Part shown: one piece after another, positions 1-54,214 of the stretch
Position numbering within the stretch: the first letter of the stretch is position 1
Layout of the letters: every line of letters begins with the position of its first letter
IMG/VR virus record: IMGVR_UViG_3300002026_000174
Span: 1-54,214 of that record
Source of the DNA: a virus
Taxonomy: Duplodnaviria > Caudoviricetes
DNA length: 54,214 nt
Direction: 5' to 3' (one strand)
Position numbers and translations under genes: made by a program
The notes under the pieces: model-generated
The model's input: the letters and a program-made list of their open reading frames with translations, nothing else
Databases searched by the model: none
Told to the model about the DNA's origin: nothing

Positions 1-1
1 T

Positions 2-88
2 GCCAGCGGGCTCTCTGCGATGGGCTTTGGTGCGCTCTACACCTTCATCCACAAACACCGCGCTAACAACAAAGGCGCCGCAGAGTAA
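2..88 (+). CDS. 3' end of an upstream gene (partial)
   Basis: Open frame ASGLSAMGFGALYTFIHKHRANNKGAAE* ending TAA at 86-88, followed by a terminator hairpin. Confidence 0.5.
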   Translation, partial: ASGLSAMGFGALYTFIHKHRANNKGAAE

Positions 89-102
89 AGTTTTAAACCC
101 AT

Positions 103-149
103 AGCACACACTAAGCTTTTTATGGCTTAGTGTGTGCTTTTCTTTTTTT
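103..149 (+). terminator. Intrinsic terminator
   Basis: 14-bp stem AGCACACACTAAGC (103-116)/GCTTAGTGTGTGCT (125-138) followed by a T-rich run. Confidence 0.8.
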
Positions 150-195
150 ATTTACCTGCTCATCGAGTGAGCCTTAGGGCAAGCAGGACACACCC

Positions 196-2607
196 ATGAA
201 AATCAAATACCTCGAACTCTACAAGTACAAACGCTTTCCTCTCTTAGGCAAAGACCGATTGGTCATCGACTTCACCCACAAGCTCAACCTAGTTTTAGGT
301 GCGAATGGCTCGGGGAAAAGTTCAATTGTTTCAGAGCTCTCTCCGTTACCATCGTCTAAGGAAGACTTCTACGAGAATGGCTACAAGTGTATCGTCATCG
401 AACACCAAGCCAACACCTACACGCTCATCTCAGACATTGCCAACAACAGCTACAGTTTTCTCTTAGGTGAGGAAGAACTCAACCCCTCTCACTTGGTCAC
501 GATCCAGCGAGAGCTCGTCCAAAAGCACTTCAACCTTACGCAAGATATCTGGGATATCCTCACAGGTAAGACTAGCTTCACAGACATGACGCTGATTCAG
601 CGCAAGAAGCTCTTTAACACGCTCTCTCACCTGAACATTGAGACCATCCTCGATATCTACAACGAGCACAAAGACCAGCACAAACAGCAGCAAACGCTTC
701 TGAAGACCCAGTCTAACCTCTACACGATCGAAGCCAGCAAGCTCCTGGATCCCACTCTTCTAGATACGTTACACGACCGACTGACTCGCAACAACACCCA
801 CCTAGAAGCACTGATGGATATCCGCTCTAGTCTGAGCGTGCACCTGCAGTCTACCCCCTCGTCCAACCGCATAGAAGAGTATAAGCGTCTTAGAGCACTG
901 ATCTCGTCTACGCTGATGAAGCATTACGTTATCCTCTCAGCTTACCCTTATAAGCAGTATGAGACCAACAAAGCGTCTATCGCCTCTAAGCTAGACTTAT
1001 GTCAGTTTCGTCTGCAAGACTACTACCGTCGTATCGAGTCCTTAGAGACCACCTTGAAGTCCATTGAGCTCAAGAAGACCAACTCTAAGAAGAGCATCGA
1101 AGAGCGTCTAGAGGGCCTACACCAAACTGTACACAACTATCTGTCTAAACTGGTGTACGTCCAAAACCTCTCAGGATCGACGAGAGGCGATATCCATGCA
1201 TTGTATTACGCGATGTCTGATCTCGTCCCAGAAATGCCTTTAAACGCCGATAAACAGTACTCTAAGAGCGCTTACGATGCTAACCTGGAGAGTAAGTCGC
1301 AACTGCTAAAAGAGAAGCAGTCTTACTACCAGATGCAACTGCACCTGACCAAGGAGATTGATCTCTTAGCTAAACAAAAAGAAGACAACCAAGTCACCTG
1401 CCCGAACTGTGCGACGAGCTGGGTCATGGACTATGATCCTCTCAAGCATAACGCACTGATCGAGAGAAAAGTACTCACCGAGGCTAAGCTCGCACAGGTT
1501 GATCAAGCCATAGAAACGGTAGATGCGTACCTTACCTTGTTCTCCGAGTACATGGTCAAGTACCGCATCTATTCTCAGATCCGTCAGACCTATACACAAA
1601 AGTTCCCTATCCTTTTTGCCGAGATCGATAAAGAAGAACTGATCTTTAAGAACCCAAGAGCTATCCTAGGACTCATCAATACCGCTATCACCGATACGAC
1701 CTCACTCTCAGAGGTCACTCAACTCCAAGAGCAGATCCTGCAACTGGAGAAAGACTTACAGATCGTCTCTAACTTAGACACCGATGACAGCCAAGCCGTC
1801 ACTGAGGATATGGCGTCTACCATGGCTCAGATCACGGAGGTCTTAGAGGATAAGCAGCTCTACACCGAGCAAGCCCAACACAACGAGATCAGCTACAAAA
1901 TAGCCACTCACTTACTCACGATAGAGACCAGTTTGAACCAGACCCAGTCTCAGATCTTTGAGCACAACCTCTCCTATACCTTGCAAAAGGTGATCACCTC
2001 CATTGACACCGAGCTTAACCATATCCGTCTGCAAAACATCGAGACCCAGACGCAGATCTCTAACCACAATACCATCAACCAGCTCATCGAGCGCTATAGA
2101 CTCGATATCGAGGACACCACTCAGAATCTAGAGGTCTTACGCGTGATCACCGAGGAGCTTAACCCTAAGTCGGGCATCATCGGTCGCATCATCTCCAACT
2201 ACTTAAATAGCATCATCGAGTATGTGAACAAGATCATCTACAGCTTGTGGAATTACAAGATGGAGTTGGTAGCCTACAACCTAGAGAGTGACGTCTTAGA
2301 CTACCGCTTTAAGATCAACATCGAAGATAAGCTCTCTGTGAAAGACATCTCACTGGCATCTTCCGGGATGAAGGAGATCATCAACCTGTCCTTTAAGCTG
2401 GCGATGATGAAGCTCTTGAACCTCTCTCACTACCCACTGTACTTAGACGAGTTTGGCGCAAGACTCGATACAGAGCATAAGAGCAATATCTATAACCTCA
2501 TCTTCAAGTTCTTGAGTGATGATAACTACAGCCAGATCTATCTGATCACCCACACGGACTTAGCCTACAGTAACTTCAAGGACACACAAGTGATCCAATT
2601 GTCATAG
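196..2607 (+). CDS. sbcC: SbcC/Rad50-like SMC-family ATPase
   Basis: N-terminal Walker A GANGSGKS, long coiled coil with central CPNC zinc hook, C-terminal signature ASSGM, Walker B LYLDE, ITH switch; AGGA RBS. Confidence 0.9.
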   Translation: MKIKYLELYKYKRFPLLGKDRLVIDFTHKLNLVLGANGSGKSSIVSELSPLPSSKEDFYENGYKCIVIEHQANTYTLISDIANNSYSFLLGEEELNPSHLVTIQRELVQKHFNLTQDIWDILTGKTSFTDMTLIQRKKLFNTLSHLNIETILDIYNEHKDQHKQQQTLLKTQSNLYTIEASKLLDPTLLDTLHDRLTRNNTHLEALMDIRSSLSVHLQSTPSSNRIEEYKRLRALISSTLMKHYVILSAYPYKQYETNKASIASKLDLCQFRLQDYYRRIESLETTLKSIELKKTNSKKSIEERLEGLHQTVHNYLSKLVYVQNLSGSTRGDIHALYYAMSDLVPEMPLNADKQYSKSAYDANLESKSQLLKEKQSYYQMQLHLTKEIDLLAKQKEDNQVTCPNCATSWVMDYDPLKHNALIERKVLTEAKLAQVDQAIETVDAYLTLFSEYMVKYRIYSQIRQTYTQKFPILFAEIDKEELIFKNPRAILGLINTAITDTTSLSEVTQLQEQILQLEKDLQIVSNLDTDDSQAVTEDMASTMAQITEVLEDKQLYTEQAQHNEISYKIATHLLTIETSLNQTQSQIFEHNLSYTLQKVITSIDTELNHIRLQNIETQTQISNHNTINQLIERYRLDIEDTTQNLEVLRVITEELNPKSGIIGRIISNYLNSIIEYVNKIIYSLWNYKMELVAYNLESDVLDYRFKINIEDKLSVKDISLASSGMKEIINLSFKLAMMKLLNLSHYPLYLDEFGARLDTEHKSNIYNLIFKFLSDDNYSQIYLITHTDLAYSNFKDTQVIQLS

Positions 2608-2613
2608 AACAGT

Positions 2614-2656
2614 CTCTACCCACCCCTAAGCTGTTAAGGCCTAGGGGTGGGTAGAG
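2614..2656. terminator. Hairpin between convergent genes (bidirectional terminator candidate)
   Basis: 15-bp perfect stem CTCTACCCACCCCTA/TAGGGGTGGGTAGAG. Confidence 0.65.
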
Positions 2657-2670
2657 CTCTCATGGGTCTG

Positions 2671-4134
2671 TTAAGACTTGGTCACCTTGATTTGCTTCAC
2701 GAAGAAGTCCACCAAGTAATCGATCACGGTGTACAGTGCGGCTTCATCGGGCTTCATGCTCTCGTTCATCGAGAGGATGCGCTGCATGTTGGACAAGATG
2801 TAGTGTGCATTGGAGTAGAAGAAGCGAATAGCCCCTACCACCTCCAAACACACTTTCTCGATATCGTCGATGTTGTCAGTCGTGAGCGTCTTCACAAAGG
2901 CTGTGAACTTCTCATTGACCACAAAGTCGTAGTTGGTAATACCCTTGCGAGCATCCTTCTCTTCTTCCACCGCATTGCCCAGAGTTCCCACGAACGCGCT
3001 GGTGAGCATGTTCTTGAAGAGTTCGAGCTTGCCGCTGTTTAGGCGAATGATGTACAAAGAGCGCACGTTTTCCCACTTAGCCAAGTAGAAGTCTTTTTTG
3101 GCGATGAGCTCATCGACCTTGATGGTGTAAGCCTCTTCGTAAGAGATATACCCCAAGAGAGCCTCGATGGGGCAATTTGCTTCGGCCAAGAGCTTGAAGG
3201 ACTCTTCGTACACCGTGATCGGGTAAGAGGTGGTGCTAAAGGGCTGCACCACCACCTTGACCGAGCTGTTGACGGTCAACAGTTGGTTATTGCGAATGGT
3301 CTTGGCGTAAAGCTCTAGAGCTGCATACAGCTTATACCCAAAGGCGTTGCGGTTGTTGGACGCTTTGGTGCGCAACTGCATCACTGAATACCCGATGTTC
3401 AGATCGGTGCGCTCAGTGAGGTTACGGTAAAAGAGGTAGTTAGCCAGTGTATAGTCAAGCAAGTCCGGTACATCCACCATGTACTCTTTGATTTCGGTCG
3501 TGATGTAGGAGAGCACTTTCTCAGCAGAGACTTGCGCAATCCAACCCGAAATAGCGGCGTCAATCTCGGTATTACCTGTCAAGAGGTACGTGTTGACATC
3601 CAGCGTCTCAGCCGTGAGTTTACCGGTGCCGATGTAGTCGATCGTGTAACCGCTGGATGATTTGTAAGTTGCCACTTCACTGTCGATCAGCGCGCTGGCA
3701 AAGACATCGGCGGGCTTGAAGTAGGTGATCCCAAAGAAGTCTTCAGGTTCTTTGAACTTGTAGTTCGAGAGATCAGCGCTGAGCTTCTCAGACAGGGCTT
3801 TCACTTCGGGCACGACCACGGTACGGGCAAAGCGCACGTAGTTGGCGACGAGCTTGGTGAGCTTTTCACGATAGTCATCCATGAACGCGTCGTGGCTGCT
3901 CATGGCGTAGGTCTTACCGGTCTTGGTAGAGAGGTAGGTGCCTTCAGATGCATTCAAAAGGTGGTCGATCACACCAGGGATGTCTTTGGCCGCGTAAGAG
4001 GGGCGGTAGACGTTGTTGATGGCTGCGCACATTTCACCCAGAGCACTACCGGACAGAGGCTCCAAATGGATCTTCTTGTCCAGCAAAGACTTCGAGAAGT
4101 TGGCAGAGATTTCGAGGGACTGGTTGGACAACAT
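2671..4134 (-). CDS. Hypothetical protein, probably virion-associated
   Basis: 487-aa ORF with GGAG RBS and genome-typical codon usage; no catalytic motif recognised. Confidence 0.7.
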   Translation of the reverse strand: MLSNQSLEISANFSKSLLDKKIHLEPLSGSALGEMCAAINNVYRPSYAAKDIPGVIDHLLNASEGTYLSTKTGKTYAMSSHDAFMDDYREKLTKLVANYVRFARTVVVPEVKALSEKLSADLSNYKFKEPEDFFGITYFKPADVFASALIDSEVATYKSSSGYTIDYIGTGKLTAETLDVNTYLLTGNTEIDAAISGWIAQVSAEKVLSYITTEIKEYMVDVPDLLDYTLANYLFYRNLTERTDLNIGYSVMQLRTKASNNRNAFGYKLYAALELYAKTIRNNQLLTVNSSVKVVVQPFSTTSYPITVYEESFKLLAEANCPIEALLGYISYEEAYTIKVDELIAKKDFYLAKWENVRSLYIIRLNSGKLELFKNMLTSAFVGTLGNAVEEEKDARKGITNYDFVVNEKFTAFVKTLTTDNIDDIEKVCLEVVGAIRFFYSNAHYILSNMQRILSMNESMKPDEAALYTVIDYLVDFFVKQIKVTKS

Positions 4135-4146
4135 GTCTGTGGCTCC

Positions 4147-4365
4147 TTAAGCTGTAATCTTGGTGTTGAGGCTATTGACCACAGCCAGGCTGACGAGGTT
4201 CTTCGTCAAGTTTTCTTTACCCATCGTCTCCGAGATGCTGCTGCCTGCGAGCTGCTTGACCACAGAGGTGATGACTTCGACGATGTTGGAGACGACCACC
4301 GTGTTTTTGCGGATGGCTTCAATTTGGTTGGCGTTGATCTGTTCGTCAACTGTGAGGTCAGACAT
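4147..4365 (-). CDS. Small hypothetical protein
   Basis: 72-aa ORF with AAGGA RBS, directly upstream of and co-directional with 2671-4134. Confidence 0.65.
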   Translation of the reverse strand: MSDLTVDEQINANQIEAIRKNTVVVSNIVEVITSVVKQLAGSSISETMGKENLTKNLVSLAVVNSLNTKITA

Positions 4366-4469
4366 GTTGGTTCCTTTTAAAAGAGGCTATATTCACAATA
4401 TTGCCCAGGCTATTGCGATTAAAAACTAATAGATAGCGCCATCTCTTGACCTCCAACCGTGAGAACTGT

Positions 4470-6587
4470 ATGACCACCTTCATCAAACCCGCTGACCAGT
4501 ATACCCGCCAGATCGACCCCGTGAAGGCCTATGTCCAACAGGTCTCTGCCTATGTTGCTACGACCAAAGGCATCTCCGTAGAAGAAGCCACCGTGCTGGT
4601 TAAAGACATCGTCAGAAAGAACCTGCACAACCCTAAGCTCACTCATTTGCACCGCAAGGAAAACGGGGATCGCGAAGTGTCTGAGACCACCCTGCTCAAC
4701 TACATCTACTCCAACATCAAAGACGACAAGATCTTGGTGCCCACCTTTACGACTTACCTCAATGCCAAAGAGAAGAAGTCCATTCTGGCCGAATTCATTG
4801 CAGAGAACGTAAAGACCAGGTCGGTGTCAAAGAAGATCGCTCAAAAGGCCAAAGCCCAAGGTGACATGGACCTGTTCATTGCCAAGAACAATGAGCAAAA
4901 CAACATGAAGATCTACAATAACTCGCTCTCAGGTGCTTTTGCCCAGCGAGCCTGTATCCTCTTCAATGAGACCGCCCATAACACGCTCACCTCGATCACC
5001 CGCTCAGTCACTTCCCTGGCTAATGCTAATAACGAGAAAATCATCTCTGGTAACAGGTTCTACCAGAATCCTCCTTCGACTTTAACTAACATCGTCTACA
5101 TCGCCAGCAATGCCGATATCCCTAAGATAGCTGCCATCGTTGACAAGTACCACCTACACCTACCTTCTACGCTAGACACCATCAAGTGTCTGAAACGCAG
5201 CACCGATCTCTACTTCCAAGATGAGGTCTATTACCAAAACAAAATAGCCCCCTACCTCGATAAACTCACCCCTTACCACCGAGCAGCCATCTGTTATATC
5301 GGGGACCTCTACCACCTACGCCAATACAACGACACGTTCATCCGTGACTTCATCAACGAGATGATCCTGCCCGTAGAGAACACCGATACCAGCGCCGATG
5401 TGCCAGATCAGATCTACGCTATCGGTGAGAACATCCTCAACTACGTGCATCAGATCTGGTTCAGTTCTGTGAAGGGCTATGGTAAGGACTACGCCGCGAT
5501 GCATAAAGCAGGCGTGGCCGCCAGTATCCTCGCTACCGCCAAGCACGTTTTGAGTGTCTTAGATAAGTACCGAGACTTTCTACAGGCTTTCTTTGTCTCC
5601 GATATCCTGCCAAGCAATAGCAACAAACTCAAGTTTATGCGCAGACGCACGGTGGTCTTGAGTGACACGGACTCCACGTGCTTTACCTTGGATGAATGGG
5701 TGAAGTGGTACGCAGGCTCTTTCTCTGTCACGGATAAGAACATCGCCGTAGCCGGTGCGGTGAGCTTTGTGTGCACGGAGACCATCAAGCACATCCTAGC
5801 TCTCTTGTCTGCCAATATCAACGTCGCTCCTAAAGACCTTCACGTCCTGGCGATGAAGAACGAGTTTCTGTGGACCGTGCATATGCCCACCGAAGTCTCT
5901 AAACACTACGCCGCCTACACCGTCATGCAAGAGGGTAATGTCTTTGCTGAGCCTGAGTTGGAAGTCAAGGGTGTGCACCTGAAAAACAGTGCCGTGCCTA
6001 AGTTCATCATCAAAGACACCAATGAGCTCCTGGAAGGGGTCTTGAAGACCGTCAATGACAACAAAAAGATCAAGCTGAGCGATGTCTTGTCGCACATTAA
6101 GTCGATCGAGCTGATGATTTCTGATTCCATTGACCGAGGCGAGCCCGTCTTCTTGAAGAAGAGCTCGGTGAAGAACAAGGAGGCATATGTCGAAGATGAA
6201 TACAAGTCACCTTACCAGAGGCATCAGTTCTGGATGGGTGTCTTTGCTCCTAAATACGGGGAAGTCGCACCTCCACCCTACAATACGATCAAGATGCCCA
6301 CCACGATCACATCTGGCACCAAGCTCAAAGCCTGGGTAGCCTCTTTGGAAGACAGAGAGCTCGCTGGACGTCTGGAACAATGGCTACTCAAATACGCTAA
6401 GAAAGACCTACCCACTATCTATATAAACATGGACTACGCCCAAGCCTATGGTATCCCTAAAGAGATGCTGGGTGTGATCGATAAGAAGCGCATCATCCTA
6501 GATATCACCATCCAGTATAGACTCATCTTAGAGTCCTTAGGTTTACTCATCGAGAAGAACCGCACCATCACTGAGCTCTTTCGTTAA
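4470..6587 (+). CDS. Divergent family-B DNA polymerase, polymerase-domain subunit (phiKZ-type)
   Basis: Motif B QNNMKIYNNSLSG (KxxxNSxxG), motif C SDTDS, KHY and KGV motifs; no obvious 3'-5' exonuclease motifs, consistent with a split PolB; ATG 4470 preferred over TTG 4446. Confidence 0.85.
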   Translation: MTTFIKPADQYTRQIDPVKAYVQQVSAYVATTKGISVEEATVLVKDIVRKNLHNPKLTHLHRKENGDREVSETTLLNYIYSNIKDDKILVPTFTTYLNAKEKKSILAEFIAENVKTRSVSKKIAQKAKAQGDMDLFIAKNNEQNNMKIYNNSLSGAFAQRACILFNETAHNTLTSITRSVTSLANANNEKIISGNRFYQNPPSTLTNIVYIASNADIPKIAAIVDKYHLHLPSTLDTIKCLKRSTDLYFQDEVYYQNKIAPYLDKLTPYHRAAICYIGDLYHLRQYNDTFIRDFINEMILPVENTDTSADVPDQIYAIGENILNYVHQIWFSSVKGYGKDYAAMHKAGVAASILATAKHVLSVLDKYRDFLQAFFVSDILPSNSNKLKFMRRRTVVLSDTDSTCFTLDEWVKWYAGSFSVTDKNIAVAGAVSFVCTETIKHILALLSANINVAPKDLHVLAMKNEFLWTVHMPTEVSKHYAAYTVMQEGNVFAEPELEVKGVHLKNSAVPKFIIKDTNELLEGVLKTVNDNKKIKLSDVLSHIKSIELMISDSIDRGEPVFLKKSSVKNKEAYVEDEYKSPYQRHQFWMGVFAPKYGEVAPPPYNTIKMPTTITSGTKLKAWVASLEDRELAGRLEQWLLKYAKKDLPTIYINMDYAQAYGIPKEMLGVIDKKRIILDITIQYRLILESLGLLIEKNRTITELFR

Positions 6588-6672
6588 CATCCCTCGTAGC
6601 ATCCTCTGTGCCTAGTGCCGAGGATGCTATGAGCCATTTTGTGAGCATATCAACCAAGGAAAAGGACCACCC

Positions 6673-7650
6673 ATGCCTGCCACTTACCCTCTTGACCTAT
6701 CGGGTAACAGCCCGGCAAACCTAATAAACTCAGAATTGCACAGTGTTTCAGAGAGTCACTTCCGGGATTATTACTTCATCGTCCCCTTGTGTGCCCCGTT
6801 TTACGTGGACAACCTGGTGGTCAAACATACCTATAACAACGTCACCCGTATCCTCACGGAAGACGTTGAATACTCTTTGACGCTTCCCTACATCACGGGC
6901 ACGCGTACCACAGGCAAACCGATGTACGGTGCCTTCACCATCAACGATACGACCTTAAACGGCATCCTCTCGATCACCTACCAGACCTTAGGTGGCGACC
7001 AAATTGCTGACCGGCTGTACGTCTTGAACTTCCTCGTGGAGAAAGCCTACAACCCTCGCACGACTGTTTGGGATGTGGTCACCAACGTCCCGGTAGCTTT
7101 GCCACCCACCCCACACTACCAGGACTACGATCAGTTCTACGGGCAAGAAGAAGTAGTCGGTCAGCTCAATGCGATCAAGGACGCCATTCTTACCAACTCT
7201 CACAATACCGCCACGATTCTCTCTGGGTTCTTCACGGGGATCAACCCGACGCTGGGGAGCTACCTCAATAAGCTAGGTGATACGATGCTAGGACCCTTGG
7301 TCTTGGTGAGCGACCCGATGAGTGATTTGGAGCCTACGACCAAGCAATACGTCGACACCTACAAAACCTTTAATGATATCTCCGTGAATGGCAAAGTGAA
7401 CAAGGTCGGTGACACGATGACAGGGTTCTTGACTCTGAACGCCACACCAACCGCTGCTAACCACGCTGCCACGAAGGCCTATGTTGACCTCAGGTTACTG
7501 CGCTCAGGAGGTACCATGACAGGTGCTTTGACGCTCTCAGACACACCTACTGCTGCACTGCACGCTGCGACCAAAGCGTACGTCGATGCCCAGATACTCA
7601 TCCTACGCAATATGATAGACGATTTGTTAGCATCGACGAAGTTAAATTAA
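6673..7650 (+). CDS. Virion/baseplate-associated protein with C-terminal fibre-type repeats
   Basis: N-terminus (YPLDLSG..N....E.H, P..PF, TYQTLGG, W..V.N.P..P.P.H) is paralogous to 20626-21705; three GDTMTG/GGTMTG...ATKxYVD repeats shared with the fibre downstream. Confidence 0.75.
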   Translation: MPATYPLDLSGNSPANLINSELHSVSESHFRDYYFIVPLCAPFYVDNLVVKHTYNNVTRILTEDVEYSLTLPYITGTRTTGKPMYGAFTINDTTLNGILSITYQTLGGDQIADRLYVLNFLVEKAYNPRTTVWDVVTNVPVALPPTPHYQDYDQFYGQEEVVGQLNAIKDAILTNSHNTATILSGFFTGINPTLGSYLNKLGDTMLGPLVLVSDPMSDLEPTTKQYVDTYKTFNDISVNGKVNKVGDTMTGFLTLNATPTAANHAATKAYVDLRLLRSGGTMTGALTLSDTPTAALHAATKAYVDAQILILRNMIDDLLASTKLN

Positions 7651-7674
7651 CCACGACCCCAAGTAAGGACAAAC

Positions 7675-10600
7675 ATGAAACTCAACATCTACGGAAATCT
7701 GCCAGTCTTTCTGATCCACGATCCAGAAGAACCGTTGGAAGCAGCGACGAAGCAGTACGTCGATAACAACATCATCGCTCACCGCGACGATGTGAACCTG
7801 CACATGACGGCGCAGCAAAACACGTTCCTGGACAGTCTGAGCGTCACCGCCATTGAAGTCAATTACCTCTCGGGCGTGACCTCTGGCGTGCAAGCGCAGT
7901 TCGACAGCAAGGTCAATCTGGCTGGCGGCACCATGACCGGTCTGTTGACACTGTCAGGGGACCCCACACTGAACCTGCAAGCCGCTACCAAGCAGTATGT
8001 CGATACCGCTGACATTGCCCTGGCAGGACGGGTCTCTACGCTGGAGTCTTTGGGTGCTTCTTTGAATGCAGATGCCACCACCAAGACCTACGTCGATGCA
8101 CAAGACGCTCTGAAGGTTGCCAAAGCCGGTGACATCATGAGTGGTTTCTTGACCTTGTCGGCTGATCCTACCGGTGCGATGCACGCCGCGACCAAGCAGT
8201 ATGTCGATACCGCTGACTCGGCTTTGAACACCCGTTTGACTACTGCAGAAGGCACGATCGCTACACTGAACACAGATGCGACGACCAAGGCGTATGTGGA
8301 TACACAGTTGGCATTGAAGGTGGCCAAAGCCGGTGACACGATGACAGGTCCTTTGGTTTTGCCAGCTGACCCTTTGACGGCTTTGCAAGCCTCGACCAAG
8401 CAGTACGTGGACAGTGGTGACTCGGCTTTGAACACCCGTTTGGTGAGTGCTGAAGGTACCATTGCTGGTTTGAATACCGACCCCGTGACCAAGGCCTACA
8501 CCGATAGCCAAGACGCGCTCAAAGTGGCTAAGGCGGGTGACACCATGACCGGTCTGCTGACGCTGTCCGCTGACCCAGTGGTGAACATGCACGCAGCGAC
8601 CAAACGTTACGTGGATACAGCTGATTCGACTTTGGCTGCACGTGTATCTGCCAACGAGACCAACCTGGCCACACTCAACACCGACCCCACCACCAAGACC
8701 TACGTCGATACCCAAGACGCGTTGAAAGTGGCTAAGGCCGGTGACACAATGACCGGCGCGTTGATTCTGAATGCGGATCCTAGCGTGGCGATGCAGGCTG
8801 CAACTAAGCAGTATGTTGATACCGCTGACTTGGCCCTGAGCAACCGTGTGGACGTCACTGAGGCTAACCTGGGCACATTGAACGCGGATGCCACCACCAA
8901 GGCTTACGTTGATGCGCAAGACGCGCTGAAGGTCTCTAAGGCCGGTGACACCATGTCTGGCCTGCTGACGCTGTCTGCTGATCCGACTGCTTCGATGCAC
9001 GCCAGCACAAAACAATACGTCGACTCTTCGATCACTACCCATACGTCTAACGACGCCATCCACATCACTGCAGGTCAAAACAGCTTCCTCGATGCGGTAA
9101 CTGCCACTGCCACCGAAGTGAACCAGCTCGTGGGCGTGACTTCTGCCGTGCAAGGTCAAATCGACAGCAAGTTGCCTCTGGCTGGTGGTACACTGACGGG
9201 CAACCTGGTGATGTCTTCTGGCTCGGTGGTGACTTTGAACACCATGCCAGCAGCTACCACGGACGCTGTCAACAAAGCCTACGTCGATGGCTTGATCCAA
9301 GGTCTGAAATGGAAAGACCCGATCCTGGACTCCAACTTGGTCAACACCGGTCTGAACGTGGCACCTGCTGTGCCCGTGAACGGTTACAGCTATGTGGTTG
9401 GTGATGCACCTGTGGGTGTCTGGGCTGCCTTTGCGGGTCGTCTGGTGACCTATGATGGCACACAGTGGGTCGATGTCTTGGGTCGTGCAGTGGCCATTGG
9501 TGACCGTGTGGGTGTGGCTTTTGATGCACCTACCGGTGACGTTGGCGCTTCTTTGGTGGCTTTTGATAACCAAGTCTTGACCGTAACCGGTCTGGCGCCT
9601 CTGAGCTTCACGCAAGAAGTCAATGAAGCCAATGACACCACACTGGTGACTGATTCTCAGTCTTATAGCTTTGGCACCAGCTACACCTTCACGGATGAAT
9701 CCGGTTGGGTGAAAGTGTCGAGCAACATCAACTTCGTGACTGGCACAGGTCTGTCCTTGGCTGGTAAACTCTTGGGTGTGAACCTGAGCTCAGGTATCGA
9801 AGAAGTCAACGACGCCGGTGTAAGCCGTCTGCGTGCTAAACTGTACCCCAGTTCTGGTTTGATCTTCACGGAAGATGGTACGGCGACTTCGACTAGCCTG
9901 CAAGCTGCTATCGGCGTGAAGGTGGATGCCTCTACCGTCGTGCTGAGCTTGGGTGCTGTGGCTGTGGCGCCAGCGGTGATGTCTGACATCGCTGCTAAGA
10001 TGAACCGCTCTGGTGACACGATGACCGGTCTGCTGACTCTGTCGGCTGATCCCACTCTGGCACTGCAAGCCGCTACCAAGCAATACGTGGACAACGCTGA
10101 CAGTTTGCTCGATGGCCGTGTCGATACGCTGGAAGCCACTTCTGCGGCTCTGAACACTGATCCGACGACCAAAACCTACGTCGATGCACAAGACGCTTTG
10201 AAGGTTGCCAAAGCTGGCGACACGATGAGTGGTTTCTTGAGCTTGTCGGCTGATCCTACTGGTGCGATGCACGCTGCCACTAAGCAGTACGTCGATACCG
10301 CCGATAACGCCATGAACACCCGCATGGTTGCTGCTGAAGCGTCGATTGATGTGCTCGAAGCAGACCCGACGACCAAGACCTACGTCGACGCGCAAGACGC
10401 CTTGAAGGTGGCTAAGGCTGGCGACACGATGACGGGTAGCCTGATTCTGAGCGCTGATCCGACTGCTGCCCTGCAAGCTGCTACCAAGCAGTATGTGGAC
10501 AATGCCGATATCGCTTTGGATGGTCGTGTTGATACGCTGGAAACTACTTCCGCAGCTCTGAACACGGATCCGACGACCAAGACCTATGTGGACGCACAAG

Positions 10601-13179
10601 ACGCTCTGAAAGTTGCCAAAGCGGGCGACACGATGACCGGTCTGCTGACGCTGTCTGCTGATCCTACTGGCAACTTGCACGCTGCCACCAAGCAATACGT
10701 CGATAGCGCTGACTCTGGTCTGAACACCCGTTTGACCACGGCTGAAGGCACTGTGGCTGTTCTCAATACCGACCCCGTGACCAAAGCCTACACTGACAGC
10801 CAAGACGCGCTCAAAGTGGCTAAGTCGGGTGACACCATGAGTGGTTTCTTGGTTTTGGCTGCTGATCCAGTCTCTGCCTTGCAAGCTGCTACGAAACAAT
10901 ACGTCGATACGGCTGATACGGGTCTGTCTACACGCGTGAGTACTCTGGAGACCTCTTCAGCGAACCTCAACAGCGATCCGACCACCAAGACGTATGTCGA
11001 CGCGCAAGACGCTCTGAAGGTGGCTAAAGCTGGCGACACGATGACCGGTCTGTTGGTTCTGTCGGCTGATCCTGTGCTCAACATGCACGCGTCTACCAAA
11101 CAGTACGTCGATCTGGCTGACTCTGGCCTGAACACACGTCTGACTGCCGCTGAAGGTACCGTGGCCACACTGTACGCTGATCCGACCACTAAGACGTATG
11201 TGGATGCACAAGATGCCACCAAGGTCGCTAAGGCCGGTGACACGATGACCGGTCCCCTGGTCCTGCCAGCTGATCCTATTTTGGCTCTGCAAGCTGCCAC
11301 CAAGCAATACGTCGACAGCGGTGATGCCGCACTCGATGCGCGTTTGGATACCGCTGAAGCCACACTCACTGGTCTGGTCTCTGACCCGACGACCAAAGCC
11401 TACGTCGATGCACAAGACGCTCTGAAGGTCGCCAAAGCTGGCGACACGATGACGGGTCATCTGGTACTGTCTGCTGACCCGTCTGTGGCCATGCATGCAG
11501 CGACCAAGCAATACACCGATACCACCGTAGCGACCCATGCCGCTAACGATAGCCTGCACCTGACCGCAGGTCAGAATACCTTCTTGGACGCTGTGACTGT
11601 CACTTCGGTGGAAGTCAACCGTTTGGCTGGCATCACTGGTGATGTGCAAACCCAACTCGACAGCAAGGTCGCTCTGGCTGGAAGCACCATGACGGGTAGC
11701 CTGATTCTGTCAGCTGATCCGACCGTTGCACTGCAAGCGACCACCAAGCAATACGTCGACGCTGCTGACTCTGGTCTGAACACGCGCCTGATCGCTGCTG
11801 AGAACACTGTGGCTACTTTGAACAGTGATCCGACCACCAAGACTTACGTCGACAATAACCTGAACAACAAGGTCGCCAAAGCCGGTGACTCCATGACAGG
11901 CTACTTGACTTTGGTAGGTGCTCCGGTACAACCGCTGCACGCCGTGACCAAAACTTATGTGGATAACTTGGTGCAAGGTTTGAACTCCAAACCCGCCGTG
12001 CGTTACGCCACCGATGCCAACTTGAATTCGGTGTACACCAATGGTACGCTGGGTGTGAACTCTACGCTGGTCTCAGTGGCTAACGCTGCGCTGGTCGTGG
12101 GTGGTTCTACCGCTGTCGTGGGTGACCGTGTGCTGGTGAAGGCTCAAACCAACGCCAAAGAAAACGGCTGCTACGTCGTCCAACAAGTCGGTGACACCAA
12201 TACACCGTTCATCCTCAAACGCATCGAGACCATCGATGAGTCCTCAGAGGTGCCGGGTTCTTACTTCTACGTCTATGACGGTGCTTTGAAGGGCACAGGC
12301 TGGTTGGCCACGGTCACCAACCCGGATACCTTCACCATCGGCACAGATGAGATCTTCGTGAACCAGTTCTCTGGCGCAGGCACTTACCAAGGTGGTGCTG
12401 GCTTGCAGTTGACAGGTACGGTGTTTGATATCCTCACTGCTTCTTCTAGCCGCATCGTGGTGGCTCAGGACAGCATTGACTTGGCAACGACTGCCGTGAT
12501 CCCTGGTGCTTACACCAAGCTCACCGTGGACGCTTATGGTCGTGCTACACAGGGCTCTAACCCCACCACGCTCGAAGGCTATGGCATCACTGATGCACAA
12601 GCTCTGAATGCGAACCTGGGTGCTATTTCTGCTGTGGCTGGCAACGGCATCTATATCAAGGTCGATGGCTCTAACGCCACCACCAAATCGATTGCGGTCT
12701 CTGGCACGGGCTTGTCCATTGCCAACGCCAACGGTATTGCCGCAGGAGACATCACCATCTCCTCCAACGCCACCAATCTCAATACACCTAGCACCGTCGT
12801 GGCGCGTGACTCCTCGGGTAACTTCACTGCTAACGCCGTGACAGCTGCTCTGGTGGGTAATGCATCGACTGCGACTGCTTTGGAGACAGCTCGCGATATC
12901 TCGATCACCGGCGATGTGGTAGCAAGCGCTGTGTCCTTCAACGGCACCGCTCCTGTGGCACTGTCTACCGCACTGACCGAGACTGGCGTGGTCCCGGGTG
13001 CTTACACCAAGGTCACTGTGGATGCCAAGGGTCGTTTGACTCTGGGTGAGAACCCCACCACCTTGGCAGGCTACGGTATCGTTGATGCCTTGACCATGAC
13101 ACAAGTGAACGACAAGTTCGCTGAACTCGATGCCAAGATCGATGAACTGTACAACTATATCCAATCTCGTTTTGCTTAA
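7675..13179 (+). CDS. Giant repetitive tail fibre protein (1834 aa)
   Basis: Two blocks of 68-aa repeats (KVAKAGDTMTGxLxLSADP..AATKQYVD..DPTTKTYVDAQDAL), a central DUF2793-like segment, a GDRVLVKxQTxxxENGxY motif and two PGxYTKxTVDxxGRxTxGxNPTTLxGYGI fibre motifs. Confidence 0.85.
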   Translation: MKLNIYGNLPVFLIHDPEEPLEAATKQYVDNNIIAHRDDVNLHMTAQQNTFLDSLSVTAIEVNYLSGVTSGVQAQFDSKVNLAGGTMTGLLTLSGDPTLNLQAATKQYVDTADIALAGRVSTLESLGASLNADATTKTYVDAQDALKVAKAGDIMSGFLTLSADPTGAMHAATKQYVDTADSALNTRLTTAEGTIATLNTDATTKAYVDTQLALKVAKAGDTMTGPLVLPADPLTALQASTKQYVDSGDSALNTRLVSAEGTIAGLNTDPVTKAYTDSQDALKVAKAGDTMTGLLTLSADPVVNMHAATKRYVDTADSTLAARVSANETNLATLNTDPTTKTYVDTQDALKVAKAGDTMTGALILNADPSVAMQAATKQYVDTADLALSNRVDVTEANLGTLNADATTKAYVDAQDALKVSKAGDTMSGLLTLSADPTASMHASTKQYVDSSITTHTSNDAIHITAGQNSFLDAVTATATEVNQLVGVTSAVQGQIDSKLPLAGGTLTGNLVMSSGSVVTLNTMPAATTDAVNKAYVDGLIQGLKWKDPILDSNLVNTGLNVAPAVPVNGYSYVVGDAPVGVWAAFAGRLVTYDGTQWVDVLGRAVAIGDRVGVAFDAPTGDVGASLVAFDNQVLTVTGLAPLSFTQEVNEANDTTLVTDSQSYSFGTSYTFTDESGWVKVSSNINFVTGTGLSLAGKLLGVNLSSGIEEVNDAGVSRLRAKLYPSSGLIFTEDGTATSTSLQAAIGVKVDASTVVLSLGAVAVAPAVMSDIAAKMNRSGDTMTGLLTLSADPTLALQAATKQYVDNADSLLDGRVDTLEATSAALNTDPTTKTYVDAQDALKVAKAGDTMSGFLSLSADPTGAMHAATKQYVDTADNAMNTRMVAAEASIDVLEADPTTKTYVDAQDALKVAKAGDTMTGSLILSADPTAALQAATKQYVDNADIALDGRVDTLETTSAALNTDPTTKTYVDAQDALKVAKAGDTMTGLLTLSADPTGNLHAATKQYVDSADSGLNTRLTTAEGTVAVLNTDPVTKAYTDSQDALKVAKSGDTMSGFLVLAADPVSALQAATKQYVDTADTGLSTRVSTLETSSANLNSDPTTKTYVDAQDALKVAKAGDTMTGLLVLSADPVLNMHASTKQYVDLADSGLNTRLTAAEGTVATLYADPTTKTYVDAQDATKVAKAGDTMTGPLVLPADPILALQAATKQYVDSGDAALDARLDTAEATLTGLVSDPTTKAYVDAQDALKVAKAGDTMTGHLVLSADPSVAMHAATKQYTDTTVATHAANDSLHLTAGQNTFLDAVTVTSVEVNRLAGITGDVQTQLDSKVALAGSTMTGSLILSADPTVALQATTKQYVDAADSGLNTRLIAAENTVATLNSDPTTKTYVDNNLNNKVAKAGDSMTGYLTLVGAPVQPLHAVTKTYVDNLVQGLNSKPAVRYATDANLNSVYTNGTLGVNSTLVSVANAALVVGGSTAVVGDRVLVKAQTNAKENGCYVVQQVGDTNTPFILKRIETIDESSEVPGSYFYVYDGALKGTGWLATVTNPDTFTIGTDEIFVNQFSGAGTYQGGAGLQLTGTVFDILTASSSRIVVAQDSIDLATTAVIPGAYTKLTVDAYGRATQGSNPTTLEGYGITDAQALNANLGAISAVAGNGIYIKVDGSNATTKSIAVSGTGLSIANANGIAAGDITISSNATNLNTPSTVVARDSSGNFTANAVTAALVGNASTATALETARDISITGDVVASAVSFNGTAPVALSTALTETGVVPGAYTKVTVDAKGRLTLGENPTTLAGYGIVDALTMTQVNDKFAELDAKIDELYNYIQSRFA
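7910..9020 (+). repeat. First block of ~204-bp coding tandem repeats in the fibre gene
   Basis: GG(T/C)GACAC(C/G)ATG and ACCAAGCAGTA(C/T)GT recur about every 204 bp; edges approximate. Confidence 0.8.
10010..11960 (+). repeat. Second block of ~204-bp coding tandem repeats in the fibre gene
   Basis: Same unit; antisense shadow ORFs begin at 10176, 10380, 10584 and 10788, showing the 204-bp period; edges approximate. Confidence 0.85.
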
Positions 13180-13197
13180 TCGCTAACAGACCCTAAG

Positions 13198-13237
13198 CTG
13201 CCCTCCTCTACCCCGTCACAAGGGTAGAGGAGGGCAG
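13198..13237. terminator. Hairpin between convergent genes
   Basis: 16-bp perfect stem CTGCCCTCCTCTACCC/GGGTAGAGGAGGGCAG followed by TACCTTTTT. Confidence 0.75.
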
Positions 13238-13261
13238 TACCTTTTTGAGAGGTAGGTGGCT

Positions 13262-14107
13262 TTACAGTTGGGTGATGGTCTTGGCATCGATCAAGAAGGC
13301 CATATAAAAGTTCTTGATGTTGTACAAGGTATAACCAAAGGCTTCGATCGTCTTGTTGAAGTTGTAGAGCATCTTCTCCAGATCTTTCTTGATGGCGGTA
13401 TTGTTGATCTGGATATCTTGCGTACCGACTGCTTCGATCAGGTGGTTCAAGAGGTCGGAGATCGTGGCATAGAGGGTATGGATGGACTGGATGGACTTCT
13501 CGTTGGCGACTTTGTCGAGCTTTTCGATGTACTCGAAGATAGGCTTGATGTCGTTGTAGGTTTTCAGAACCGAGCGAATCGAGGCTTTGTCCACGCCGTT
13601 GTTGTGCGGAAAGTATTTGGAGAGGTTATCGCGGTGCTTTTGCGCAATCTTCGACTGCAGCTCGACTTTACCGTAGCCGTAGATGGTATTGAGCTTGTCC
13701 AGATTGGCGTTGTTGATGAAGTCAGCAATGGCCATCTTAGTGAGGTCACCGGATTCGATCGTGAGCTTGTAGAGGTCTTCGATGACCATGTGCAGGTCTG
13801 AGACGTAATCGATGTACTTGCCCTTGAAGTTCTCAGGCACGGTGATGACGTTCTCGGAGGTGGTCGTGAAGTCCAAGTTCTTGACCTTGTGGTTGACTTC
13901 TAACGAGTAGGCGAAGATGGCCTTGATATCGTCATCGCTGTATTTGCCGATCAAGGTGGTGTACACGGTGTTCAGGCTATCGGCGATCTTGTAGAAGTAG
14001 TCTGAGAGCGACTCCGCGGAGATCACCTCAGAGGTCTCGAACATGGCGAGGTGTTGCTCTAAGGAGAGCTTAGGTTTGGCGAGGTCTTCTTGTGCGTAGA
14101 GCTTCAT
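13262..14107 (-). CDS. Hypothetical protein, possibly an internal head protein
   Basis: 281-aa helical ORF with AGGA RBS; N-terminal SLE and SAE motifs resemble phiKZ prohead-protease sites (S/A/G-X-E). Confidence 0.6.
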   Translation of the reverse strand: MKLYAQEDLAKPKLSLEQHLAMFETSEVISAESLSDYFYKIADSLNTVYTTLIGKYSDDDIKAIFAYSLEVNHKVKNLDFTTTSENVITVPENFKGKYIDYVSDLHMVIEDLYKLTIESGDLTKMAIADFINNANLDKLNTIYGYGKVELQSKIAQKHRDNLSKYFPHNNGVDKASIRSVLKTYNDIKPIFEYIEKLDKVANEKSIQSIHTLYATISDLLNHLIEAVGTQDIQINNTAIKKDLEKMLYNFNKTIEAFGYTLYNIKNFYMAFLIDAKTITQL

Positions 14108-14190
14108 AATTCTGTCCTGTGTGGGTGGGCATGGGTAAGGTCACAAAATGACCACCAGAGCCCTTAAACAGGCTCTGGTGCGTCTATCGG

Positions 14191-15306
14191 TTAAGAGTAG
14201 TACTCAGCTGCCACTTGCTTGGATACTTCCTTTAAAAGCGTATTGGTGGTGCCTGCAATATAGGGGGATAACACGATACGGTTGCTGATGCTCTTAAAGC
14301 CAAACATCGCTAAGACCTCACGGTTATCTTCGGTGTGGATATCGTAGTTCATGATCTCACCGACCACGGACTTGAGCTGGGCTGCAAACACGAATTTATC
14401 GCCTACACCAGCATTAACATCGACGGTGATGTAGACCTTGATCTCCATCGTATCGAGTTGTAGGTTGTTACCTTCGACCCGGTACTCGGAATCTACGGCG
14501 TTGGAGTCGACTTCTAGGTCGGTATGTTTGCTGCTGTGGCGCACCTCGGCGTCTAACTCTTTCGCGAGTTTCTTGAGCGTGGGTGACATGTCGGTGGTCG
14601 ATCCATTGTAGTAGATCTCATACTTGTCAATCACGCCTTGGAGCTTAGCTTTAGGAGAGATGTTGGCCATGTTAGCGAGCAGCTTAATCGTGTCCTCAGA
14701 GAGGTTAGTCAGGTCTGAGGTCTCATCGAGGATCGTGAAGAGTACCGTATCAGGCTCTACCGTAGTGCCAACTGGCAGCAGCTTGATCACGTTCTTCGTG
14801 AACTCCACCACAAAGGACTTGACCTTGGTGATCTTCGTAGAGAGTTTAGCAGAGAGCTTATGAGACAGCGCTGAGCTGTCCTCGTAGACCTCGTTATTGA
14901 GTGTCAGTGCCGTGGTGGCTAGAGCATTGATCTTCATGATGATGCGCTTGGGGTCTAACCAATCGCGCTCAAAGAAACCTGTGTTATAGGTGAGGATATC
15001 GTCTTTTCTGAAGGTATCACCAACAGCGAGATCAGAGATGACTTCGTGAGGGTAGCAAGTACCTTCAGCTAAGCCGTGTTGACGACCGGTGGGGATCGTG
15101 ACTTTAGTACCGTTCTTGTATTCCACGGTAAAGACTTTCTCGGTCTTGTGGATCACACGACCACTGTCTTTGGCCACGTAACAAAAGAGTTTACCGGCCC
15201 TGTAAGGCACGATATATTCATACCCTGTACGCAGGAGAGGCTGGTGGTAGTCTCTGGCTGCGATGGTGTGTGCGTTCTGGATGCCAACAAAATTGACCCG
15301 TTTTGG
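14191..15306 (-). CDS. Virion-type RNA polymerase beta subunit, 3' exon
   Basis: Frame extends upstream of the listed ORF to PKRVNFVGIQNAH...PLLRTGYE; contains YEDS and GDKF beta motifs; joins exon 1 ending HDD. Confidence 0.9.
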   Translation of the reverse strand, partial: PKRVNFVGIQNAHTIAARDYHQPLLRTGYEYIVPYRAGKLFCYVAKDSGRVIHKTEKVFTVEYKNGTKVTIPTGRQHGLAEGTCYPHEVISDLAVGDTFRKDDILTYNTGFFERDWLDPKRIIMKINALATTALTLNNEVYEDSSALSHKLSAKLSTKITKVKSFVVEFTKNVIKLLPVGTTVEPDTVLFTILDETSDLTNLSEDTIKLLANMANISPKAKLQGVIDKYEIYYNGSTTDMSPTLKKLAKELDAEVRHSSKHTDLEVDSNAVDSEYRVEGNNLQLDTMEIKVYITVDVNAGVGDKFVFAAQLKSVVGEIMNYDIHTEDNREVLAMFGFKSISNRIVLSPYIAGTTNTLLKEVSKQVAAEYYS

Positions 15307-15621
15307 CGATGTCTTCAGTCAAGTTCGTTAAACATGACCCGCTACTCATGGTAGCTGCTCTGGGTTTTCCCCAGATGTCGAGACTATATCTTCACCTTCC
15401 GATTAATGGTAAGGTGTTTCCTGTTTCCCCACCCACTCGGGCAGGTACTGGCTGATAAGGCCATAGTCGTTGAACGTTACGCATATCTCGCTTCACAGCG
15501 TTATGTAGCGTCTTCGCTGCGGATTACCCATCTATCTTTACCTCTTTTACCATACCCAGGTGATTAGTCTGGCCATAGATGTGTTTCCATCATCTACTTG
15601 GTGTGTAAAGCTCTCAGATGT

Positions 15622-16287
15622 CTAACTTAAACGAGATAAGACGTCGGATTTCTTTAAATTTCTTTTATAAGGTATTCGCTCAAGCGTTATACCCTTTTCT
15701 TTAAAGAATTCTTCCTTGATCTTATCATACTCTTGCACTGTGCCATTATTCCACTGTTGCCAGATATGTTTAGGGTTTTTATGTTGAGATCCGTCAGCTT
15801 CAATTACCAGATTCTTTTCTGGTATGTAAAAGTCAACTCTCAGCGGATAACCCGTTGTCCCTACCAGTCCATCAAATTTCTTTTCAGTTTCTATGTGAGA
15901 AAATTCCTGTTGAAGAAACTCTCCCACCTTTTCCTGAAATTTTGATTTTGGTTTGACAAATCCCAAATCACGGTTTAGTTCACTTACCTTCAAACCGTGT
16001 TTGGTAAACATCTTAGAACTATGTCCAATGCCAGTGCAAATCTCCTCCATTGCACAGTACTCATTCTTTTCCCGAATAAAGTCAGTGACTTTATTCTTCA
16101 AGATTTCTCCACCAACATCTTTAGCTATACAGCCTTGATTTTTTTTATCTGGAGATTTTGAAGCACAGGATCTAGAACAGTGGGATGTTTTCAAAGTAAC
16201 AGCATACCCGTCTTTAGGTAAATACCTCGTGCTGAATACTTTCCCACAGGTTGTGCAATTTTTTTCGTGCTCGTTTAAGTTAGACAT
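15622..16287 (-). CDS. Intron-encoded endonuclease 2 (zinc finger plus Vsr/DUF559-like PD-(D/E)xK domain)
   Basis: CTTC...HCSRSC finger and LRVDFYIPEKNLVIEADGSQH nuclease motif; AGGAG RBS before ATG 16287; AT-rich; lies between the two P4 strands of the intron. Confidence 0.8.
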   Translation of the reverse strand: MSNLNEHEKNCTTCGKVFSTRYLPKDGYAVTLKTSHCSRSCASKSPDKKNQGCIAKDVGGEILKNKVTDFIREKNEYCAMEEICTGIGHSSKMFTKHGLKVSELNRDLGFVKPKSKFQEKVGEFLQQEFSHIETEKKFDGLVGTTGYPLRVDFYIPEKNLVIEADGSQHKNPKHIWQQWNNGTVQEYDKIKEEFFKEKGITLERIPYKRNLKKSDVLSRLS

Positions 16288-16403
16288 CTGCCTGCTCCTA
16301 TGAATGTTTTTCATAGAATTTGCAGGTAGGATGTCCCCGCCAATTAAGGAAAATTTCATTGACTGTTTCTAGTCAATGAGACCGTCTGTCCATTTAAATT
16401 GCA

Positions 16404-17393
16404 TTAACTTGAATAGTAGCTATATCTGTGCCCGTCTGAAAATGTCGTTCTGTCGTTAGACTTAAGACGATAGTTCAGAGCCGTTGGTGAAATACCAAGA
16501 GCCTTTGCACATTCGTTTGCTGATTTAAAAACCCTTACTTCGCCAGTTTGACTGTTTGTAACGTTCACAGACCTTTCCCCTGTGTGTTTTTGCAGTTCCA
16601 AATATGGGTCAACAACCATACGCCATTCAGCGGGGTCATCGGTCCACTTAAGCTGGACAAATCCTGGCAGTACTGCTTGATCTGTTTTTTGTAACCAACC
16701 AGTTACGGTCGACGCAGAGACTTGTAAGTGATCGGCCAACTGACCCATCGTCTTGAACTCAAGTATTTCGTTCGTTAACACGTTCCTGGCTAAAACAGAC
16801 TTAGCTTTGCCGCCTTGTAAGGATCTAATCTTTACCTTTTCTACAGAGCACCATGGTTCGTCACTATGCGAGGGTCTGTATTGTTTACCCTCTGGAAAAA
16901 CCTTGTACTCACCTGCCTTTACCCGCCAGTTTATAAAGTCCTTAGAAACTCCAAACTCTCTGGCACATTCAACAATGCTCGGGTACTTTACAACAATTCC
17001 AGTGTTCACGTCTCTAACAGAAATAGGCATACATTTAGTTGTCAGTCCTAAACTACCCGCATGATGGGCATTGCCTTGATACGTTGTCCATTCCAGATTG
17101 TCTAATCGATCATCGCCTTTTATAGCGTTGAGATGGTTTACCACCATTTTACCAACATTAGGACCTGGGTGTTTGAACACATAACCTAGAAGTCGATGGC
17201 GACCCCATGTCAAAGTGACACCCTCGTCGTCGGTTAACCTAATGTTGACATATCCGTCTGGATTTCTGCTTCCTGTTAAAAACTCTCCACGCTTTTTGTT
17301 AAACACGTCTCCTTTTACCGTGATAGCGTAAGTACTGTAACCTGGTATGTCGTACAGACAAGGAAATTGCGTTTCTACGTTGCTACTATTCAT
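16404..17393 (-). CDS. Intron-encoded HNH homing endonuclease with NUMOD-type DNA-binding repeats
   Basis: HRL...VVNHLNAIKGDDRLDNLEWTTYQGNAHH HNH core; three helix-turn-helix repeats (YPSIVECAREFGVS, FKTMGQLADHLQVS, FKSANECAKALGIS); AGGAG RBS. Confidence 0.9.
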   Translation of the reverse strand: MNSSNVETQFPCLYDIPGYSTYAITVKGDVFNKKRGEFLTGSRNPDGYVNIRLTDDEGVTLTWGRHRLLGYVFKHPGPNVGKMVVNHLNAIKGDDRLDNLEWTTYQGNAHHAGSLGLTTKCMPISVRDVNTGIVVKYPSIVECAREFGVSKDFINWRVKAGEYKVFPEGKQYRPSHSDEPWCSVEKVKIRSLQGGKAKSVLARNVLTNEILEFKTMGQLADHLQVSASTVTGWLQKTDQAVLPGFVQLKWTDDPAEWRMVVDPYLELQKHTGERSVNVTNSQTGEVRVFKSANECAKALGISPTALNYRLKSNDRTTFSDGHRYSYYSS

Positions 17394-17458
17394 CTCAACT
17401 CCTACATGTATTCAAACAATAGGAGGGTTATCTTTAATGCTATTCAAATGACAGGTTA

Positions 17459-18429
17459 ATCATCGTGATCTACGCCAGGTACAAGTAAAGCTGAAGTGGA
17501 GAGTAACTTCGCTGGGTTAGTCTCGTAGTCTGTATTCGCTGTATCGATCATACCGCGCACGTTCTTAAAGCGAGCGTATGGAGTCAGAAAGGTGTTGATA
17601 CCCACGTCTGAGCTGTCTACCGTCGACTCTGAGGTTACCCCCATATCACTGGGTGTAAATTCCCGCAGTCGCCCTGAGATGGCTTCCTTGTTCAAGCCGT
17701 CTTGTCCGACCAAGGTCACGGACTCCATCTCTTTCAGATCGTTGATGGGGTTGATATCCTCGGTGAGCTTCTTGGAATTGTCCATGACGATGTTGTTCCA
17801 CACCGCGTAGGGTGAGAGCTCGATCTTATTGCTGCGGTTGGTCTTGAACTTATAGTTACGAATGCTCTCTGAGAGAGCTCGGTACATCAGGCCAGGGATG
17901 CGCTCATAGCCCCTGATACGGGTATAGTTAGAGTCATTGACATCAGGGTGATGCATGTCTGTGAGGAGCTGGTTAGCCCTTAGGAGCAGAGCGATGTATT
18001 CGGTTGGCTCTTGCATCTCTTGTAAAACATCCATCGTGATGGGGTCCAGGAAGATGTCTCGGAGCATGTCAAGCTCTTTGAGGTAGAGCATGTTGAAATC
18101 ACGCTCTTCTAAGAGGAGCAAGTAAATGTTCTTCTTGTTGAACTCCGAGAGGGTGTACTCTTTGGTGAAGTCCTTGAAGTAGAGGAAACCAGCCAAAAGC
18201 AGGGAAGCTTCCTTGTTGGCTTTAGAGAAGATGAGCTTGTAGTCGCTGAACTTGAGTTGGTATTCGTCCTTGGCCAGCTTGTACTGCTTGTTCGATGGGA
18301 TGATCGTGGGATTAGCCCGGGTGATCTTGATGAGGTTGGACAACCCTAAGTAATACCCAAAGGCCACACCTAAGGGCATATCTTTACCAAGCACCTTGAT
18401 GTTGGTGAACGAGGTGGGTAGTTCACTTT
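17459..18429 (-). CDS. RNA polymerase beta subunit, middle segment (end of exon 1, downstream of frame break)
   Basis: Frame open from SELPTSFTNIKVLGKD; RIRGYER, INPINDLKE, SESTVDSSDVG motifs; ends GVDHDD at the 5' splice site. Confidence 0.85.
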
Positions 18430-20523
18430 ACCGTAGAGGTAGAAGGTATCGCTCTTGTCAACCACGATCGGTGTGTTGCTCTTATCAAAGCCACAGAACA
18501 CAAAGCCTTCTGGATGCTGCGTGATCTCTGCGTTGAGTTCAGGGGTAATCAGCTTGAGTGTTTCAACCTGACTGAAGACAAAGGTATATTCACCGGTTAA
18601 GGTTTGGACCTTCACACGACTAAAGACCATCGACATCGCAGCATAGATGTTAGGTAGATGTTCTTTGTTTTGAAACGTGTTGCCCAGTGAGAGGGAAAGG
18701 ATCTTAACCACATGTTCGGTATCTTCGATGTAGCTTTTGCGGATATAGTCCGTGAGGTAGGTATAGTAGTCGTAGGCTTTCTTCTCACTACGGGTGATGA
18801 AGAGCTTACTGTAGTTGCTGGTGAGCGCGACGCGGTTAGGTGCGATCTTGACAATAGGAAGGCTTGTTTTGACCTTTCTCAGTTTTACCTTAACCCCAGA
18901 GGCCAAGAATTCACCTTCGTCATTGACCTTGGGTAACTTGAAGTAGATCGTCGACTCTTTACCCAAGAGAGGTTTCAGGACCAAACGGTGAATCTCGTAA
19001 TTACCTAACTTAGACTTCTCTTCCTCGATCTCGTAGCTTTTGATCACCACACCAGCTTTCTCGATATTAGAGACACAAGCGAGCACATCTTTCTTAAGGA
19101 CGGAGTCAATGTACTTGTTGTCCATCACCTTCAAGATGTCTTGCTGCATGTCGGCGCGTACGAGGTCGTTGTGGACGTCGATCGTGCGATCGTGTAGGGT
19201 GACCTCCCGGTCGCTCTGGGAGACGATCCTGGCCTCATTAAAGAGCTTGGTGGGGTCGTAGGGAGACTTGAGGGTCTTACGAGACTCGATGAGCTTTTTA
19301 ACGGCTCTGAGCTCAGAGGAATTGACGGCCTTCACATCTAAGAGAGAGCCTAAGTAATCACTGAACTGATCATCCAGTGGTTTTTCTTGGATCAAGTCAA
19401 TGATCTCGGTATCGGTGGCGGTGAAGCTGATCTCTTCTTGCTCGGGGGTGGGTTCTGACACCACAGGAACAGGAGCATCGGCATCGAGTTCGTCCTTGGC
19501 AAAGAGCGTGTCCATGTCGGTGTCGCTGTATTCCTTCTCCAGCTCATCGATGTCGATGTCTTGCTCAGAGGAGGTATCTTCAGCTTCTACAAAGTCATGG
19601 TCAGGCGTGACACCTTTAGCGACAGGGGTATCGACTTGTGCAGCTTCTAAGAGCTTATCGACACGGCTTTGGATGATCAAGAGGAAGATCACATACATCT
19701 TCTGCACTTTATCGACAGGCTTCTTGAGCTTACTCTGCAGCCCAGAGGCGTCAGACAGAGAGGCCAGGATCGACAGAGGTAAGTAGACCACGTGGTCCTT
19801 GTACTCGATGGCCAGCACGACGTTGGCGCTGTCCTCGTCGGTCAAGTCTTTGTACACGGACTGATTGCGTGTCTTAGGATCGAGCCACAAGAACAGATGG
19901 ATCACGTTCAAAAGCGCATCTTCTTGGACCAAGCGCATCATCTTCTGCGGCGGGAACTCGGAGATCCGCTTGATCACGTTGTAGCCGTAGAGCATCGTGG
20001 GGATATAAAACGGCACGAAGTTAACCACGCTAGGATGGGTCGTGACGATCTCTTTGACGCTTTTGAGATACGTGGCGTGCAGGTTGGTGTACGCGTAGTA
20101 TTTGCTCAACGGTGAGCTCGTGTAACGGTAAGCGTCTTTCACGGCGTTGTAGTTGATCACACTCACCGTGGTGTCATCTAAGACCGGGGTCTGGGTGATC
20201 TCGCTGGGGCGAAAGACTGAGAGGTTAGCGCGGTACCATTGACGAATCGTGTTGGCAATGAGCTTGTCTTTGAGGATGGGGTTGCCCTCTTTGACAGCCA
20301 GATCGGTGACGGTCTGTACACGGATCTTCTTGGAGCTTGGCGTGTCTTTGAAGTAGTAGAGATCCTTGGTGGGAAAGCGCACGTGTTCGTTAGGGTCGAT
20401 GTAGTGCACCAGCGCCTGCTTAGGCAGGATCACGTCTTCCTTGCGGTTGATCTTGGGGTTCAGGAGGTTGATGTAGTTCCTCACCGCATAGCGCAGAAGG
20501 AAACTGGGTTTGGCTAAAAGCAT
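18370..20523 (-). CDS. RNA polymerase beta subunit, N-terminal segment (phiKZ gp178-like); out of frame with the next segment
   Basis: GVVIKSYEIE..., LPIVKIAPNRVALTSNYSKLFITRS motifs of phiKZ-type virion RNAP beta; GGAG RBS; last ~17 aa appear out of frame. Confidence 0.8.
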   Translation of the reverse strand: MLLAKPSFLLRYAVRNYINLLNPKINRKEDVILPKQALVHYIDPNEHVRFPTKDLYYFKDTPSSKKIRVQTVTDLAVKEGNPILKDKLIANTIRQWYRANLSVFRPSEITQTPVLDDTTVSVINYNAVKDAYRYTSSPLSKYYAYTNLHATYLKSVKEIVTTHPSVVNFVPFYIPTMLYGYNVIKRISEFPPQKMMRLVQEDALLNVIHLFLWLDPKTRNQSVYKDLTDEDSANVVLAIEYKDHVVYLPLSILASLSDASGLQSKLKKPVDKVQKMYVIFLLIIQSRVDKLLEAAQVDTPVAKGVTPDHDFVEAEDTSSEQDIDIDELEKEYSDTDMDTLFAKDELDADAPVPVVSEPTPEQEEISFTATDTEIIDLIQEKPLDDQFSDYLGSLLDVKAVNSSELRAVKKLIESRKTLKSPYDPTKLFNEARIVSQSDREVTLHDRTIDVHNDLVRADMQQDILKVMDNKYIDSVLKKDVLACVSNIEKAGVVIKSYEIEEEKSKLGNYEIHRLVLKPLLGKESTIYFKLPKVNDEGEFLASGVKVKLRKVKTSLPIVKIAPNRVALTSNYSKLFITRSEKKAYDYYTYLTDYIRKSYIEDTEHVVKILSLSLGNTFQNKEHLPNIYAAMSMVFSRVKVQTLTGEYTFVFSQVETLKLITPELNAEITQHPEGFVFCGFDKSNTPIVVDKSDTFYLYGKVNYPPRSPTSRCLVKICP

Positions 20524-20625
20524 GTGTAGCTCCAGGGGGTGAAATCAAAAAATCTAGAGGGCTATTGGAAAACTACTACGCCACCCAGCGCACCTCTACA
20601 GGGGCTGGATGGCGTAGAGAAAGCA

Positions 20626-21705
20626 TCAGACGTAGTAGCAAAAGCCGTAAAACAGACGCAGCTCTTCGTTGGTAGAGATGTCCTCGGTCGTGAGGGCATT
20701 CTCGATATGGAAGTCTTGCATCAGGAAACCAAAGTTGCTGCTGGTGCTGTAACCGTCATCGGCGTACAGACGGTAAGTCACCGCATCGTAGTCTTCCTTG
20801 AGCGGGTCTAAGCGCACCCCGAGGTAGAGGATAGAAGGCACCGCTTCGTCTACAGGGATGTAGATGTTGAAGTAGTTATGGGTGGTGGCATTGACCACAC
20901 CCGAGGTATCACGAATAGCCGGGATGATACCCGCTGGATTGTAGAGCTCCCAGTATACCGGGGTGTTGGCTGGCAGCTGTGAGTTATCGATATAGATCGT
21001 GAACATGCTCCCCTTAGTGTAGCGGCACTCCAGAGACTTCACCGAGATCGGAGAGGTCAGTTTGTGCTGTGTCACGAAGTACAAGAAGTGGTCGTAGTTC
21101 AGGATCTTGTTGACGGGGAAGACTTTACCGAGCTTAGAGCACTCGATGTCACCGATCAAGTTGTTGACGATGTTCAAGACCACATCGGTCTGACCCATCG
21201 TCACGGCGCGCTTGATACGCTCCAGACCGTCGACCACTGGCTCAAAGCCAAAGACGTCATCCAAGAGGTGGCGATGGATGCTCGGTGGGTACTCGGTGGG
21301 CTTATTGAATATGTTCTCCCATCCTATAGGACGGGTGTCGTTAATCACGGCCTCATAGACGTTGGCAATGGTGTTGTTGCTGTAGGCGAAGTGTCCACCC
21401 AAAGCTTGGTAGGTGATCGTCACGTGTGAGCTCACGCTGGCACGCGTGATGAGGATCACTGATGAGATCTCTTGGCCATAGAGCAGGGTGGCTTCTTGGT
21501 GGAGTTCGACGACTTGGTAGTCCATACCCCGCACTAAAACCGTCACACCGTCTTTGACTTGAAGCGTCTCTGAAAAGAAGGGACCCAAGTTAGGCGAGAT
21601 GCTTCGGTAAGTCGCACCGCTTAAGGTGTGAGGCTCATCGATGATGCGGTTGTTGACATTCGTGCCCGTGATGTCCAAGTCGAGTTTAGGGATATTGTAG
21701 CTCAT
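20626..21705 (-). CDS. Virion structural protein (paralog of the N-terminus of 6673-7650)
   Basis: LDITGTNVNNRIIDEPH, GPFF, ITYQALGG, WENIFNKPTEYPPSIHRH motifs match the 6673-7650 product. Confidence 0.75.
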   Translation of the reverse strand: MSYNIPKLDLDITGTNVNNRIIDEPHTLSGATYRSISPNLGPFFSETLQVKDGVTVLVRGMDYQVVELHQEATLLYGQEISSVILITRASVSSHVTITYQALGGHFAYSNNTIANVYEAVINDTRPIGWENIFNKPTEYPPSIHRHLLDDVFGFEPVVDGLERIKRAVTMGQTDVVLNIVNNLIGDIECSKLGKVFPVNKILNYDHFLYFVTQHKLTSPISVKSLECRYTKGSMFTIYIDNSQLPANTPVYWELYNPAGIIPAIRDTSGVVNATTHNYFNIYIPVDEAVPSILYLGVRLDPLKEDYDAVTYRLYADDGYSTSSNFGFLMQDFHIENALTTEDISTNEELRLFYGFCYYV

Positions 21706-22243
21706 CTGTTTCCGCCATAATGTTAGCTGTGTCGATGTTCACGAACACAGGGGTTTTGCCGCTGATCTCGATGAGTTTGTCAGTGAGCTCCTTAGGGGTA
21801 AAGCCCTCCTCATCACTCGTCATGTAACCAACAGCATCGTAGAAATATGCCGCCAATTGAGAACAGTACCAGGTCTTGTTGTTGCGTTTGATCTTAAAGA
21901 GATAGCTCAGCGCGTCAATCAAACTGTACTTCTTACCCAGCTCTTTGAAAAGGAAAGCTTTGTGCTCAGGCTTCCAATCAATACCCAGAGGCAAATGGTA
22001 GAAGTCTGTGGCGGTAGACAGCGGCGTGAGCATCACCTTAGGTACATCGGCCTCTAACACCATTAGACGATTGCCGGTAAATATCGCGATACCGACATGG
22101 CTGTACTTGGTGTTAAGAATTTTTTGAACCAGCATAAGAAAGATATCGGTGAGCGAGGAGATGCTGCGTCTCTCCCACATCAACAAGTCACCTGACTTGA
22201 TATTGTCTCGGTACTCTGAATAGTTCGCCATCTGTATCTCCAT
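21686..22243 (-). CDS. Permuted papain-like NlpC/P60 (YiiX/YebB-like) enzyme
   Basis: IKSGDLL, YSHVGI (His) and later WYCSQL (Cys), i.e. His before Cys; start may be the second Met. Confidence 0.8.
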   Translation of the reverse strand: MEIQMANYSEYRDNIKSGDLLMWERRSISSLTDIFLMLVQKILNTKYSHVGIAIFTGNRLMVLEADVPKVMLTPLSTATDFYHLPLGIDWKPEHKAFLFKELGKKYSLIDALSYLFKIKRNNKTWYCSQLAAYFYDAVGYMTSDEEGFTPKELTDKLIEISGKTPVFVNIDTANIMAETDELQYP

Positions 22244-22298
22244 ATGGTGGGCTTAAAGGTCAAACTATTTTCCACCCTCTCTCTTAAGGACTCTGATC

Positions 22299-23024
22299 GT
22301 GAAGTATCTCTTGTCTGTCTTACTGTGTGTGTGGACTACACTGTCGTGGGGGGTCAATGTACACACCTACATCCCGCCTAAAGCTCTGCTGTACAAGGAG
22401 CTTATTTCCACGGAAGTACCCAGGATCTTTCCGGGTATGCCGGACTATAACTATGTGCCTGCTCTGATCGAACATGAGAGTTGCATCAGTTTGACCCATC
22501 GACGTTGTTGGTCACCCACGAGTCAACTAAAGACAAAAAGGGAAGAAGGGGCTGGGCTTTCGCAAATCACGAAAGCTTACAGAACAGATGGTACTGTTCG
22601 CTTTGACAAACTCCAAGAGCTACGTGATGCGTACCGCTCAGAGCTGCGAGAGCTCAGCTGGGAGAACATCTACGCCCGACCTGACTTGCAAATACGAGCT
22701 CTGGTTTTACTGGTGCGTCAAGACAACAACCGCTTGCGTGATGTCAAAGATCCTGTAGAACGCATGAAGTTTACCGACGCGGCTTACAACGGAGGCGTGG
22801 GTGGTGTCTTTAAAGAGCAGCGTGCTTGCGGAATCGCTAAGGATTGTGACCCAAACCAATGGTTTGACCATGTGGAGAAGTACTGCACAAGAAGCAAAAA
22901 GGCGATCTACGGTACGCGCTCAGCTTGTGATCTGATCCACAACCATGTCAGAGACGTCATCACCCACAAGCTGCCTAAGTACACGAAGTATTATGGGTTA
23001 GTTCGACCCGTCTCTCTGCAATAG
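22299..23024 (+). CDS. Lytic transglycosylase (SLT-like) with N-terminal signal peptide; candidate endolysin
   Basis: IEHES catalytic Glu, GAGLSQ, AAYNGG motifs; hydrophobic N-terminus; AAGGA RBS. Confidence 0.85.
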   Translation: MKYLLSVLLCVWTTLSWGVNVHTYIPPKALLYKELISTEVPRIFPGMPDYNYVPALIEHESCISLTHRRCWSPTSQLKTKREEGAGLSQITKAYRTDGTVRFDKLQELRDAYRSELRELSWENIYARPDLQIRALVLLVRQDNNRLRDVKDPVERMKFTDAAYNGGVGGVFKEQRACGIAKDCDPNQWFDHVEKYCTRSKKAIYGTRSACDLIHNHVRDVITHKLPKYTKYYGLVRPVSLQ

Positions 23025-23057
23025 ATTCTATCCAACTGTTTTACAAGGACAAAAGCC

Positions 23058-24593
23058 ATGCGTTTAAACTACGAGAGTATCGTTAACTACCAAGACGGTA
23101 CCAGCAACGTGCCAGCGGCACAACAAGCGCTGTTGGATGGGGTGACCACGACAGCGGCGAAGATCAACTTCTTGAGCGGGATCGTTGGGTTGGTGCAAAC
23201 GCGACTGAATGCAATTGTGGATTTGACGGGGGATACCTTTACCGGTAACGTGACGCTGTTTGGCTCACCGACTCTGAACCTGCACGCGGCGACTAAGGCG
23301 TACGTGGATTCGCTGGTGGTGAGTGGTAAGTTGGCCAAGAGCGGTGGCACGATGACTGGGATTTTGTTGTTGGCGGGTGATGCAACGGCAGCATTGCAGA
23401 TCAGTACCAAACACCAAATGGAAGCAGCGATCACCCAAGCGGTGTCGGATTTGAGTAACGTGACCGATCTGACCACGGGCTTTCCCCAGTGGAACACCGC
23501 GGTCAATGCGCAGGTCGGCACCGGGTGGGCAGCGTTTCAGAGCAAACTGCAGGCCGTGATCGACGAGGTGCGTAAGAGCCCGCTGGCGAGTTACACTCGA
23601 GTAATCACTGCAGGTACTTTCGCTGGAACAGGTGAATATTACGGCGGCGTACTCCTCTCAGACGGCCGAGTCTTCATGGTCCCCTCCAACGCTACAGTCG
23701 CTAAGATTTATGACCCCATCACCGATACAGTGTCGACTGCTGGCGGCACATATCCTGGCAGCATGGGTTTTGTTAGCGGGGTGTTGCTCAAGGACGGTCG
23801 GGTATTTCTTAACCCAAGATACAGCACTACTGCGCGCATCTATGACCCTGCCACGGACACGGTCTCAACCCCGACTGGCACCTACCCGGGCAGTGGTGCC
23901 CATACATTCTCAGTATTGCTTTCTGACGGTCGGGTGTTTATACCACCTTACGCGTCAACTCAGGCCCGCATCTATGACCCAATTGCTAACGTACTTAGCA
24001 CCCCCGGTGGTTTATACGCCAGCACAGATCGTATTAGCGGCTCAGCACTATTGCCGGACGGGCGAGTATTCATGTTACCAGCAAGCGGAGTTGCACCGTA
24101 CATCTACGACCCTGCAACAAATTCCACTAGTCGAGCCAGTGGTGTATGGACACAAAGTGGCGTGCCAGTTCCCTACGTGGGTGCTGTGCTAATGTCGGAC
24201 GGGCGCGTCTTTTGCGTACCGTATGACTCGACCACTGCGCGTATCTATGACCCTGTCACGGATACGTCAACAACGCCGGCAGGAACTTATCCCGGTAGCC
24301 AAGCGTGCGGACACGGCGTTCTGTTGTCAGATGGTCGTATTCTTCTCTTACCCAGGGTTACGCTTAATCTCTATATTTATGACCCAGTGACCAATACCCT
24401 GGCCGTTCGCTCGAATACGTTTTCAACGACTCTTTCTTTTTATGGCGGAAGACTTTTACCCGACGGTCGAGTATTTTTAATACCTATGAATTCTACTGTG
24501 GGTGGGGTTTTGACTGCCAGTGTAACTAACCTCTCCGGTAACAAAAAGCTCCCCGCGAATCTGGTCCTCTCGCCTTTCTTCAATACACAATAA
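23058..24593 (+). CDS. Fibre/receptor-binding protein with C-terminal Kelch-like beta-propeller
   Basis: N-terminal fibre motifs (AATKAYVD, GGTMTG) then seven GVLLxDGRVFxxP...ARIYDP repeats. Confidence 0.8.
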   Translation: MRLNYESIVNYQDGTSNVPAAQQALLDGVTTTAAKINFLSGIVGLVQTRLNAIVDLTGDTFTGNVTLFGSPTLNLHAATKAYVDSLVVSGKLAKSGGTMTGILLLAGDATAALQISTKHQMEAAITQAVSDLSNVTDLTTGFPQWNTAVNAQVGTGWAAFQSKLQAVIDEVRKSPLASYTRVITAGTFAGTGEYYGGVLLSDGRVFMVPSNATVAKIYDPITDTVSTAGGTYPGSMGFVSGVLLKDGRVFLNPRYSTTARIYDPATDTVSTPTGTYPGSGAHTFSVLLSDGRVFIPPYASTQARIYDPIANVLSTPGGLYASTDRISGSALLPDGRVFMLPASGVAPYIYDPATNSTSRASGVWTQSGVPVPYVGAVLMSDGRVFCVPYDSTTARIYDPVTDTSTTPAGTYPGSQACGHGVLLSDGRILLLPRVTLNLYIYDPVTNTLAVRSNTFSTTLSFYGGRLLPDGRVFLIPMNSTVGGVLTASVTNLSGNKKLPANLVLSPFFNTQ

Positions 24594-24610
24594 TCTCACG
24601 GCTACTCGCC

Positions 24611-25294
24611 ATGCTACGTAATAAATCCCTCATCCAAAAACATATCACTCTCCAGAACAACCAGTACGTCACAGACACGCTGACCATTCTGGAATTCCCT
24701 AAACGCTACCTCGACAAAGACCTCGCTACCCTAGGTGCCAAAACCTATGTGTACGGTGTCTTTGCGCTGATCATCGGGGATGCTTACAGTGTCTCTCTGA
24801 TTCCCAGCTTCATCGAGACCAACCCGCTCTACATCAAAGAGATCCTCAGAGATAACGTCGAGTACGTGCAGTTCTACTACGGTAAAGACATGCCCGTGAT
24901 CGAGAACACCCAGGTGATCCGTAACAAGGTCTACACCTACAACATCCTAGAAGAGTTCTACCTGCGAGGTAATGTGCCGTGGTACATCGCCTACGATGAT
25001 CTGAACACCATCTTCAACAGCATGCTCGCCTACGCAGATAGCGCCATCGGTAGCTCTAAGCTCACCAATGAGATCATCACGAGCTACATCACCCGAGATA
25101 CCACAGACAAGCACCTCTACCACCGTCTGTCTAAGAAGCCAGACTACACCTACATCGCTCTCGATGATATCTACTACGCCACCCTAGGCACCGTCAATAA
25201 GCTCTCGGGCAGCTACTTCGATAAGGGGTTAGTTAGTGCCTTGGTCCAGCCGGAGAAGTCACCCACGAAGCTTGAGCAGATCATCCGTCGATAG
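24611..25294 (+). CDS. Hypothetical protein, probably virion-associated
   Basis: 227-aa ORF with genome-typical codon bias inside the structural cluster. Confidence 0.7.
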   Translation: MLRNKSLIQKHITLQNNQYVTDTLTILEFPKRYLDKDLATLGAKTYVYGVFALIIGDAYSVSLIPSFIETNPLYIKEILRDNVEYVQFYYGKDMPVIENTQVIRNKVYTYNILEEFYLRGNVPWYIAYDDLNTIFNSMLAYADSAIGSSKLTNEIITSYITRDTTDKHLYHRLSKKPDYTYIALDDIYYATLGTVNKLSGSYFDKGLVSALVQPEKSPTKLEQIIRR

Positions 25295-25375
25295 AACATC
25301 ACCCTAGAGCCGCCTATGTGCTGGCTCTAGGGTGGTTTTCATCGTTTGACTTCACTGTACCCCCTGGAGAAACAC

Positions 25376-27028
25376 ATGCCACTTGACGCAATTGGAATTA
25401 CCGGAATCGACGGCTACACGCCGTTGTACCAGCCCGACGCACGCTGGGCCACATGGTCTATCCATGAGATCTATATGGGCCAAGACGGCCTGAACAAATT
25501 CATCCCTAAGGTCAACGACTACGTGATAGAGCCCGAAACGGGTGCTCTGCAGATCGTGAACTCTTTAGACCAAGTCACCTTCATCCCTGAGCTCAAGCCT
25601 GTCGCGCTGAGCTCCTCGACCACCCTCACCGATACCCTCATCACCGACACCGCTGACAACTACCGTGTCTATTATGACAAGTCCGTGACCCCGTACACCC
25701 TGTGTGTAGATGCTCTGGCCAAGGTCTACTCCACCACCGCTAACTACGCCCGACTGTATCAGGGCTACTACATCGACCCCACCAAGATCATCTCTCGCCG
25801 GTACGACAACTCCAACAACTTTATCGGATCCGATATCCCGTTGCAGCTCGTCGCTTACAACCAAGTCGAGAACTACGCGGTGAAATCTGTGCCGGTCTGT
25901 AATACCACCAGTGAACTCTTAGACGGTGAAGTCGTGACCTGCGTGGTCTTTGATTCCTCGGGCAAAGTCCTGTCTCGCCGTACTCTTCTTGTAGAGAACA
26001 CGACCTTTGTGGCTCAAGCGTTCGCTGAGCAGAAGTACATCGTCAACATCTACATGAAGTCTCCCTTCATCTTCACCAATACTCCCGAGGTCGTGAACTA
26101 CCCCGTGAACCTTCCCCTAGAGTCGTTTAACCCACTCGCCACCGTGCAGTACAACGACGGCTCCACGATGGATTACACGATCAATGGTGGCAAGTTCAAG
26201 CTCTATGGCTTAGACCAGTTCACCTCCACCATCATCGGTCACAAAGTCCCGATGGTGCTCTCCTATAAGCTCGATGCGAACGAAGCGGCGTTGGCTTCCG
26301 TCTCCTCAGATGGCTACTACGTGACTCGTCCGTACACACTGCAAGTCTCTAACCCCAATACCAGTTACAACGTCAAGCTCTTTGTCTACCCGGTGTGGGT
26401 CGATGCCGTCAACGGTTACAAGTACAAAGCCTACTTGATGAACCTGGACAGGAACATCTTGATCGATGTAACGGCTAAGGTGACCTTGTCGACGACTTCA
26501 CCGTCCTTTAACCCACTGCTCTATGGCATCACCCAGCGCCTGACCTTCATGGTGGAGCTCTCAGGGGTCTCTGGGATCTTTAACTACTTCATCCATATCC
26601 AGACGGTTGATATCGTCTTGCGTGCACCAGCCAGTGATGTGGCTGCGACGAACTTCTGGGAAGTCTCCAACCAAGTGCCTAACAACATCCCGTACTACGG
26701 TACTGGTTTGAAGGCCAAGCGAGGCTCTACCGTCTTCACAAAGGTCAACATCGCCAACGGGTACACGGACTCCACTGCGTGGCTCAACGCCCTGTACAAG
26801 CCCACCAACCCGGTCCTGAACCCGCTTACTGAGCTCAACGCACTCACCCCTACCCATATCGAGGTCAAGTACCTCAACCAATCCATCGTGATCCCGGTGA
26901 GCATCTTTACCTCCGATATCACTTTTAGCACCACCATTGCACTGCATAGCAACATTGACATCGTCTTCCTCAAAGAGTCTGTCTCAGGCTATCTGAAACT
27001 CTCTGTAGCTTCGCTGTTGGTTCGCTGA
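25376..27028 (+). CDS. Virion structural protein (phiKZ-like baseplate/tail cluster)
   Basis: About 550 aa, beta-rich; GGAG RBS before ATG 25376; size and context resemble genes near sheath and terminase in phiKZ-like phages. Confidence 0.7.
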   Translation: MPLDAIGITGIDGYTPLYQPDARWATWSIHEIYMGQDGLNKFIPKVNDYVIEPETGALQIVNSLDQVTFIPELKPVALSSSTTLTDTLITDTADNYRVYYDKSVTPYTLCVDALAKVYSTTANYARLYQGYYIDPTKIISRRYDNSNNFIGSDIPLQLVAYNQVENYAVKSVPVCNTTSELLDGEVVTCVVFDSSGKVLSRRTLLVENTTFVAQAFAEQKYIVNIYMKSPFIFTNTPEVVNYPVNLPLESFNPLATVQYNDGSTMDYTINGGKFKLYGLDQFTSTIIGHKVPMVLSYKLDANEAALASVSSDGYYVTRPYTLQVSNPNTSYNVKLFVYPVWVDAVNGYKYKAYLMNLDRNILIDVTAKVTLSTTSPSFNPLLYGITQRLTFMVELSGVSGIFNYFIHIQTVDIVLRAPASDVAATNFWEVSNQVPNNIPYYGTGLKAKRGSTVFTKVNIANGYTDSTAWLNALYKPTNPVLNPLTELNALTPTHIEVKYLNQSIVIPVSIFTSDITFSTTIALHSNIDIVFLKESVSGYLKLSVASLLVR

Positions 27029-27036
27029 GGAGAAAG

Positions 27037-27417
27037 ATGGTGTTGTATCGGTATCTCAAACGCAAACTCCATAAGTTTATCTACACGCTGTTGATCTACG
27101 AGATCATCTTCGTGAGTAAGAGTAAACTCACTTTCCTCGATAAGTTGAAGAAGTTCGCGGAACTCCGTCTGAACTCTAACAAGGGTGAATTCCTGTTCAC
27201 CTTCAAGGAAGACAGAAGGCAGAGCATCAAGTACATCCGCAAGTACATTGTGGAGGTGAAGGTGCCTGAGGATGTGAACTTGGCACTGAGGACCTTAGAC
27301 GATAGAGTGGCGATCATTGTGAATGTGCTGCTCATTAGGATCGATTACGAGATACTCGCTGAGATCCTGTATGAGAAGTATTTGGATGAAGCGATCAAGT
27401 ACTTGAAGACGATTTAA
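27037..27417 (+). CDS. Hypothetical protein
   Basis: 126-aa ORF with GAGGAG RBS overlapping the upstream stop. Confidence 0.7.
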   Translation: MVLYRYLKRKLHKFIYTLLIYEIIFVSKSKLTFLDKLKKFAELRLNSNKGEFLFTFKEDRRQSIKYIRKYIVEVKVPEDVNLALRTLDDRVAIIVNVLLIRIDYEILAEILYEKYLDEAIKYLKTI

Positions 27418-27429
27418 TTGGAAAAGAAT

Positions 27430-27469
27430 ACCCATCACCCTACCCTGTCAAAGGGGTAGGGTGATGGGT
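27430..27469. terminator. Hairpin between convergent genes
   Basis: 16-bp perfect stem ACCCATCACCCTACCC/GGGTAGGGTGATGGGT. Confidence 0.7.
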
Positions 27470-27496
27470 GTGCATCTTCATGGTTTATCCGATAAG

Positions 27497-29023
27497 CTAC
27501 CTCTTATTAAAAAACGGCGAGAGAACGAGGCTCATGGGTAGTTTTTTGTTGCCCGAGAGGTTAGAGGTACTACCAACTAGCAATACAGCGGCAGTGGCAT
27601 TAAAAGGCACACAAAAGATTCGACCATCAGGTAATAAAACACCGTTACCCAACCCGACTGTAGAAAATACCCCAGGTGCGATGATTTGGGTATTGGTGAC
27701 CGGGTCATAGATTTTGGAGTTGCTAGTAAGCCAGGCGTGGCAATAGACCCGGCCATCAGGTAAAAGTGTACCGCTATGTATACCATCTGATCCAGGATAT
27801 GTGCCAGCGGGTGTGGACACGGTGTTGGTGACCGGGTCATAGATGCGTGCCGTCGTGGAGTTGTAAGGGACACAAAACACCCGACCATCGGGGAGCAGCA
27901 CCCCACCGACAAATGCGGAGTTACCCGGGTAAGTTCCGTTTGGTATAACGAGGGTATTAGCCACCGGATCATAGATGCGCGCTGTGGTGCTGGTACCCGG
28001 GACTAAAAACACACGACCGTCGGGTAAAAGCACGCCTCCATAAAACGCACTGGATCCAGGGTAGACACCAGGAGGATTACTGAGACTGTTGGTGGCGGGG
28101 TTATAGATTAACCCAATTGTCTCGTTACACGGCACACAAAAGACCCGGCCATCTGGTAGCAACACCCCACCCCAATAGCTACCCTCCAAAGCAGCCGTAG
28201 ACCCTCCCGGGGTGCTCAGCGTGTCGGTCATGGGGTCATAGATGCGCGCTGTCGAAGAACCGTTAGGTACACAAAACACCCGACCATCTTTCAACAACAC
28301 GCCACCACAAAACGCACTTACCCCAGGGTACGTCCCGGTTGGCGTGACCAGTGTATCGGTGACGGGGTCATAGATCCGTGCGGTAGTCGAACCGCTAGGT
28401 ACACAAAACACCCGACCATCGGGCAGCAATACCCCACCGTGAAATCCGGAAGCGCCAGGATACACGCCGCTGGCCGTTACTGGTGCATAACTCGCCAGTG
28501 GGGCTTTACGCACCTCGGTGATGATCGCCTGCAACTTGCTCTGAAAGGTCGGCCAGCCCGACCCCACTTGTCCGTTGACGGCCGTGTTCCACTGGGGAAA
28601 GCCCGTCGTCAGATCGGTCACGTTGGCGGTATTGGCCACAGCTGCCGCAATGGACGCCGTCATCTGTTGTTTCGTGGTGATCTGCATCGCCACCGTCGCA
28701 TCGCCTGACAACGCCAACGCCCCTGTCATCGTCCCACCGGCCACGGGCACTTTCCCCGTGATCGTGAGCGCATCCACATACCCCTTGCTCGCTGCATGCA
28801 GTGCCAAGCTCGGCGTCGCAAAGAGTGTCACATTACCCGTGAACGCTGTACCTGAGAGACTTGCCAAGCCATTCAAGCGACTCTGCACGTTCCCCACAAT
28901 CCCACTCAAGTAGTTCATCTGCACCGCTGTCACGTTCAAAGCGTCCAGAAACGCCTGAGCTGCTGCTTGCAAACCGCTGCTACCGTTAGCAGGCGCCAGC
29001 ATGGTCTCAAAAGTTAACCGCAT
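27497..29023 (-). CDS. Second Kelch-propeller fibre/receptor-binding protein (paralog of 23058-24593)
   Basis: Same architecture; shares NVTDLTTGFPQWNTAVN and the C-terminus NLSGNKKLPxxLVLSPFFN; AGGAG RBS. Confidence 0.85.
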   Translation of the reverse strand: MRLTFETMLAPANGSSGLQAAAQAFLDALNVTAVQMNYLSGIVGNVQSRLNGLASLSGTAFTGNVTLFATPSLALHAASKGYVDALTITGKVPVAGGTMTGALALSGDATVAMQITTKQQMTASIAAAVANTANVTDLTTGFPQWNTAVNGQVGSGWPTFQSKLQAIITEVRKAPLASYAPVTASGVYPGASGFHGGVLLPDGRVFCVPSGSTTARIYDPVTDTLVTPTGTYPGVSAFCGGVLLKDGRVFCVPNGSSTARIYDPMTDTLSTPGGSTAALEGSYWGGVLLPDGRVFCVPCNETIGLIYNPATNSLSNPPGVYPGSSAFYGGVLLPDGRVFLVPGTSTTARIYDPVANTLVIPNGTYPGNSAFVGGVLLPDGRVFCVPYNSTTARIYDPVTNTVSTPAGTYPGSDGIHSGTLLPDGRVYCHAWLTSNSKIYDPVTNTQIIAPGVFSTVGLGNGVLLPDGRIFCVPFNATAAVLLVGSTSNLSGNKKLPMSLVLSPFFNKR

Positions 29024-29052
29024 AATCTCACTCCTAAAAATTGAAAAACCTT

Positions 29053-31653
29053 CTAAGCCGATACTGACAAGTAGCCGCTCAAATTGACCTGACCGCGACT
29101 CAAGATGCGTACCACGTTGGTCATGAACCGGTATTGGTACAAGTTCACGTTGATCACCGTATTACCCACATGAGGTTGGATCTCCACCAGACTGGCGGGT
29201 AGCCCCTTCTTCACGGGGTCCATGGCTAACAAAGCACTGTAGTTGGCATCTAAGAGCGCAATGACCACCCCGTCATCGTACGCCGTCGTGTAGACACTCT
29301 CAGGGATCACTCCTTCGAGCACGTCCACAAGAATCTTACTGATCACCGGACTGTAGAGCACATGCCTTTGACCAATCACATTAAAGTCATTGATCACAGG
29401 CTCCGGCATCACCCGGCTAAAGAAGTCACGCATGCGCTGATCTTTAGCTTTAGCTGCCGTATACCATGCCAGTGTATCTAAACCCGTGACTTGCTTGACG
29501 CTGATCATGGGCTCCGTCATCACGTAAGGGCGACCGTTCAGCGCATCGTTCAGACGCACCGTGTGGTCTTCCTCGGCGTAGCGTACAGACGCTCTGGGGT
29601 AGAGTTTACCTGCCACATAGACACCCATCACGCGATCATCACGGATGTCGTGCACGTTGTTCCTACCCAGCACACCGTTGTTGACCCAGCCTTTGATCTC
29701 CAGGGCATTGATGGCACTCTTATCCAGTGTAAAGCCGTGACACCTCACATGCAGCTTTTGTTTGGGTAAGGTGTAGTCCAAGTAAGACTTATTGCAAATG
29801 CTCACCCACGGGTAAGCCATGAAGTAGTCCACACCTTCGACCAACCGGTAGCCGTTTAAGAAGAGCTCGACATTGGTGTAAGCGATATCTAAAGGAATAC
29901 TAACGGCACTGCCATTGATGTAGCGATGTTGGGTCAAAGGTAAGTGCATCGCCCCTTGGGTGATGTCTAGATCGATATCATAGAGGTTGGGCTCATTCAG
30001 ATAGACCACCGCCACACGCTTGTTAGCGGTCTCATTGACAGACAAGATATCGCCAGTCGAACGGTATACTTTATCTTCGCTATAAGTGATATCTTCCCAT
30101 TCGGTCATGCGGGTATTGTCACTGAACAGGGCACTCGCGACCACATAATCGGAATAAGACAGTGCTATGTCGACTTGGTTGGCATAGTACTCTTTATAGA
30201 CCACCGGTGTTAGCCCCTTGATGAACTCTACATTTGTTACACTGCTAGAAGAACAAACGTACAAAGGCCCCACGGTGGTGCGGTGGCCCAACATCTTACC
30301 TGTACTGTCGTACTCGTACACGGTGCTAGGTTCCTGGTAGAGCTCAGGCACATCGACTGTCAGAGTCACCCCCCTTTGAACGAGGTTATAGCCGTAGTAA
30401 TAGCTCACCGCGTTGTAGCCGATGGCTTGCATGAACATCTCTTTGGTCACTGCAAAGGGGTTGTTGATCGCCGCGATGTTGAAGTAGAGACTGTTCTCAG
30501 TGGACTCAACCCTCAGTTCTGTGATGCTGTCACCACTGCCGTCTAAAGTGTTGAGCTGAGTAGACAGTGGCAGCTTGTAGAACTCGTGGAGTCTCAAGTC
30601 ACTGTAGACCAGTGGACGAGGTGCACCGCCGCGACGGGTGTAGAGCACGAGTTGCTTATCTTGCACAGCACCACCCGTTACAGTGGACAAGTAATTGGCC
30701 ATCGTGTTCACATAGGCACTATTGAACGTGTAGTCTTTATCGGTGCCCATGAACATGGAGCTGGCGCTGTGGCGAAAGTAGAAGACACCGCGGTTGTTAG
30801 CGACGTCACTGGTGGCGACATACACTTCACTGTCATCATAATACTCAATCTCAGGCAGTACCTTCTCGCGCACCAGCAAGTAGCGTGTGCCACCAAACTT
30901 GGTGCTCGTGAACTGGCGCAAAGAGCTGATGGGTACGTAGGTCTTAGAGACCACGCTTTGGTCATAGACGACTTCTACGGCAGAGCCATTGGCAATGTCC
31001 AAGGTCAGCTTGTCGTAAAACAGGCCATTGATGTAGATGAAGCATTTACCCCCTGTGCTCTCACGGCTGGTGATCCACTGCTGCAGAGCGACTTTGTCGA
31101 CGTTGTTATAGACCACACGGTAGTCGTAGTCAATGCCGATGCACACCGGCAGAGTTCGGTAGCCTGGTGTATTGAAGTAAGCGTTGCTGTACACGTGTAT
31201 GGTCAGCGCCTGGCTGTCGAGTAAGCTCTGGGTCATCCCCATATCGCGCTGCACACAGAAGATCAAACTGCTCTCATCGATGAAGCTATAGAAGACTTTG
31301 CTGCGCACATGCATCACACCGTTGTGGTCATACGCGTGCAGAATATAGTCCCGAGTCTTCATGTCATCAGCGACATTAACCCACACATCCCTGAACCACT
31401 CGTGCCCCTGCTTGAGCATGTTCAAAAATGTCGGAGAGAGGTTTCCCAGCACGTAGACGTCATACTGTACCGTCATGTCAGGCAGACGCTTGGTGATGTT
31501 GTAGACGCTCACAGACCCCTTAACGGGCTTAGCGTTGACCTTCACCAAACTAAAGGAGTACTGGCTGTCTTGCTTAGACGCACAGTAAATATTCTTCATG
31601 AAGAAGTCGACGATGGGTAACACAATGGATCCTTTCAATACAGTACACACCAC
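29053..31653 (-). CDS. Large virion structural protein (phiKZ-like baseplate cluster)
   Basis: About 850-aa ORF with LFLNGYRLVEGVDY and DIRDDRV motifs, next to the sheath gene; start uncertain. Confidence 0.7.
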   Translation of the reverse strand: MVCTVLKGSIVLPIVDFFMKNIYCASKQDSQYSFSLVKVNAKPVKGSVSVYNITKRLPDMTVQYDVYVLGNLSPTFLNMLKQGHEWFRDVWVNVADDMKTRDYILHAYDHNGVMHVRSKVFYSFIDESSLIFCVQRDMGMTQSLLDSQALTIHVYSNAYFNTPGYRTLPVCIGIDYDYRVVYNNVDKVALQQWITSRESTGGKCFIYINGLFYDKLTLDIANGSAVEVVYDQSVVSKTYVPISSLRQFTSTKFGGTRYLLVREKVLPEIEYYDDSEVYVATSDVANNRGVFYFRHSASSMFMGTDKDYTFNSAYVNTMANYLSTVTGGAVQDKQLVLYTRRGGAPRPLVYSDLRLHEFYKLPLSTQLNTLDGSGDSITELRVESTENSLYFNIAAINNPFAVTKEMFMQAIGYNAVSYYYGYNLVQRGVTLTVDVPELYQEPSTVYEYDSTGKMLGHRTTVGPLYVCSSSSVTNVEFIKGLTPVVYKEYYANQVDIALSYSDYVVASALFSDNTRMTEWEDITYSEDKVYRSTGDILSVNETANKRVAVVYLNEPNLYDIDLDITQGAMHLPLTQHRYINGSAVSIPLDIAYTNVELFLNGYRLVEGVDYFMAYPWVSICNKSYLDYTLPKQKLHVRCHGFTLDKSAINALEIKGWVNNGVLGRNNVHDIRDDRVMGVYVAGKLYPRASVRYAEEDHTVRLNDALNGRPYVMTEPMISVKQVTGLDTLAWYTAAKAKDQRMRDFFSRVMPEPVINDFNVIGQRHVLYSPVISKILVDVLEGVIPESVYTTAYDDGVVIALLDANYSALLAMDPVKKGLPASLVEIQPHVGNTVINVNLYQYRFMTNVVRILSRGQVNLSGYLSVSA

Positions 31654-31693
31654 CCTGCGTGCTTAAGACAGCAGGGTGGAATGTGTCTCATGC

Positions 31694-32632
31694 TTACTCT
31701 TTGAACGCACCGACGACGCCCTCTAAAGCCTTCAAGAACTCAGCACCTTTGTCTTTCTTGTTCAGGCGAGCGACGATCTGACCCAAACTACTCTTGCTGT
31801 AGCTTTTGCTCTCCAAAGCGGCTTGGACCATGCTCACAAACACTGGAGGGTATTCTAAGCCCACCATGATGTTTTCCTTGGCGTTCAGACCAAACCAGCT
31901 GTTGGCAATCACGGTGCTGAGCACGGCCATGTTCAGGCCTTTCAAGCGCACGTTATCGGTGACGGCGTAGCATGCCTCACAGAAGCTCTCGGCGTTACTG
32001 AGTTTGTGGCCGACCTTCTTGAAGATGTCACCCATCAACTCTTCGCTCAGTAAGAACTCGCTCTTAAAGCGAATGTAGAGCTTATCGGCCTCATCTTGGT
32101 CCAACTTCTCTACAAAGAGACTGTGGTAATACAGCAGTGCGAGCACCTTCAACTTGAACGTATCGCCTAGATCCAGGCCAAATCGCTTGGCTAAATTATC
32201 TGATAACCAGGCGCTAAATACGACATAGCCGAATTTGAGGTCTCTGAGTTCACCCATCCGACCCACAAACCAGAGATTGCTCAAGATATACTTGTTGACG
32301 GTGAAGGTGTACTCGCTCTCGTTTCTCACCTCGATGTCCGTCTTGTCCTTATTGGGCTTGGTGCAGAACCGTAAATCCAATACACTGATCTTGTTGCTCG
32401 CATCCACGAGTGCCTGAGTGATGTGATCAATGTCTTGCTCAAGCGTGCTGAGCCCACACAGCACCACTGGGTCCAAATACACCTCAGCGTTACTAAAGCT
32501 CTTTAACTTCAACGCGAGCTTTTCCTTGATAAAGTAGTAGTCAATGATGACGTACTTCCTGACGTTCTCCAATACCTTATCCCGGTTGAGTATGCTCAAA
32601 TAGGACGTGTCATACGCCGTCTTGTTAATCAT
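31694..32632 (-). CDS. Virion structural protein divergent from the sheath gene
   Basis: 312-aa ORF (TAYDT N-terminus, SWFG, LEYPP); arrangement resembles phiKZ-like tail clusters. Confidence 0.7.
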   Translation of the reverse strand: MINKTAYDTSYLSILNRDKVLENVRKYVIIDYYFIKEKLALKLKSFSNAEVYLDPVVLCGLSTLEQDIDHITQALVDASNKISVLDLRFCTKPNKDKTDIEVRNESEYTFTVNKYILSNLWFVGRMGELRDLKFGYVVFSAWLSDNLAKRFGLDLGDTFKLKVLALLYYHSLFVEKLDQDEADKLYIRFKSEFLLSEELMGDIFKKVGHKLSNAESFCEACYAVTDNVRLKGLNMAVLSTVIANSWFGLNAKENIMVGLEYPPVFVSMVQAALESKSYSKSSLGQIVARLNKKDKGAEFLKALEGVVGAFKE

Positions 32633-32770
32633 GGATAGCCCCTAATCTAATGGAAAATATGCCGATGTGTGATCCAGGCGTCTATGCTGTTTTACTACCC
32701 GCCTAGTGCCTAAAGCCAAACAATTTCCACCCCCAGTTTTTTATCCACCGTCCAGTTATCAGGAGTAGTT

Positions 32771-34876
32771 ATGCAAGACATCGTCAACGCGGCTCCCATG
32801 GTCATTGATCTTGGCACTCAAGATCTCTCGACTCGGGTCGTTCCCCAGAACTCGCTGAGCATCCCTCAGCATCTGCCCAAGCTCTACATCTTCGCAGAGA
32901 AAGGCCCCATCGGTCCCGCGTACGTTGATTTCGCCAGCGTGTCTCTGACACAGCTCTATGGCGATGAGACCTTCAACCTGCTCAACAAGTACTTCACTCA
33001 CCAGACCGTTTTTGCTTCCGCCATCGCTGGCGCCGGTAACAACTGCGTCATCCAACGCGTCGTCCCTGATGACGCTCAAGATGCTGCCAACGTGACCTTG
33101 TACCTGGACGTGCTTCCCACCCAAGTGCCTCTGTACCAAAAGAACACCGATGGCTCTGTGGTTGTAGATGCCAACAACCTGCCTATCCCTCAAAAAGACG
33201 GCACCGGTGCCGTCATCAACATCCCTGGCTTCAAAGTCAAGTGGGTCGCTGATCACAGTGAAGCCGCAGTCGGTGCTTACACGCCTGGCCTGAAAACGGT
33301 TCGCCCTGGCACTCAGATCGATACCACCACTTCCGTGCAGTCCACTCAGACCCCGGTCTTTGAGTTCTTCGCCAAATACGCCGGTGAATACGGCAACAAA
33401 CTCGCTATTCGCATGTTCCCAGCTTTGCAGTCGGATATGACCCCATTCCCCGACTACATCCTGACCGACATGAAGAACTTCCCCTACTACTTCCAGTTGG
33501 TCAAGCTCATCAATGCCGACACTGGCAAAGTCCAAGCCCTCACCAATTCCGCCCTGATTACTTCGACGAAGTTCATCCTGGACAACAACGTCCTGGATAT
33601 CAACACCGAAGAGCGCATCGGCCTGGAAACTGCGGTCAACACTGGCAAGGCCGAATACGCTATCCCCGAGGAGACCCGTCAACTCGGTGGTCTGTATGTC
33701 TACAAAAGCAACCTGAGCACCGCTTTGCAGCAGCTCTATGATGCCGAAAAGATCATCTCTGACAGCCACAAAGATGCGGTCATCAACAACACCGATAACA
33801 ACCTCTTCGCGCTGAACCTGATCAACTTCGTGAGCTCCAATGGCTCGCCTTACCAGTCGATCAAACTCATCGATGACGTGGACTCCATTCGCCTGACCAA
33901 GAACACCAACGTGTACTTGAAAGGTGCCTCGGACGGCACGATCAGCTTGGGTGCTTTGGACGCTTTGGTGGCACAGGACCTGGAGCTCTACAACAGCGCG
34001 ATTTCTGAATACAACGACTTGGTGATGCATCCGGAATCCATCATCTATGACTCCGGTTTCACGCTGGCTACGAAAAAGGCTTTTGCCAAGTTCATCTCTC
34101 GCCGTAAAGACACCTTTGTGGTGCTCTCGACCATGGCGCACGATAATCCCTCAGTGGATCTGAACTCGCAGTACTCCGTAGGCGTGGCGCTGAAGACGAT
34201 GTTGGAACTCTACCCTGAGTCCTCGGCTTTTGGTACGCCAGTTACTCGCGGCATGATTTCGATCGGCAGTGGTAAATTGGTTACCTCGAACTACGACCAG
34301 CGCGTCCCGCTGACCTATGAAGTCGCATATATGGCCGCTCGGTACATGGGTGCGTCTAACGGTGCTTGGAAGAATGGTTTTGCGTTTGACCACGCGCCTA
34401 ATTCCATCGTGACCCAACTCAAAGACATCGATATCACTTGGGTACCAGCGAGCACCCGCAATAACTTGTGGACGGTTGGGTTGAACTTCGTGCTCAACTA
34501 CAAACCACGCACGCAGTTCTTCCCCGCAATGAAGACAGTCTACTCTGGTGGTGACACATCTGTACTCAACAGCTTCTTTACGGCAGTGGCCATCAGTTTT
34601 GTCACGAAGATCATCCATGCCAGCTGGCGTGAGTATACCGGCGCAATAAGCTTCACAAATGCCCAACTGGAAGAAGCTGTCAACGGCTTCATTGCTGAAA
34701 AAGTGAAGGACAAATTTGACGGAAAATTTGTGATTATCCCTAACGTAACCGTCACGGAACGCGACAATCTCAATGGTTTCAGTTGGACTACGGAGGTGAA
34801 ATTTTTTAGTAATAACATGCGCACAGTTTGTACGGCATTCGTCAGTGCCCGTCGTATGAGCGATCTGGCTCAGTGA
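32771..34876 (+). CDS. Tail sheath protein (phiKZ gp29-like)
   Basis: 701 aa; IVNAAP, PQHLP, YDSGF motifs; AGGAG RBS; strong codon bias; upstream of the tube gene. Confidence 0.85.
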   Translation: MQDIVNAAPMVIDLGTQDLSTRVVPQNSLSIPQHLPKLYIFAEKGPIGPAYVDFASVSLTQLYGDETFNLLNKYFTHQTVFASAIAGAGNNCVIQRVVPDDAQDAANVTLYLDVLPTQVPLYQKNTDGSVVVDANNLPIPQKDGTGAVINIPGFKVKWVADHSEAAVGAYTPGLKTVRPGTQIDTTTSVQSTQTPVFEFFAKYAGEYGNKLAIRMFPALQSDMTPFPDYILTDMKNFPYYFQLVKLINADTGKVQALTNSALITSTKFILDNNVLDINTEERIGLETAVNTGKAEYAIPEETRQLGGLYVYKSNLSTALQQLYDAEKIISDSHKDAVINNTDNNLFALNLINFVSSNGSPYQSIKLIDDVDSIRLTKNTNVYLKGASDGTISLGALDALVAQDLELYNSAISEYNDLVMHPESIIYDSGFTLATKKAFAKFISRRKDTFVVLSTMAHDNPSVDLNSQYSVGVALKTMLELYPESSAFGTPVTRGMISIGSGKLVTSNYDQRVPLTYEVAYMAARYMGASNGAWKNGFAFDHAPNSIVTQLKDIDITWVPASTRNNLWTVGLNFVLNYKPRTQFFPAMKTVYSGGDTSVLNSFFTAVAISFVTKIIHASWREYTGAISFTNAQLEEAVNGFIAEKVKDKFDGKFVIIPNVTVTERDNLNGFSWTTEVKFFSNNMRTVCTAFVSARRMSDLAQ

Positions 34877-34890
34877 TATGACATAACCAG

Positions 34891-34922
34891 ACAGGTGATC
34901 GTTGAGAACTTCGATCACCTGT
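34891..34922 (+). terminator. Hairpin after the sheath gene
   Basis: 11-bp stem ACAGGTGATCG/CGATCACCTGT. Confidence 0.55.
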
Positions 34923-34968
34923 TTGCAATACCTTGAACCAAAGCCAGCTAATTATTAGGAGTATTTAA

Positions 34969-35028
34969 ATGAGTCGATTGTCAGATGCTTTAGTCTCTGG
35001 GGCATACGCTCGGGATCGTTTATTTTAA
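34969..35028 (+). pseudogene. Orphaned copy of the tail-tube gene 5' end (19 aa)
   Basis: TTAGGAGT RBS then MSRLSDALVSGAYARDRLF*, matching the tube N-terminus MSRLSDALLTGAY. Confidence 0.85.
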
Positions 35029-36336
35029 ACCTGTTGAAAACATTTTATTTAACTTGTCCATTAGAAAAGATTCTATTTTGTTGTTATCAAGAACAACATA
35101 TGGAACAGTGATGAGTTTACCATTAAACAATTCAACTAATCTTTTTTTACAATAATCAGATACTTTTTGTTCTTTGAACCCATCCAAATCTCTGTGAAAG
35201 AACTCCACATATCTGTAGTGTTGCATGCCATGAAACTCAATGAAGACGTTGTGGTCAGGTAAGTAAAAGTCATATCTGAATTTGTTATTTGGTAGTTTGT
35301 GCTCCCGAACATAGTTAACGCCATGTTTGTCCAAAATTTCAGCTATCTTTAATTCCCCTTTAGAATCACTGCATTTTCTACACCCGCATTTGTCGTTAAC
35401 GTGCACAGACGGAGTTTGTTCAAACGGGCCGTGTATAGGGCAGATTATTGTTACTTTATCAAGGTAACCAAAATACTCAACCTTGCTGTAGTCGTATCTG
35501 TCGCCATGCACCTCTCTAGCTTTAGCGATGAACTCCTCTGTGGTCGTTCTTCTGTTTTCAAAATTACAATCAGGACAAATACTGGTAATGTGCACGGCCG
35601 GGGTTTGTTGAAACTCGCCGTGTATAGGGCAGATTATTGTTACTTTAGTGGTATTATTTATGTATACCGTTTTACTATAATCATACTTGTCGCCATGCTT
35701 TTCGCGGGCTTTAGCTATGAACTGATCTAAGCCTAACGACCTATCGTTTACCCCACATAGGTAACATTTTTTACCTTCTAAATGCGTGGTTGGTTTTTGT
35801 TGAAACGGGCCGTGCGCCGGGCAGATTATAGATACAGGCACTCTTGATGTGACGTAGTTAACTTGGCTGTAGTCGTATCTGTCGCCATGTACCTTTCTAG
35901 CTTTAGCGATGAACTCCTCTGCGTTTGATCTTATTTTTACAGAGCGACAAGCAGGGCAGTTAAACCCTCTGAGGAAATGAAAGGGGAGATATTGAAATTC
36001 CCCGTGCTCTTTACAAATAACGGTTATTTTAGAATCTCGCGAGGTGTAGTTAACTTGGCTGTAGTCGTATCTGTCGCCATGCACCTTTCTAGCTTTAGCG
36101 ATGAACTCCTCTGTGGTCAGTCTAACACACATAGGTGAGCATAGTGGACAATCACTGTCTATATGTATAGATGGTTTCTGCTGGAACTCCCCGTGAATCG
36201 GACACAATATCGTGACAGGAGTTTGCATGTCTTTGTAACACATTTTGCTATAGTCGTACTTGTCCCCGTGTTTAGCCTTGGCTTTAAGAATGAATTTCTT
36301 AGCATTTAATGCTATTGTTACTTTCATATTTTTCAT
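35020..36336 (-). CDS. Free-standing putative homing endonuclease (five zinc-ribbon repeats plus Vsr/DUF559-like nuclease)
   Basis: Five FIAKARxxHGDxYDYS...IICPxHGxFxQxPxxH...CxxC repeats; C-terminal FRYDFYLPDHNVFIEFHGMQHY; AT-rich; antisense to the structural operon. Confidence 0.85.
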   Translation of the reverse strand: MKNMKVTIALNAKKFILKAKAKHGDKYDYSKMCYKDMQTPVTILCPIHGEFQQKPSIHIDSDCPLCSPMCVRLTTEEFIAKARKVHGDRYDYSQVNYTSRDSKITVICKEHGEFQYLPFHFLRGFNCPACRSVKIRSNAEEFIAKARKVHGDRYDYSQVNYVTSRVPVSIICPAHGPFQQKPTTHLEGKKCYLCGVNDRSLGLDQFIAKAREKHGDKYDYSKTVYINNTTKVTIICPIHGEFQQTPAVHITSICPDCNFENRRTTTEEFIAKAREVHGDRYDYSKVEYFGYLDKVTIICPIHGPFEQTPSVHVNDKCGCRKCSDSKGELKIAEILDKHGVNYVREHKLPNNKFRYDFYLPDHNVFIEFHGMQHYRYVEFFHRDLDGFKEQKVSDYCKKRLVELFNGKLITVPYVVLDNNKIESFLMDKLNKMFSTGLK

Positions 36337-36362
36337 TTTTTAACCTATCTTAGGAGTGTGTA

Positions 36363-37235
36363 ATGAGTAGACTTTCAGACGCTTTATTGACTGGAGCGTA
36401 CAACAACAGTAATCAAAACATAGACATGCTAGATCTTCAGTACGGCGGCCAAAATGGGTATGCACCCGATTTGACCAGCTGGGTTTCCAACCAATCATAT
36501 ACATCCAGACCGCTTGTCTGCGTCATGCTTGAAGCACCACGCCTTTTCACCGCCATGCCCAACCCCGAGAAATGGGTTGCCAGCTTGAAGTCGCTCTTTG
36601 AGCTGCATGCACGCACCATCGATGGCTTCAACGCCGGCCTCAAGGTCGACTTTGACGAGCATCCCGTGGGTGGAGCTGGTGAGCAGCACCAAGAGTTCAC
36701 CAACGTCACCCGTGAGCGTACGCAGCCCAAGTTCACCTTCGTGGAGAAGTACGGTCGCCCGATCCAGACGTTGTTGGAGTACTGGATTCGCTACGGTATG
36801 ATGGATGAGAACAGCAAATTTGCGCTGGCCTCTACCTTGACCGGTGGCCAAACCACTGACCTGCTGGCCGATTGGTACACTGCGACTTGCCTCTTCTTTG
36901 TGCCAGATCCTCTGCATAAAAAGGTCGACAAGGCGTGGATCACCACCAACATGGCACCTATGTCTACCGGTGACATCACCGCCAAGCGTGACCTGACCAC
37001 CGCACAAGAGATCCTGACCTTGGACATCGAGTTCACGGGTATCTCTCAGTACGGTCTGGGCGTGAAGAACTTTGCCCAAGGGATCTTGGATGGCATCAAC
37101 ATCAACAACGCTGATCCTTACATGCGTCCCGCCTTTGTGAGCGGTGTCTCCGCTGACGTGGCTGCTGCTAACAAGGGTTACAAGCAGCGCGCTGAAGAGG
37201 TCGGTAGCAGCTCTGTGACCAACATGTCCCGATAG
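36363..37235 (+). CDS. Tail tube protein (phiKZ gp30-like)
   Basis: 290 aa downstream of sheath; GGQNG, EKYGRPI, WIRYGMMD motifs; TTAGGAGT RBS. Confidence 0.8.
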   Translation: MSRLSDALLTGAYNNSNQNIDMLDLQYGGQNGYAPDLTSWVSNQSYTSRPLVCVMLEAPRLFTAMPNPEKWVASLKSLFELHARTIDGFNAGLKVDFDEHPVGGAGEQHQEFTNVTRERTQPKFTFVEKYGRPIQTLLEYWIRYGMMDENSKFALASTLTGGQTTDLLADWYTATCLFFVPDPLHKKVDKAWITTNMAPMSTGDITAKRDLTTAQEILTLDIEFTGISQYGLGVKNFAQGILDGININNADPYMRPAFVSGVSADVAAANKGYKQRAEEVGSSSVTNMSR

Positions 37236-37356
37236 TCCCGACTATCGGTACGTGTCGCGTAGCACCATGTCCCGTTAAAGCCGGTAACCAGTACGAGTAC
37301 GAGACCAGAGACCCACCATAGTCTCTGGTCTGTCTCTACCGTTTGAAAGATCTCTT

Positions 37357-38112
37357 ATGTCGATTGTCAAGTTCACAGGCACCGTGCTGCCTAACATCAA
37401 TAAAAAGGGTGTTCTCACCCCCGATAGCAATGGCTACTACACGTTCATCGTGGGCGGTCTGAACTGCTTTAACTCCGCTGGTGAGTACTATACCGCCAAG
37501 GGGGCGTCTCAGCTCTTTGAGGGCTCCAGTCACCTGATGCGTCGTATCTCTAACGGTGCGCTCTTTGGTGAGTTGGGGCATCCTAAGAAGGACCCTGCGA
37601 TGAGCATGGAAGACTTCTATAAGCGTGTGTTTACGCTGGATGAGCAAAACATCTGCTGCCATTTCAGTGAGATCTGGTTGGACTTTGCCTATGGTAAGAA
37701 CACCCCCTCTGCAAACAATCCCGATCTGGTGGCGATCATGGCCAAGGTCAAACCCTCTGGTGTGCATGCGAAAGCCTTGGAAGACTCCATCACCAACCCA
37801 CAGGAGAACGTGGCTTTCTCCATTCGCGGGATCACGGATAACAAGTACAGGAATGGTCGGGTGGAGCGTACACTCACGCAGATCATCACCTGGGACCGTG
37901 TGATAGAGCCTGGCATCAAGATGGCCAACAAGTGGGCTAGTCCTGTGCTGGAAGAGCTCTCGGACGTCTCGATCAATACCGAGAAGCTGCTCCAAGTAGC
38001 CGCCGAGAGCCAGTGCTCTTTGCTGGCTACTGAGAACAGTCGCGCTATTTATAGCGAGGTGATTGAGAAATACACGGTCTCTCCTAAGCGCTCTTCTTTG
38101 CTGGAGTGGTAG
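37357..38112 (+). CDS. Prohead (head maturation) serine protease, phiKZ gp175-like
   Basis: GELGHP (His), AFSIRG (Ser), ITWD..EPG motifs of T4 gp21-like prohead proteases. Confidence 0.85.
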   Translation: MSIVKFTGTVLPNINKKGVLTPDSNGYYTFIVGGLNCFNSAGEYYTAKGASQLFEGSSHLMRRISNGALFGELGHPKKDPAMSMEDFYKRVFTLDEQNICCHFSEIWLDFAYGKNTPSANNPDLVAIMAKVKPSGVHAKALEDSITNPQENVAFSIRGITDNKYRNGRVERTLTQIITWDRVIEPGIKMANKWASPVLEELSDVSINTEKLLQVAAESQCSLLATENSRAIYSEVIEKYTVSPKRSSLLEW

Positions 38113-38441
38113 AGGTGGCGCCGGATTACAAGTATGCGGCCAAGGTAGACCGCGTGGTCGACGGTGACACGGTAGATGCCGTGATGGATTTGGGGTTTCA
38201 TGTGGCGATTAAAATCCGCTGCAGGTTAGCCCGGGTCAACGCTGTGGAATTGTATGCCCCAGGAGGGAAAGACGCTAAACTGACCGTACAAATGCTTTTA
38301 CCGGTGGGTAAAGATGTCTTCATCCACAGCACGAGTTTAGATAAATACGGGCGCAGTATCGCTGAGATTTACGTGGATAACGAGAATCTGACCGACATTC
38401 TGCGCGGAGACTATCCGACGCTTTTTAAGCCTTATGTCTAG
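38106..38441 (+). CDS. Thermonuclease (SNase-like)
   Basis: RVVDGDT, RLARVNAVE, DKYGRSIA motifs; start codon uncertain. Confidence 0.8.
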   Translation: MVEVAPDYKYAAKVDRVVDGDTVDAVMDLGFHVAIKIRCRLARVNAVELYAPGGKDAKLTVQMLLPVGKDVFIHSTSLDKYGRSIAEIYVDNENLTDILRGDYPTLFKPYV

Positions 38442-38570
38442 AGTCGCATCCTCAGGAAACTTGCAGTACACACCACCCACCGGGGAAGTGCCTATCTGGC
38501 CTTCCCTGGGGGTGCTGTATTTTTTTAGTCATAGGCTGTATCGTCTGACTATAGCCACTGGAGATACCTG

Positions 38571-40715
38571 ATGATCCTCTTTGAGAGCGACTACGACTTA
38601 TACCCTACTTGCACGGTGCACGTAGAGACCCAAAACGAGAGCTTTAAACGCTTGGCATCCCTGTACAAGAAGATGGGGGTGAAGAACCACGCGTTTCCTT
38701 TAGCGTTGATCCAGCCAGAATTGGCGAAGGTCAACCCTCATGACCTGGAGAGCCTCACGATGGACACCATGGCGAAAATCGTCTATGAGTGTAAGCACAA
38801 CTTTTGGTACTATATCCGAGAGATAGTGCGTGTGCCACCACTGGCAGGCGTGGAGACCGATCCCTTTAATGCCAATAGAGCTAACATCGCGCTGTACTGG
38901 AGCTTCTTTAACCACATCACAACCATCCTCATTCAACCTCGTCAGACCGGTAAATCCTTCAGCACCGACGTCTTGATGATCTACTTGCTCAACATCGGGG
39001 TGACCAACACGCTGATCAACATGCTCACACGCTCAGATGACTTGCGTACACAGAACTTGATACGTCTGAAAAAGATCCAAGAAGAGGTGCCCTTTTACTT
39101 GAACTTCAAGAGCCGAGGTGACATCTTCAACACCGAGGAGATCAACATCAAGTCCTTGGGTAACATGTACAAGGGTAACTTGTCTAACCTCTCACCTAAG
39201 TTAGCCAACAGTGTGGGTCGAGGCTTCACGTCGCCGATTTTGCATGTCGATGAGGCGTGTTTCGTGCCTAACGTGGAAATAGCTCTGTCTGCAGCTCTGA
39301 TGGCCGGTAATGCCGCGCGTGATGCGGCTAGGCGTAACGACATGCCCTATGGCACGATTCTTACGACCACCACGGGCAAGATCGATGACCGTGATGCCAA
39401 GTACGTCTACAAGCTCTGGAACGCAGCCACGGTCTGGGATGAGCTCTTCTTAGACGCGAGAGACGAGGAAGAACTCAACGCTTTGGTGCTGTCTAATTCT
39501 AAAGCGGGTATGAACGAGACCAAACGTGCTATTTTGAACCTCACCTTCAGTCACCGGCAGCTGGGATACACAGATGAGTGGATGAGAAGCAAACTGCAAG
39601 AGACCATCGCCGAAGGTGAAGATGCAGATAGAGACCTCTTTAACCGCTGGACCAGTGGCACACAGACATCTCCTATTCCTAAAGAGTACATCGAGGTGAT
39701 GCGTGACTCGGTGTCTGAGACGTTCAGAACCGAGATCTACAGGCCTTACAACTATATCCTGCGGTGGTACATTACCGAGGAAGATATCGACTACCGTGTA
39801 GCCAACGGCGTGAGCTTTGTGATGGGGGTAGATACCTCTGACGCGGTGGGCCGAGACGATATCGCTTTGGTGATCCGAGACCACACGAGCGCTGCCGTGA
39901 TCTGTACGGCCACCTTCAATGAGCTCAACTTGATTACCTTGGCGGACTTCTTCGTGGACTTCATGATGAAGTATCTTAACTCCGTGATGGTCATTGAGCG
40001 TCGCAGCTCAGCTGTAGCCATCATCGACTACATGATCATGAAGTTCATCGCCTTGGGTGTGAACCCCATGAAGCGACTCTTTAACATGATCGTGCAATAC
40101 TCTCAAGAGAAAAACAAAGAGTACACAGAACTCCAACAGGTTAAGTATTACAACCAAGACTACTTCATCCAACAGAAGAAACATATCGGCTTTACCACTT
40201 CAGGCTCTGGCGTGACTTCTCGCTCTGAGCTCTATAGCACCACATTGATCAGCATGTGTAAGTACACCGGTAACTGCATGCACGATAAGCAGCTGCTGTC
40301 ACAGATCCTGGGTTTAGTGATCCGTAACAACCGCGTCGATCACCCTGAAGGCGGTAACGATGACATGGTGATTGCGGGGCTGTTAAGCTACTGGTTCTTG
40401 GTCAGTGGTAAAGGCTTGGACTACTACGGCATCGACCGAGGTCTGCTCTTTACCCGTAACAGGAACTACCTCGAAGAGAAGTACGAGGGCAGCTCCTTAG
40501 AGCAAGAGGAGATACTGATTAAAGAAGAGAAGATCAAAGATCTCTTAGAGCAGTACAAGAAAGAGGCTAACCAGTTCATCTTAAAGCAGCTAGAGTATAA
40601 GCTGCACGCACTGAGCAATGAGATCAACACCAGCCATAATCGCGCTATTTCCATAGAGCAACTCTTAGAAGATATCCGTCGCACCAAGAAGACCAATCGG
40701 TACGGTGTACGGTAA
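38571..40715 (+). CDS. terL: Terminase large subunit
   Basis: Walker A PRQTGKS, Walker B LHVDE, TTT coupling motif, nuclease GVDTS and DDMVIA; GGAG RBS. Confidence 0.92.
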   Translation: MILFESDYDLYPTCTVHVETQNESFKRLASLYKKMGVKNHAFPLALIQPELAKVNPHDLESLTMDTMAKIVYECKHNFWYYIREIVRVPPLAGVETDPFNANRANIALYWSFFNHITTILIQPRQTGKSFSTDVLMIYLLNIGVTNTLINMLTRSDDLRTQNLIRLKKIQEEVPFYLNFKSRGDIFNTEEINIKSLGNMYKGNLSNLSPKLANSVGRGFTSPILHVDEACFVPNVEIALSAALMAGNAARDAARRNDMPYGTILTTTTGKIDDRDAKYVYKLWNAATVWDELFLDARDEEELNALVLSNSKAGMNETKRAILNLTFSHRQLGYTDEWMRSKLQETIAEGEDADRDLFNRWTSGTQTSPIPKEYIEVMRDSVSETFRTEIYRPYNYILRWYITEEDIDYRVANGVSFVMGVDTSDAVGRDDIALVIRDHTSAAVICTATFNELNLITLADFFVDFMMKYLNSVMVIERRSSAVAIIDYMIMKFIALGVNPMKRLFNMIVQYSQEKNKEYTELQQVKYYNQDYFIQQKKHIGFTTSGSGVTSRSELYSTTLISMCKYTGNCMHDKQLLSQILGLVIRNNRVDHPEGGNDDMVIAGLLSYWFLVSGKGLDYYGIDRGLLFTRNRNYLEEKYEGSSLEQEEILIKEEKIKDLLEQYKKEANQFILKQLEYKLHALSNEINTSHNRAISIEQLLEDIRRTKKTNRYGVR

Positions 40716-40867
40716 CACGTACATAGTGTGGCAACAGACTACTCCTTTTAACCTCACTGTGGGGCCGTGACCACTCGTGGCCCCTTTATCTCATTCAACT
40801 AAAAAGGTTGATGGAATGTCGCACGACTCTTTAGTGTGCGTAGGCAGAACGCATACATCGGTGAGCG

Positions 40868-41110
40868 TTATGGGTAGTAGTCTGTGCTTAGGCTCTGTGT
40901 TCTTTTTCTCCTTTTTAGAGCGCAGTGCTTAGGTGCTGAGGTTTTACTTATGGTTTCTCCTTTAGTCGGTTCATGAACGCGATGCTTCGGTGTAATGCCA
41001 GCGTCCCTCTCTGTGCGTTCCTGTCCGCCTACAAAAAACTCTCTGTGCGTGAGGGTGGTCAGCTTTTGCTGATCTGGTTGGACGGTTGATTTGTTTTCGG
41101 GTTTCTCCAT
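40868..41110 (-). CDS. Possible small protein
   Basis: 80-aa ORF with AGGAG about 12 nt upstream; may be non-coding. Confidence 0.3.
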   Translation of the reverse strand: MEKPENKSTVQPDQQKLTTLTHREFFVGGQERTERDAGITPKHRVHEPTKGETISKTSAPKHCALKRRKRTQSLSTDYYP

Positions 41111-41352
41111 CGACTAGCTAACTCCTATAAAATGGAGTTAGGTCCTATGCGAGTATTTGGCTACTACCAAAGAAAGCTGGATAAACGGAAGATTAGAGTG
41201 TACAAGTTCTTGCAAAAGGACGTTTGAAGTAAACTGAACAGACTAGCCATGGTAGGCTAAAATATGTCGTAGATGCTCCTCAAGTCCTCGACCACTATGC
41301 TGTCAGTCTCGATGAGGTTTTTTCTTGTTTAATTGCAAAGTAGGGGTAACCC
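41109..41352 (+). ncRNA. omega-RNA scaffold of IsrB locus 1
   Basis: Immediately upstream of isrB; shares ACTGAACAG, GCCxTGGxAGGC, CTCC and GCTGTCAGTxTCGA blocks with 46286-46533, with covarying pairs; 5' end approximate. Confidence 0.75.
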
Positions 41353-42434
41353 ATGAACGATGAAAAATTTAACTGGGTACCTGTTGTTTCCTCGTCTGGT
41401 AAGCCACTCATGCCATGCCATCCGGCTAGGGCTAGAGATCTTATCCGTAAAGGAAAAGCGGTACCTAAGTGGAAAAAACAGCTATACTACATTCAACTTG
41501 TAGATAGGGTTGATGGTGATTTACAACCAGTTGCCTGTGGAATCGACCCGGGTAGTAAACGCGAAGGTTATACAGTTAAATCAGCTACTAAAACGTATCT
41601 GAACATTAATTCGCATGCCTGTGGTTACGTTAAAGACAAGGTTAGCTTTAAGCGCGTTATGAGAAAACTCAGACGTAGTCGGCACACCCCGTGTCGTGCT
41701 AAGAGAAGCAACAGATCAAGATCACTAAACTTCATACCGCCATCAACTCGAGCCAGATGGGGGTTAAAATTAAGAATAAGTGCATGGCTTTCTAAGTTCT
41801 ACCCTATATCGGCGTTTGTAGTGGAGGATATTATTTACGAGACAATTGAGGGTAAAAATATCCGCAGCAACAGTAGTTTCTCCCCGCTTCAAGTCGGTAA
41901 AAAATGGTTCTACGAACAACTAAGCAAATTAGCAAATGTGTTTACTAAGGTCGGTAGGGATACATATAACCTCCGACGGGACCACGGGTTAATCAAAACT
42001 AGATTAAAAATGGCTGAAGATTTCTCAGCACATTGCGTCGACTCGTGGGTATTGGCCAATTGGCATACCGGTGGACACCTAAAGCCGGATAATCAAACCC
42101 TCATGATACTAAAGCCAATAGACTACCGGAGAAGACAACTTCACGTTGCTACGCCCGTAAAAGGTGGGTGTAGACGGAGGTATGGCGGAACTATGTCCTC
42201 TCTATGGTGGGTGGGTATACCGAGGACAGAGTTACACTCACAGACACAGTATACGGAAAAAGAAAAACACAACAGGCTAAACTCAGCGATTGTTTGATTC
42301 TAGCACCATCCCCGTGGCTTTATCACCCCGTCAGACATTCTAAATCCATAGACAAAAAGATACGCAATGTAAGTATTTTGAGAGCTAAAAAGGGTAGAGT
42401 TGTGGTTGCCAGCGAAACCACGACGTCCCTCTAA
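41353..42434 (+). pseudogene. isrB: IsrB-like RNA-guided nickase (PLMP + split RuvC, no HNH), C-terminus frameshifted as sequenced
   Basis: KPLMPCHPARAR, GIDPGSK, Arg-rich bridge helix, VVEDI, SAHCVDSW; homology to locus 2 continues in ORF 42204-42434 (VGG..., SPWLY) after a missing segment. Confidence 0.8.
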
Positions 42435-42500
42435 CTGTTGTTAGTAAATTGATTGTTGTCGCTGGAAGGTTCTCCATGATTGCATGTAACAATGCTTTAA

Positions 42501-42543
42501 CACTCTACCCTGGCCAGCGATGGTCTAGGGTAGAGTGCTTTTT
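42501..42543 (+). terminator. Terminator-like hairpin
   Basis: CACTCTACCCT/AGGGTAGAGTG stem followed by CTTTTT. Confidence 0.7.
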
Positions 42544-42665
42544 CGTTGGTTCGCATAACGAGTGTTTGATCTATTTTCAATTACATATATGTATACTGTA
42601 GAAGCAATATCGCTTCCATTATAGCTATCAGTTTCGATAGCACTTACCTTAAAAGGAAAAGTATC

Positions 42666-42929
42666 ATGTGCCAATCAATACAGACCACTCAAACCCAAGA
42701 GTCAAAAAACGGTAAGTACTTCTTCAGAACTGAATGCGGTGAATGCGGTTGCTTGGTAAAGCCAGACCAAGAAATATCGTATGCTGAATTTGCCGAGCAT
42801 GCCGATGGCGGTTTACCTACAGAGTTTATCTGCACTGAACCTGGCACCATCAACGGGTATGAAGTTGTTTCTGGTAATTTTTACCAATGCAATCGCTGCA
42901 AAGAAGAAGATCAGCTCTGTCTTGGCTGA
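42666..42929 (+). CDS. Small Cys-rich (zinc-binding) protein, probable early gene
   Basis: CGECGC and CNRC motifs; AAGGA RBS; AT-rich upstream region. Confidence 0.65.
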   Translation: MCQSIQTTQTQESKNGKYFFRTECGECGCLVKPDQEISYAEFAEHADGGLPTEFICTEPGTINGYEVVSGNFYQCNRCKEEDQLCLG

Positions 42930-43051
42930 GTGGCATGACAAAGCTTTAAAAATCTAAATGAGGCGGCAGGTAGGTCGACACCATGAGAACATCGGATGTC
43001 AAATCCGATACTGATCCACCTGGCTTAATCAAGACCTTAAGGAAATACAAT

Positions 43052-43150
43052 ATGCAATCAACACCACTCACTGCCCGCCAGTACGCAGAAGCCATCATCT
43101 GCGGCCTAATATTCGCCATCCCCATCTTCTACTGGGGTTGGGCATACTGA
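43052..43150 (+). CDS. 32-aa single-TM peptide (not in ORF track)
   Basis: AAGGA RBS; MQSTPLTARQYAEAIICGLIFAIPIFYWGWAY*; followed by a hairpin and T run. Confidence 0.55.
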   Translation: MQSTPLTARQYAEAIICGLIFAIPIFYWGWAY

Positions 43151-43255
43151 GCCCTTAGCGGCTCACGAGAAAACACTCTTACCGGTGTTTTTCTTTTGCT
43201 TACAACGACCCACCCTAACACCTACCTTGCTCGGGTGGTGTTAGGGTGGGTGTGT

Positions 43256-43468
43256 TTAACGCTCGACAATCGAGTTATTGACAGGGTCGTATTTGTAAGC
43301 CAGAGCAACGTTGCGCCAAGCGATGACTTCCTTAGCTAGAGATTCAGCATCCATATCCATGGGGTGCTTATGGTGAGGTGTTTGACCTGCCCGTTTGAGA
43401 ACAGGTTTATAGGGTTTATCGGTTTTGACAGGCACCGGTTTGCCGTCACGGTAGACTCTCGAATCCAT
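43256..43468 (-). CDS. Small hypothetical protein
   Basis: 70-aa ORF directly downstream of the recombinase with AAGG RBS. Confidence 0.6.
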   Translation of the reverse strand: MDSRVYRDGKPVPVKTDKPYKPVLKRAGQTPHHKHPMDMDAESLAKEVIAWRNVALAYKYDPVNNSIVER

Positions 43469-43475
43469 AGTGACC

Positions 43476-44924
43476 TTACTTCTTGCCTTTCACAAGTTTT
43501 GGTGTAGTTTTGTCAAGCCAAAAAGGAATATATGTGCCATTTGCCATATTCACGAGGTCCATCGTAGAGAGGAAGGGTTTATCAGCGGTATCGTTCTTGA
43601 ACGTCCACCAGTCACGTGTATCTAGGAGCACGTCCCAGTCATAGGTCTCTTTGAGTTTATCGTAGAGTTCTTTAGGTTCAGGAATCGTGATCGTGAGATT
43701 GCGCCAATGCTGCTTCATCTGCAAGAGATCAGCGGTGATCTTAATGGCACGACGCAGCTGAGGGTTAGCGTCGATGGTTTGCCTCACTGTCGTGCGACTG
43801 ATTTTGACATCAGGTAACAGGGTCAGGCTATAAGACATCAGTGTGCCTTCTAGGCCAAAGCGGTTGTTCTCTTTGAGGTAGTGAAACTCCGTCAGGGTGG
43901 GTAGCACCCCTTCAGCTTGTGAGACGATGATCTCCAGGTTCACACCAGAGGGACCTGACTTGTTCCTCAGTTGACGGATGGTGACGATGTTGAGATCGTT
44001 GTTCTCGGTCTCACCGGAGTCACGCGTCTTAGGATACTCAGGACCTTTAGTGCCTTGGTTGGTGAGCTGAGACAAACCTAGAGTCTGCCAAAACAGGTTC
44101 GGTAGGAAGTAGAACTTGTCAGTCACGCCTTTGAGCTTATCACCCATCTTCATGTGCTGAAGCTTCTTAGTCGGTGTCGAGTAGGGTCCTGCTCCGATGG
44201 CCATGTCAGTGCCTAAGTGGGCTGTCATGAGCATGTAGTGCCCTGAGCTATTACACAAGCTAGGCAGCTCCATCAGTAAACGTGTCTTAGCCAAACCTAG
44301 ACGCATATGGATGGTGTTACCCCCAGAGTCACCCAGCTCGTTCTTGTTCTGGATCTCTTGGATATCGGCTGTCTCGAACTCGGAGATGCTGTCGATCTCA
44401 CCGAAGGTCGGAAAGATGGTTTTGATGATCTTCCCTTCCGGATCTAGGAAGGGAGTATCGATCATATAGTCCTTCTTGTTCTTGAGCTTATCGCCCTTGA
44501 GGAAGGTTTTCAGGAGCTCGTACCAGTCATTGCCCATGTGCATCGTCTTATCAGTGATGGACAGAATCTTGGCTTTGACGATGTCGAGGTCTTTGAAGTA
44601 GGAGAAGCGGTTAGATAAGGTATTGAAGCGCTCAGGGCTGGCGCTCATCTCGGTATCGTACACGCTCATATAGGGTGAAAACCCACTGGCTGCGACTGCA
44701 TTAGCGGCTGAGAGCATCATGTAGTGCGAGATCGTGGACTTGTAAGTGTTACCACGACCTGCGACGGCGGTGAGTACACCTAAGCCACCGTTGAGGATGG
44801 ATTCGCCGTGGACGCCTTTGACGTAGGAGCCTGTGGGGATATCCAGGAGAGCACCTACGTTGTACATGACTTTCACGGAGTCAATCTCTTTGAAAGCGGG
44901 TTTGCTGTTGAACATCATCTGCAT
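43476..44924 (-). CDS. uvsX: UvsX/RecA-like recombinase (phiKZ-type)
   Basis: Walker A GRGNTYKS, YDTE, IDSISE Walker B, RNKSG; AAGGA RBS. Confidence 0.8.
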   Translation of the reverse strand: MQMMFNSKPAFKEIDSVKVMYNVGALLDIPTGSYVKGVHGESILNGGLGVLTAVAGRGNTYKSTISHYMMLSAANAVAASGFSPYMSVYDTEMSASPERFNTLSNRFSYFKDLDIVKAKILSITDKTMHMGNDWYELLKTFLKGDKLKNKKDYMIDTPFLDPEGKIIKTIFPTFGEIDSISEFETADIQEIQNKNELGDSGGNTIHMRLGLAKTRLLMELPSLCNSSGHYMLMTAHLGTDMAIGAGPYSTPTKKLQHMKMGDKLKGVTDKFYFLPNLFWQTLGLSQLTNQGTKGPEYPKTRDSGETENNDLNIVTIRQLRNKSGPSGVNLEIIVSQAEGVLPTLTEFHYLKENNRFGLEGTLMSYSLTLLPDVKISRTTVRQTIDANPQLRRAIKITADLLQMKQHWRNLTITIPEPKELYDKLKETYDWDVLLDTRDWWTFKNDTADKPFLSTMDLVNMANGTYIPFWLDKTTPKLVKGKK

Positions 44925-44938
44925 GGGGTTTCCTTTTG

Positions 44939-45094
44939 TTATGGCTCAACACATGACTTAGTCAGTGCTTTTTTTACATACTTCCAGCTGTAGTACAGAC
45001 TGTAGTAAACGGTGCCTGTGGTGATCGCCAGCATAAACATGCCCGCGAGCATGAGAGTAGCTAAGACGACGATGAAAGTTTCGATGAGCTTCAT
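44939..45094 (-). CDS. 51-aa membrane protein (not in ORF track)
   Basis: MKLIETFIVVLATLMLAGMFMLAITTGTVYYSLYYSWKYVKKALTKSCVEP*; GAGGAG RBS lies within the IsrB element end. Confidence 0.6.
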   Translation of the reverse strand: MKLIETFIVVLATLMLAGMFMLAITTGTVYYSLYYSWKYVKKALTKSCVEP

Positions 45095-45124
45095 CAGACT
45101 TCTCCTCGACGGATACCCCGCCCT

Positions 45125-46285
45125 TCAGGGTGGGGAGGAGGAGAGCAGGTGGACCTGCCCTCGGCGCAGCAGTGAGTGTTGACGGCGCATGGCTTTTTTC
45201 TGGGTGCGGTGAGCGGCGGCGTGGTCATAGAGACTCCAGGGTGAGTGAGAGACGAGGGTGAGGTCGGTAGGTTTAGCGTTTTGGCATAAGCGGGAGTTAC
45301 TGACGGGGGCGTTTAGACTGAGCCTACCTTGGCCGTCATGACCACCAACCAGACACTGACCGTATTTAGGGTGTATGGCCAGTGTACCCTTTTGGATACC
45401 CAGCGAGAGGCTACCCCCGTAGCGGCGACGCTCACCGCCCTGAGAGGGGTTAAAGAGGGTGAGCTGGCGCCGGATCACGGGAAGCTGCTTCAGGACCAGC
45501 AGAGCTTCGAGGTCAGGGGTGGTATGGCCACCGACCCAGGCGTTAGCTAAGGTCCAGCTGTCCACGCAGTGGGCACTGAAGATGGTGGCGAGTTTGCTCT
45601 TGGTCTTGGGTAGCCCCATGGCTTGGCGCATCTCGTAGGTCTGGTGGCCTTCGACTTTGACCAGCTCGACGCCGTAGGCTTGCAGACGCCGATAGAGCCA
45701 GTGCTTACCAGCCTCGATGGGACTGAAGTTGTTGTTCCAGCGTTTGGCGCCGGCGTGCTGACCTTTGACAGTCTTGGCTTTGACATCCTCGATGACGACG
45801 CACTCGACGGGGTAGAGGTTGGCCAGCCAGGCGAAGATGTTGTACTTGAGCTGCCAGCGGGCGTGGGTGGAAGGCGGTAGCCAGTCCTGCTTACGAGCAC
45901 GATTCGGTCGGCAGGCCCGACACGGGGTCTTGCGCTGACGACGAGCACCCCGAGCGTTAGCGCGTGTCTCCACAGCTTTGCTGATACCTTTACCGTCAGC
46001 GGCGTGGGACTGGATGTTCAGCAGCGTGCGCTTCTCGGATTTCAGGGTGTAGCCTTCCATCTTAGAGCCGGGGTCGATGCCGAGGGCGATGGGTTGGGTA
46101 TCTCCGTCTTCGCGCTCGGTGAGGACGATGTAGAAGAGGCGGCTCTTATAGTGAGGTGTGGCTTTACCTTTAGCGATGAGTTTGCGGGCACGTGCGGGGT
46201 GGCACGGCATGAGGGGTTTACCCGTCTTAGAGACGACGGGGACCCAGCGCTGCTGATGCGGGTCTGAGGAGATGGGTGTGGTCAT
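45125..46285 (-). CDS. isrB: IsrB RNA-guided nickase (intact, ~386 aa)
   Basis: KPLMPCHPARAR (PLMP), GIDPGSK (RuvC-I), Arg-rich helix, VIEDV (RuvC-II), SAHCVDSW (RuvC-III), no HNH; ATG 46285 preferred because the listed start lies in the omega-RNA. Confidence 0.88.
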   Translation of the reverse strand: MTTPISSDPHQQRWVPVVSKTGKPLMPCHPARARKLIAKGKATPHYKSRLFYIVLTEREDGDTQPIALGIDPGSKMEGYTLKSEKRTLLNIQSHAADGKGISKAVETRANARGARRQRKTPCRACRPNRARKQDWLPPSTHARWQLKYNIFAWLANLYPVECVVIEDVKAKTVKGQHAGAKRWNNNFSPIEAGKHWLYRRLQAYGVELVKVEGHQTYEMRQAMGLPKTKSKLATIFSAHCVDSWTLANAWVGGHTTPDLEALLVLKQLPVIRRQLTLFNPSQGGERRRYGGSLSLGIQKGTLAIHPKYGQCLVGGHDGQGRLSLNAPVSNSRLCQNAKPTDLTLVSHSPWSLYDHAAAHRTQKKAMRRQHSLLRRGQVHLLSSSPP

Positions 46286-46533
46286 GGTGATTTCTGCCTT
46301 ACGGCGCTTCGGGTGAACGAGTGAGGGCCCCTTCGACACTGACAGCTTCAGAGGTTACGGGCTAGGGGAGTACCTGTAACGTGATGTGGCCTGCCACGGC
46401 CTTAGCTGTTCAGTATTGCGCCCGCGGTAGGTAAGGGTCTACAGCGCGGGTGTCTAGTACAACCGTTTAGTCTCGAGTTAGGCCCTTGGCAGGGCTGCTC
46501 TCAAGCCCCGGCTTTTAAGCCGGGGTGGTTGAC
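46286..46533 (-). ncRNA. omega-RNA scaffold of IsrB locus 2
   Basis: About 250-nt structured non-coding leader starting GTCAAC; stems ACTGAACAG/CTGTCAGT, GTTAC/GTAAC and CCCCT/AGGGG. Confidence 0.85.
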
Positions 46534-46538
46534 AGATG

Positions 46539-46712
46539 TTAGATGAAATGCGTGAGCTGCAAGACTTGCTCAACAAAGAGGTACCAAGCCCAAAATGGAA
46601 CTATGCAAAAGATAGTAGACCAAAACCCTTGTGCAATCACGACCCCGCCGATCCACGCGAAGATAAGTAGCAACGAGGTCAGGTTAGCGACCAGTGACGT
46701 GAGTGCATTCAT
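46539..46712 (-). CDS. 57-aa membrane protein (not in ORF track)
   Basis: ATGA overlap with the ligase stop; MNALTSLVANLTSLLLIFAWIGGVVIAQGFWSTIFCIVPFWAWYLFVEQVLQLTHFI*. Confidence 0.7.
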   Translation of the reverse strand: MNALTSLVANLTSLLLIFAWIGGVVIAQGFWSTIFCIVPFWAWYLFVEQVLQLTHFI

Positions 46713-48739
46713 TTAAGCATCCCCAGTAAAGTGACTTCGTCGATGATGGGAACATTGAGGAGTTGGGCTTGCCTGAGCTTAGAACCCGCTCCAGGCCCCG
46801 CGATGAGCATCTGGGTCTGTTTACCCACACCAGACTGAACAGTCGCTCCTAGGCCCTCTAAACGCGTTTTAAGAGCATCCCTGCTCATCGAGTAGAGTGT
46901 ACCTGAGATCACCACGTTCTTACCCGTGAACGGACTGTCTGTTTTGACCTCAGTGACTTCCCAGTGCACCCCTAGGCGTTTGAACTCATTGAGCATCTCA
47001 CGGTTAGAGGGGTCTTGGAAGAACGTGTACACACTTTTCCCAACAGTAGGTCCAATGTCTCTGACTGCCTGGATCTCTTCTAACGTAGCCGCTTGAATCG
47101 CCTCTAACGTTTTGAAGGCATCGACCAAGCGCTTAGCTGTGCCCTGACCCGCGTACCGGATACCTAGAGCAAACAAAAACTTCTGTAGAGTCGTCTGTTT
47201 AGATTGCTCAATGGCGTCTAAGACCTTAGTCGCACTCTTAGTCCCCATACCGTCGATGCAGCTCAAAATCCTCAAAGACGTCTCACGATGCTCAACGAGT
47301 TTGTAGAAGTCCACCGGGGAGCGAATCAGTCCTTTAACCAGTAGCTGATCCACCAAAGATTCACCCACCCCCTTGATGTCTAAAGCTGAACGCTGAATGA
47401 AGTGCAACACTGCACCTTTGAGTTGGGCAAAACACTTCAAACCGCCGGTACACCGAGAATCAGCTTCCTCTTCTTCCCTGATAACGGGAGAGCCGCACAC
47501 GGGACAGTGAGTGGGCATCGTGAATTCTGCGCTACGCTCTACCCCTGGTGCAACCAGAGAACCAGTGATCTCCGGGATCACATCACCGGCTCTGCGTACC
47601 ACGACCACATCACCCACCCGCACATCTTTGCGCCGTGTCTCATCTTCGTTATGTAGGGTAACGTTGGTGACCGTTGCGCCACCCACAAAGACAGGCTCTA
47701 GACGAGCTACAGGGGTAAGTTTACCGGTACGACCCACCTGGATATCGATGGCTAAGAGTTTGGTTTGCTTCTCTTGCGCTGGGTACTTGTGGGCAACAGC
47801 CCATTTGGGCTCACGGCTGATGTAGCCCAGTTTCTCTTGCAGTGCGAGATCGTTGACCTTGTAGACTACCCCGTCAAGCTCCACGTCCAAAGACTCGCGT
47901 AAAACAGCGATCTTATTGTGAAAGTAGCTCAGGCCTTCTACACCTTTGAAGAGCTCAGTGTGCTCACACACCGGGAACCCCAAAGAGCGCAAGTACATCA
48001 GTTGCTCGTAATGAGTGATGTGTTTGACCCCTGAGACCTCAACTAACGTGTACGCAAAAAAACCCAGGTGCCGAGAAAATGTCACACCCGGGTCTAAGAC
48101 ACGCAATGAGCCAGCCGCGGCATTTCTGGGGTTGATGTAGAGCTTCTCACCCAAAGCCGCTTGCTCACGGTTGAGGTTAAAGAAAGCTTCCTTACCCATG
48201 TAGACTTCACCGCGCACATTGAGGTAAGCGGGTGTGCTCTCATCACCGAAGATCTGTTTAGGCACTGTGCGGATCATGCGCACATTAGCAGTAACGTCTT
48301 CGCCATATTCACCGTCACCGCGGGTGATCGCTTTGACCAGATGGCCATCCACGTACTCTAAGTCAATGCCCAGACCATCGAACTTGAGCTCAGCGCAGTA
48401 CTCAATCGTCTCTTCGGTGTTGAGAAGTTCATGTACACGTGTATCAAATTGGTGAGCACCTGCTGATGTATAGTCTGTCTCGGTTTTCAGACTGAGCATG
48501 GGGTGCTTATGTGCAGCTACCTCAAAGGTGCGCTGGACTTTCAGTGTCGCACCCGCTCTCTGTGTAGGAGAGTCCTCGGCGATGAGCTCGGGGTACTTCT
48601 CTTCTAGCTCTTGGAGCTTGATGTATTTCTGGTCATATTCGTAGTCGGTCATGAGGGGTCGACCAGCGTAGTAGTAAGCCTCGTTGGCTTTTCTGAGCTC
48701 TTGCACAAGAGCGTCGTATTGGTGTTCGATGGTGTTCAT
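46709..48739 (-). CDS. ligA: NAD-dependent DNA ligase
   Basis: YYY...D.EYD, PMLSL, KFDG adenylation motif, RGDG..GED, DGVVYK, VGRTG, C4 zinc finger, HhH repeats, BRCT; AGGAG RBS at ATG 48739. Confidence 0.95.
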   Translation of the reverse strand: MNTIEHQYDALVQELRKANEAYYYAGRPLMTDYEYDQKYIKLQELEEKYPELIAEDSPTQRAGATLKVQRTFEVAAHKHPMLSLKTETDYTSAGAHQFDTRVHELLNTEETIEYCAELKFDGLGIDLEYVDGHLVKAITRGDGEYGEDVTANVRMIRTVPKQIFGDESTPAYLNVRGEVYMGKEAFFNLNREQAALGEKLYINPRNAAAGSLRVLDPGVTFSRHLGFFAYTLVEVSGVKHITHYEQLMYLRSLGFPVCEHTELFKGVEGLSYFHNKIAVLRESLDVELDGVVYKVNDLALQEKLGYISREPKWAVAHKYPAQEKQTKLLAIDIQVGRTGKLTPVARLEPVFVGGATVTNVTLHNEDETRRKDVRVGDVVVVRRAGDVIPEITGSLVAPGVERSAEFTMPTHCPVCGSPVIREEEEADSRCTGGLKCFAQLKGAVLHFIQRSALDIKGVGESLVDQLLVKGLIRSPVDFYKLVEHRETSLRILSCIDGMGTKSATKVLDAIEQSKQTTLQKFLFALGIRYAGQGTAKRLVDAFKTLEAIQAATLEEIQAVRDIGPTVGKSVYTFFQDPSNREMLNEFKRLGVHWEVTEVKTDSPFTGKNVVISGTLYSMSRDALKTRLEGLGATVQSGVGKQTQMLIAGPGAGSKLRQAQLLNVPIIDEVTLLGMLK

Positions 48740-48836
48740 AGGGTGCTCCTTTAGGTGGCTCACGGCATTGCCAGCACTATTAAAATCTACAGGGATTGGG
48801 CATGGTGTGACCATAAACACCCCTAGAGAGATCATC

Positions 48837-49331
48837 ATGGCTACAAACCGTTTTACCTTAGCTGAACCCATTACACCTGTTGAAGCTGCACCCACTGCGT
48901 CCGGTCGTGCACTCGAAGAGTTCTTGATCTTACTCGAAGCTAACCTGACCAAGACACCGACGCTTTTGAAGTTTGTGCAAGAAGGACGCTTCATCCCCTC
49001 TACGGTGTTCACGACCTCGGTGATCAGTCTGTGCACCGATGCGCTAGACGGCTCGGTGGATCTGACCTCGGACTGTTTGATTCTCTCTGACCTGATTCGC
49101 CTGTACTCCTTTAACTTCTTCGGAGATACCACCAAGGTCTACCAAATCTTCAAGTCTATTCTGAACGCTAACCGCACGGCTGGTGGTAATCGCCAACCTC
49201 TGTACAAAAGCGCTGTCGATGACTTCTACTTCCAAGATGCCGAGCAGCTCAACACCTTCTTGAACGACAATGAACTCTTACTGGTGATCTACATCGTGAG
49301 TCTGGTCACTTTGATTGTCTCTGAGGACTAA
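48837..49331 (+). CDS. Hypothetical protein (164 aa)
   Basis: ATG 48837, divergent from ligA, genome-typical codon bias. Confidence 0.65.
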   Translation: MATNRFTLAEPITPVEAAPTASGRALEEFLILLEANLTKTPTLLKFVQEGRFIPSTVFTTSVISLCTDALDGSVDLTSDCLILSDLIRLYSFNFFGDTTKVYQIFKSILNANRTAGGNRQPLYKSAVDDFYFQDAEQLNTFLNDNELLLVIYIVSLVTLIVSED

Positions 49332-49339
49332 CTGCATCT

Positions 49340-49376
49340 GTGCACTGTATCTGGATTGATACCAGATACAGTGCAC
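49340..49376. terminator. Intergenic hairpin
   Basis: 15-bp perfect stem GTGCACTGTATCTGG/CCAGATACAGTGCAC. Confidence 0.6.
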
Positions 49377-49414
49377 TGGGTCATTTTTTGATCACACCCC
49401 AGGAGTACTACACC

Positions 49415-50239
49415 GTGAACGCTTTACTATACTGCATCAGCGAGGTCAAGCAGCAGATCCCTTTTGAGGTCCTGCAGCCTGCGTTTTATATCGACGAGTT
49501 ACCTAACTTAGTGAACCTCACCAGTCTGGATGAGAAGATGATGCGCAAATGCATCAAAGCCCGTGTCTTGGTCGATGCCAACATCGTGCGCGGTATCGAG
49601 ACCATCGTGCCACTGAACAACATCGCCCCTAGCTACGCCGATGACTACTACACCGTCTACCAGATTCCCCCTGAAGCGGTCATGAACAAAGAGATCATGT
49701 CGGCGCTGAGTCTCACCTATCTACCCAGCCAATTCTTCACGGGCGGTAGCGTGAACATGACAGGTAACGGCACAGGGATGGTGCAGTCCTTTAACGCAAC
49801 GATGAATGTAGCCAATCGGATTGGCTCTTCTGCAAGCGATACTTCCGTGCTCAGCAACGCACATCTGGAACTGGTTGGCTACAACGCAATTTGTGTGTAT
49901 GCCAGCTACCGACAGCTCGCCTCTTACGGGGTTCGGGTGGTGGTGGAGAACGACAACAACTTCCAGAACATCAGCCCTCGCTCCTACAAAGCTCTGTCCT
50001 ACTTGTGTGTCTTAGCCGTCAAAGCCTACATCTACAACAAACTGATCGTGAAGATCAACATGGGGTATTTGCAGGGTGGCCAAGAGCTGGGTCAGTTCAA
50101 AACCATCTTAGACAGCTACGAGAGCGCTGAAGAAGAATACCGCACCTATCTCACCGAGAAATGGCGATCAATAGCCTACATGAATGATACAACCTCTTAT
50201 AATCGTTTCATCAGGTCGATGCTCTCCCCTGGGTTATAA
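49415..50239 (+). CDS. Probable virion structural protein (phiKZ-like)
   Basis: AGGAG RBS before GTG 49415; AVKAYIYN, GGQELG motifs; 274 aa. Confidence 0.7.
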   Translation: MNALLYCISEVKQQIPFEVLQPAFYIDELPNLVNLTSLDEKMMRKCIKARVLVDANIVRGIETIVPLNNIAPSYADDYYTVYQIPPEAVMNKEIMSALSLTYLPSQFFTGGSVNMTGNGTGMVQSFNATMNVANRIGSSASDTSVLSNAHLELVGYNAICVYASYRQLASYGVRVVVENDNNFQNISPRSYKALSYLCVLAVKAYIYNKLIVKINMGYLQGGQELGQFKTILDSYESAEEEYRTYLTEKWRSIAYMNDTTSYNRFIRSMLSPGL

Positions 50240-50367
50240 CCATCAAATCACAAGCACACCTACCTCACCCGCAATGGTAGAGGTAGGTGTGCCTGCATCT
50301 AAGTAAAAAAATACATATCGACGCATATAGTGACGCCAGCCCAACCCCTATTTCAAAGGTCATCACC

Positions 50368-50901
50368 ATGCAACTCAAATCCGACAAACGCCCACCCTCA
50401 GAACTGCGGGCTATCTCTCGCGAAGTCAACAAGATGGTTGACCAAGCTTTCACCGTAGCTCCCGAGGATTCCGAGACCCTCGAGAAGATTTTGGTCACTT
50501 GGGACGACTTGGTTTCATTGAAAAATGAGCTGGCCTCCCAAGTTCTGAACCTGGTGCACAACGTCACCTCTATCTCCTCGAACCCTCAGATCACGAGCAA
50601 CCTCGCTCACCCTGAGAACTTCTCCAAGCTCGTGCAAGTCTTCTTCCAAGACGTCAACGAGTACAGCAGCAAAGTCAAGGTTTTGCGTGACAAACACGAG
50701 CACCATACCGGCAAGATCCTCTCCATCGCTGAGTTTGAAGAATACAACAAGCTGGCTGTAGAGTACTACGGTTTGTCTGAAGAACTCATCCATGTGCTTG
50801 CCCCCACCGTGACTGAGTTGGTCTTGATGTCCAACGCTGACGTCACTGCCAAGATCCAAGAACTCCAACAACTGGAAGCCGTCAATGTCCAACCCATCTG
50901 A
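50368..50901 (+). CDS. Hypothetical helical protein
   Basis: AAGG RBS before ATG 50368; overlaps the next gene. Confidence 0.7.
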   Translation: MQLKSDKRPPSELRAISREVNKMVDQAFTVAPEDSETLEKILVTWDDLVSLKNELASQVLNLVHNVTSISSNPQITSNLAHPENFSKLVQVFFQDVNEYSSKVKVLRDKHEHHTGKILSIAEFEEYNKLAVEYYGLSEELIHVLAPTVTELVLMSNADVTAKIQELQQLEAVNVQPI

Positions 50902-52375
50902 TACCCCCCAGGATACCCCTGTAGAACCCGTAGAAGCCCCTGCAAGCCCCGCAATCGTTCAAGACGACCCAGTGGTGCCTACTGCTCGTTACGCGCACCA
51001 GACGAGCGATTACAGCGCTCCTGGCACGTCTGAGAAAATAAACTACGCCTTCAGCCTTCCCTCCATCGTGTTTCCAGAGTTCACGAAGAAGATGGCAGAC
51101 TTCAACAACCTGAACGAAGACAAGGTGTCTCTGAAAGCTTGGAAAGATGTCGTGCAAGACTCGGTGGACCATTACACGTCTGCCGACATGTACACTGAGC
51201 GTCTGGCGGACCCCGCTGCTCGTTTTGAGCAAGGTTTTGTAGATAGCTCTAAGGCACTCTCGACCATCTCTGACTTTAAGTTGAAGAACGTCGACGGTGA
51301 GATCAAGGGTGAGTTTGCGCTGTTGAAGGTCGCTAAGTTTCTTGGCTTGGGTGACATCGTGCGTATCCCGCTGCCACATTCGGGGATGTGGATCACGGTC
51401 AAGCCTCCCACTGAGAAAGACCTGATCGACTTCTACAACAACCTCTATAAAGAAAAAGTCATCTTAGGTCGCTCTACCAGTGGCCTGACTTTGTCAAACT
51501 TCTCGGTCTACATCAACAACGCGTTGATTGACTTCATCTTGGACCACGTGCACTCCATCAGCTACTCCGACATCAAGATTTCGGATCTGAAGAAGTACAT
51601 CTCCATCCATGATCTGCCTATTCTCACCTGGGGGTTTGCCGCGAGTCTGTACCCCAATGGCTTTGACTATAAACGCGCGTGTGTCGCTGATGTGGAAAAG
51701 TGTTCGCACATTGTCTCCGGTAAGATCAACGTGGCCAAGCTCTTGTGGATCGACAATGCGGCACTGACTGATGCGCAAAAGCTCATCCTCTCAGAGTTTC
51801 GTCCTAACCGTCTCACAATGGACAGCTACACGAAATACAAGACCGAGCATACCCGCTGTGTCAGTGGCTCCTTTAAGACGGATTCGGGTCTGAAGTTCAC
51901 TTTGACGGTGCCTAGCATCGATGAGTACGTGAGCACGGGTCTGGCTTGGGTGAACGCGATCAACAATCAAGTGGAATCCGTTGCACTGGACAACAAGGAT
52001 CCTAAGTACAAACAGTCCATTTTAGAGCAGTACATCAAGACCACGCTCTTGAAACAGTACTGCCACTTTGTCACTGAGATCGAGATCGATGAGAACACCG
52101 TCACCGACCGTGAGACCATCAACAGCGTCTTAGAGATGCTCTCCTCCGATGACGCGACACGCACCCAGGTGTTGACCGAGATCAATAAGTACATCAGCCA
52201 GACCACGGTGGCCGTAATCGGGATCCCTGAGTACGAATGCCCAAGCTGTAAGACCAACCAAAACACCTCACCTGTGAACGATAAGCTGGTGAACGTGATT
52301 GCCCTGGACAGCATGAACCTTTTTTTTTCCCTAATTACTCTGCGAATAACCAAGATCCTCGAGCGCGAGATGTAG
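50885..52375 (+). CDS. Probable baseplate-hub/tail assembly protein with CxxC finger
   Basis: 496 aa; YPNG...C...C and C-terminal YECPSC; ends NLFF on a T9 run. Confidence 0.65.
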   Translation: MSNPSDTPQDTPVEPVEAPASPAIVQDDPVVPTARYAHQTSDYSAPGTSEKINYAFSLPSIVFPEFTKKMADFNNLNEDKVSLKAWKDVVQDSVDHYTSADMYTERLADPAARFEQGFVDSSKALSTISDFKLKNVDGEIKGEFALLKVAKFLGLGDIVRIPLPHSGMWITVKPPTEKDLIDFYNNLYKEKVILGRSTSGLTLSNFSVYINNALIDFILDHVHSISYSDIKISDLKKYISIHDLPILTWGFAASLYPNGFDYKRACVADVEKCSHIVSGKINVAKLLWIDNAALTDAQKLILSEFRPNRLTMDSYTKYKTEHTRCVSGSFKTDSGLKFTLTVPSIDEYVSTGLAWVNAINNQVESVALDNKDPKYKQSILEQYIKTTLLKQYCHFVTEIEIDENTVTDRETINSVLEMLSSDDATRTQVLTEINKYISQTTVAVIGIPEYECPSCKTNQNTSPVNDKLVNVIALDSMNLFFSLITLRITKILEREM

Positions 52376-52794
52376 GCTATATTGCAGGGGCAGGCTTTGG
52401 ATTAGAGAAAGACTTTGAGACTTTTCTGAAGGACTCTCTCTTCTCCATTCGTAATGTGCCTAACTACATCTACGGCAAGCAGCTCATCATCGAGCTCTAC
52501 GAGACGTTTTTTGGCATCCATAACCACGCCGGCGAGACCAACCCTTTTGCCAGCGTAGCCTATAACCCATCTGAGGAATACCTCAAGGACGGGCTCTATG
52601 AGAATTACGTCTCTATCTATGTGCATAAAGAGATCTACAAGAAGCTAGGGCTGTCGTTTACAGAGTTCATCGACCAGCCTCGCTACAAGATCAATTCCAT
52701 GCTCGCCGTCATCGACGAGTACGATAAGAAGCGCATGAAGACCAACCAAGACTTACTCTCTGATCTGGAAAGTAAGAACACCCCAGGAGCTTAA
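52327..52794 (+). CDS. -1 frame ORF, probably a frameshift extension of 50885-52375 (listed ORF 52456-52794)
   Basis: Frame has no stop from 52285 to 52791; no clear RBS before GTG 52456; LGLSFTEFIDQP segment resembles tail-chaperone extension domains. Confidence 0.65.
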   Translation, partial: FPNYSANNQDPRARDVGYIAGAGFGLEKDFETFLKDSLFSIRNVPNYIYGKQLIIELYETFFGIHNHAGETNPFASVAYNPSEEYLKDGLYENYVSIYVHKEIYKKLGLSFTEFIDQPRYKINSMLAVIDEYDKKRMKTNQDLLSDLESKNTPGA

Positions 52795-52797
52795 AAC

Positions 52798-53229
52798 ATG
52801 GTAACGACAGTGCCTTCCCTGTCCGAGGATGGATGGGTCACGGACTCGGGTAAGATGCTGGACTATCTGTTTAGCTACTACCTCTTAACCGACGTGCAGC
52901 AAAGCCATCTCTTTGCCGCCGAGTTGGTCTCTTTGCCCAAGACCTACTTTGAACATATCAACAACCCGGACGCTTTAGCAGGCGCCATCCGCGCAGACTT
53001 CAGTAAGTTACTGGAGCGTTACTTTGCTAGCAGTGAAGTCAATTGTTACAGTAAAAAAGATGCCGTGAGTGAGAGTCTGTACTACGTCTTTTTGTCTGCG
53101 ACTGTCACCGATGCAGATGGCGCTTTGCACGAGCTCAACAAGATCGCTCAGCTCAAAGATGGACGCTCTAGCCAAGTGATCCAGTACTCTAACTATGGCG
53201 ATGCCTATAACGATTTTGGTGGCCTGTAG
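52798..53229 (+). CDS. Hypothetical protein
   Basis: 143-aa ORF with AGGAG RBS in an operon. Confidence 0.75.
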   Translation: MVTTVPSLSEDGWVTDSGKMLDYLFSYYLLTDVQQSHLFAAELVSLPKTYFEHINNPDALAGAIRADFSKLLERYFASSEVNCYSKKDAVSESLYYVFLSATVTDADGALHELNKIAQLKDGRSSQVIQYSNYGDAYNDFGGL

Positions 53230-53249
53230 GGCTACTTGAGGAGACGACC

Positions 53250-53798
53250 ATGTCTATTGAAACCATGACCGACAAATACTTGAGCAGCATCCGCGAGGAC
53301 TTAAACCACAGCGGTGCCAATATCTTCAAGTCTTTGGTCGAAGACAAAGAGCTCTACGTGAACGCCATCCCAGAGTCTCTCTTTGTGAACTACTTTCTGC
53401 CGTTCTTTCTGGGTCGGGGTAACAACCCGAACTGGTTGATGGAGTGGATCAGCATCGCGGGCACTCCAGCAAGCGAAGTGCGGGTGTACCATGACAGCAC
53501 ACGGGAGACGCTCTTCTACGTCCCGCCGACTCTGAACTTGAACAACTTCATCTTACCCAACAGCGAGAACAACCTGGCCAACATCTTTGCTCGGTACAAC
53601 ATGTACAACCGTAACCTGCCCCAAGAAGGCACCCGGTTCTTGTTGAACGAGTTAGAAGAGAAGCAGCGCCAGTTGGTCGATCCAATGGAGCACCAGTACC
53701 TGGGCAACTGGATTGGGATCTTAAAGCGCTACAACATCGATATGGCGCCAGCTGCTGCAGCCCCACAGACGTCATCAAACGACTACCTGGACTACTGA
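53250..53798 (+). CDS. Hypothetical protein
   Basis: 182-aa ORF with GAGGAG RBS. Confidence 0.75.
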   Translation: MSIETMTDKYLSSIREDLNHSGANIFKSLVEDKELYVNAIPESLFVNYFLPFFLGRGNNPNWLMEWISIAGTPASEVRVYHDSTRETLFYVPPTLNLNNFILPNSENNLANIFARYNMYNRNLPQEGTRFLLNELEEKQRQLVDPMEHQYLGNWIGILKRYNIDMAPAAAAPQTSSNDYLDY

Positions 53799-53870
53799 AC
53801 ACGACACCTAGGGCCTAACTACCCCTAGGTGTCAATCGTCGCTCTCAGAGCGTTTTAGAGGCTTTTGACT

Positions 53871-54214
53871 ATGATCCAGTATGGAATCCTAAGTGATATT
53901 CACCTCGGCCATAAGAACACCCCCACGACGCACATCGTCAAGAATTTGATCCGCTTCCTCTGCACCGAGGAGAACAAGGCTTTGGATGTCATCTTCATTG
54001 CCGGGGATATCTTTGATCGACTTCTTGATCTTAACACCGACAACACCCACTCTTGTCTACACTTCTTTAACACCTTGATTCGGTACTGCTATAACAACGA
54101 GATCAAGCTGCGTGTCTTAGAGGGCACCCCGAGTCACGATTGGCAGCAGAGCAAGACCTTGGTGAAAGTCAATGAGCTCAAGCACAACAAGTGTGACTTG
54201 AAGTACTTCACGAC
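53871..54214 (+). CDS. sbcD: SbcD/Mre11-like metallophosphoesterase (partial, runs off the window)
   Basis: MIQYGILSDIHLGH, IAGDIFD, LEGTPSHD motifs; GAGG RBS. Confidence 0.8.
   Translation, partial: MIQYGILSDIHLGHKNTPTTHIVKNLIRFLCTEENKALDVIFIAGDIFDRLLDLNTDNTHSCLHFFNTLIRYCYNNEIKLRVLEGTPSHDWQQSKTLVKVNELKHNKCDLKYFT

Follow-up and report, generated by a model that had tools for sequence, protein, structure and literature searches.

A helix joining the start and stop of an endonuclease gene inside the P5 extension of a jumbo-phage group I intron: a candidate ribozyme insulator and start-codon lock

The locus and its intron

The window considered here, the whole 54,214-nucleotide stretch of IMG/VR record IMGVR_UViG_3300002026_000174 (Duplodnaviria; Caudoviricetes), carries an RNA polymerase beta gene that appears to be split by a group I intron with two open reading frames, ORF1 and ORF2, inside it. 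The exons, the intron and both ORFs are all on the minus strand.

17459..18394, minus strand: RNA polymerase beta exon 1, 3' part, phiKZ-type (phrog_3148, E 6e-105, profile positions 740-1050)
17445..17464, minus strand: P1, exon GAUGAU with intron GUCAUU and a U.G pair at the splice site, from a fold of 17470-17380 and direct reading of the sequence
15307..17458, minus strand: group I intron, 2152 nt (Rfam RF00028 match at 15358-15700)
16404..17393, minus strand: ORF1, an HNH + NUMOD homing endonuclease of 329 aa related to PhiPA3 gp210, between P1 and P2
15622..16287, minus strand: ORF2, an endonuclease of 221 aa: Cys4 ribbon at the N terminus, helical domain in the middle, Vsr-like nuclease domain at the C terminus
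14191..15306, minus strand: RNA polymerase beta exon 2, starting CCA AAA CGG (PKR...) (phrog_3148 profile positions 1049-1420)

Exon 1 ends in ...VDHDD at 17459, with an in-frame TAA immediately after it, and its last 114 aa reach position 1050 of the phrog_3148 profile. The 5' splice site follows U17459 and the final intron base is G15307, giving both features of group I splice sites: the U.G pair in P1 (hairpin GAUGAU/UAACCU GUCAUU, with the splice site at the slash) and a G before exon 2. Removal of the intron restores the host frame, in that exon 1 ends at profile position 1050 and the proline of exon 2 (residue P5 of its frame) is position 1051; a related locus (L049) has the same exon junction. 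RF00028 scores 40.8 bits on this intron (E 6.3e-8), under the gathering score of 50, by a model that cannot span the ORF2 insert in P5; a search of the window at Rfam gathering thresholds returned no match, and the homologous PhiPA3 intron scores 67.8 bits. Judged from sequence, this is a group I intron that interrupts an RNA polymerase beta gene of the phiKZ type, at the point where the gp210 intron of PhiPA3 is also inserted.

Two endonuclease genes

ORF1 matches Pfam NUMOD1, HNH_3 and NUMOD4, phrog_59 (E 5e-40) and, by blastn, PhiPA3 gene 210. The profile matches of ORF2 are phrog_559 and phrog_9084; its score against Pfam DUF559 (17.8 bits) is below the cut-off of 20.6, no NUMOD was matched in it by Pfam, and no NCBIfam family covers it. 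A PDB sequence search with ORF2 alone gave 0 matches, and one with a profile of its homologs gave only 3hrl (DUF559-like) at an E-value of 0.23. In the AF2 model (pLDDT 87), residues 115-221 align to the catalytic domain of I-Bth0305I (3r3p_B, Z 9.5) and to Vsr (1cw0_A, Z 8.9; 1vsr, Z 8.4), and Foldseek pairs ORF2 with 3r3p_A at a probability of 1.00 but an E-value of 0.029. The C-terminal domain is thus predicted to have a Vsr-like nuclease fold, and the modelled helical domain resembles helix-turn-helix proteins (Z ~5). Residues D152, E163, D165, H169 and H174 do not vary across 53 homologs and might correspond to the published composite catalytic motif E-D-x-H-D. When IMG/VR was scanned with single proteins, neither ORF2 nor exon 1 turned up relatives, and a profile scan was required; a scan of genome contigs gave 8 loci, all distant relatives of the C-terminal domain and none with the full ORF. 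The contig as a whole is rich in homing endonuclease genes.

An inverted repeat at the two ends of ORF2

16270..16290, minus strand: 5' arm of the clamp, ORF2 nucleotides -3 to +18, CAG AUG UCU AAC UUA AAC GAG
15615..15635, minus strand: 3' arm of the clamp, the final 14 coding nucleotides including TAG (15624-15622) and 7 nt more

A preliminary description of this DNA had reported an exact 21-bp inverted repeat, looping out about 630 nt and connecting the start of the second intron ORF with its stop. Both statements are borne out: a repeat search finds 15615-15635 and 16270-16290 to be 100% complementary, with 634 nt between them. On the minus strand, the 5' arm starts at 16290, 3 nt ahead of the ATG (16287), and ends at 16270 with codon 6. 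The 3' arm (15635-15615) opens with two nucleotides from the end of codon -4 and continues through codons -3 to -1 and the TAG to 7 nt past the stop. We refer to this start-stop pairing as the clamp.

The 21-mer occurs in the window only at these two sites even when up to 3 mismatches are allowed (expected 0.01), and 0 of 100 shuffles of the window contained at least 2 matches to it; the same holds for the full 54,214-base record. No other perfect inverted repeat in the window whose arms lie within ~1 kb of each other is as long, the runners-up having 16 nt; across 100 dinucleotide shuffles, the mean length of the longest arm was 12.2 nt, and none was above 16. Among the 34 ORFs of at least 100 codons that were compared in the window, the start-stop duplex is strongest in ORF2 (-33.9 vs -23.6 kcal/mol for the next) and weakest in a free-standing paralog of ORF2 at 35020-36336 (-4.0 kcal/mol). 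The predicted thermodynamic ensemble gives the clamp a mean pair probability of 0.95. Short contigs from 4 sequencing runs in 2 studies cover the arms without differences (X2 and X3 the 5' arm, X4 the 3' arm), though these runs may include the source sample of the window's own assembly. No contig joining across ORF2 or the intron was found among the short sequencing-run contigs, and none of the sequencing runs listed as containing this stretch is an RNA run.

Position of the module in the ribozyme

16356..16379, minus strand: P2 hairpin, 9 bp with a 6-nt loop (MFE fold, pair probabilities 0.62-1.0)
16329..16352, minus strand: 5' strands of P3 (16352-47), J3/4, P4 (16342-36) and P5 (16332-29), from the MFE fold and homolog alignment
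16291..16326, minus strand: Shine-Dalgarno (SD) hairpin closed by CCUGC/GCAGG, its 3' half holding the ORF2 Shine-Dalgarno AGGAG (16299-16295)
15536..15610, minus strand: next P5-extension helix, CUUUAC (15610-05) with GUAAAG (15541-36), enclosing two small hairpins
15358..15529, minus strand: core 3' of the insert, with P5' (15529-26), P4' (15523-18), P6, P7 (15468-64 with 15386-82), P7.1/7.2, P3' (15422-17), P8 and P9, assigned from the Rfam alignment, the MFE fold and alignment with PhiPA3

These helices were followed across 11 distinct loci that have an ORF2 homolog at the same intron position. Over 51 pairs, 86.8% of cells are paired, compared with 66.3% in shuffles and 36-42% when the strands are slid, and in 33 of the 51 pairs both partners vary; support extends individually to P4, P5, the SD hairpin, the clamp and the next helix. 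All 8 pairs of P2 change on both sides. P4 is 98.5% paired and P5 86.4%, with compensatory change at 3 of 4 P5 pairs; the same is seen at 4 of the 5 closing pairs of the SD hairpin (pair probabilities 0.98-0.99) and at 6 of 6 pairs of the CUUUAC/GUAAAG helix, in which 100% of cells are paired. Homology and covariation together place the ORF2 module (16326-15615, 712 nt) in the P5 extension. The PhiPA3 intron at the same site supplies the comparison with a homolog lacking this ORF, and has 'UU', 2 nt, in place of the module. The position therefore fits the earlier suggestion that the helix lets the ribozyme fold around the ORF.

That description had also pointed to GACATC on both sides of the insertion, as two candidate strands of P5 against AGATG. 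The strings are present (16338-16326 and 15624-13), but homology and covariation identify P5 as AUCC (16332-16329) with GGGU (15529-15526), and the AGATG string is not conserved in relatives. We likewise rejected upstream GGACAUC (16336-30) as a conserved anti-AUG strand: it pairs with the AUG in the nascent fold of the window and not in those of 8 relatives. In most relatives, the nascent fold leaves the larger part of the SD zone paired.

Conservation and covariation of the clamp

In most loci the 5' and 3' arms pair better with each other than with arms from elsewhere. The cognate duplex is the best of its row in 9 of the 11 loci, with a mean of -21.0 kcal/mol (non-cognate, -9.7), and the observed sum was reached in 0 of 20,000 permutations. 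The arm sequences themselves vary, L049 having 20 contiguous pairs with changes on both sides and L050 having 28 pairs of different sequence; the three closest loci have 20-28 contiguous pairs and the more distant ones 11-14 with bulges. Clamp length and register also differ among loci, while the AUG lies inside the helix in 9 of 11; in the remaining DNA loci, L008 and L017, the clamp is absent. Of 9 loci compared by strand, 7 have a sense duplex that is stabler than its antisense counterpart, and in 2 the stabilities are nearly the same.

The pairing can be read at the protein level as well; both clamp strands are coding, and so both protein termini carry a covarying imprint. Among 53 aligned homologous proteins, 35 carry N- and C-terminal residues that would permit perfect complementarity over 18 nt in the register of the window, a count reached in 0 of 1000 shuffled pairings of N- and C-termini (mean 13.6, maximum 22). 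The rule of a perfect complement fails in the other 18, some of which use another register, as does L050. The final residue can be predicted from residues 3-4: among proteins with Asn-Leu there, 25 of 26 end in S, N, D or G, and among those with Lys-Leu 11 of 11 end in A or V. Since the shuffle controls take no account of common ancestry, the independent compensatory events are fewer than these raw counts. With that proviso, the comparison indicates that the repeat is a selected and conserved RNA helix on the sense strand, maintained with compensatory changes. ORF1 in the window also has a start that pairs with its end (11 bp), and a further long-range helix of -31.7 kcal/mol is predicted for it; an equivalent conserved clamp for ORF1 was rejected, given that shuffles reach -34.6 kcal/mol and that cognate pairings are no better than non-cognate ones in 5 loci.

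Proposed role of the clamp and alternatives

We propose, at a probability of roughly 0.6, that the start-stop clamp in the P5 extension both insulates the ribozyme from the 634-nt insert and sequesters the ORF2 start codon. The existence and location of the helix come from the comparison above, and from these we infer its structural role. The second endonuclease gene would be accommodated in the P4-P6 domain as a self-closing module, consisting of a small hairpin that holds the Shine-Dalgarno and, directly after it, the 21-bp helix of the first six ORF2 codons with the last codons and stop. Closure of the clamp would bring the ends of the 712-nt module together, so that P5, P4 and the remaining core could pair as in the ORF-less relative. 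It would bury the AUG, and the adjoining hairpin the SD; in the predicted ensemble the probability of being unpaired is 0.000 for the AUG and 0.011 for the SD, in keeping with the preliminary suggestion that the helix hides the start codon. With both buried, ORF2 would be translatable only before the 3' arm is made or with the helix open, and a ribosome reaching the stop codon would have to unzip the helix, if the analogy with I-TevI in the T4 td intron holds. By the same analogy, translation and splicing may be mutually exclusive. We infer further that the phage of the window could be nucleus-forming; such a phage would uncouple transcription from translation, and the kinetic-window part of the proposal would then fail, leaving plain repression.

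More tentatively, and with doubt that it holds in full, the clamp can be seen as a heritable insulator that travels with the ORF2 gene family in jumbo-phage introns and acts as a two-state switch. Closed, it would leave the ribozyme folded and the endonuclease silent; opened by a ribosome, or while the 3' arm is not yet made, it would allow the endonuclease to be made with P4-P6 unfolded. It would also dictate the first and last residues of the protein and, in nucleus-forming phages, limit synthesis to rare exported RNAs that escape folding. If true, this would be one of the rare instances in which an RNA helix determines the end residues of the very protein that it regulates.

The same comparative evidence (arms, termini, covariation) and the location of the helix exactly at the insertion point relative to PhiPA3 would also suit structural insulation alone, in which the helix closes the ORF loop so that P4-P6 folds, burial of the AUG is an unused by-product and the endonuclease is made at a very low level. 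Variable clamp length and register are what one would expect if closure alone matters. Closure alone could be served by a helix beyond the coding sequence, however, and yet the AUG is included in 9 of 11 loci; the separate conserved hairpin over the SD points to selection on translation, and the ORF of I-Bth0305I occupies P5 with no clamp. We regard insulation alone as rather unlikely, though deserving of serious weight.

It is improbable that the helix is an RNA processing site, a perfect duplex of about two turns acting as an RNase III-type substrate by which the ORF2 message is destroyed or is released from the intron or precursor. A run of 20-28 contiguous pairs is in principle long enough for RNase III, and the three closest loci have such runs, but the more distant loci offer only 11-14 with bulges, cutting within the helix would remove the start codon, and nothing in the window points to such processing.

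The preliminary description had allowed that the repeat could be the terminal repeat of a mini mobile unit. A DNA-level element, whether terminal inverted repeats around a small mobile unit with ORF2 as its cargo or a site of recombination or inversion, would account for a perfect inverted repeat flanking a nuclease gene, on a contig with many homing endonuclease genes. Against this, the arms are within coding sequence and change in step among homologs with no terminal consensus, and G.U pairs favour sense RNA; the repeat has no further copy in the 54,214-base record and no flanking direct repeat or target duplication, the module keeps a single position in the intron, between conserved flanks, and no contig joins across ORF2. 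We accordingly set this possibility aside as very improbable. Chance or an assembly artefact has a negligible probability, for although the record is a metagenome assembly, the shuffle controls, the intact ORF2, the same feature in independent assemblies of relatives and the contigs of other runs that match the arms without differences all argue against it.

Comparison with known systems

How large protein genes are fitted into a ribozyme core without a collision of expression and splicing has been worked out for few introns, all of T4. The ORF2 family suggests a solution that is readable in sequence, the closing helix being formed by the gene's own ends and the constraint being visible as coupled changes of first and last residues across dozens of relatives. 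The clamp thereby suggests a design rule, open to direct test, for building cargo into group I ribozymes, and jumbo phages offer a natural system in which to examine if translation and splicing shut each other out.

Among nucleases, the closest likeness is to I-Bth0305I, an EDxHD (Vsr-like) enzyme from the recA intron of Bacillus phage 0305phi8-36, whose ORF is reported to interrupt P5 (PMC3239194). The C-terminal folds agree (ORF2 model Z 9.5, rmsd 2.9, 89 aligned residues), whereas there is no sequence-level match at E up to 1 and the N-terminal region of ORF2 has the Cys4 ribbon and helical domain where I-Bth0305I has NUMODs. For the start-stop duplex of I-Bth0305I the value is -11.9, whereas shuffles average -11.2 and 195 of 500 do as well. 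As this prototype of the P5-inserted Vsr-like endonuclease genes shows no start-stop pairing, an ORF can occupy P5 without a clamp, and we rule out that the clamp is general to P5-inserted Vsr-like endonuclease genes.

The PhiPA3 gp210 intron is described as lying in the virion RNA polymerase beta gene, inserted after two conserved aspartates (Birkholz et al. 2024, PMC11620839). It shares with the window the host gene and insertion point, a homologous HNH ORF and a homologous ribozyme core; it has the HNH ORF only, and the window adds the 712-nt module of SD hairpin, clamp and ORF2. An intron endonuclease at this RNA polymerase site in jumbo phages is known for a role in competition between phages.

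A literature search for start-stop pairing in intron ORFs gave nothing pertinent in the titles and abstracts that it listed, few of them from subscription journals, and does not prove the arrangement to be unpublished. Hairpins that sequester the ribosome binding site (RBS) are known in intron ORFs, and mutation of the I-TevI hairpin is reported to give a splicing defect (PMC3073962). In the T4 td intron, RNA structure sequesters the RBS of the I-TevI ORF, and splicing is reported to suffer when ribosomes enter (PMC3073962). We see the ORF2 clamp as a variation on this known theme of sequestered intron endonuclease genes. In both, an endonuclease ORF lies inside a phage group I intron with its RBS sequestered, and the 3' end of the ORF supplies nucleotides of a ribozyme helix (td as described in PMC3073962); in the window, as in I-TevI-type sequestration, the SD and AUG are predicted to be base-paired in the intron RNA, in helices that are conserved. 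In td, as that account has it, a local hairpin lies in the P6 loop and the ORF end overlaps P6a/P7, whereas in the window the start of ORF2 would pair with its own stop across 634 nt in the P5 extension. This start-stop pairing, unlike the arrangement in td, leaves a covarying imprint on both termini of the ORF2 protein.

The intron and its inverted repeat

The clamp, a 21-bp helix that pairs the start region of ORF2 with its stop region, belongs to a group I intron of a jumbo phage and is conserved as RNA structure, enclosing an endonuclease gene by start-stop pairing. Three minus-strand ORFs match phrog_3148 (jumbo-phage RNA polymerase beta subunits) among the PHROG profiles, and two endonuclease genes lie in the intron:

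18370-20523, minus strand, RNA polymerase beta ORF, profile positions 5-708
17456-18394, minus strand, RNA polymerase beta ORF, profile positions 740-1050
14191-15210, minus strand, RNA polymerase beta ORF, profile positions 1083-1420
17393-16404, minus strand, ORF1, HNH/NUMOD endonuclease
16287-15622, minus strand, ORF2, 221 aa, with AGGAG 7 nt 5' of its ATG

The last residues of exon 1 are ...VDHDD (17459), and an in-frame TAA comes next; the frame downstream of the intron is open from 15318, and a proline codon at 15306 corresponds to profile position 1051, adjoining exon 1's 1050. Because these profile positions abut, the intervening sequence is 17458-15307 (2152 nt). Its 5' boundary follows a U able to pair with G in a P1 hairpin (GAUGAU/GUCAUU), its 3' end is a G, and the Rfam group I model matches at 15358-15700 (E 6.3e-8), its 40.8 bits falling short of the gathering score, 50. 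Elsewhere on the contig are structural and replication genes of phiKZ-like type, several further endonuclease genes and a 1834-aa tail-fibre-like protein (7675-13179, plus strand) with many repeats of a ~45-residue unit containing 'ATKQYVD'. At 18370-18394 (minus strand) the polymerase frame shifts, frame 1 ending ...KICP and a stop, and frame 0 running on ...IKVLGKDMPLG; a frameshift, a genuine split of the gene and an error of assembly are all possible causes. A related locus, L049, has no break across that profile region.

A repeat search of the window recovered the perfect 21-bp inverted repeat exactly where the preliminary description had placed it, with arms at 15615-15635 and 16270-16290 that are 21 nt long, 100% complementary and spaced 634 nt apart. 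Among repeats with arms within ~1 kb it is the longest perfect one in the window, followed by 16-nt hairpins; the longest arm in 100 dinucleotide shuffles averaged 12.2 and never exceeded 16. No third copy of the 21-mer occurs in the window or the whole 54,214-base viral record with up to 3 mismatches tolerated (expected matches 0.01; two matches in 0 of 100 shuffles). Short contigs from four other runs in two studies, possibly including the source sample, cover each arm without differences. The start-stop duplex of ORF2 (-33.9 kcal/mol) is the strongest among 34 ORFs of at least 100 codons compared within the window. The inverted repeat is a real, non-random feature. The runner-up among these duplexes, at -23.6 kcal/mol, belongs to the ORF at 31694-32632 (minus strand), and the third (-22.5 kcal/mol) to a small endonuclease gene at 38106-38441 (plus strand) between prohead protease and terminase genes.

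Conservation of the clamp

Scanning with a profile gave 46 loci in IMG/VR, 28 in metagenome contigs and 8 in genome contigs, from which 10 distinct full-length loci of the same architecture were kept. Identical duplicates were dropped (L005 and L053, equal to L004; L009-011, equal to L008; L014-016, equal to L013), as were L012 (start unclear, z -0.1), L052 (5' end cut off), the longer proteins L018-L022 and L054, and all loci matching the C-terminal domain only. When duplex energies were computed between start windows (-6 to +30) and stop windows (-30 to +14), the cognate pair of arms was the best in its row at 9 of 11 loci, L008 and L017 being the exceptions, with means of -21.0 for cognate versus -9.7 kcal/mol for non-cognate pairs, and the observed sum was reached by 0 of 20,000 permutations. 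L049, with 60% protein identity and the same host gene, forms 20 contiguous pairs, in which UCU/AGA has become GCU/AGC and AAC-UUA/UAAGUU has become AAG-CUA/UAGCUU; L050 (44% identity) forms 28 pairs of different sequence, G.U pairs included. Of 9 loci, 7 have a sense-strand duplex of greater stability than its antisense counterpart, and at the other 2 the two are about equal, which favours a helix of the mRNA rather than a repeat acting as DNA.

The clamp has also left an imprint on the encoded proteins. A search of a large protein collection with ORF2 gave 189 candidates, of which 55, mostly 210-229 aa long, had E values of 0.001 or lower; 53 of these were aligned, leaving out the truncated P0050 and P0051. 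N-termini are conserved as M-[TAS]-N/K-L-N-E and C-termini as L-S-R/H-L-x-stop. Were codons 1-6 obliged to be reverse-complementary to the 3' end, in the register seen in the window, the identity of the last residue would follow from residues 3 and 4. Perfect 18-nt complementarity is allowed by the termini of 35 of the 53 proteins; when C-termini were shuffled among proteins the mean was 13.6 and the maximum 22, 35 being reached in 0 of 1000 trials. Of 26 proteins with Asn-Leu at positions 3-4, 25 end in S, N, D or G; all 11 with Lys-Leu end in A or V, the single one with Arg-Leu ends in V, and one of two with Asn-Ile ends in C. The last residues named here are exactly those permitted by the complement rule; all these counts ignore kinship.

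Place of the clamp in the ribozyme

Two calculations gave the intron structure: a minimum free energy (MFE) fold, in which 4 additional exon bases were included, and a partition function for the intron alone (all elements on the minus strand):

16379-16356, P2
16352-16347 (UUUCCU) with 15422-15417 (AGGAAA), P3, from the fold with strands checked, followed by J3/4
16342-16336 with 15523-15518, P4
16332-16329 (AUCC) with 15529-15526 (GGGU), P5
16326-16291, hairpin containing the Shine-Dalgarno (SD) sequence, closed by CCUGC/GCAGG
directly adjoining, the 21-bp clamp helix
then AGAG and a further helix, 15610-15605 (CUUUAC) with 15541-15536 (GUAAAG)

Across an alignment of the window and ten other distinct ORF2-bearing loci, 86.8% of 441 cells were paired. 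Shuffles gave 66.3%, none of 500 equalling the observed value, and sliding the partner by 1-3 columns gave 36-42%, a control in which the structure's derivation from the window somewhat favours it. Both sides had changed in 33 of 51 pairs. P4 was 98.5% paired and P5 86.4% (compensatory in 3 of 4 pairs); compensatory change affected 4 of 5 pairs of the helix closing the SD hairpin, 7 of the clamp's 10 AUG-proximal pairs (86.4% of cells paired) and all 6 pairs of the CUUUAC/GUAAAG helix 3' of the clamp (100% paired), and the signal in the distal clamp pairs was blurred by alignment gaps. Computation shows that the clamp helix exists and is under selection at the RNA level. Its mean pair probability is 0.95, and computation places the ORF2 AUG and SD buried in the predicted ensemble (unpaired probability 0.000 and 0.011, respectively).

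The region also resembles gene 210 of Pseudomonas phage PhiPA3, together with what follows that gene, and the PhiPA3 order gp211 (RNA polymerase beta), gp210 (endonuclease), gp209 is the window's order. An account of gp210 describes a putative group I intron directly after two conserved aspartates of the polymerase subunit (PMC11620839), an insertion site identical to that of the window intron. The PhiPA3 intron (67.8 bits with Rfam) contains an HNH ORF only, whereas the window intron also has ORF2. In the alignment PhiPA3 has a two-nucleotide junction, 'UU', after the P5 5' strand, then the same AGAGC as the window, so the window's SD hairpin, clamp and ORF2 (16326-15615, 712 nt) are an insert in the P5 extension. 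The idea that the repeat bounds a mini mobile unit is contradicted by copy number, flanks, position and pattern of change. The two GACATC strings offered as alternative P5 strands against AGATG are both present, but homology assigns AUCC/GGGU to P5, with GCCC/GGGU as its form in relatives, and AGATG lacks conservation.

In nascent window RNA, GGACAUC (16330-16336, minus strand; part of the 5' strands of P4/P5) can pair with GAUGUCU (16282-16288) at the ORF2 AUG, in a fold of -30.5 kcal/mol. This pairing is absent in 8 relatives and was rejected as a conserved feature; it is a possible folding intermediate specific to this phage. ORF1 (16404-17393, minus strand) shows 11 bp between its first codons (AUGAAUAGUAGC) and last codons (GCUACUAUUCA), and a second long-range helix in the MFE fold joins sequence after P1 with sequence after the ORF1 stop (17454-17430, 16420-16385). 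In the window this resembles a second clamp, a reading that was rejected because the pairing is within shuffle range and not conserved in 4 relatives.

Spread of the element

The same intron backbone, carrying a homolog of ORF2 in P5, is found in several host genes:

RNA polymerase beta, three PHROG families: the window, L049 and L051 in one, L050 in a second, L004 in a third
tubulin PhuZ gene: L003
tape-measure gene: L006
ribonucleotide reductase gene: L017

PhuZ is a marker of nucleus-forming jumbo phages. At 6 of 11 loci (window 15307-17458, L049, L051, L050, L004, L003) one intron has, inside it or next to it, both an HNH ORF (phrog_59) and a Vsr-like homolog of ORF2; the two may be kept together, for example, as nickases acting jointly. 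Further group I matches near the ORF2-bearing intron (L006 2581-2791, L003 4958-5178, L050 4031-4364, L007 4980-5173) are tandem introns in one gene region, and L013 has a LAGLIDADG ORF downstream as well.

Proposed working and comparison with known systems

The proposed function of the clamp is well motivated. Clamp and adjoining SD hairpin would join the two ends of the insert, such that the P4-P6 domain could fold as though the insert were absent. Initiation of ORF2 would need an open helix, as long as transcription has yet to reach the 3' arm or once the helix has been unwound, and a ribosome finishing ORF2 would have to unzip it. In nucleus-forming phages the nucleus is described as uncoupling transcription from translation (PMC12908238); if this phage is nucleus-forming, there would be no co-transcriptional window, and the clamp would be a standing repressor.

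ORF2 matches PHROG endonuclease families, and DUF559 below its cut-off. In an AlphaFold model (53-sequence alignment, mean pLDDT 87), residues 115-221 align to the catalytic domain of I-Bth0305I (3r3p_B; Z 9.5, rmsd 2.9, 89 residues), and the modelled C-terminal domain aligns to Vsr with Z 8.9 and 8.4, with weak Foldseek E-values. A free-standing paralog at 35020-36336 (minus strand; 438 aa, phrog_559/9084), between tail sheath and virion protein genes of opposite strand, has the weakest start-stop duplex of the 34 ORFs (-4.0) and so lacks the pairing of ORF2's two ends. I-Bth0305I is the prototype EDxHD homing endonuclease, and its ORF reportedly interrupts P5 of a recA intron (PMC3239194). 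Unlike ORF2, this P5-inserted ORF has no clamp: with the intron located in the phage record, no start-stop pairing was found (-11.9, where shuffles averaged -11.2 and 195 of 500 did equally well), and the clamp is therefore a trait of the ORF2 lineage rather than general to P5-inserted genes. The review literature describes hairpins that sequester the ribosome-binding sites of intron ORFs, defective splicing in mutants of the I-TevI hairpin, and an overlap of the I-TevI ORF end with P6a/P7 (PMC3073962, PMC3984707). The theme is thus already known, and what is new is its long-range, start-to-stop form with coupled protein termini.

Follow-up and report, generated by a model that had tools for sequence, protein, structure and literature searches.

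A phiKZ-like jumbo phage locus in which an antisense homing-type endonuclease gene separates a relic start of the tail-tube gene from a foreign-looking working start

Mobile open reading frames that generate hybrid genes have been described in fungal mitochondria, where they affect atp6 of Allomyces macrogynus and atp6, atp9, cox2 and nad3 of Glomus sp., according to the available part of the published account (PMC3630166). In these hybrids, an intronless endonuclease ORF sits within a coding gene, the foreign gene end that it carries takes over, and the native end persists beside it as a relic that is closest to the gene of a sister taxon; the tail-tube locus analyzed here shares these features. 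The carried copy is likewise diverged, with 64-81% nucleotide identity in the fungal cases covered by that text and 78% in the phage. In the fungal elements it is the C-terminal end that is replaced, often in frame with a LAGLIDADG or GIY-YIG enzyme and in organelle genomes, whereas the phage locus involves the N-terminal end together with a ribosome-binding site and a start codon, an antisense Vsr-like enzyme and a phage structural gene. By analogy, the locus can be regarded as a mirror of the fungal hybrids at the other end of the gene.

A comparable body of work concerns the intronless homing of T-even phages. As described in the available text of PMC2988022, free-standing endonucleases cut away from their own gene and the intervening stretch is co-converted; in T4, when only one flank is homologous, "one-sided" homing proceeds by illegitimate double-strand-break repair at microhomologies. 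Like SegF, SegG and MobE in that account, the endonuclease gene studied here is intergenic with an inferred distant cut in a neighbor, and it shares with the T-even elements a co-converted stretch, chimeric neighboring genes, foreign composition and a sporadic distribution. The T-even events described there are two-sided conversions that leave no duplicate, whereas the phage locus has a non-homologous left junction and a relic start. In this respect it resembles the one-sided homing of Parker, Belisle and Belfort (1999), known to us as reported in PMC2988022, in which homology is used on one side only, the other junction is ectopic, and insertions at new sites result; that work used an engineered td-intron system, while the present locus, in an uncultured jumbo phage, would be a trace that this route has left in nature.

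The enzyme itself has two points of reference. The EDxHD prototype I-Bth0305I, as far as it is covered by the available part of PMC3239194, is the nearest predicted fold, and candidate counterparts of its E, D, H and D residues are conserved in the phage enzyme; it is intron-encoded and carries an N-terminal NUMOD/HTH region, whereas the phage enzyme is free-standing and carries five DUF723/CapR-like zinc fingers. Barth et al. 2023 (PMC10448857) describe DUF723 as a CapR-like zinc-finger domain with which phage homing endonucleases bind DNA and report, as here, an endonuclease gene at the boundary of differently related sequence and a repeated zinc-finger array. The arrays described there belong to T5orf172 (GIY-YIG-like) enzymes, and the available part of that paper mentions no relic or duplicated gene start. 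Unlike a group I intron-encoded endonuclease, the present ORF is antisense and is accompanied by no detectable structured self-splicing RNA. Within openly available article text, we found no phage case of a homing endonuclease gene flanked by a relic or duplicate of a neighboring gene's start.

The window, that is, the whole 54,214-nucleotide stretch of DNA analyzed, derives from a phiKZ-like jumbo phage, and the features of its tail-tube locus are listed in Table 1. An earlier note, made from the sequence alone, had described an endonuclease gene inserted in the 5' end of the tube gene at 34969-36410. We confirmed that this arrangement is real: a start with its ribosome-binding site is present at 34969 and is ended after 19 codons by the antisense endonuclease gene, which interrupts the resident tube gene near its 5' end, behind codon 16.

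Table 1. Coordinates of the features at the tail-tube locus, in window positions.
Feature	Position	Strand	Description	Basis
Tail sheath gene	32771..34876	+	701 aa; upstream neighbor	phrog_3242, E 7e-174; PF20961 phiKZ gp29PR
Last ~115 sheath codons	34529..34876	+	Possible left conversion tract	Lower GC3, extra divergence
Inverted repeat	34888..34925	+	14-nt arms, 10-nt loop; after sheath stop	93% complementary
Stub ribosome-binding site	34955-34962	+	TTAGGAGT; the resident tube gene's own	
Relic of resident tube gene	34969..35017	+	16 codons plus one base at 35017	
Present stub ORF	34969..35028	+	19 codons; TAA at 35026-35028	
Putative imported block	35018..36479	.	Endonuclease gene, 26-nt spacer with ribosome-binding site, foreign tube start	
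Endonuclease gene	35020..36336	-	Free-standing homing type; 438 aa	
Predicted Vsr-like nuclease domain	35023..35406	-	C-terminal; EDxHD type	AlphaFold2 model, Foldseek
Zinc-finger array	35397..36336	-	Five tandem DUF723/CapR-like repeats, period 189-192 nt	Repeat families D1-D3
Ribosome-binding site of working tube gene	36350..36357	+	TTAGGAGT; putatively imported	
Working tail-tube gene	36363..37235	+	290 aa; chimera; ATG at 36363	PF23806
Foreign-looking N-terminal 39 codons	36363..36479	+	Start of working tube gene	Identity drop vs P0256, P0001

The final three codons of the stub ORF are derived from the junction, and the ORF overlaps the 3' end of the minus-strand 438-aa endonuclease ORF by 9 nt; at the other end, 26 nt separate the start codons of the endonuclease gene and the working tube gene. 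The duplicated start was recovered by repeat detection as two pairs, 34968-35007 with 36362-36401 (40 nt, 78% identical) and 34955-34968 with 36350-36363 (14 nt, 86% identical). A local alignment of the tube 5' end with the 1462-nt gap scored 27, against a mean of 10.7 (sd 1.2, maximum 14) in 100 shuffles. The duplication first noted from the sequence is thus real, with a homologous part of 16 rather than 13 codons. The codons of the two copies do differ as had been noted, in a wording whose assignment could be read as swapped: the stub at 34969 reads CGA TTG TCA GAT, and the gene at 36363 reads AGA CTT TCA GAC. The same ribosome-binding site does precede both starts; however, structural genes of this phage, including the sheath gene and the gene at 27497-29023, usually have AGGAGT as a strong ribosome-binding site, so that this match alone adds little. 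The limits of the imported block are based on low GC, on a protein breakpoint after tube residue 39 and on a rise in GC3 at codons 51-61, and its right end is approximate, lying between tube codons 39 and 59.

Contigs assembled from runs X1, X2, X4 and X5, which come from three studies, span one junction or both without a single difference. Since error-free contigs from independent runs bridge both junctions, the arrangement is no assembly artefact. Among these contigs, which as assemblies drop rare variants, we found no allele without the endonuclease gene and no joint that skips it.

The upstream copy carries the resident type of start. Its 16 codons match the tube N-termini of the two closest homologues, P0001 and P0256, at 16/16 and 15/16 positions, and that of P0003 at 14/16; the complete match is unique to P0001 among 121 relatives, most of which reach 10-12 of 16. 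The stub aligns codon for codon with the relatives' tube genes, with GAT at about 35015-35017 as the last matching codon, and its similarity follows the phylogeny of the gene body, P0001 being 98% identical to the working tube protein over residues 46-240. The question raised earlier of which N-terminus is ancestral is therefore answered, at the level of proteins, in favor of the upstream copy; protein N-termini support this assignment on the short basis of 16 residues. Past codon 16, under the 3' end of the endonuclease gene, no tube homology was detected in comparisons with 30 relatives (best z 2.7, median -0.2), and a match that could be seen there by eye is a chance one by the same measure.

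The working tube gene, in turn, is a chimera. Its product matches PF23806 (Phage_TTP_14) with an E value of 9e-102 over residues 3-284, and its identity to P0256 is 0.64 over the first 39 residues and 0.95 thereafter (breakpoint p 2e-7), while for P0001 the corresponding values are 0.59 and 0.94 (p 7.5e-8). Residues 1-45 find a best match of 69% among the 121 relatives, and a protein search with the N-terminus only, over 12 word-sharing candidates, again gave 69% as the best non-self match; a 100% match, P0241, comes from a second assembly of this same phage. The difference between N-terminal and body identity is -0.27 for pairs involving the window, as compared with -0.105 +/- 0.061 among 66 pairs of relatives. 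GC3 is 0.48 in the first 50 codons and 0.72 in the body, the largest drop among the 33 genes of the window. The breakpoint after residue 39 and the matching GC3 shift together have the form of a co-conversion tract in the flanking tube gene.

The earlier note had proposed that the element duplicated and recoded the N-terminus. This part of its interpretation, which is otherwise partly supported, does not agree with a divergent tract of about 39 codons, far past the 16-codon overlap, nor with a one-codon indel at residues 14-21 and an identity to the closest relatives of 59-64% that gives way to 94-95%, with no relative above 69% over the tract. The best reading of these comparisons is that the working 5' end is a foreign allele, probably that of a donor lineage, rather than a recoded duplicate; the 13 codons common to both copies contain 5 synonymous codon differences and 2 replacements, and the synonymous differences are the divergence between donor and recipient lineages. 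The donor lineage itself was not found: the imported N-terminus has its best match at 69%, and for the endonuclease no homologue is closer than 50%. Mosaicism is also seen elsewhere in these genes, as the tube C-terminus (residues 241-290) changes nearest relative and the sheath does likewise along its length.

The endonuclease protein matches phrog_559, phrog_681 and phrog_9084 (endonuclease / homing endonuclease) and PF05265 (DUF723), and its homologues are no more than 50% identical to it in viral contigs and no more than 47% in prokaryote genomes. The gene stands out by composition, with a GC content of 0.39 against 0.50 for the window and a GC3 of 0.42 against about 0.67 in its neighbors. 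As judged from the translation, all five zinc-finger repeats keep the C-x2-H ... C-x2-C pattern, and the array is presumed to be the DNA-recognition part; no NUMOD match was detected by Pfam in the N-terminal part. Sequence searches were silent on the nuclease domain (0 matches at E<=1 with phmmer against the PDB, only noise in NCBIfam and only DUF723 in Pfam), so a fold search was needed. The AlphaFold2 model of the domain has a mean pLDDT of 89, and Foldseek placed 3R3P_B, the catalytic domain of I-Bth0305I, at the top (E 2e-4, TM-score on target 0.74), with Vsr also matched (1CW0_A, E 3e-4, and 1VSR) and a probability of 1.00 for both 3R3P_B and 1CW0_A. The modeled fold is thereby shown to be Vsr-like, of the I-Bth0305I type. 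In an alignment of 18 homologues, D46, E57, G60, H63, D84 and K87 are invariant and E18 is nearly so; a correspondence with D196/H213/D222 of I-Bth0305I is suggested by a D-to-H spacing of 17 residues in both proteins, counted from residue numbers rather than by superposition. With finger ligands, predicted fold and the conserved acidic and histidine residues all present, the enzyme looks intact.

The gene is free-standing, a separate antisense ORF with no detectable intron or splicing element. No Rfam family reached its gathering threshold in the whole window, and the region 34700-36700 gave a lone chance snoRNA-like match (E 0.11). The suggestion that an essential gene had been invaded in a splicing-free way agrees with this, and the second ribosome-binding site and start keep the tube gene whole.

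Among relatives, the endonuclease is distributed sporadically within otherwise syntenic loci. A homologue occurs in 1 of 66 relatives' loci (L111), where it has the other orientation and no duplicate. The sheath-tube gap measures -3 to 189 nt in 52 of 58 loci, and the remaining 6 carry inserts of 338-1628 nt with unrelated ORFs; the spacer is a general insertion hotspot. A second tube start was seen in 0 of 60 relatives' loci, all at most 76% identical, so the duplicated start, which the earlier note had envisaged as possibly present in relatives lacking the endonuclease, was not encountered there. No DNA of relatives above 76% protein identity was found in phage records, viral, metagenome and genome contigs or profile scans, and a megablast search of 50,697 phage records gave no match. 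The 68 loci with homologous endonucleases, together with the 60 relatives' loci, yielded 0 clear further cases of the stub-type arrangement. One candidate, L038, had a flank-duplicate z of 12.8 among the 68 loci and was rejected as a second example: it contains two tandem endonuclease paralogues, both of which share with the preceding gene a common promoter/leader and first codons.

Additional observations concern the sheath gene, whose 3' end the earlier note had judged by eye, together with the tube 5' end, to be AT-rich in codon choice; this impression agrees with the GC3 values, which for the sheath are 0.51 in the last 85 codons (tied for lowest) and 0.70 in the body. Relative to its closest homologue, P0122, which is encoded on the contig of P0256, the best breakpoint falls after residue 586, where identity changes from 0.916 to 0.774 (Fisher p 4e-5, uncorrected, with about 670 positions scanned). 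Among relatives, the 3' region does not stand out from the rest by higher variability. The tract is also as far from P0123, encoded on the contig of P0001 (identity 0.62-0.72 over the final windows), as from P0122 or P0121, or farther. The sheath flank as a conversion tract is only suggestive. A converted-looking sheath 3' end is not predicted by a single one-sided event in this genome; it suggests either a separate event or the later arrival of the whole stub-bearing module by ordinary two-sided homing.

The locus probably arose by intronless homing that brought in the 5' end of a donor tube gene; the right side would have formed by homologous crossover and the left side by an illegitimate join. 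The free-standing homing endonuclease gene would have come from a co-infecting, more distant relative of lower GC, in which it lay just upstream of the tube gene. The recipient tube gene would have been broken near its 5' end, at or slightly downstream of codon 16, and the right end mended by homologous recombination with the donor tube gene, with a crossover around codons 39-59 that copied in the donor's first ~39 codons, ribosome-binding site and endonuclease gene. On the left there would have been no usable homology past the endonuclease gene, and an illegitimate join may have formed 2 nt from the endonuclease stop codon, which would leave the recipient's ribosome-binding site and 16 codons as a dead 19-codon stub. 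Since the working gene combines donor and recipient sequence and has a start of its own, no splicing would be needed. The anatomy, the resident-type stub, the foreign working 5' end and the nuclease fold are established by the comparisons above, as are the authenticity of both junctions and the failure to detect an intron; we infer that the endonuclease made the break, where it cut, that the new 5' end resists cleavage and that repair was one-sided. The enzyme may instead cut elsewhere, for example in the sheath 3' end.

Other histories can be envisaged for the same anatomy. The finished module of stub, endonuclease gene and replacement 5' end may have been received as a propagating cassette by two-sided homing, in which the sheath 3' end, the intergenic region and the stub would together serve as left homology arm and the resistant foreign start as repair patch. 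This would account for conversion-like tracts on both sides (the sheath breakpoint after residue 586 with its GC3 drop, and tube residue 39), it fits a module that shows no change across runs of three studies dated 2014 to 2023, and in the cases covered by the available part of PMC3630166 the mobile ORFs of fungal mitochondria take a gene end along as they spread. Nevertheless, the module is known from one genome, with none in the 60 relatives' loci or the 68 homologous-endonuclease loci, and the sheath tract is modestly significant before correction and no closer to P0123, so that we consider this history rather unlikely. That the endonuclease gene is an incidental passenger, carried by illegitimate and homologous recombination between co-infecting phages with no enzymatic cut, is improbable: the structural genes of these jumbo phages are indeed mosaic (tube residues 241-290, sheath) and the sheath-tube spacer is an insertion hotspot, but the block starts only 2 nt away from the stop codon of the endonuclease gene and reaches a few dozen codons into the neighbor, which is the geometry expected of co-conversion driven by an endonuclease, and phage nuclease genes are reported at exchange boundaries in the available part of PMC10448857.

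An in-situ tandem duplication at insertion, after which the working copy diverged rapidly ("recoding") under selection to escape cleavage, would explain the excess of synonymous over replacement differences (5 versus 2) in the common codons. It appears very unlikely, because the divergence reaches codon 39 and includes an indel while the remainder of the gene is 94-98% identical to relatives, GC3 shifts toward that of the endonuclease gene, and a pseudogene stub should decay, yet this one is 16/16 identical to a relative. Endonuclease genes in essential phage genes often reside in group I introns, and if the stub were exon 1 of such a self-splicing intron, a splice from it to about residue 18 of the working gene could preserve the usual protein length. 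We regard this as highly implausible, since there is no Rfam intron match in the window, the endonuclease gene is antisense, and the downstream copy has a consensus ribosome-binding site, an ATG and a complete conserved N-terminus (Pfam match from position 3).

Under the favored homing history, a selfish endonuclease gene resides in an essential phage structural gene with neither intron nor intein, and the invading DNA brings along all that is needed for a new start. Physical footprints such as the relic stub are rare; it brackets the place of the break or join between codon 16 and about codon 39-59 and so offers a concrete substrate on which to test an uncharacterized architecture, five CapR/DUF723 zinc fingers with a Vsr-like nuclease. 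The locus connects the one-sided illegitimate homing of T4, the nuclease genes at phage mosaic boundaries and the fungal mobile ORFs that carry gene ends. It is a tentative proposal that the antisense endonuclease gene makes up, with the stub and the foreign start on either side of it, a self-sufficient, splicing-free mobile cassette that colonizes the coding 5' end of an essential gene. If this were true, its own cleavage-resistant ribosome-binding site and N-terminus would act as a repair patch, and the displaced native start as a left homology arm for further homing; because the two start codons are 26 nt apart, the endonuclease promoter would lie antisense within the patch. Such a cassette would do in phages, at the opposite end of the gene, what the mobile ORFs do in fungal mitochondria, and relic starts would be common but overlooked in phages, each marking the neighborhood of an endonuclease cleavage site. 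For annotation, short ORFs with a strong ribosome-binding site beside endonuclease genes may be displaced gene starts, and the N-termini of endonuclease-adjacent genes may be foreign.

A promoter/terminator scan gave counts no higher than in shuffles. The inverted repeat at 34888..34925 has no T-run behind it and hence was not called by the terminator scan; it is possibly a terminator or an RNA hairpin.

The window is a 54-kb piece of an uncultured phiKZ-like jumbo phage in which the start of the tail tube gene is present twice, as a 19-codon stub and as the start of the working gene, with an antisense endonuclease ORF between the two. The features are collected in the table below. The sequence reads as the earlier note described it, with two TTAGGAGT plus ATG starts on either side of the antisense ORF, whose 3' end is overlapped by 9 nt by the end of the stub ORF. 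The codon strings that it quoted are present, but their assignment to the two copies can be read as swapped. Over the 13 codons quoted, the copies differ by 5 synonymous changes and 2 residue changes; the homology of the stub to tube genes runs to 16 codons rather than 13, ending with GAT at 35015-35017.

Features of the window in order of position; cells are empty where no value applies
Feature	Position	Strand	Remark
Virion RNA polymerase beta-like gene, in pieces	14191-18394	minus
RNA polymerase piece	14191-15210	minus	phrog_3148 profile positions 1083-1420
Non-coding spacer	15211-15621		411 nt
Endonuclease gene	15622-16359		low GC3, Vsr-like family
Endonuclease gene	16404-17393		low GC3, HNH
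RNA polymerase piece	17456-18394	minus	phrog_3148 profile positions 740-1050
gp28-like vertex protein gene	31694-32632	minus
Tail sheath gene	32771-34876	+
Stub ribosome-binding site	34955-34962	+	TTAGGAGT
Stub ORF	34969-35028	+	19 codons; ATG 34969, stop 35026-35028
Endonuclease ORF	35020-36336	minus	438 aa
Tube ribosome-binding site	36350-36357	+	TTAGGAGT
Working tail tube gene	36363-37235	+	ATG 36363; PF23806, E 9e-102
S80 prohead protease gene			3' of tube gene, first
Small SNase-like gene			3' of tube gene, second
Large terminase gene			3' of tube gene, third
HNH-like gene	41353-42297	+	low GC3 (0.41); phrog_2214, phrog_32617
UvsX-like gene	43476-44924

A repeat search paired 34968-35007 with 36362-36401 (40 nt, 78%) and also the two ribosome-binding regions (14 nt, 86%), although the latter match adds little because AGGAGT is the usual strong ribosome-binding site in this phage. 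Aligned locally with the whole 1462-nt gap, the tube 5' end scored 27, against a mean of 10.7 (sd 1.2, maximum 14) in 100 shuffles. The arrangement does not stem from misassembly, since both junctions are crossed without a single difference by contigs of four sequencing runs belonging to three studies: X1 (34430-35457) and X5 (34914-35064) at the left one, and X1 (36089-36955), X2 (36186-36417) and X4 (36172-36375) at the right one. Among the run contigs examined, which do not show rare variants, none joined the two flanks directly across the insert.

To compare the two starts with relatives, we used the best 120 of 641 tube homologues retrieved from 5.8 billion proteins, together with phage AgentSmith (121 relatives). 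The closest homologue among these best 120, P0001 (89% overall), begins with the 16 residues of the stub and is the only one of the 121 to match it at 16/16; P0003 matches at 14/16, six others at 13/16, and most at 10-12. P0256, a member of the 90% cluster of P0001, matches at 15/16, and its contig measures 14,405 bp, as does that of P0122, the closest sheath homologue. The working tube protein is 98% identical to P0001 over residues 46-240 versus 62% over residues 1-45, a segment that reaches at most 69% identity to any of the 121 relatives and contains a one-codon insertion at residues 14-21. In both comparisons the maximum-likelihood breakpoint divides the protein after residue 39: identity rises there from 0.64 to 0.95 against P0256 (Fisher p 2e-7) and from 0.59 to 0.94 against P0001 (Fisher p 7.5e-8). 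These p-values are raw over about 260 scanned positions; the strongest breakpoint between relatives (p 9e-4) lies at the opposite end of the protein. In general the tube N-terminus is not as variable as in the window's pairs: the identity gap between N-terminus and body is -0.27 in 12 pairs with the window versus -0.105 +/- 0.061 in 66 pairs among relatives. Used alone as a query, residues 1-55 had only 12 word-sharing candidates, with a best foreign match of 69%; the 100% match was the same phage in another assembly. The agreement of the stub with P0001 and P0256, and the divergence of the working 5' end ahead of a conserved body, identify the stub as the resident-type, ancestral start and the working start, together with about 39 codons, as foreign, apparently from a lineage absent from the databases. 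The interpretation in the earlier note was thus right in outline, with one detail to be corrected: the replacement start is an imported allele and not a recoded duplicate.

Two side observations concern the body of the tube gene. In a 4,900-bp contig from another assembly of the same phage, the gene is called as two ORFs (P0241 and P0254), of 208 aa with a frameshifted tail and 94 aa; the frameshift, near residue 175, reflects a variant or an error of sequencing. In run X2, one low-depth contig differs from window positions 36941-37129 at 28 of 189 positions in the 3' part of the gene. That sample also contains a related strain whose tube C-terminal region differs, which fits the changing nearest relative along residues 241-290.

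The endonuclease ORF matches PHROG families 559, 681 and 9084 (endonuclease or homing endonuclease) and Pfam DUF723, which according to passages of Barth et al. 2023 (PMC10448857) is a DNA-binding zinc finger of CapR-like type that occurs as repeats in the homing endonucleases of phages. Its N-terminal three quarters consist of five tandem repeats of 189-192 nt, each keeping a C-x2-H ... C-x2-C pattern in translation. The C-terminal 128 residues had no sequence match in the PDB; modelled with AlphaFold2 from 18 homologues (mean pLDDT 89), they are closest to the I-Bth0305I catalytic domain (3R3P, E 2e-4, TM-score on target 0.74), with Vsr (1CW0, 1VSR) also among the closest structures. In the alignment, D46, E57, G60, H63, D84 and K87 never vary and E18 almost never does; this would be compatible with the composite E-D-x-H-D motif that PMC3239194 gives for the I-Bth0305I family. 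From this fold and these residues, we read the protein as a predicted homing endonuclease of the EDxHD/Vsr type that has another kind of DNA-binding array, and it looks intact. No intron was detected at the locus: no Rfam family reached its gathering score anywhere in the window, the only match around the locus being a chance snoRNA-like one (E 0.11), the endonuclease ORF is antisense, and the downstream tube copy has its own start. The splicing-free insertion with a replacement start proposed earlier is upheld.

Base composition sets the same region apart. The endonuclease gene has a GC of 0.39 and a GC3 of 0.42, versus a GC of 0.50 for the window and a GC3 of about 0.67 in neighbouring genes. 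The AT-rich codon choice judged by eye at the tube 5' and sheath 3' ends is confirmed by their GC3: 0.48 in the first 50 tube codons versus 0.72 in the body (difference -0.24, the most negative among 33 genes; mean -0.002, sd 0.099), and 0.51 in the last 85 sheath codons versus 0.70 (-0.19, tied lowest; mean -0.033, sd 0.078). Against P0122, the sheath has a breakpoint after residue 586 (0.916 before, 0.774 after; raw p 4e-5), a weaker signal than that of the tube, and among relatives the sheath end is no more variable than the remainder.

The geometry of the locus is that expected of intronless homing, in which, as passages of PMC2988022 describe it, a free-standing endonuclease gene adjoins the gene with the cleavage site and the intervening stretch is co-converted; here the site would lie in the adjoining tube gene. 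At the right junction, the change from foreign to resident-type sequence lies between tube codon 39 and about codon 59. The left junction, where 35017 is the last resident-type position and the stop codon of the endonuclease occupies 35020-35022, with no tube homology found beyond the stub under the endonuclease 3' end, is the unusual element, which we read as one-sided repair. A break between codon 16 (inclusive) and the crossover would have been repaired at its right end by homologous recombination with the donor's tube gene, synthesis would then have copied the donor's start together with its ribosome-binding site and the endonuclease gene, and the product would have been joined illegitimately to a left end on which the ribosome-binding site and 16 codons of the recipient were still in place. 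Experiments with the T4 td intron in which homology was limited to one exon yielded one-sided events with illegitimate junctions (summarized in a passage of PMC2988022). Residues 14-21 of the imported allele, the stretch with the indel, would be the obvious candidate for target immunity. The divergent start codons of the endonuclease and tube genes are 26 nt apart, so any endonuclease promoter would have to lie inside the imported 5' end of the tube gene, in antisense orientation; a promoter scan was uninformative on it.

The converted-looking sheath end is not expected from a single one-sided event in the window's genome, and would reflect either another event at a spacer hotspot or later two-sided homing of the finished module. 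The latter is a bolder, rival reading, in which stub, endonuclease and foreign start moved together by ordinary two-sided homing, with the stub and sheath end as the left arm; it would account for the sheath end, where the breakpoint signal is the weaker one. We favour intronless homing from a donor relative.

Sixty-six loci with tube relatives (2 named phages, 22 viral contigs and 42 metagenome contigs, some contigs being in both collections) were inspected, and sheath end and tube start were both visible in 58. The gap between them is -3 to 189 nt in 52 of the 58 (38 nt between the annotated genes of AgentSmith); the other six (L090, L091, L105, L111, L112 and L122) carry inserts of 338-1628 nt with unrelated ORFs, mostly without a Pfam family, which marks the spacer as an insertion hotspot. 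Among the 66 loci, only L111 has an endonuclease homologue (40% identity, also 438 aa), in the opposite orientation (plus strand) and with no flanking duplicate. In line with the earlier note, no second copy of the tube start was found within 2 kb upstream in relatives (0 of 60 loci; best BLOSUM62 local score 28 versus 55 in the window). Among viral contigs with homologous endonucleases, one of 68 testable loci had a strong flank duplicate (L038, on a 334-kb phage contig), and it was rejected as a second example: two endonuclease paralogues of 409 and 832 aa lie there in tandem (L038:3914-7665), and these and the preceding gene have almost the same promoter/leader and first codons, in what looks like a repeated expression cassette. 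On present data, the arrangement is therefore not a habit of the family. In the L090 insert, an ORF of 265 aa on the minus strand has weak HTH matches, and L090 positions 3951-3992 resemble 4483-4523 in a ribosome-binding site and about 7 codons like the tube start (local score 18, shuffle maximum 15), ahead of a small 68-80-aa ORF; this may be a second, much weaker relic, a leader common to the two, or a product of chance.

The closest described arrangement is the mobile-ORF gene hybrid of fungal mitochondria. According to passages of PMC3630166, in Allomyces atp6 and in Glomus atp6, atp9, cox2 and nad3 the endonuclease ORF carries a foreign C-terminal segment that takes over, leaving the native C-terminus as a relic matching sister species, with 64-81% nucleotide identity between the two gene-end copies. 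The phage locus mirrors these hybrids, with the N-terminal instead of the C-terminal end replaced, but differs in bringing its own ribosome-binding site and start with that end, in its antisense Vsr-like enzyme and in affecting a virion structural gene. No phage case was found in full-text searches of the literature (subscription journals and supplements being outside this scope), nor in the passages of PMC10448857 and PMC2988022.

Other endonuclease genes occur in the window. Between the two pieces of the RNA polymerase gene lie an HNH gene, a second gene of the same Vsr-like family as the tube-locus enzyme, and the non-coding spacer; no Rfam intron and no flanking duplicate were found there, and the locus may be a gene that is split or one that contains an intron of an undescribed type. 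The HNH-like gene lies downstream of the large terminase gene, and GC3 is also lowered (-0.13) at the adjacent end of the UvsX-like gene.

Follow-up and report, generated by a model that had tools for sequence, protein, structure and literature searches.

A divergent, AT-rich IsrB/omega-RNA insertion element, probably of an ordinary kind, between the terminase and UvsX-like genes of a phage

Between the terminase and UvsX-like genes of a Caudoviricetes phage lies an isrB locus, here called copy 2, that we read as a complete, non-autonomous IsrB/omega-RNA insertion element of the IS200/IS605-like kind called ISC1, occupying positions 41109-42475 (probability about 0.72). The DNA analysed, referred to as the window, is the IMG/VR record IMGVR_UViG_3300002026_000174 at its full length (positions 1 to 54,214), which by completeness estimate represents about 27% of a genome. 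The element would consist of an omega-RNA scaffold running from the left end, a gene for an IsrB nickase of 375 aa, and a structured right end, with ATGA just outside. It is a selfish element of a known kind, with ends that are unusual yet recognisable, and it is probably ordinary and putatively active, representing a divergent AT-rich lineage. This reading draws on the RNA, the protein fold and the anatomy of the ends, all of which were observed here, as was the polymorphism at a 46-nt deletion in the gene.

The features of the locus are listed below together with those of copy 1, the other isrB gene of the window. R1 is a covariance model trained on 33 relatives and on neither of the two copies in the window, and X1 to X4 are four public runs (two studies, dated 2014-2023) that were compared as contigs.

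41089-41108, + strand: left flank of the element, presumed to serve as the 20-nt guide, directly 5' of R1 model position 1
41109-41352, + strand: omega-RNA scaffold of copy 2 (R1 match 41109-41317; the rest, up to the start codon, is assumed by comparison with published IsrB loci)
41118-41141, + strand: left-end hairpin, the first omega-RNA stem-loop, CTAACTCC/GGAGTTAG, as placed by the R1 model
41165-41254, + strand: partners of an adaptor-type pseudoknot, TACCA (41165-41169) and TGGTA (41250-41254), read by eye
41278-41317, + strand: nexus-type pseudoknot, CCTCA (41278-41282) with TGAGG (41313-41317), 5 of 5 pairs standard
41353-42297, + strand: isrB reading frame of the record, 314 aa, IsrB-like to 42198 and then out of frame
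42193-42199, + strand: site of a 46-nt deletion in the record, between two ATGTCC repeats, from comparison with an X1 contig
42204-42434, + strand: rest of the TAM-interacting domain and C-terminal tail, in another frame here and in frame in the intact form
42409-42465, + strand: right-end structure with outer stem CCAGCGA (42409-42415)/TCGCTGG (42459-42465), laid out as in relatives
42431-42444, + strand: right-end inner hairpin CTAAC-TGTT-GTTAG inside the outer stem, its arms the same as those of the left end
42466-42479, + strand: right-end tail AAGGTTCTCC (42466-42475), then ATGA (42476-42479); relatives finish alike
45095-46533, - strand: copy 1, for comparison (omega-RNA 46533-46328, ORF 46285-45125), with its own right-end hairpin and then ATGA at 45094-45091

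The omega-RNA of copy 2

A preliminary description of this DNA had taken the leader of copy 2 for an omega-RNA, and the covariance model agrees. R1 matched 41109-41317 over its full length (model positions 1-202 of 202; 120.0 bits, E 8.8e-29), and the only other match in the whole window, also full length, was copy 1 (127.6 bits). On relatives outside the training set the model gave 98 matches in 95 loci, 54 of them above 120 bits and 44 below. A sequence-only HMM from 14 relatives likewise recognised the leader, with 93.2 bits on 41167-41316. Rfam at gathering thresholds returned no match anywhere in the window. At E<=10 its HEARO model (RF02033; gathering threshold 83 bits) left the leader of copy 2 unmatched and found copy 1 alone, at 38.6 bits. 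As R1 finds copy 2 at 120 bits, the HEARO miss is a limit of the Rfam model, which can evidently overlook good IsrB omega-RNAs that a clade-specific model detects.

Copy 2 forms standard pairs at 46 of the 51 consensus positions (41 of the 46 nested ones and all 5 of the pseudoknot), against a range of 42-51 across 49 relatives, and the RNA pairs as well as that of copy 1. The individual pairings proposed beforehand were all located: CCTCA/TGAGG at 41278-41282/41313-41317, GTCG/CGAC at 41266-41269/41289-41292 and the conserved ACTGAACAG/CTGTCAGT at 41233-41241/41300-41307. The adaptor-type pseudoknot has its counterpart in copy 1 as TGCCA/TGGCA. Compensatory changes between the copies, also part of the earlier account, are equally evident, since 17 pairs differ between them at both bases and no pair at just one. 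Over the family as a whole, 93.3% of cells are paired and 36 of 51 pairs have changed on both sides; none of 500 shuffles reached the observed level, and slid controls gave 34-46% paired. The nexus-type helix alone is 98.2% paired across the family, with four of its five pairs changed on both sides. Judged by this covariation, the omega-RNA structure has clearly been kept by selection.

Copy 2 is also AT-richer, as had been remarked: the GC content of its omega-RNA is 0.43 vs 0.59 in copy 1, and the composition profile agrees. Promoters and terminators were predicted in 40600-42700 about as often as expected from shuffled sequence.

The ends and the insertion site

The ends of the element had been described as lost. 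Both are in fact present, the left hairpin (41118-41141) at its normal place within the omega-RNA and the right-end structure at 42409-42465. What stands of the earlier claim is that the GTCAAC-CCCC sequences are missing: the first bases are ATCGAC where the family has GTCAAC, and CTAACTCC/GGAGTTAG stands where the family has CCCC...GGGG. What does not stand is the loss of the structures, as the left hairpin is still in place and the right end has been kept. Among the 33 relatives the two outer pairs of the left-end hairpin are C-G in 31 and 32, respectively, with the second pair U-G in one. The left hairpin of copy 2 departs from this near-invariant motif and a standard transposase may therefore not recognise the end.

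The arms CTAAC...GTTAG are found at both ends of copy 2, a pattern for which chance predicts 0.42 occurrences in the whole window. The outer stem of the right end is weak taken alone, with 288 of 5000 shuffles equal or better, and a comparable stem at a consistent place is seen in about 20 of 55 relatives (read from a table). The inner hairpin is short (5 bp) and has no flanking TCCTCCC/GGGGTTTCC motifs. As far as the sequences tell, the hairpins of both ends, present and atypical in sequence, have changed together while the family architecture was kept. End hairpins of IsrB elements can, on this example, change sequence at both ends in concert.

Beyond the right end follow about 10 nt and then ATGA, which fits the NTGA target-adjacent motif; NTGA or ATGA has been reported for such elements (PMC9581776, PMC11237433), and ATGA lies directly beyond the right end in copy 1 and in relatives as well. 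The sequence before the scaffold is the left flank, and we presume that ATGA is the target-adjacent motif in the right flank. A flank at the guide position together with ATGA after the right end points to an element that inserted in the ordinary way beside an NTGA motif. The guide length of 20 nt was taken from the published account of DtIsrB (PMC9581776). For its last 16 nt the window holds no other match within two mismatches, and the single match with three mismatches is at chance level. The right-end tail and the left flank are alike at 7 of 10 bases, compared with 0-5 in 40 relatives. A likeness between the left flank of copy 2 and that of the locus L122 ends at about 12 nt and was treated as chance.

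The IsrB protein and the 46-nt deletion

The reading frame that starts at 41353 is a second isrB paralog, as first proposed. It matches the Pfam domain RRXRR (PF14239) with 113.6 bits over residues 9-161, contains no other Pfam domain and is identical to copy 1 at 152 of 301 residues (50%). The PLMP motif is present as GKPLMPCHP, aligned with the family. The three RuvC acidic motifs, also correctly noted before, are retained as D65 (GIDPGS), E158 (VVEDI) and D230 (HCVDSW), which are invariant in a 46-sequence alignment (A6) that includes the database protein P0121. An HNH insertion is absent by Pfam; DtIsrB is the best match in both sequence and fold, and IscB structures match partly.

In the window record the frame ceases to be IsrB at 42198/42199, and its last 76 or so codons lie in another frame. 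The cause is a 46-nt deletion that puts the TAM-interacting domain out of frame here, while that domain is in frame in P0121 and in X1 contigs. An X1 contig has 40 extra letters at the site, and six letters fit either side; loose contig ends of X3 and X4 at the same place match the extra letters of X1. The intact gene is thus carried by contigs of three of the four runs (X1, X3 and X4), and by P0121, a protein of 375 aa found on two contigs (JGI/IMG and Logan), in the same 90% cluster as the window frame and intact across the deletion site. The 314-aa form is found on one contig. The out-of-frame part of copy 2 still matches the family.

P0121 has 49% identity with copy 1 across 373 residues and matches the sequence of DtIsrB (8DMB) with an E value of 6.7e-34. 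Its predicted structure (pLDDT 81.7, pTM 0.80) finds 8DMB as the best PDB match (E 1.6e-25, target TM 0.79, 342 aligned columns), so by modelling the protein is predicted to fold like DtIsrB. One hundred alignment columns are conserved in at least 95% of 119 homologues; at these, copy 2 shows seven substitutions and loses five positions to the deletion, vs 13 substitutions in the intact copy 1.

The window record would accordingly represent a variant or misassembly lacking 46 nt, with the whole gene in the rest of the sampled population. It is possible, if somewhat doubtful, that the break arose in the assembly of this single record, with no biological polymorphism behind it, an explanation that concerns the reading frame only and fits the interpretation of copy 2 as an ordinary element. 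Two identical 6-nt repeats flank the deletion, no contig other than that of the window shows it, and none of the contig pieces listed crosses the deleted junction. However, a 6-nt repeat is far below the word length of an assembler, and the X2 contigs end to the left and to the right of the site, suggesting that X2 contains both forms. We initially considered copy 2 a pseudogene on account of the frameshift and dropped this given the intact contigs, P0121 and the match to DtIsrB. When a frameshift is seen in a single metagenome record, other runs should be checked before the gene is called dead.

Population, persistence and known counterparts

The phage population holds the copy 2 locus in all four runs. 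No contig joins across the element in any of them to give an empty site, a weak result given that contigs drop rare forms. Relative to the window, X1 and X4 contigs show eight substitutions and three short deletions (5 nt in total) in 40739-40974, and no difference except the 46 nt in the covered parts of 41000-42700. In a FastTree phylogeny the nearest sampled kin of copy 2 are copy 1, the viral contig L100 and P0108, a protein of uncertain origin. Searches for a second copy of the lineage gave, among 3448 hits, a best other protein at most 61% identical, in collections that may omit records near the window. The left-end pattern of the copy 2 type had five matches in viral contigs, all by chance and with no omega-RNA, and none in metagenome contigs. 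A protein scan of metagenome contigs for the copy 2 type found nothing, and neither did a nucleotide search of a phage collection with 40700-42650. In related phage records, a search for a copy 2 orthologue gave distant IsrB genes only. Two related phage fragments, whose terminase is 63-69% identical, have no IsrB adjoining that gene; a search for the terminase in the records with L100, L117, L122 and L129 (fragments, 3-25% complete) found none. No Y1 (HUH) transposase lies within the 54 kb, the record being about 27% of a genome.

Several of these observations are what one would see if, as the preliminary description suggested, the phage kept an immobile IsrB and its omega-RNA as a nickase or DNA binder directed by RNA; such a device might, for example, act on competitors or in regulation. 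The lineage is single-copy with no close relative in the collections searched, a transposase is missing from the window, the end hairpins are atypical, and the locus is present in every run, its RNA and protein intact in the population and its sequence constant beside a variable stretch. TldR proteins, which are nuclease-dead repressors derived from TnpB, resemble copy 2 in being single-copy, in having a guide RNA beside them and in lacking a transposase nearby. By the published description, however, TldR have lost catalytic residues and transposon ends and carry guides that match promoters (PMC13565253), whereas copy 2 keeps its D/E/D residues and both ends, in the family layout and with hairpin arms changed in step. 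Its guide position holds the local flank only, with ATGA after the right end, which is the trace of an insertion and no retargeted guide; beyond this, no further match to the guide in the window exceeds chance. The element is moreover absent beside the terminase gene in the two related fragments, and a broken-gene form exists. We consider domestication quite improbable: nothing positive points to it and the reading is not supported.

The earlier argument for it had been that the RNA stayed under selection after the mobility signals decayed. The first half holds, in that covariation under R1 indicates a structure under selection; the second does not, as the ends keep the family architecture. 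From what the sequences suggest, the covariation between copies 1 and 2 reflects the deep divergence of two lineages (49-50% protein identity) and need not reflect selection inside the phage. Covariation of two omega-RNAs in one genome need not imply selection after domestication, because old divergence of two element lineages produces it.

An old, immobile insertion drifting to a pseudogene, with the broken window gene as its true state, appears very improbable. The frameshifting deletion does fall in the TAM-interacting domain, and truncation of a motif of this domain is reported to have abolished nicking by DtIsrB (PMC9581776). X2 contigs break exactly at the deletion site, as a mixture of two forms would cause, and no other copies or in-window transposase were found. 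Yet the intact form occurs in X1, X3, X4 and P0121, and the deleted junction is uncrossed among the contig pieces listed. The out-of-frame part still matches the family, copy 2 compares well with intact copy 1 at conserved columns (seven substitutions and five lost positions, vs 13 substitutions), and its omega-RNA pairing is on a par with that of copy 1.

For copy 2 as an ordinary element, we infer from the analogy of DtIsrB and TnpB/IscB elements how it would be transcribed, nick DNA and home, and how long its guide would be. A transcript beginning in the left flank would yield an omega-RNA with a guide of about 20 nt equal to that flank, and IsrB with this RNA would nick DNA where the left flank joins ATGA directly. 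The target would be an element-free copy of the phage, either after excision or in a co-infecting relative, and recombinational repair from an element-bearing genome would then put the element back or spread it further. Genes for a UvsX-like recombinase and a ligase are present in the phage. The likely role resembles that of the free-standing homing endonucleases of T4-like phages, selfish nucleases that sit among conserved phage genes, can cut the allele of a rival and are then copied in by recombination (PMC13565253). Unlike these, copy 2 would choose its target by RNA guide and TAM, and would nick rather than make a double-strand break.

A stronger version, in which the altered hairpins go unrecognised, the element no longer transposes and it persists purely as an RNA-guided homing or marker-exclusion device copied by the UvsX-like recombinase, seems unlikely. 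If it were true, mixed infections would bring IsrB together with related phages whose element-free allele it would nick, and the neighbouring terminase-UvsX-ligase module could be copied into a rival along with the element. The two divergent IsrB elements that bracket the UvsX-like gene might then act as a pair, and the likeness between right-end tail and left flank could be an adaptation, for example one that preserves the start region of the downstream reading frame.

Among known systems, DtIsrB-omegaRNA of Desulfovirgula thermocuniculi (8DMB; Hirano et al. 2022, PMC9581776) has, as described there, the same domain order as copy 2: PLMP, a split RuvC with bridge helix, a TAM-interacting domain and no HNH. 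Both have an upstream structured omega-RNA with a 5' guide, pseudoknots and an NTGA-type motif after the target. Copy 2 differs in being only about 31% identical and in its 375 aa, with a C-terminal tail of some 35 residues that is common to copy 1 and L100; its matched scaffold is about 210-245 nt vs the 262 nt given for DtIsrB. With IsrB-type (ISC1) members of IS200/IS605 and HEARO RNA it shares an omega-RNA that starts at the left end, subterminal hairpins and insertion at NTGA. Such elements are reported usually to have no transposase in cis, most relying on one in trans (PMC13565253). Unlike them, copy 2 has the left hairpin CTAACTCC/GGAGTTAG and the start ATCGAC, and Rfam HEARO gives no match. 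The IsrB-like gene of cyanophage Mic1 is a further IsrB-type element resident in a phage genome and inserted at ATGA; that insert is reported to be host-derived and to disrupt a phage tnpB-like gene (PMC11237433), whereas copy 2 is intergenic.

For collectors of such enzymes the locus is a source of a compact AT-rich IsrB of 375 aa and the guide RNA that goes with it, and it is a candidate case of RNA-guided homing between phages. As a separate observation, the same window also contains a gene for an HNH homing endonuclease and an RNA resembling a group I intron.

Omega-RNA and element ends of the second IsrB locus

The second IsrB element of the window (copy 2) had been read in the preliminary description as a paralog of the other element (copy 1) that lost its insertion ends, kept a covarying omega-RNA and was possibly domesticated. 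Our verdict differs: we read copy 2 as an ordinary IsrB/omega-RNA insertion element that is well preserved and belongs to a divergent lineage. Its end hairpins are non-canonical and have co-varied, and in the window record it carries a 46-nt internal deletion.

Features of the two IsrB elements (R1, covariance model of IsrB omega-RNA)
41109-41317, plus: copy 2 omega-RNA, R1 120.0 bits, E 8.8e-29
41353-42297, plus: copy 2 isrB ORF, 314 aa, Pfam RRXRR 113.6 bits
42409-42415 and 42459-42465, plus: copy 2 right outer stem, CCAGCGA/TCGCTGG
42431-42444, plus: copy 2 right inner hairpin, CTAAC-TGTT-GTTAG, overlapping the stop codon as in relatives
42476-42479, plus: ATGA, after a copy 2 right tail of ten bases
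46285-45125, minus: copy 1 isrB ORF
46533-46328, minus: copy 1 omega-RNA, R1 127.6 bits

Rfam HEARO gives the copy 1 leader only 38.6 bits (threshold 83) and the copy 2 leader no match at E ≤ 10, so relatives were gathered for a new model. Among genome contigs, 395 of the 412 candidate stretches encoded a relative, and among viral contigs 163 of the 252 did so; 80 loci of each were kept. A sequence-only profile of 14 viral relatives scored the copy 2 leader at 93.2 bits over model positions 48-204 only; the 5' part of the leader has therefore diverged in sequence. R1 was built on 33 non-redundant omega-RNAs, both window copies left out, with a structure taken from RNAalifold and covarying helices. 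In this family structure 93.3% of cells are paired and both sides have changed in 36 of 51 pairs; none of 500 shuffles was as good, and slid controls were 34-46% paired.

Over the window R1 finds exactly two matches, the two leaders, each spanning model positions 1-202. Its 98 matches on 95 non-training loci fall on both sides of 120 bits (54 above, 44 below). On the model-fitted alignment, which is biased towards the R1 structure, 41 of the 46 nested pairs and all five pseudoknot pairs form in copy 2, as many as in copy 1 and within the range of 42-51 pairs seen in 49 relatives. Comparison of the two copies shows 17 pairs with both partners changed and no pair with a single changed partner. 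The covarying leader of the preliminary description, with every pair it quoted, is thus borne out and now backed by a model-based test. By eye, an additional loop-loop pairing joins TACCA (41165-41169) to TGGTA (41250-41254), with TGCCA/TGGCA in copy 1.

In the family, the omega-RNA opens with the left end itself: GTCAAC makes the first helix and a CCCC...GGGG hairpin the first stem-loop. At the same positions copy 2 has ATCGAC, then CTAACTCC...GGAGTTAG; its first helix is preserved through a double change (G-C to A-U) and its hairpin through three. As the two outer pairs of this hairpin are C-G in 31 and 32 of the 33 relatives, the copy 2 left end is a true outlier. Right ends of relatives run from a variable outer stem through TCCTCCC, a hairpin, GGGGTTTCC and some 10-20 nt to ATGA; the outer stem lies at a consistent position in about 20 of 55 distinct right ends and is absent from a cyanobacterial group. 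At the copy 2 right end neither sequence motif is recognisable, and the outer stem is weak by itself (equalled by 288 of 5000 shuffles). The inner hairpin has arms identical to those of the left-end hairpin, and since 0.42 occurrences of the CTAAC...GTTAG pattern are expected in the whole 54 kb, a chance origin at exactly that spot is unlikely. We conclude that the ends are present, in family architecture but altered sequence. The two hairpins have changed in concert, which argues for ends that are still coupled rather than decaying. The canonical GTCAAC/CCCC has indeed been replaced, as first described, but the ends were not lost: the left hairpin is in place, the right one has the same arms and ATGA follows it.

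The last ten bases of the left flank (41099-41108, GGGTTTCTCC) and the last ten of the right end before ATGA (42466-42475, AAGGTTCTCC), both directly preceding AT, are identical at seven positions. The same comparison gave 0-5 of 10 in 40 relatives, and the binomial chance of seven is about 0.0035. This likeness may be accidental; it may also be a seed-like self-match adjoining the motif, or come from a kept start region of the downstream frame.

The isrB gene and its internal deletion

The copy 2 protein retains all three acidic residues of RuvC (D65, E158 and D230), as previously claimed. It also has the PLMP motif and matches the solved IsrB of Desulfovirgula thermocuniculi (PDB 8DMB) with E 2.8e-33 over residues 8-282. 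The earlier description missed that the IsrB match stops at residue ~283; the rest of the C-terminal domain lies in another frame of the window record, at 42204-42434. Against nine homologues, about 16 codons are absent between YGGTMS and VGG and the frame is shifted.

The surrounding stretch is present in four public microbial-mat runs of two studies (X1-X4), whose contigs were compared over 40300-43500. A 2,919-base X1 contig has 40 extra letters between 42198 and 42193; because ATGTCC can be placed at either edge of these, the insert is 46 nt. Read by hand, it restores the isrB frame. Loose ends of X3 and X4 contigs at the site agree with the extra letters, X2 contigs end on either side of it, and none of the contig pieces listed for the four runs over this interval crosses the window's deleted junction. 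The second member of the window protein's 90% cluster, P0121 (375 aa; JGI/IMG and Logan, two contigs), equals the window ORF up to the break, then continues in frame across the missing strands and the remaining domain, one residue different from our reading of X1. Its residues 8-297 align to 8DMB, which is also the best solved match of its predicted model (pLDDT 81.7, pTM 0.80; E 1.6e-25, target-normalised TM 0.79, 342 aligned columns). Taken together, the X1 contig, the X3 and X4 loose ends and P0121 show that isrB is whole in most of the sampled population, and the broken gene is not the population state. The window record is either a deletion variant between the 6-nt repeats or a misassembly. 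In the intergenic sequence upstream of copy 2 (40739-40974), eight substitutions and three short deletions (5 nt in total) set the X1 and X4 contigs apart from the window.

The two window proteins share 152 of 301 residues, and P0121 has 49% identity with copy 1 across 373 residues. A FastTree analysis of 146 sequences groups copy 2 with copy 1, a protein from another viral contig (L100) and a database protein (P0108). Support for the group is 0.999 with the full alignment and 0.98 when only the 290 columns ahead of the break are used; all branches are long, and branch attraction is possible. The four also have in common a C-terminal tail missing from most homologues. Copy 2 can therefore loosely be called a paralog, but an identity of 49-50% marks an old split. 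RNA covariation of this kind would be expected of two functional element lineages that separated long ago, and it is uninformative on selection after arrival in this phage.

Insertion layout and the question of domestication

The sequence before the copy 2 scaffold is plain left flank and the right flank opens with ATGA; copy 1 has the same layout. IsrB is described as nicking targets followed by 5'-NTGA-3', with the 5'-terminal 20 nt of the omega-RNA as its guide (PMC9581776), and the IsrB-like gene of cyanophage Mic1 is reported to be inserted at ATGA, as copy 2 is (PMC11237433). Left flank joined to right flank would present precisely a guide match and then the ATGA motif, the logic of OMEGA transposon homing, for which cutting of element-free alleles in co-infecting phages has been described (PMC13565253). 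We infer that copy 2 would work by such guide/ATGA homing. No empty site was seen in the contigs of the four runs.

The proposal that copy 2 was domesticated after losing its mobility signals is not supported. It could draw on the atypical end hairpin, on the lack of a Y1 transposase within the 54-kb window and on the failure to find a further copy of this lineage, no other protein exceeding 61% identity. Copy 2 is also present in all four runs, dated 2014-2023, and the X1 and X4 contigs vary at 40739-40974 yet differ from the window at none of the element positions they cover, save the 46 nt. However, the ends, the flank-plus-ATGA layout and the catalytic residues are all retained, the covariation reflects old lineage divergence, no second target of the guide occurs in the window, two related fragments (terminases 63-69% identical) have no element next to the terminase gene, and a broken form of the gene exists. 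Across 100 strongly conserved columns, seven are substituted in copy 2 and 13 in copy 1, so there is no sign of relaxed constraint on copy 2; the same would be expected whether the element is selfish and active or domesticated.

Copy 1 is inserted in a 5-nt gap (minus strand; 45091-45094 and 46534-46541) separating two ORFs for small hydrophobic proteins. One, of 57 aa (46712-46539), has its stop codon on one side of the gap; the other, of 51 aa (45094-44939), has its ATG(A) on the other side, so the target-adjacent motif of copy 1 is the next gene's start codon. Two sub-threshold Rfam HgcC matches (45055-45158 and 46446-46548, plus strand; 33.3 and 24.5 bits) are most likely spurious, as they fall on copy 1's two end hairpins read on the opposite strand. 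In two other viral contigs, L100 (~1660-1700) and L122 (~2560-2600), different IsrB lineages stop immediately ahead of ATGAACTGGTT, with which an MNWF ORF opens, and one target gene may have been hit by both.

Phage setting

The 54,214-base record is estimated at ~27% of a genome. Genes around copy 2 were named by PHROGs.

Other features of the window
15358-15700, minus: group I intron match, 40.8 bits (below the gathering score of 50), E 4.9e-07
35020-36336, minus: HNH homing endonuclease gene (PHROG HNH and homing endonuclease families, best E 1.5e-96)
38571-40715: large terminase
43476-44924, minus: UvsX-like recombinase

A virion structural protein, a head maturation protease and a small nuclease are also encoded near copy 2; in listed order, two small ORFs separate it from the UvsX-like gene, and an NAD-dependent DNA ligase follows copy 1. 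The homing endonuclease gene and the sub-threshold intron match show that the IsrB copies are not the only selfish elements in the phage. The former's 438-aa product has several Cys-containing module repeats of ~55 residues and a C-terminal nuclease region.

Just 3' of copy 2 (42500-42545), a long hairpin, ACTCTACCCT...AGGGTAGAGT, is followed by a T run; it is absent from the list of a simple terminator scan and could be a terminator of isrB transcription. A 44-nt piece at 42563-42606 recurs, with four mismatches and unrelated sequence on either side, in another contig of X1, X2 and X3, and may be a repeated phage regulatory sequence.

Follow-up and report, generated by a model that had tools for sequence, protein, structure and literature searches.

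Positions 45095-46533 of the window, the whole viral contig of 54,214 b analysed here, probably hold an intact, non-autonomous IsrB (ISC1) element of the IS200/IS605 type that would use a flank-derived guide and a short TAM, the element and the proposed guide/TAM mechanism being judged together. Its family is already known and proves common in big phages, and within it the element is ordinary. The contig is rated about 27% complete, which implies a genome of roughly 200 kb; the label 'jumbo' rests on this estimate. The stretch is present in four microbial-mat sequencing runs from 2 studies, with no RNA run listed among them.

All features of the locus lie on the minus strand, between genes for a DNA ligase and a UvsX-like recombinase. 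The upstream gene encodes a small membrane protein of 57 aa (46712-46539, TAA stop at 46541-46539) and is separated by CATCT (46538-46534) from the omega-RNA scaffold (46533-46286), which forms the transposon's right end, opens with GTCAACCACC and then a hairpin (its stems at 46525-46519 and 46512-46506), and reaches the start codon of isrB. The isrB ORF (386 aa, ATG start, 46285-45125) runs into the left end of the transposon, a conserved TCCTC motif with a subterminal hairpin at 45139-45116, and its TGA stop falls within the loop between the stems 45135-45128 and 45123-45116. A 21-nt terminal tail (TATCC..., 45115-45095) then abuts ATGA (45094-45091; TCAT on the plus strand), the predicted TAM and insertion site, whose ATG is the start codon of a gene for a 51-aa hydrophobic protein (45094-44939). 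This order had been proposed in the first-pass annotation and can be read directly off the sequence and its ORFs; likewise, deleting 45095-46533 places the stop and the ATG of the two small genes 5 nt apart, as stated there. GC is 0.60-0.61 within the element versus about 0.50 in the flanks. CTGA at 45097-45094 overlaps the ATGA as an alternative NTGA, and from the window alone the 3' boundary could therefore lie at either of two positions 3 nt apart.

The 57-aa protein matches phrog_16613 (E 6e-12) and is strongly hydrophobic, with a peak 19-aa hydropathy mean of 2.16. Its relatives found by tblastn are in distant phages only, namely Vibrio phage genes annotated as 'TMhelix containing protein' with 44-46% identity. 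The 51-aa protein is likewise strongly hydrophobic (peak 19-aa hydropathy mean 2.50), with no PHROG match, none in Pfam above cut-off and no relatives in viral contigs.

The isrB product matches Pfam RRXRR (E 2.9e-38, residues 15-174) and the IsrB structure PDB 8dmb (E 9.4e-38, residues 15-314; profile search E 3.4e-63). No HNH domain was matched in Pfam at E <= 0.1, and IscB structures align at residues 15-130 only. An N-terminal PLMP domain, in which GKPLMPCHP aligns with GRPLMPTTP of 8dmb, is followed by a split RuvC and a C-terminal predicted TAM-interacting region carrying R332-x-x-Q335. D71, E166, H239 and D242 are invariant among 44 homologues, and the catalytic residues align with the GIDPG, EDV and H..D motifs (RuvC-I/II/III) of 8dmb. 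R332 is present in 44/44 of these homologues and Q335 in 30/44. The database lists 1506 homologues in all. HMM alignments with the 8dmb protein, DtIsrB, end near residue 316 and leave DtIsrB 303-353 unaligned. Nothing relevant was matched in PDB by the last 107 aa of the protein. From the motif and from covariation, not from alignment, we infer that R332 and Q335 would be the equivalents of DtIsrB R323 and Q326. We also infer that the protein would act as an RNA-guided, TAM-dependent nickase of the non-target strand.

Directly upstream of isrB, on the same strand, is a predicted structured omega-RNA that is cognate to it. Rfam HEARO matches 46533-46321 over model positions 1-211, the whole model, with an E value of 1.2e-5 and a score of 38.6 bits, which is under the Rfam gathering score of 83. 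When 34 omega-RNAs of viral origin were aligned, compensatory changes were found in 25 of 29 predicted pairs. In 47 of 68 viral relatives with unrelated upstream flanks, homology starts at the GTCAA of the scaffold start, and in contigs of the source metagenomes other copies break there, with loose ends at 46533 and 46535. Both observations uphold the earlier suggestion that the guide comes from the flank directly 5' of the scaffold, with the predicted 20-nt segment at 46553-46534; its length is an assumption taken from DtIsrB, which was used with a 20-nt guide (PMC9581776), and its 5' end is likewise assumed. This segment is unique within the window when up to 3 mismatches are allowed, and the last codons and the stop of the 57-aa gene fall inside it. 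On the element strand, no sigma-70-like promoter was found.

The boundaries of the element follow a rule that holds across the family. The viral contigs contain 92 IsrB loci, many on contigs of 100-485 kb, and the 3' ends of the family were located with a covariance model (R1). With this model, 44 of the 49 recognisable IsrB 3' ends adjoin ATGA, 18-27 nt past the hairpin; among loci left out of model training the figure is 25/30. At 38 of the 44 ATGA-abutting ends, an ORF 40 or more codons long begins with this ATG. As a control, A stands at +4 in 65 of 221 other ORF starts (29%). The TCCTC motif and hairpin at the left end of the window's element align with 18 family ends, the terminal hairpin stem covaries (54 model matches), and in run X1 a variant copy has compensatory changes that preserve the terminal stem. 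The hairpins at 46525-46506 and 45135-45116 share orientation and loop type, and are subterminal at the two ends of the element, which lacks terminal inverted repeats. In L107, the closest relative at 77% identity, a tail of equal length (21 nt) again precedes ATGA. Three copies in one phage (L090, L094 and L095) share the sequence from GTCAA to ATGA in otherwise unrelated flanks and diverge directly after ATGA; their boundaries are exactly those of the window's element. The family boundary rule is GTCAA through the hairpin plus about 20 nt, then ATGA. L009/L018 lacks the terminal hairpin. A scan of metagenomes with IsrB gave 2 loci only, and so did a scan with the omega-RNA motif.

The element end was also proposed to supply the ribosome binding site of the downstream gene. 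This applies to a subfamily: in the window the tail contains GAGGAG (45107-45102) at a distance of 7 nt from the ATG that follows, and GGAG stands 7-8 nt before the ATG in the window, in L107 (at the same distance), in L019 and in the 53%-identical element of Bacillus phage AgentSmith, a cultured system. The proposal does not extend to the whole family: of 50 ends, only 13 have an SD-like motif within their last 14 nt.

In DtIsrB, whose TAM is NTGA, R323 reads G3 of the TAM and Q326 reads A4; the wild-type enzyme cuts TTGA and ATGA and does not cut TTGG or ATGG, while Q326R cuts all four (PMC9581776). Across the phage family, the equivalent of R332 is R in 69/69 loci. The residue taken as the counterpart of DtIsrB Q326 is replaced by R, K or T at loci flanked by a base other than A. 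Among 50 loci anchored by the covariance model, A occurs with Q in 43 and with another residue in 3, while a base other than A occurs with Q in 0 and with another residue (R, R, K, T) in 4 (p = 1.5e-4, kinship ignored). A model-free alignment of 66 loci gave 41, 6, 8 and 11 for the same classes (p = 3.6e-4, again ignoring kinship). The exceptions include L041 (R) and L057 (L), which have ATGA, and L033 and L069, which combine Q with ATGG. Since this predicted TAM-reading residue varies with a base external to the element, the nuclease appears to have been selected to act on the empty site. The predicted guide and TAM of the locus are supported by this pattern.

Natural alleles without the element were found in another lineage. 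At one site in the lineage L099-L106, the occupied allele (L099) measures 1274 nt, while L103 is exactly empty (0 nt), its flank abutting ATGA without a target-site duplication; another empty allele has ATGG, and L104 is an internally deleted remnant of 134 nt. In this lineage, of which three distinct element-free or remnant alleles were examined, the element-free alleles have a mismatch at a seed position, two of them also with an ATGG TAM, and a single C/G difference 6 nt from the TAM follows occupancy. At the family level, insertion occurs at a fixed short target, as the ATGA at 44/49 ends illustrates, and absence is scarless, without duplication, as L099 and L103 show. The initial assignment of ATGA as TAM and insertion site is supported: the family ends, the three copies in one phage, the empty site of this other lineage and the covariation of the TAM-reading residue all agree with it.

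For the window's own phage, the exact 27-nt upstream flank has 0 matches in viral contigs, and these yielded no allele of it that lacks the element. Its UvsX relatives are 37-69% identical, and in the two that were read (L006 and L002) there is no upstream synteny; the ligase relatives are 23-28% identical. Both sets are too distant to show an empty allele. By blastn against named phages, no match covered more than 9% of the query, and for AgentSmith the phage collection held no relatives that could show its empty site. No joint skipping the element was seen in the metagenome contigs, which leave some bins uncovered and, as they drop rare variants, say nothing about empty alleles.

Together, these observations are consistent with the following mechanism. 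Read-through from the ligase/57-aa operon would yield an omega-RNA with a 5' guide made up of the ~20 nt that directly precede the scaffold (46553-46534). The IsrB-omega-RNA complex would recognise the guide sequence only when NTGA comes next, an arrangement expected solely in an element-free allele or at the joint left after excision, while in the occupied allele the GTCA of the scaffold would stand in place of the TAM. IsrB may then nick the non-target strand, and in the replicating, recombination-proficient pool of phage DNA the nick could become a break, whose repair from an element-bearing copy would retain the element or copy it into the empty allele. Reaching new sites would need a Y1 TnpA acting in trans, from the unseen part of the phage, a co-resident element or the host, which would insert the element 3' of TCAT on the plus strand. 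The terminal GAGGAG probably substitutes for the RBS of the 51-aa gene, which would make insertion nearly neutral.

The first-pass annotation had imagined this process without a transposase, an idea that the evidence does not support. Because related elements occupy many unrelated sites, flank-derived guides cannot explain their spread, and of 5 large phage records with IsrB, 2 score above cut-off for PF01797, the Y1 TnpA family. One tnpA element in a phage has the same end, hairpin plus tail, abutting an ATGA start codon. In the 54-kb record PF01797 has no match at E <= 1, which is why the element is called non-autonomous; since the window is about 27% of the genome, this absence says little about TnpA in the phage. 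Most IscB/IsrB loci are reported to lack a nearby TnpA (10.1101/2023.03.14.532601). It is plausible that a transposase is supplied in trans.

The same observations raise the question of whether the nuclease contributes at all. The locus might be an insertion sequence driven purely by TnpA at TCAT, in which IsrB and its omega-RNA are passengers with no part in homing or retention and the site is simply harmless. The many unrelated sites and the TnpA genes in those 2 of 5 phage records fit this account. Excision of IS200/IS605 elements is scarless, and could alone yield the empty alleles of the L099 lineage, in which no co-conversion tract is centred on the site and flank identities of 92-100% form a mosaic. 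Against it, 69 non-identical loci and 44 homologues from the database have all preserved the IsrB ORF with its catalytic residues, the omega-RNA covaries, and the TAM-reading residue tracks an outside base that is relevant only to a nuclease working on the empty joint. We therefore regard a passenger nuclease as unlikely.

For an active nuclease, homing between co-infecting phages is plausible. In its full form, the scenario is that large phages carry IsrB-omega-RNA elements as homing elements guided by RNA. Where infections are mixed, alleles without the element would be marked by the nickase through the flank-derived guide and the ATGA start codon, and recombination-dependent replication would copy the element across, amounting to a self-reprogramming gene drive parked at start codons. 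Element-free phages might escape by changes in the seed or the TAM, of which the L099 lineage offers examples in its ATGG alleles and a synonymous C-to-G change, and the nuclease might follow by switching its TAM-reading residue from Q to R or K. We put this scenario forward tentatively, with the chances somewhat against it in its entirety. To our knowledge, homing from a nick has not been demonstrated for any IsrB. A literature search covering the main text of papers found no description of phage-borne IsrB elements as homing elements. The restorative homing experiments cited in section 5.6 of a 2026 review concern TnpB and IscB only (PMC13565253).

Targeting of element-free relatives could alternatively serve exclusion instead of copying, the immobile element having been domesticated as a phage weapon with which IsrB nicks close competitors lacking it. 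The lack of a TnpA in the window and the position between DNA ligase and a UvsX-like recombinase agree with this, and the seed mismatch and the two ATGG TAMs in the L099 lineage are changes expected from escape of targeting. However, they come from only three distinct element-free or remnant alleles, both transposon ends of the window's element are intact and family-typical, a guide that fits near-identical relatives only would give a very narrow range of exclusion, and a nick is a weak weapon, all of which makes this reading improbable. Least probable is an inactive relic, unexpressed or non-functional in the window's phage in spite of its intact-looking ORF and RNA: the element strand shows no promoter-like site and the HEARO score is under threshold, but nothing interrupts the 386 codons of the ORF, which has every catalytic residue as well as the R..Q motif, and relics in this family look different (134 nt in L104; no terminal hairpin in L009/L018).

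Phages, with their many genome copies, co-infection and strong recombination, are a natural and tractable setting in which to examine whether a nickase can drive homing, and AgentSmith would be a cultured system for it. Phages may also be a source of compact nickases with known TAM switches. What the analysis adds concerns the family in phages, namely its frequency, its start-codon boundary rule, its natural alleles and the tracking of the TAM by a residue.

The closest characterised system is the IsrB of Desulfovirgula thermocuniculi (8DMB; Hirano et al. 2022, PMC9581776), which belongs to the same family and has a PLMP domain and a split RuvC without HNH; as described there, it also resembles the locus in its upstream same-strand omega-RNA with the guide at the 5' end, its NTGA TAM and its R323/Q326 pair, comparable to R-x-x-Q. 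The two proteins share about 35% identity at most and differ in size (386 aa in the window versus 353 aa), the scaffold is about 248 nt in the window versus 262 nt for DtIsrB, and the C-terminal 70 residues of the window IsrB do not align with DtIsrB. Furthermore, the window IsrB is phage-borne and known from sequence alone, whereas DtIsrB comes from a thermophile. Weinberg et al. (2009, Nature) reportedly described HEARO as inserted beside ATGA or GTGA, which often served as a start codon. The HEARO model (RF02033) is matched by the window over its full length, from the first position on, although the match scores 38.6 bits against a gathering score of 83 and the associated ORF has no HNH.

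In comparison with the IscB/TnpB elements of the IS200/IS605 group (Meers et al. 2023, 10.1101/2023.03.14.532601; PMC13565253 section 5.6), the window's element likewise has subterminal hairpins at both ends, an omega-RNA bounded by the right end, a TAM identical with the target site of the transposase and a flank-derived guide, and the role proposed in these sources, a cut at the empty joint after which the element is regained by recombination, is the one suggested here. The experiments they describe used the double-strand cutters IscB and TnpB on a bacterial chromosome or plasmid, while the window enzyme is a predicted nickase in a phage. Because a phage infection offers many genome copies and co-infection, retention of this kind would become homing between genomes. 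In this respect the element approaches the free-standing Seg and Mob homing endonuclease genes of T4-like phages (PMC13565253 section 3.2), which are likewise intergenic selfish genes between conserved phage genes; like them, the window's element is predicted to target the empty allele in a related phage that co-infects the cell, and to spread by recombinational repair. As presented in that section, Seg and Mob read their target by protein, whereas the window's element would read it by a flank-derived RNA guide and a 4-nt TAM; unlike them, it would discriminate automatically between occupied and empty sites, and it possesses transposon ends by which TnpA could move it to new sites.

On the minus strand, the element at 45095-46533 is flanked on each side by a small gene. 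Upstream lies the gene for an NAD-dependent DNA ligase (phrog_3869, E 6e-187), followed by a 57-aa ORF (46712-46539) that ends in TAA, and by the five bases CATCT. Directly after these come GTCAACCACC and a GC-rich hairpin (from 46533), and then the 386-aa isrB ORF (46285 to 45125), whose TGA stop sits in a hairpin loop; this second hairpin, with stems at 45135-45128 and 45123-45116, is preceded by TCCTC. A 21-nt tail (45115-45095) carries GAGGAG 7 nt before ATGA (45094-45091), the ATG of which starts a 51-aa ORF, and a UvsX-like recombinase gene (phrog_97, E 2e-38) follows, all on the minus strand. This anatomy, described by the first-pass annotation, was confirmed from the window sequence, and removal of 45095-46533 indeed leaves the two small genes 5 nt apart from stop to start. 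The GC content is 0.60-0.61 within the element versus about 0.50 outside. Both small proteins are strongly hydrophobic, and the 57-aa protein belongs to phrog_16613 and resembles the products of Vibrio phage genes named 'TMhelix containing protein'. Since the window, a whole viral record of 54,214 b, is rated about 27% complete, the designation 'jumbo' extrapolates to a genome of roughly 200 kb.

As listed, the ligase ORF (46709-49135, minus strand, 808 aa, TTG start) is 132 codons longer upstream than the family match, which begins at an internal ATG, and this extension is probably not translated. The ligase stop overlaps the start of the 57-aa gene in an ATGA (46709-46712, minus strand), an unoccupied NTGA/start-codon site in the same operon. 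Altogether, the window contains 441 ATGA on both strands.

The 386-aa protein contains an RRXRR domain (Pfam, E 2.9e-38), and no Pfam match to an HNH domain was found in it. Among solved structures, the IsrB of PDB 8dmb is its closest relative (residues 15-314, E 9.4e-38; with a family profile, E 3.4e-63), and IscB structures are matched over no more than ~115 N-terminal residues. D71, E166, H239 and D242, located in the three RuvC motifs, are invariant across 44 aligned homologues. The family comprises 1506 members at E <= 1e-20, the nearest being 81% identical. Relatives are carried, for example, by Bacillus phage AgentSmith (53%), an uncultured 485-kb phage (46%) and Microcystis phages (33%). 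The corresponding PHROGs entry, phrog_32617, is listed as of unknown function.

Upstream of isrB, the Rfam HEARO model matched from its first to its last position at 46533-46321 (E 1.2e-5), with a score of 38.6 bits that lies below the gathering score of 83. The window was aligned with 33 viral relatives, picked from 68 non-identical loci because a GTCA start could be recognised 200-275 nt upstream of the protein match, with L020, L056 and L072 excluded as aberrant. RNAalifold predicted 29 pairs in this alignment, and 25 of them show compensatory changes, so that the RNA is of the omega-RNA kind, structured and conserved. The motif GTCA(A/C)(C/T)NA(C/T)C with its hairpin was present upstream of isrB in 47 of the 68 loci, and the 25 nt preceding it are unrelated between these loci. 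Contigs from four microbial-mat runs (two studies) were compared across the region; other copies leave the window sequence at 46533 and 46535 for different flanks, both of which resemble stop or Shine-Dalgarno contexts in minus-strand reading.

Position 46538 marks a third break, due to a contig matching the window over only ~37 nt at the first hairpin (46502-46538; runs X2 and X3). The depth of this contig in run X2 is about 95; its match comprises the first hairpin, GTCAAC and CATCT, the last lying outside the scaffold start, and it departs from the window on both sides. On the plus strand, the element ends give sub-threshold matches to Rfam HgcC (RF00062) at 45055-45158 (33.3 bits, E 4e-5) and 46446-46548 (24.5 bits, E 0.0096). 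Because both ends match, the archaeal HgcC family may itself represent IS200/IS605-type transposon ends.

A profile scan detected 92 IsrB-encoding stretches in viral contigs; the best 80 were retained and, after removal of 11 identical duplicates and one stop-less locus, 69 non-identical loci including the window remained. The 3' end of the window's element aligned with 18 others in a common layout: a subterminal hairpin with a TNAA-type loop, preceded by TCCTC, then GGT(T/C)TCC, about 14-16 variable bases and ATGA. A covariance model of this end, R1, gave 54 matches in 73 sources, of which 49 stand at the 3' end of isrB (the window, L015 and 47 viral loci). The remaining five comprise L010, cut by the record end, two same-strand matches away from the isrB end (L053:1481 and L067:2275) and two opposite-strand matches in L060. 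ATGA was found 18-27 nt past the hairpin in 44 of the 49 isrB ends, a count slightly biased towards ATGA by its inclusion in R1, and in 25 of the 30 ends outside the building set of the model. The exceptions are ATGG (L037 and L030), GTGG (L078), ATGT (L032) and a TTGA three bases earlier (L088). An ORF of 40 codons or more starts at the ATG in 38 of the 44 ATGA ends, in one more it runs off the locus, and five have no such ORF; as a crude control, A follows ATG at 65 of 221 ORF starts elsewhere in these loci (29%).

The closest relative with DNA sequence, L107, is 77% identical over the C-terminal half and ends in GGGG, 21 nt including GGAG, and an ATGA opening a 283-aa ORF, so that its tail has the same length as that of the window. 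Within a single phage lineage, the copies L090, L094 and L095 resemble one another between GTCAA and ATGA and have unrelated sequence outside these points. Taken by itself, the window sequence is also compatible with the overlapping CTGA (45097-45094) as TAM, but the family spacing and L107 favour ATGA.

The L107 contig bears the label of a Candidatus Paceibacterota MAG and carries a tail-fibre-like gene, whose 592-aa product contains repeats of tail-fibre-like motifs; possibly the contig comes from a phage and was binned with bacterial DNA. In L053, the solitary second R1 match (1481-1529), about 2 kb upstream of the IsrB element, ends in ATGG and could mark where a further element ends, or be a remnant.

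Searches including viral contigs found no relative of the window phage near enough to reveal its empty site; a junction of the predicted type was found for a homologous element instead. The substitute lineage was that of the L034 phage, which occurs in four samples and encodes an IsrB with 48% identity to that of the window, and the gene upstream of its element retrieved eight loci. L099, L100 and L102 hold a 1274-nt element between '...AAATA' and 'ATGATAACACC...', and in L103 the same flanks are joined directly, with 0 nt between. L105 and L106 are also empty, with ATGG in place of ATGA. At the same site, L104 (4904-5037) retains 134 nt, in which the first omega-RNA hairpin is joined to the final ~100 nt and their terminal hairpin and which we interpret as a MITE-like derivative of the 1274-nt element. 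No target duplication was seen in these alleles; the first G of the element changes the upstream stop from TAA to TAG. A synonymous position within the guide segment, 6 nt from the TAM, is C in the occupied and remnant alleles and G in all three empty loci. With only two distinct empty alleles seen, this change and the ATGG could be an escape from targeting or plain variation. The flanks of the lineage are 92-100% identical in a mosaic manner, with no clear co-conversion tract.

In DtIsrB, R323 is reported to read the TAM G and Q326 the final A; the wild type cuts TTGA and ATGA and leaves TTGG and ATGG uncut, and the Q326R mutant cuts all four (PMC9581776). The window protein has R332-L-C-Q335 in the corresponding region, and we infer that R332 and Q335 are the equivalents. 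The former position is R in 44 of 44 homologues, and the latter is Q in 30, R in nine, K in four and I in one. At 50 model-anchored junctions, A as the fourth base was paired with Q in 43 loci and with another residue in three (L041, R; L057, L; L015, read as Q by a looser pattern), while a base other than A was paired with Q in none and with another residue in four (L037 and L078, R; L030, K; L032, T; Fisher p 1.5e-4, loci treated without phylogenetic correction). For a model-free test, the base was taken from the first ATG past the isrB stop opening at least 40 codons, which three of the 69 loci lack, and the residue from the MAFFT column of the 69 loci. The respective counts in 66 loci were 41, 6, 8 and 11 (odds ratio 9.4, Fisher p 3.6e-4, likewise uncorrected). 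Among the eight cases of Q with non-A, some reflect wrongly called starts; L033 and L069 seem to be genuine exceptions. L037 and L030 each stand beside close relatives having Q and ATGA, so that at least some switches are recent and paired. Because the fourth TAM base lies far from the guide in an occupied locus, this coupling is expected only if the enzyme acts on the empty joint. The relative L009/L018 (63% identical) reads the TAM with R in place of Q and lacks a recognisable hairpin at the end 3' of isrB, with an ATGA start codon still 40 nt past the stop; it is possibly an immobilised copy.

A ribosome-binding site at the element end had also been proposed. In the window, L107, L019 and AgentSmith (junction read across the ends of the linear record), a GGAG-type motif precedes the ATG by 7-8 nt, and a variant copy in run X1 retains the tail motif of the window. 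Across the family, the proposal applies less widely: just 13 of 50 ends have a Shine-Dalgarno-like 4-mer in the last 14 nt, the last 8 nt being A/T-rich instead.

A life cycle 'without a transposase', as the first-pass annotation put it, is unlikely. A match to PF01797 was absent from the 54,214-b window (about 27% of the genome), and copying into an empty allele would not itself require a transposase. Yet closely related ends occur in many unrelated contexts, with three copies in one phage, and a flank-derived guide cannot take the element to a new site. Y1 TnpA genes above the Pfam cut-off were found in two of five large IsrB-bearing phage records, within complete-looking IS605 units (tnpA and tnpB) at L109:1448-3124 (record G005) and L108:449-1884 (record G001). 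In L109, tnpA with a divergent tnpB ends in the same TCCTC-hairpin-GGTTTCC tail as the IsrB elements, adjoining an ATGA start codon. Since guides cannot explain new sites, these genes and the L109 end make arrival through a transposase supplied in trans likely.

The first HEARO description reportedly noted insertion beside ATGA or GTGA start codons. Searches of the main text of articles found no paper that describes IsrB elements of phages as homing elements. The earlier interpretation is supported in part: the guide, TAM, reconstructed empty site and portable ribosome-binding site are well founded by comparison of sequences, and expression, nicking and homing of the window element are inferred. 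IsrB, omega-RNA, the NTGA TAM and a retention model for IS200/IS605 nucleases have already been reported in published work (PMC9581776; 10.1101/2023.03.14.532601; PMC13565253). The window element is a further member of this published kind, and the family-level regularities are of greater interest.
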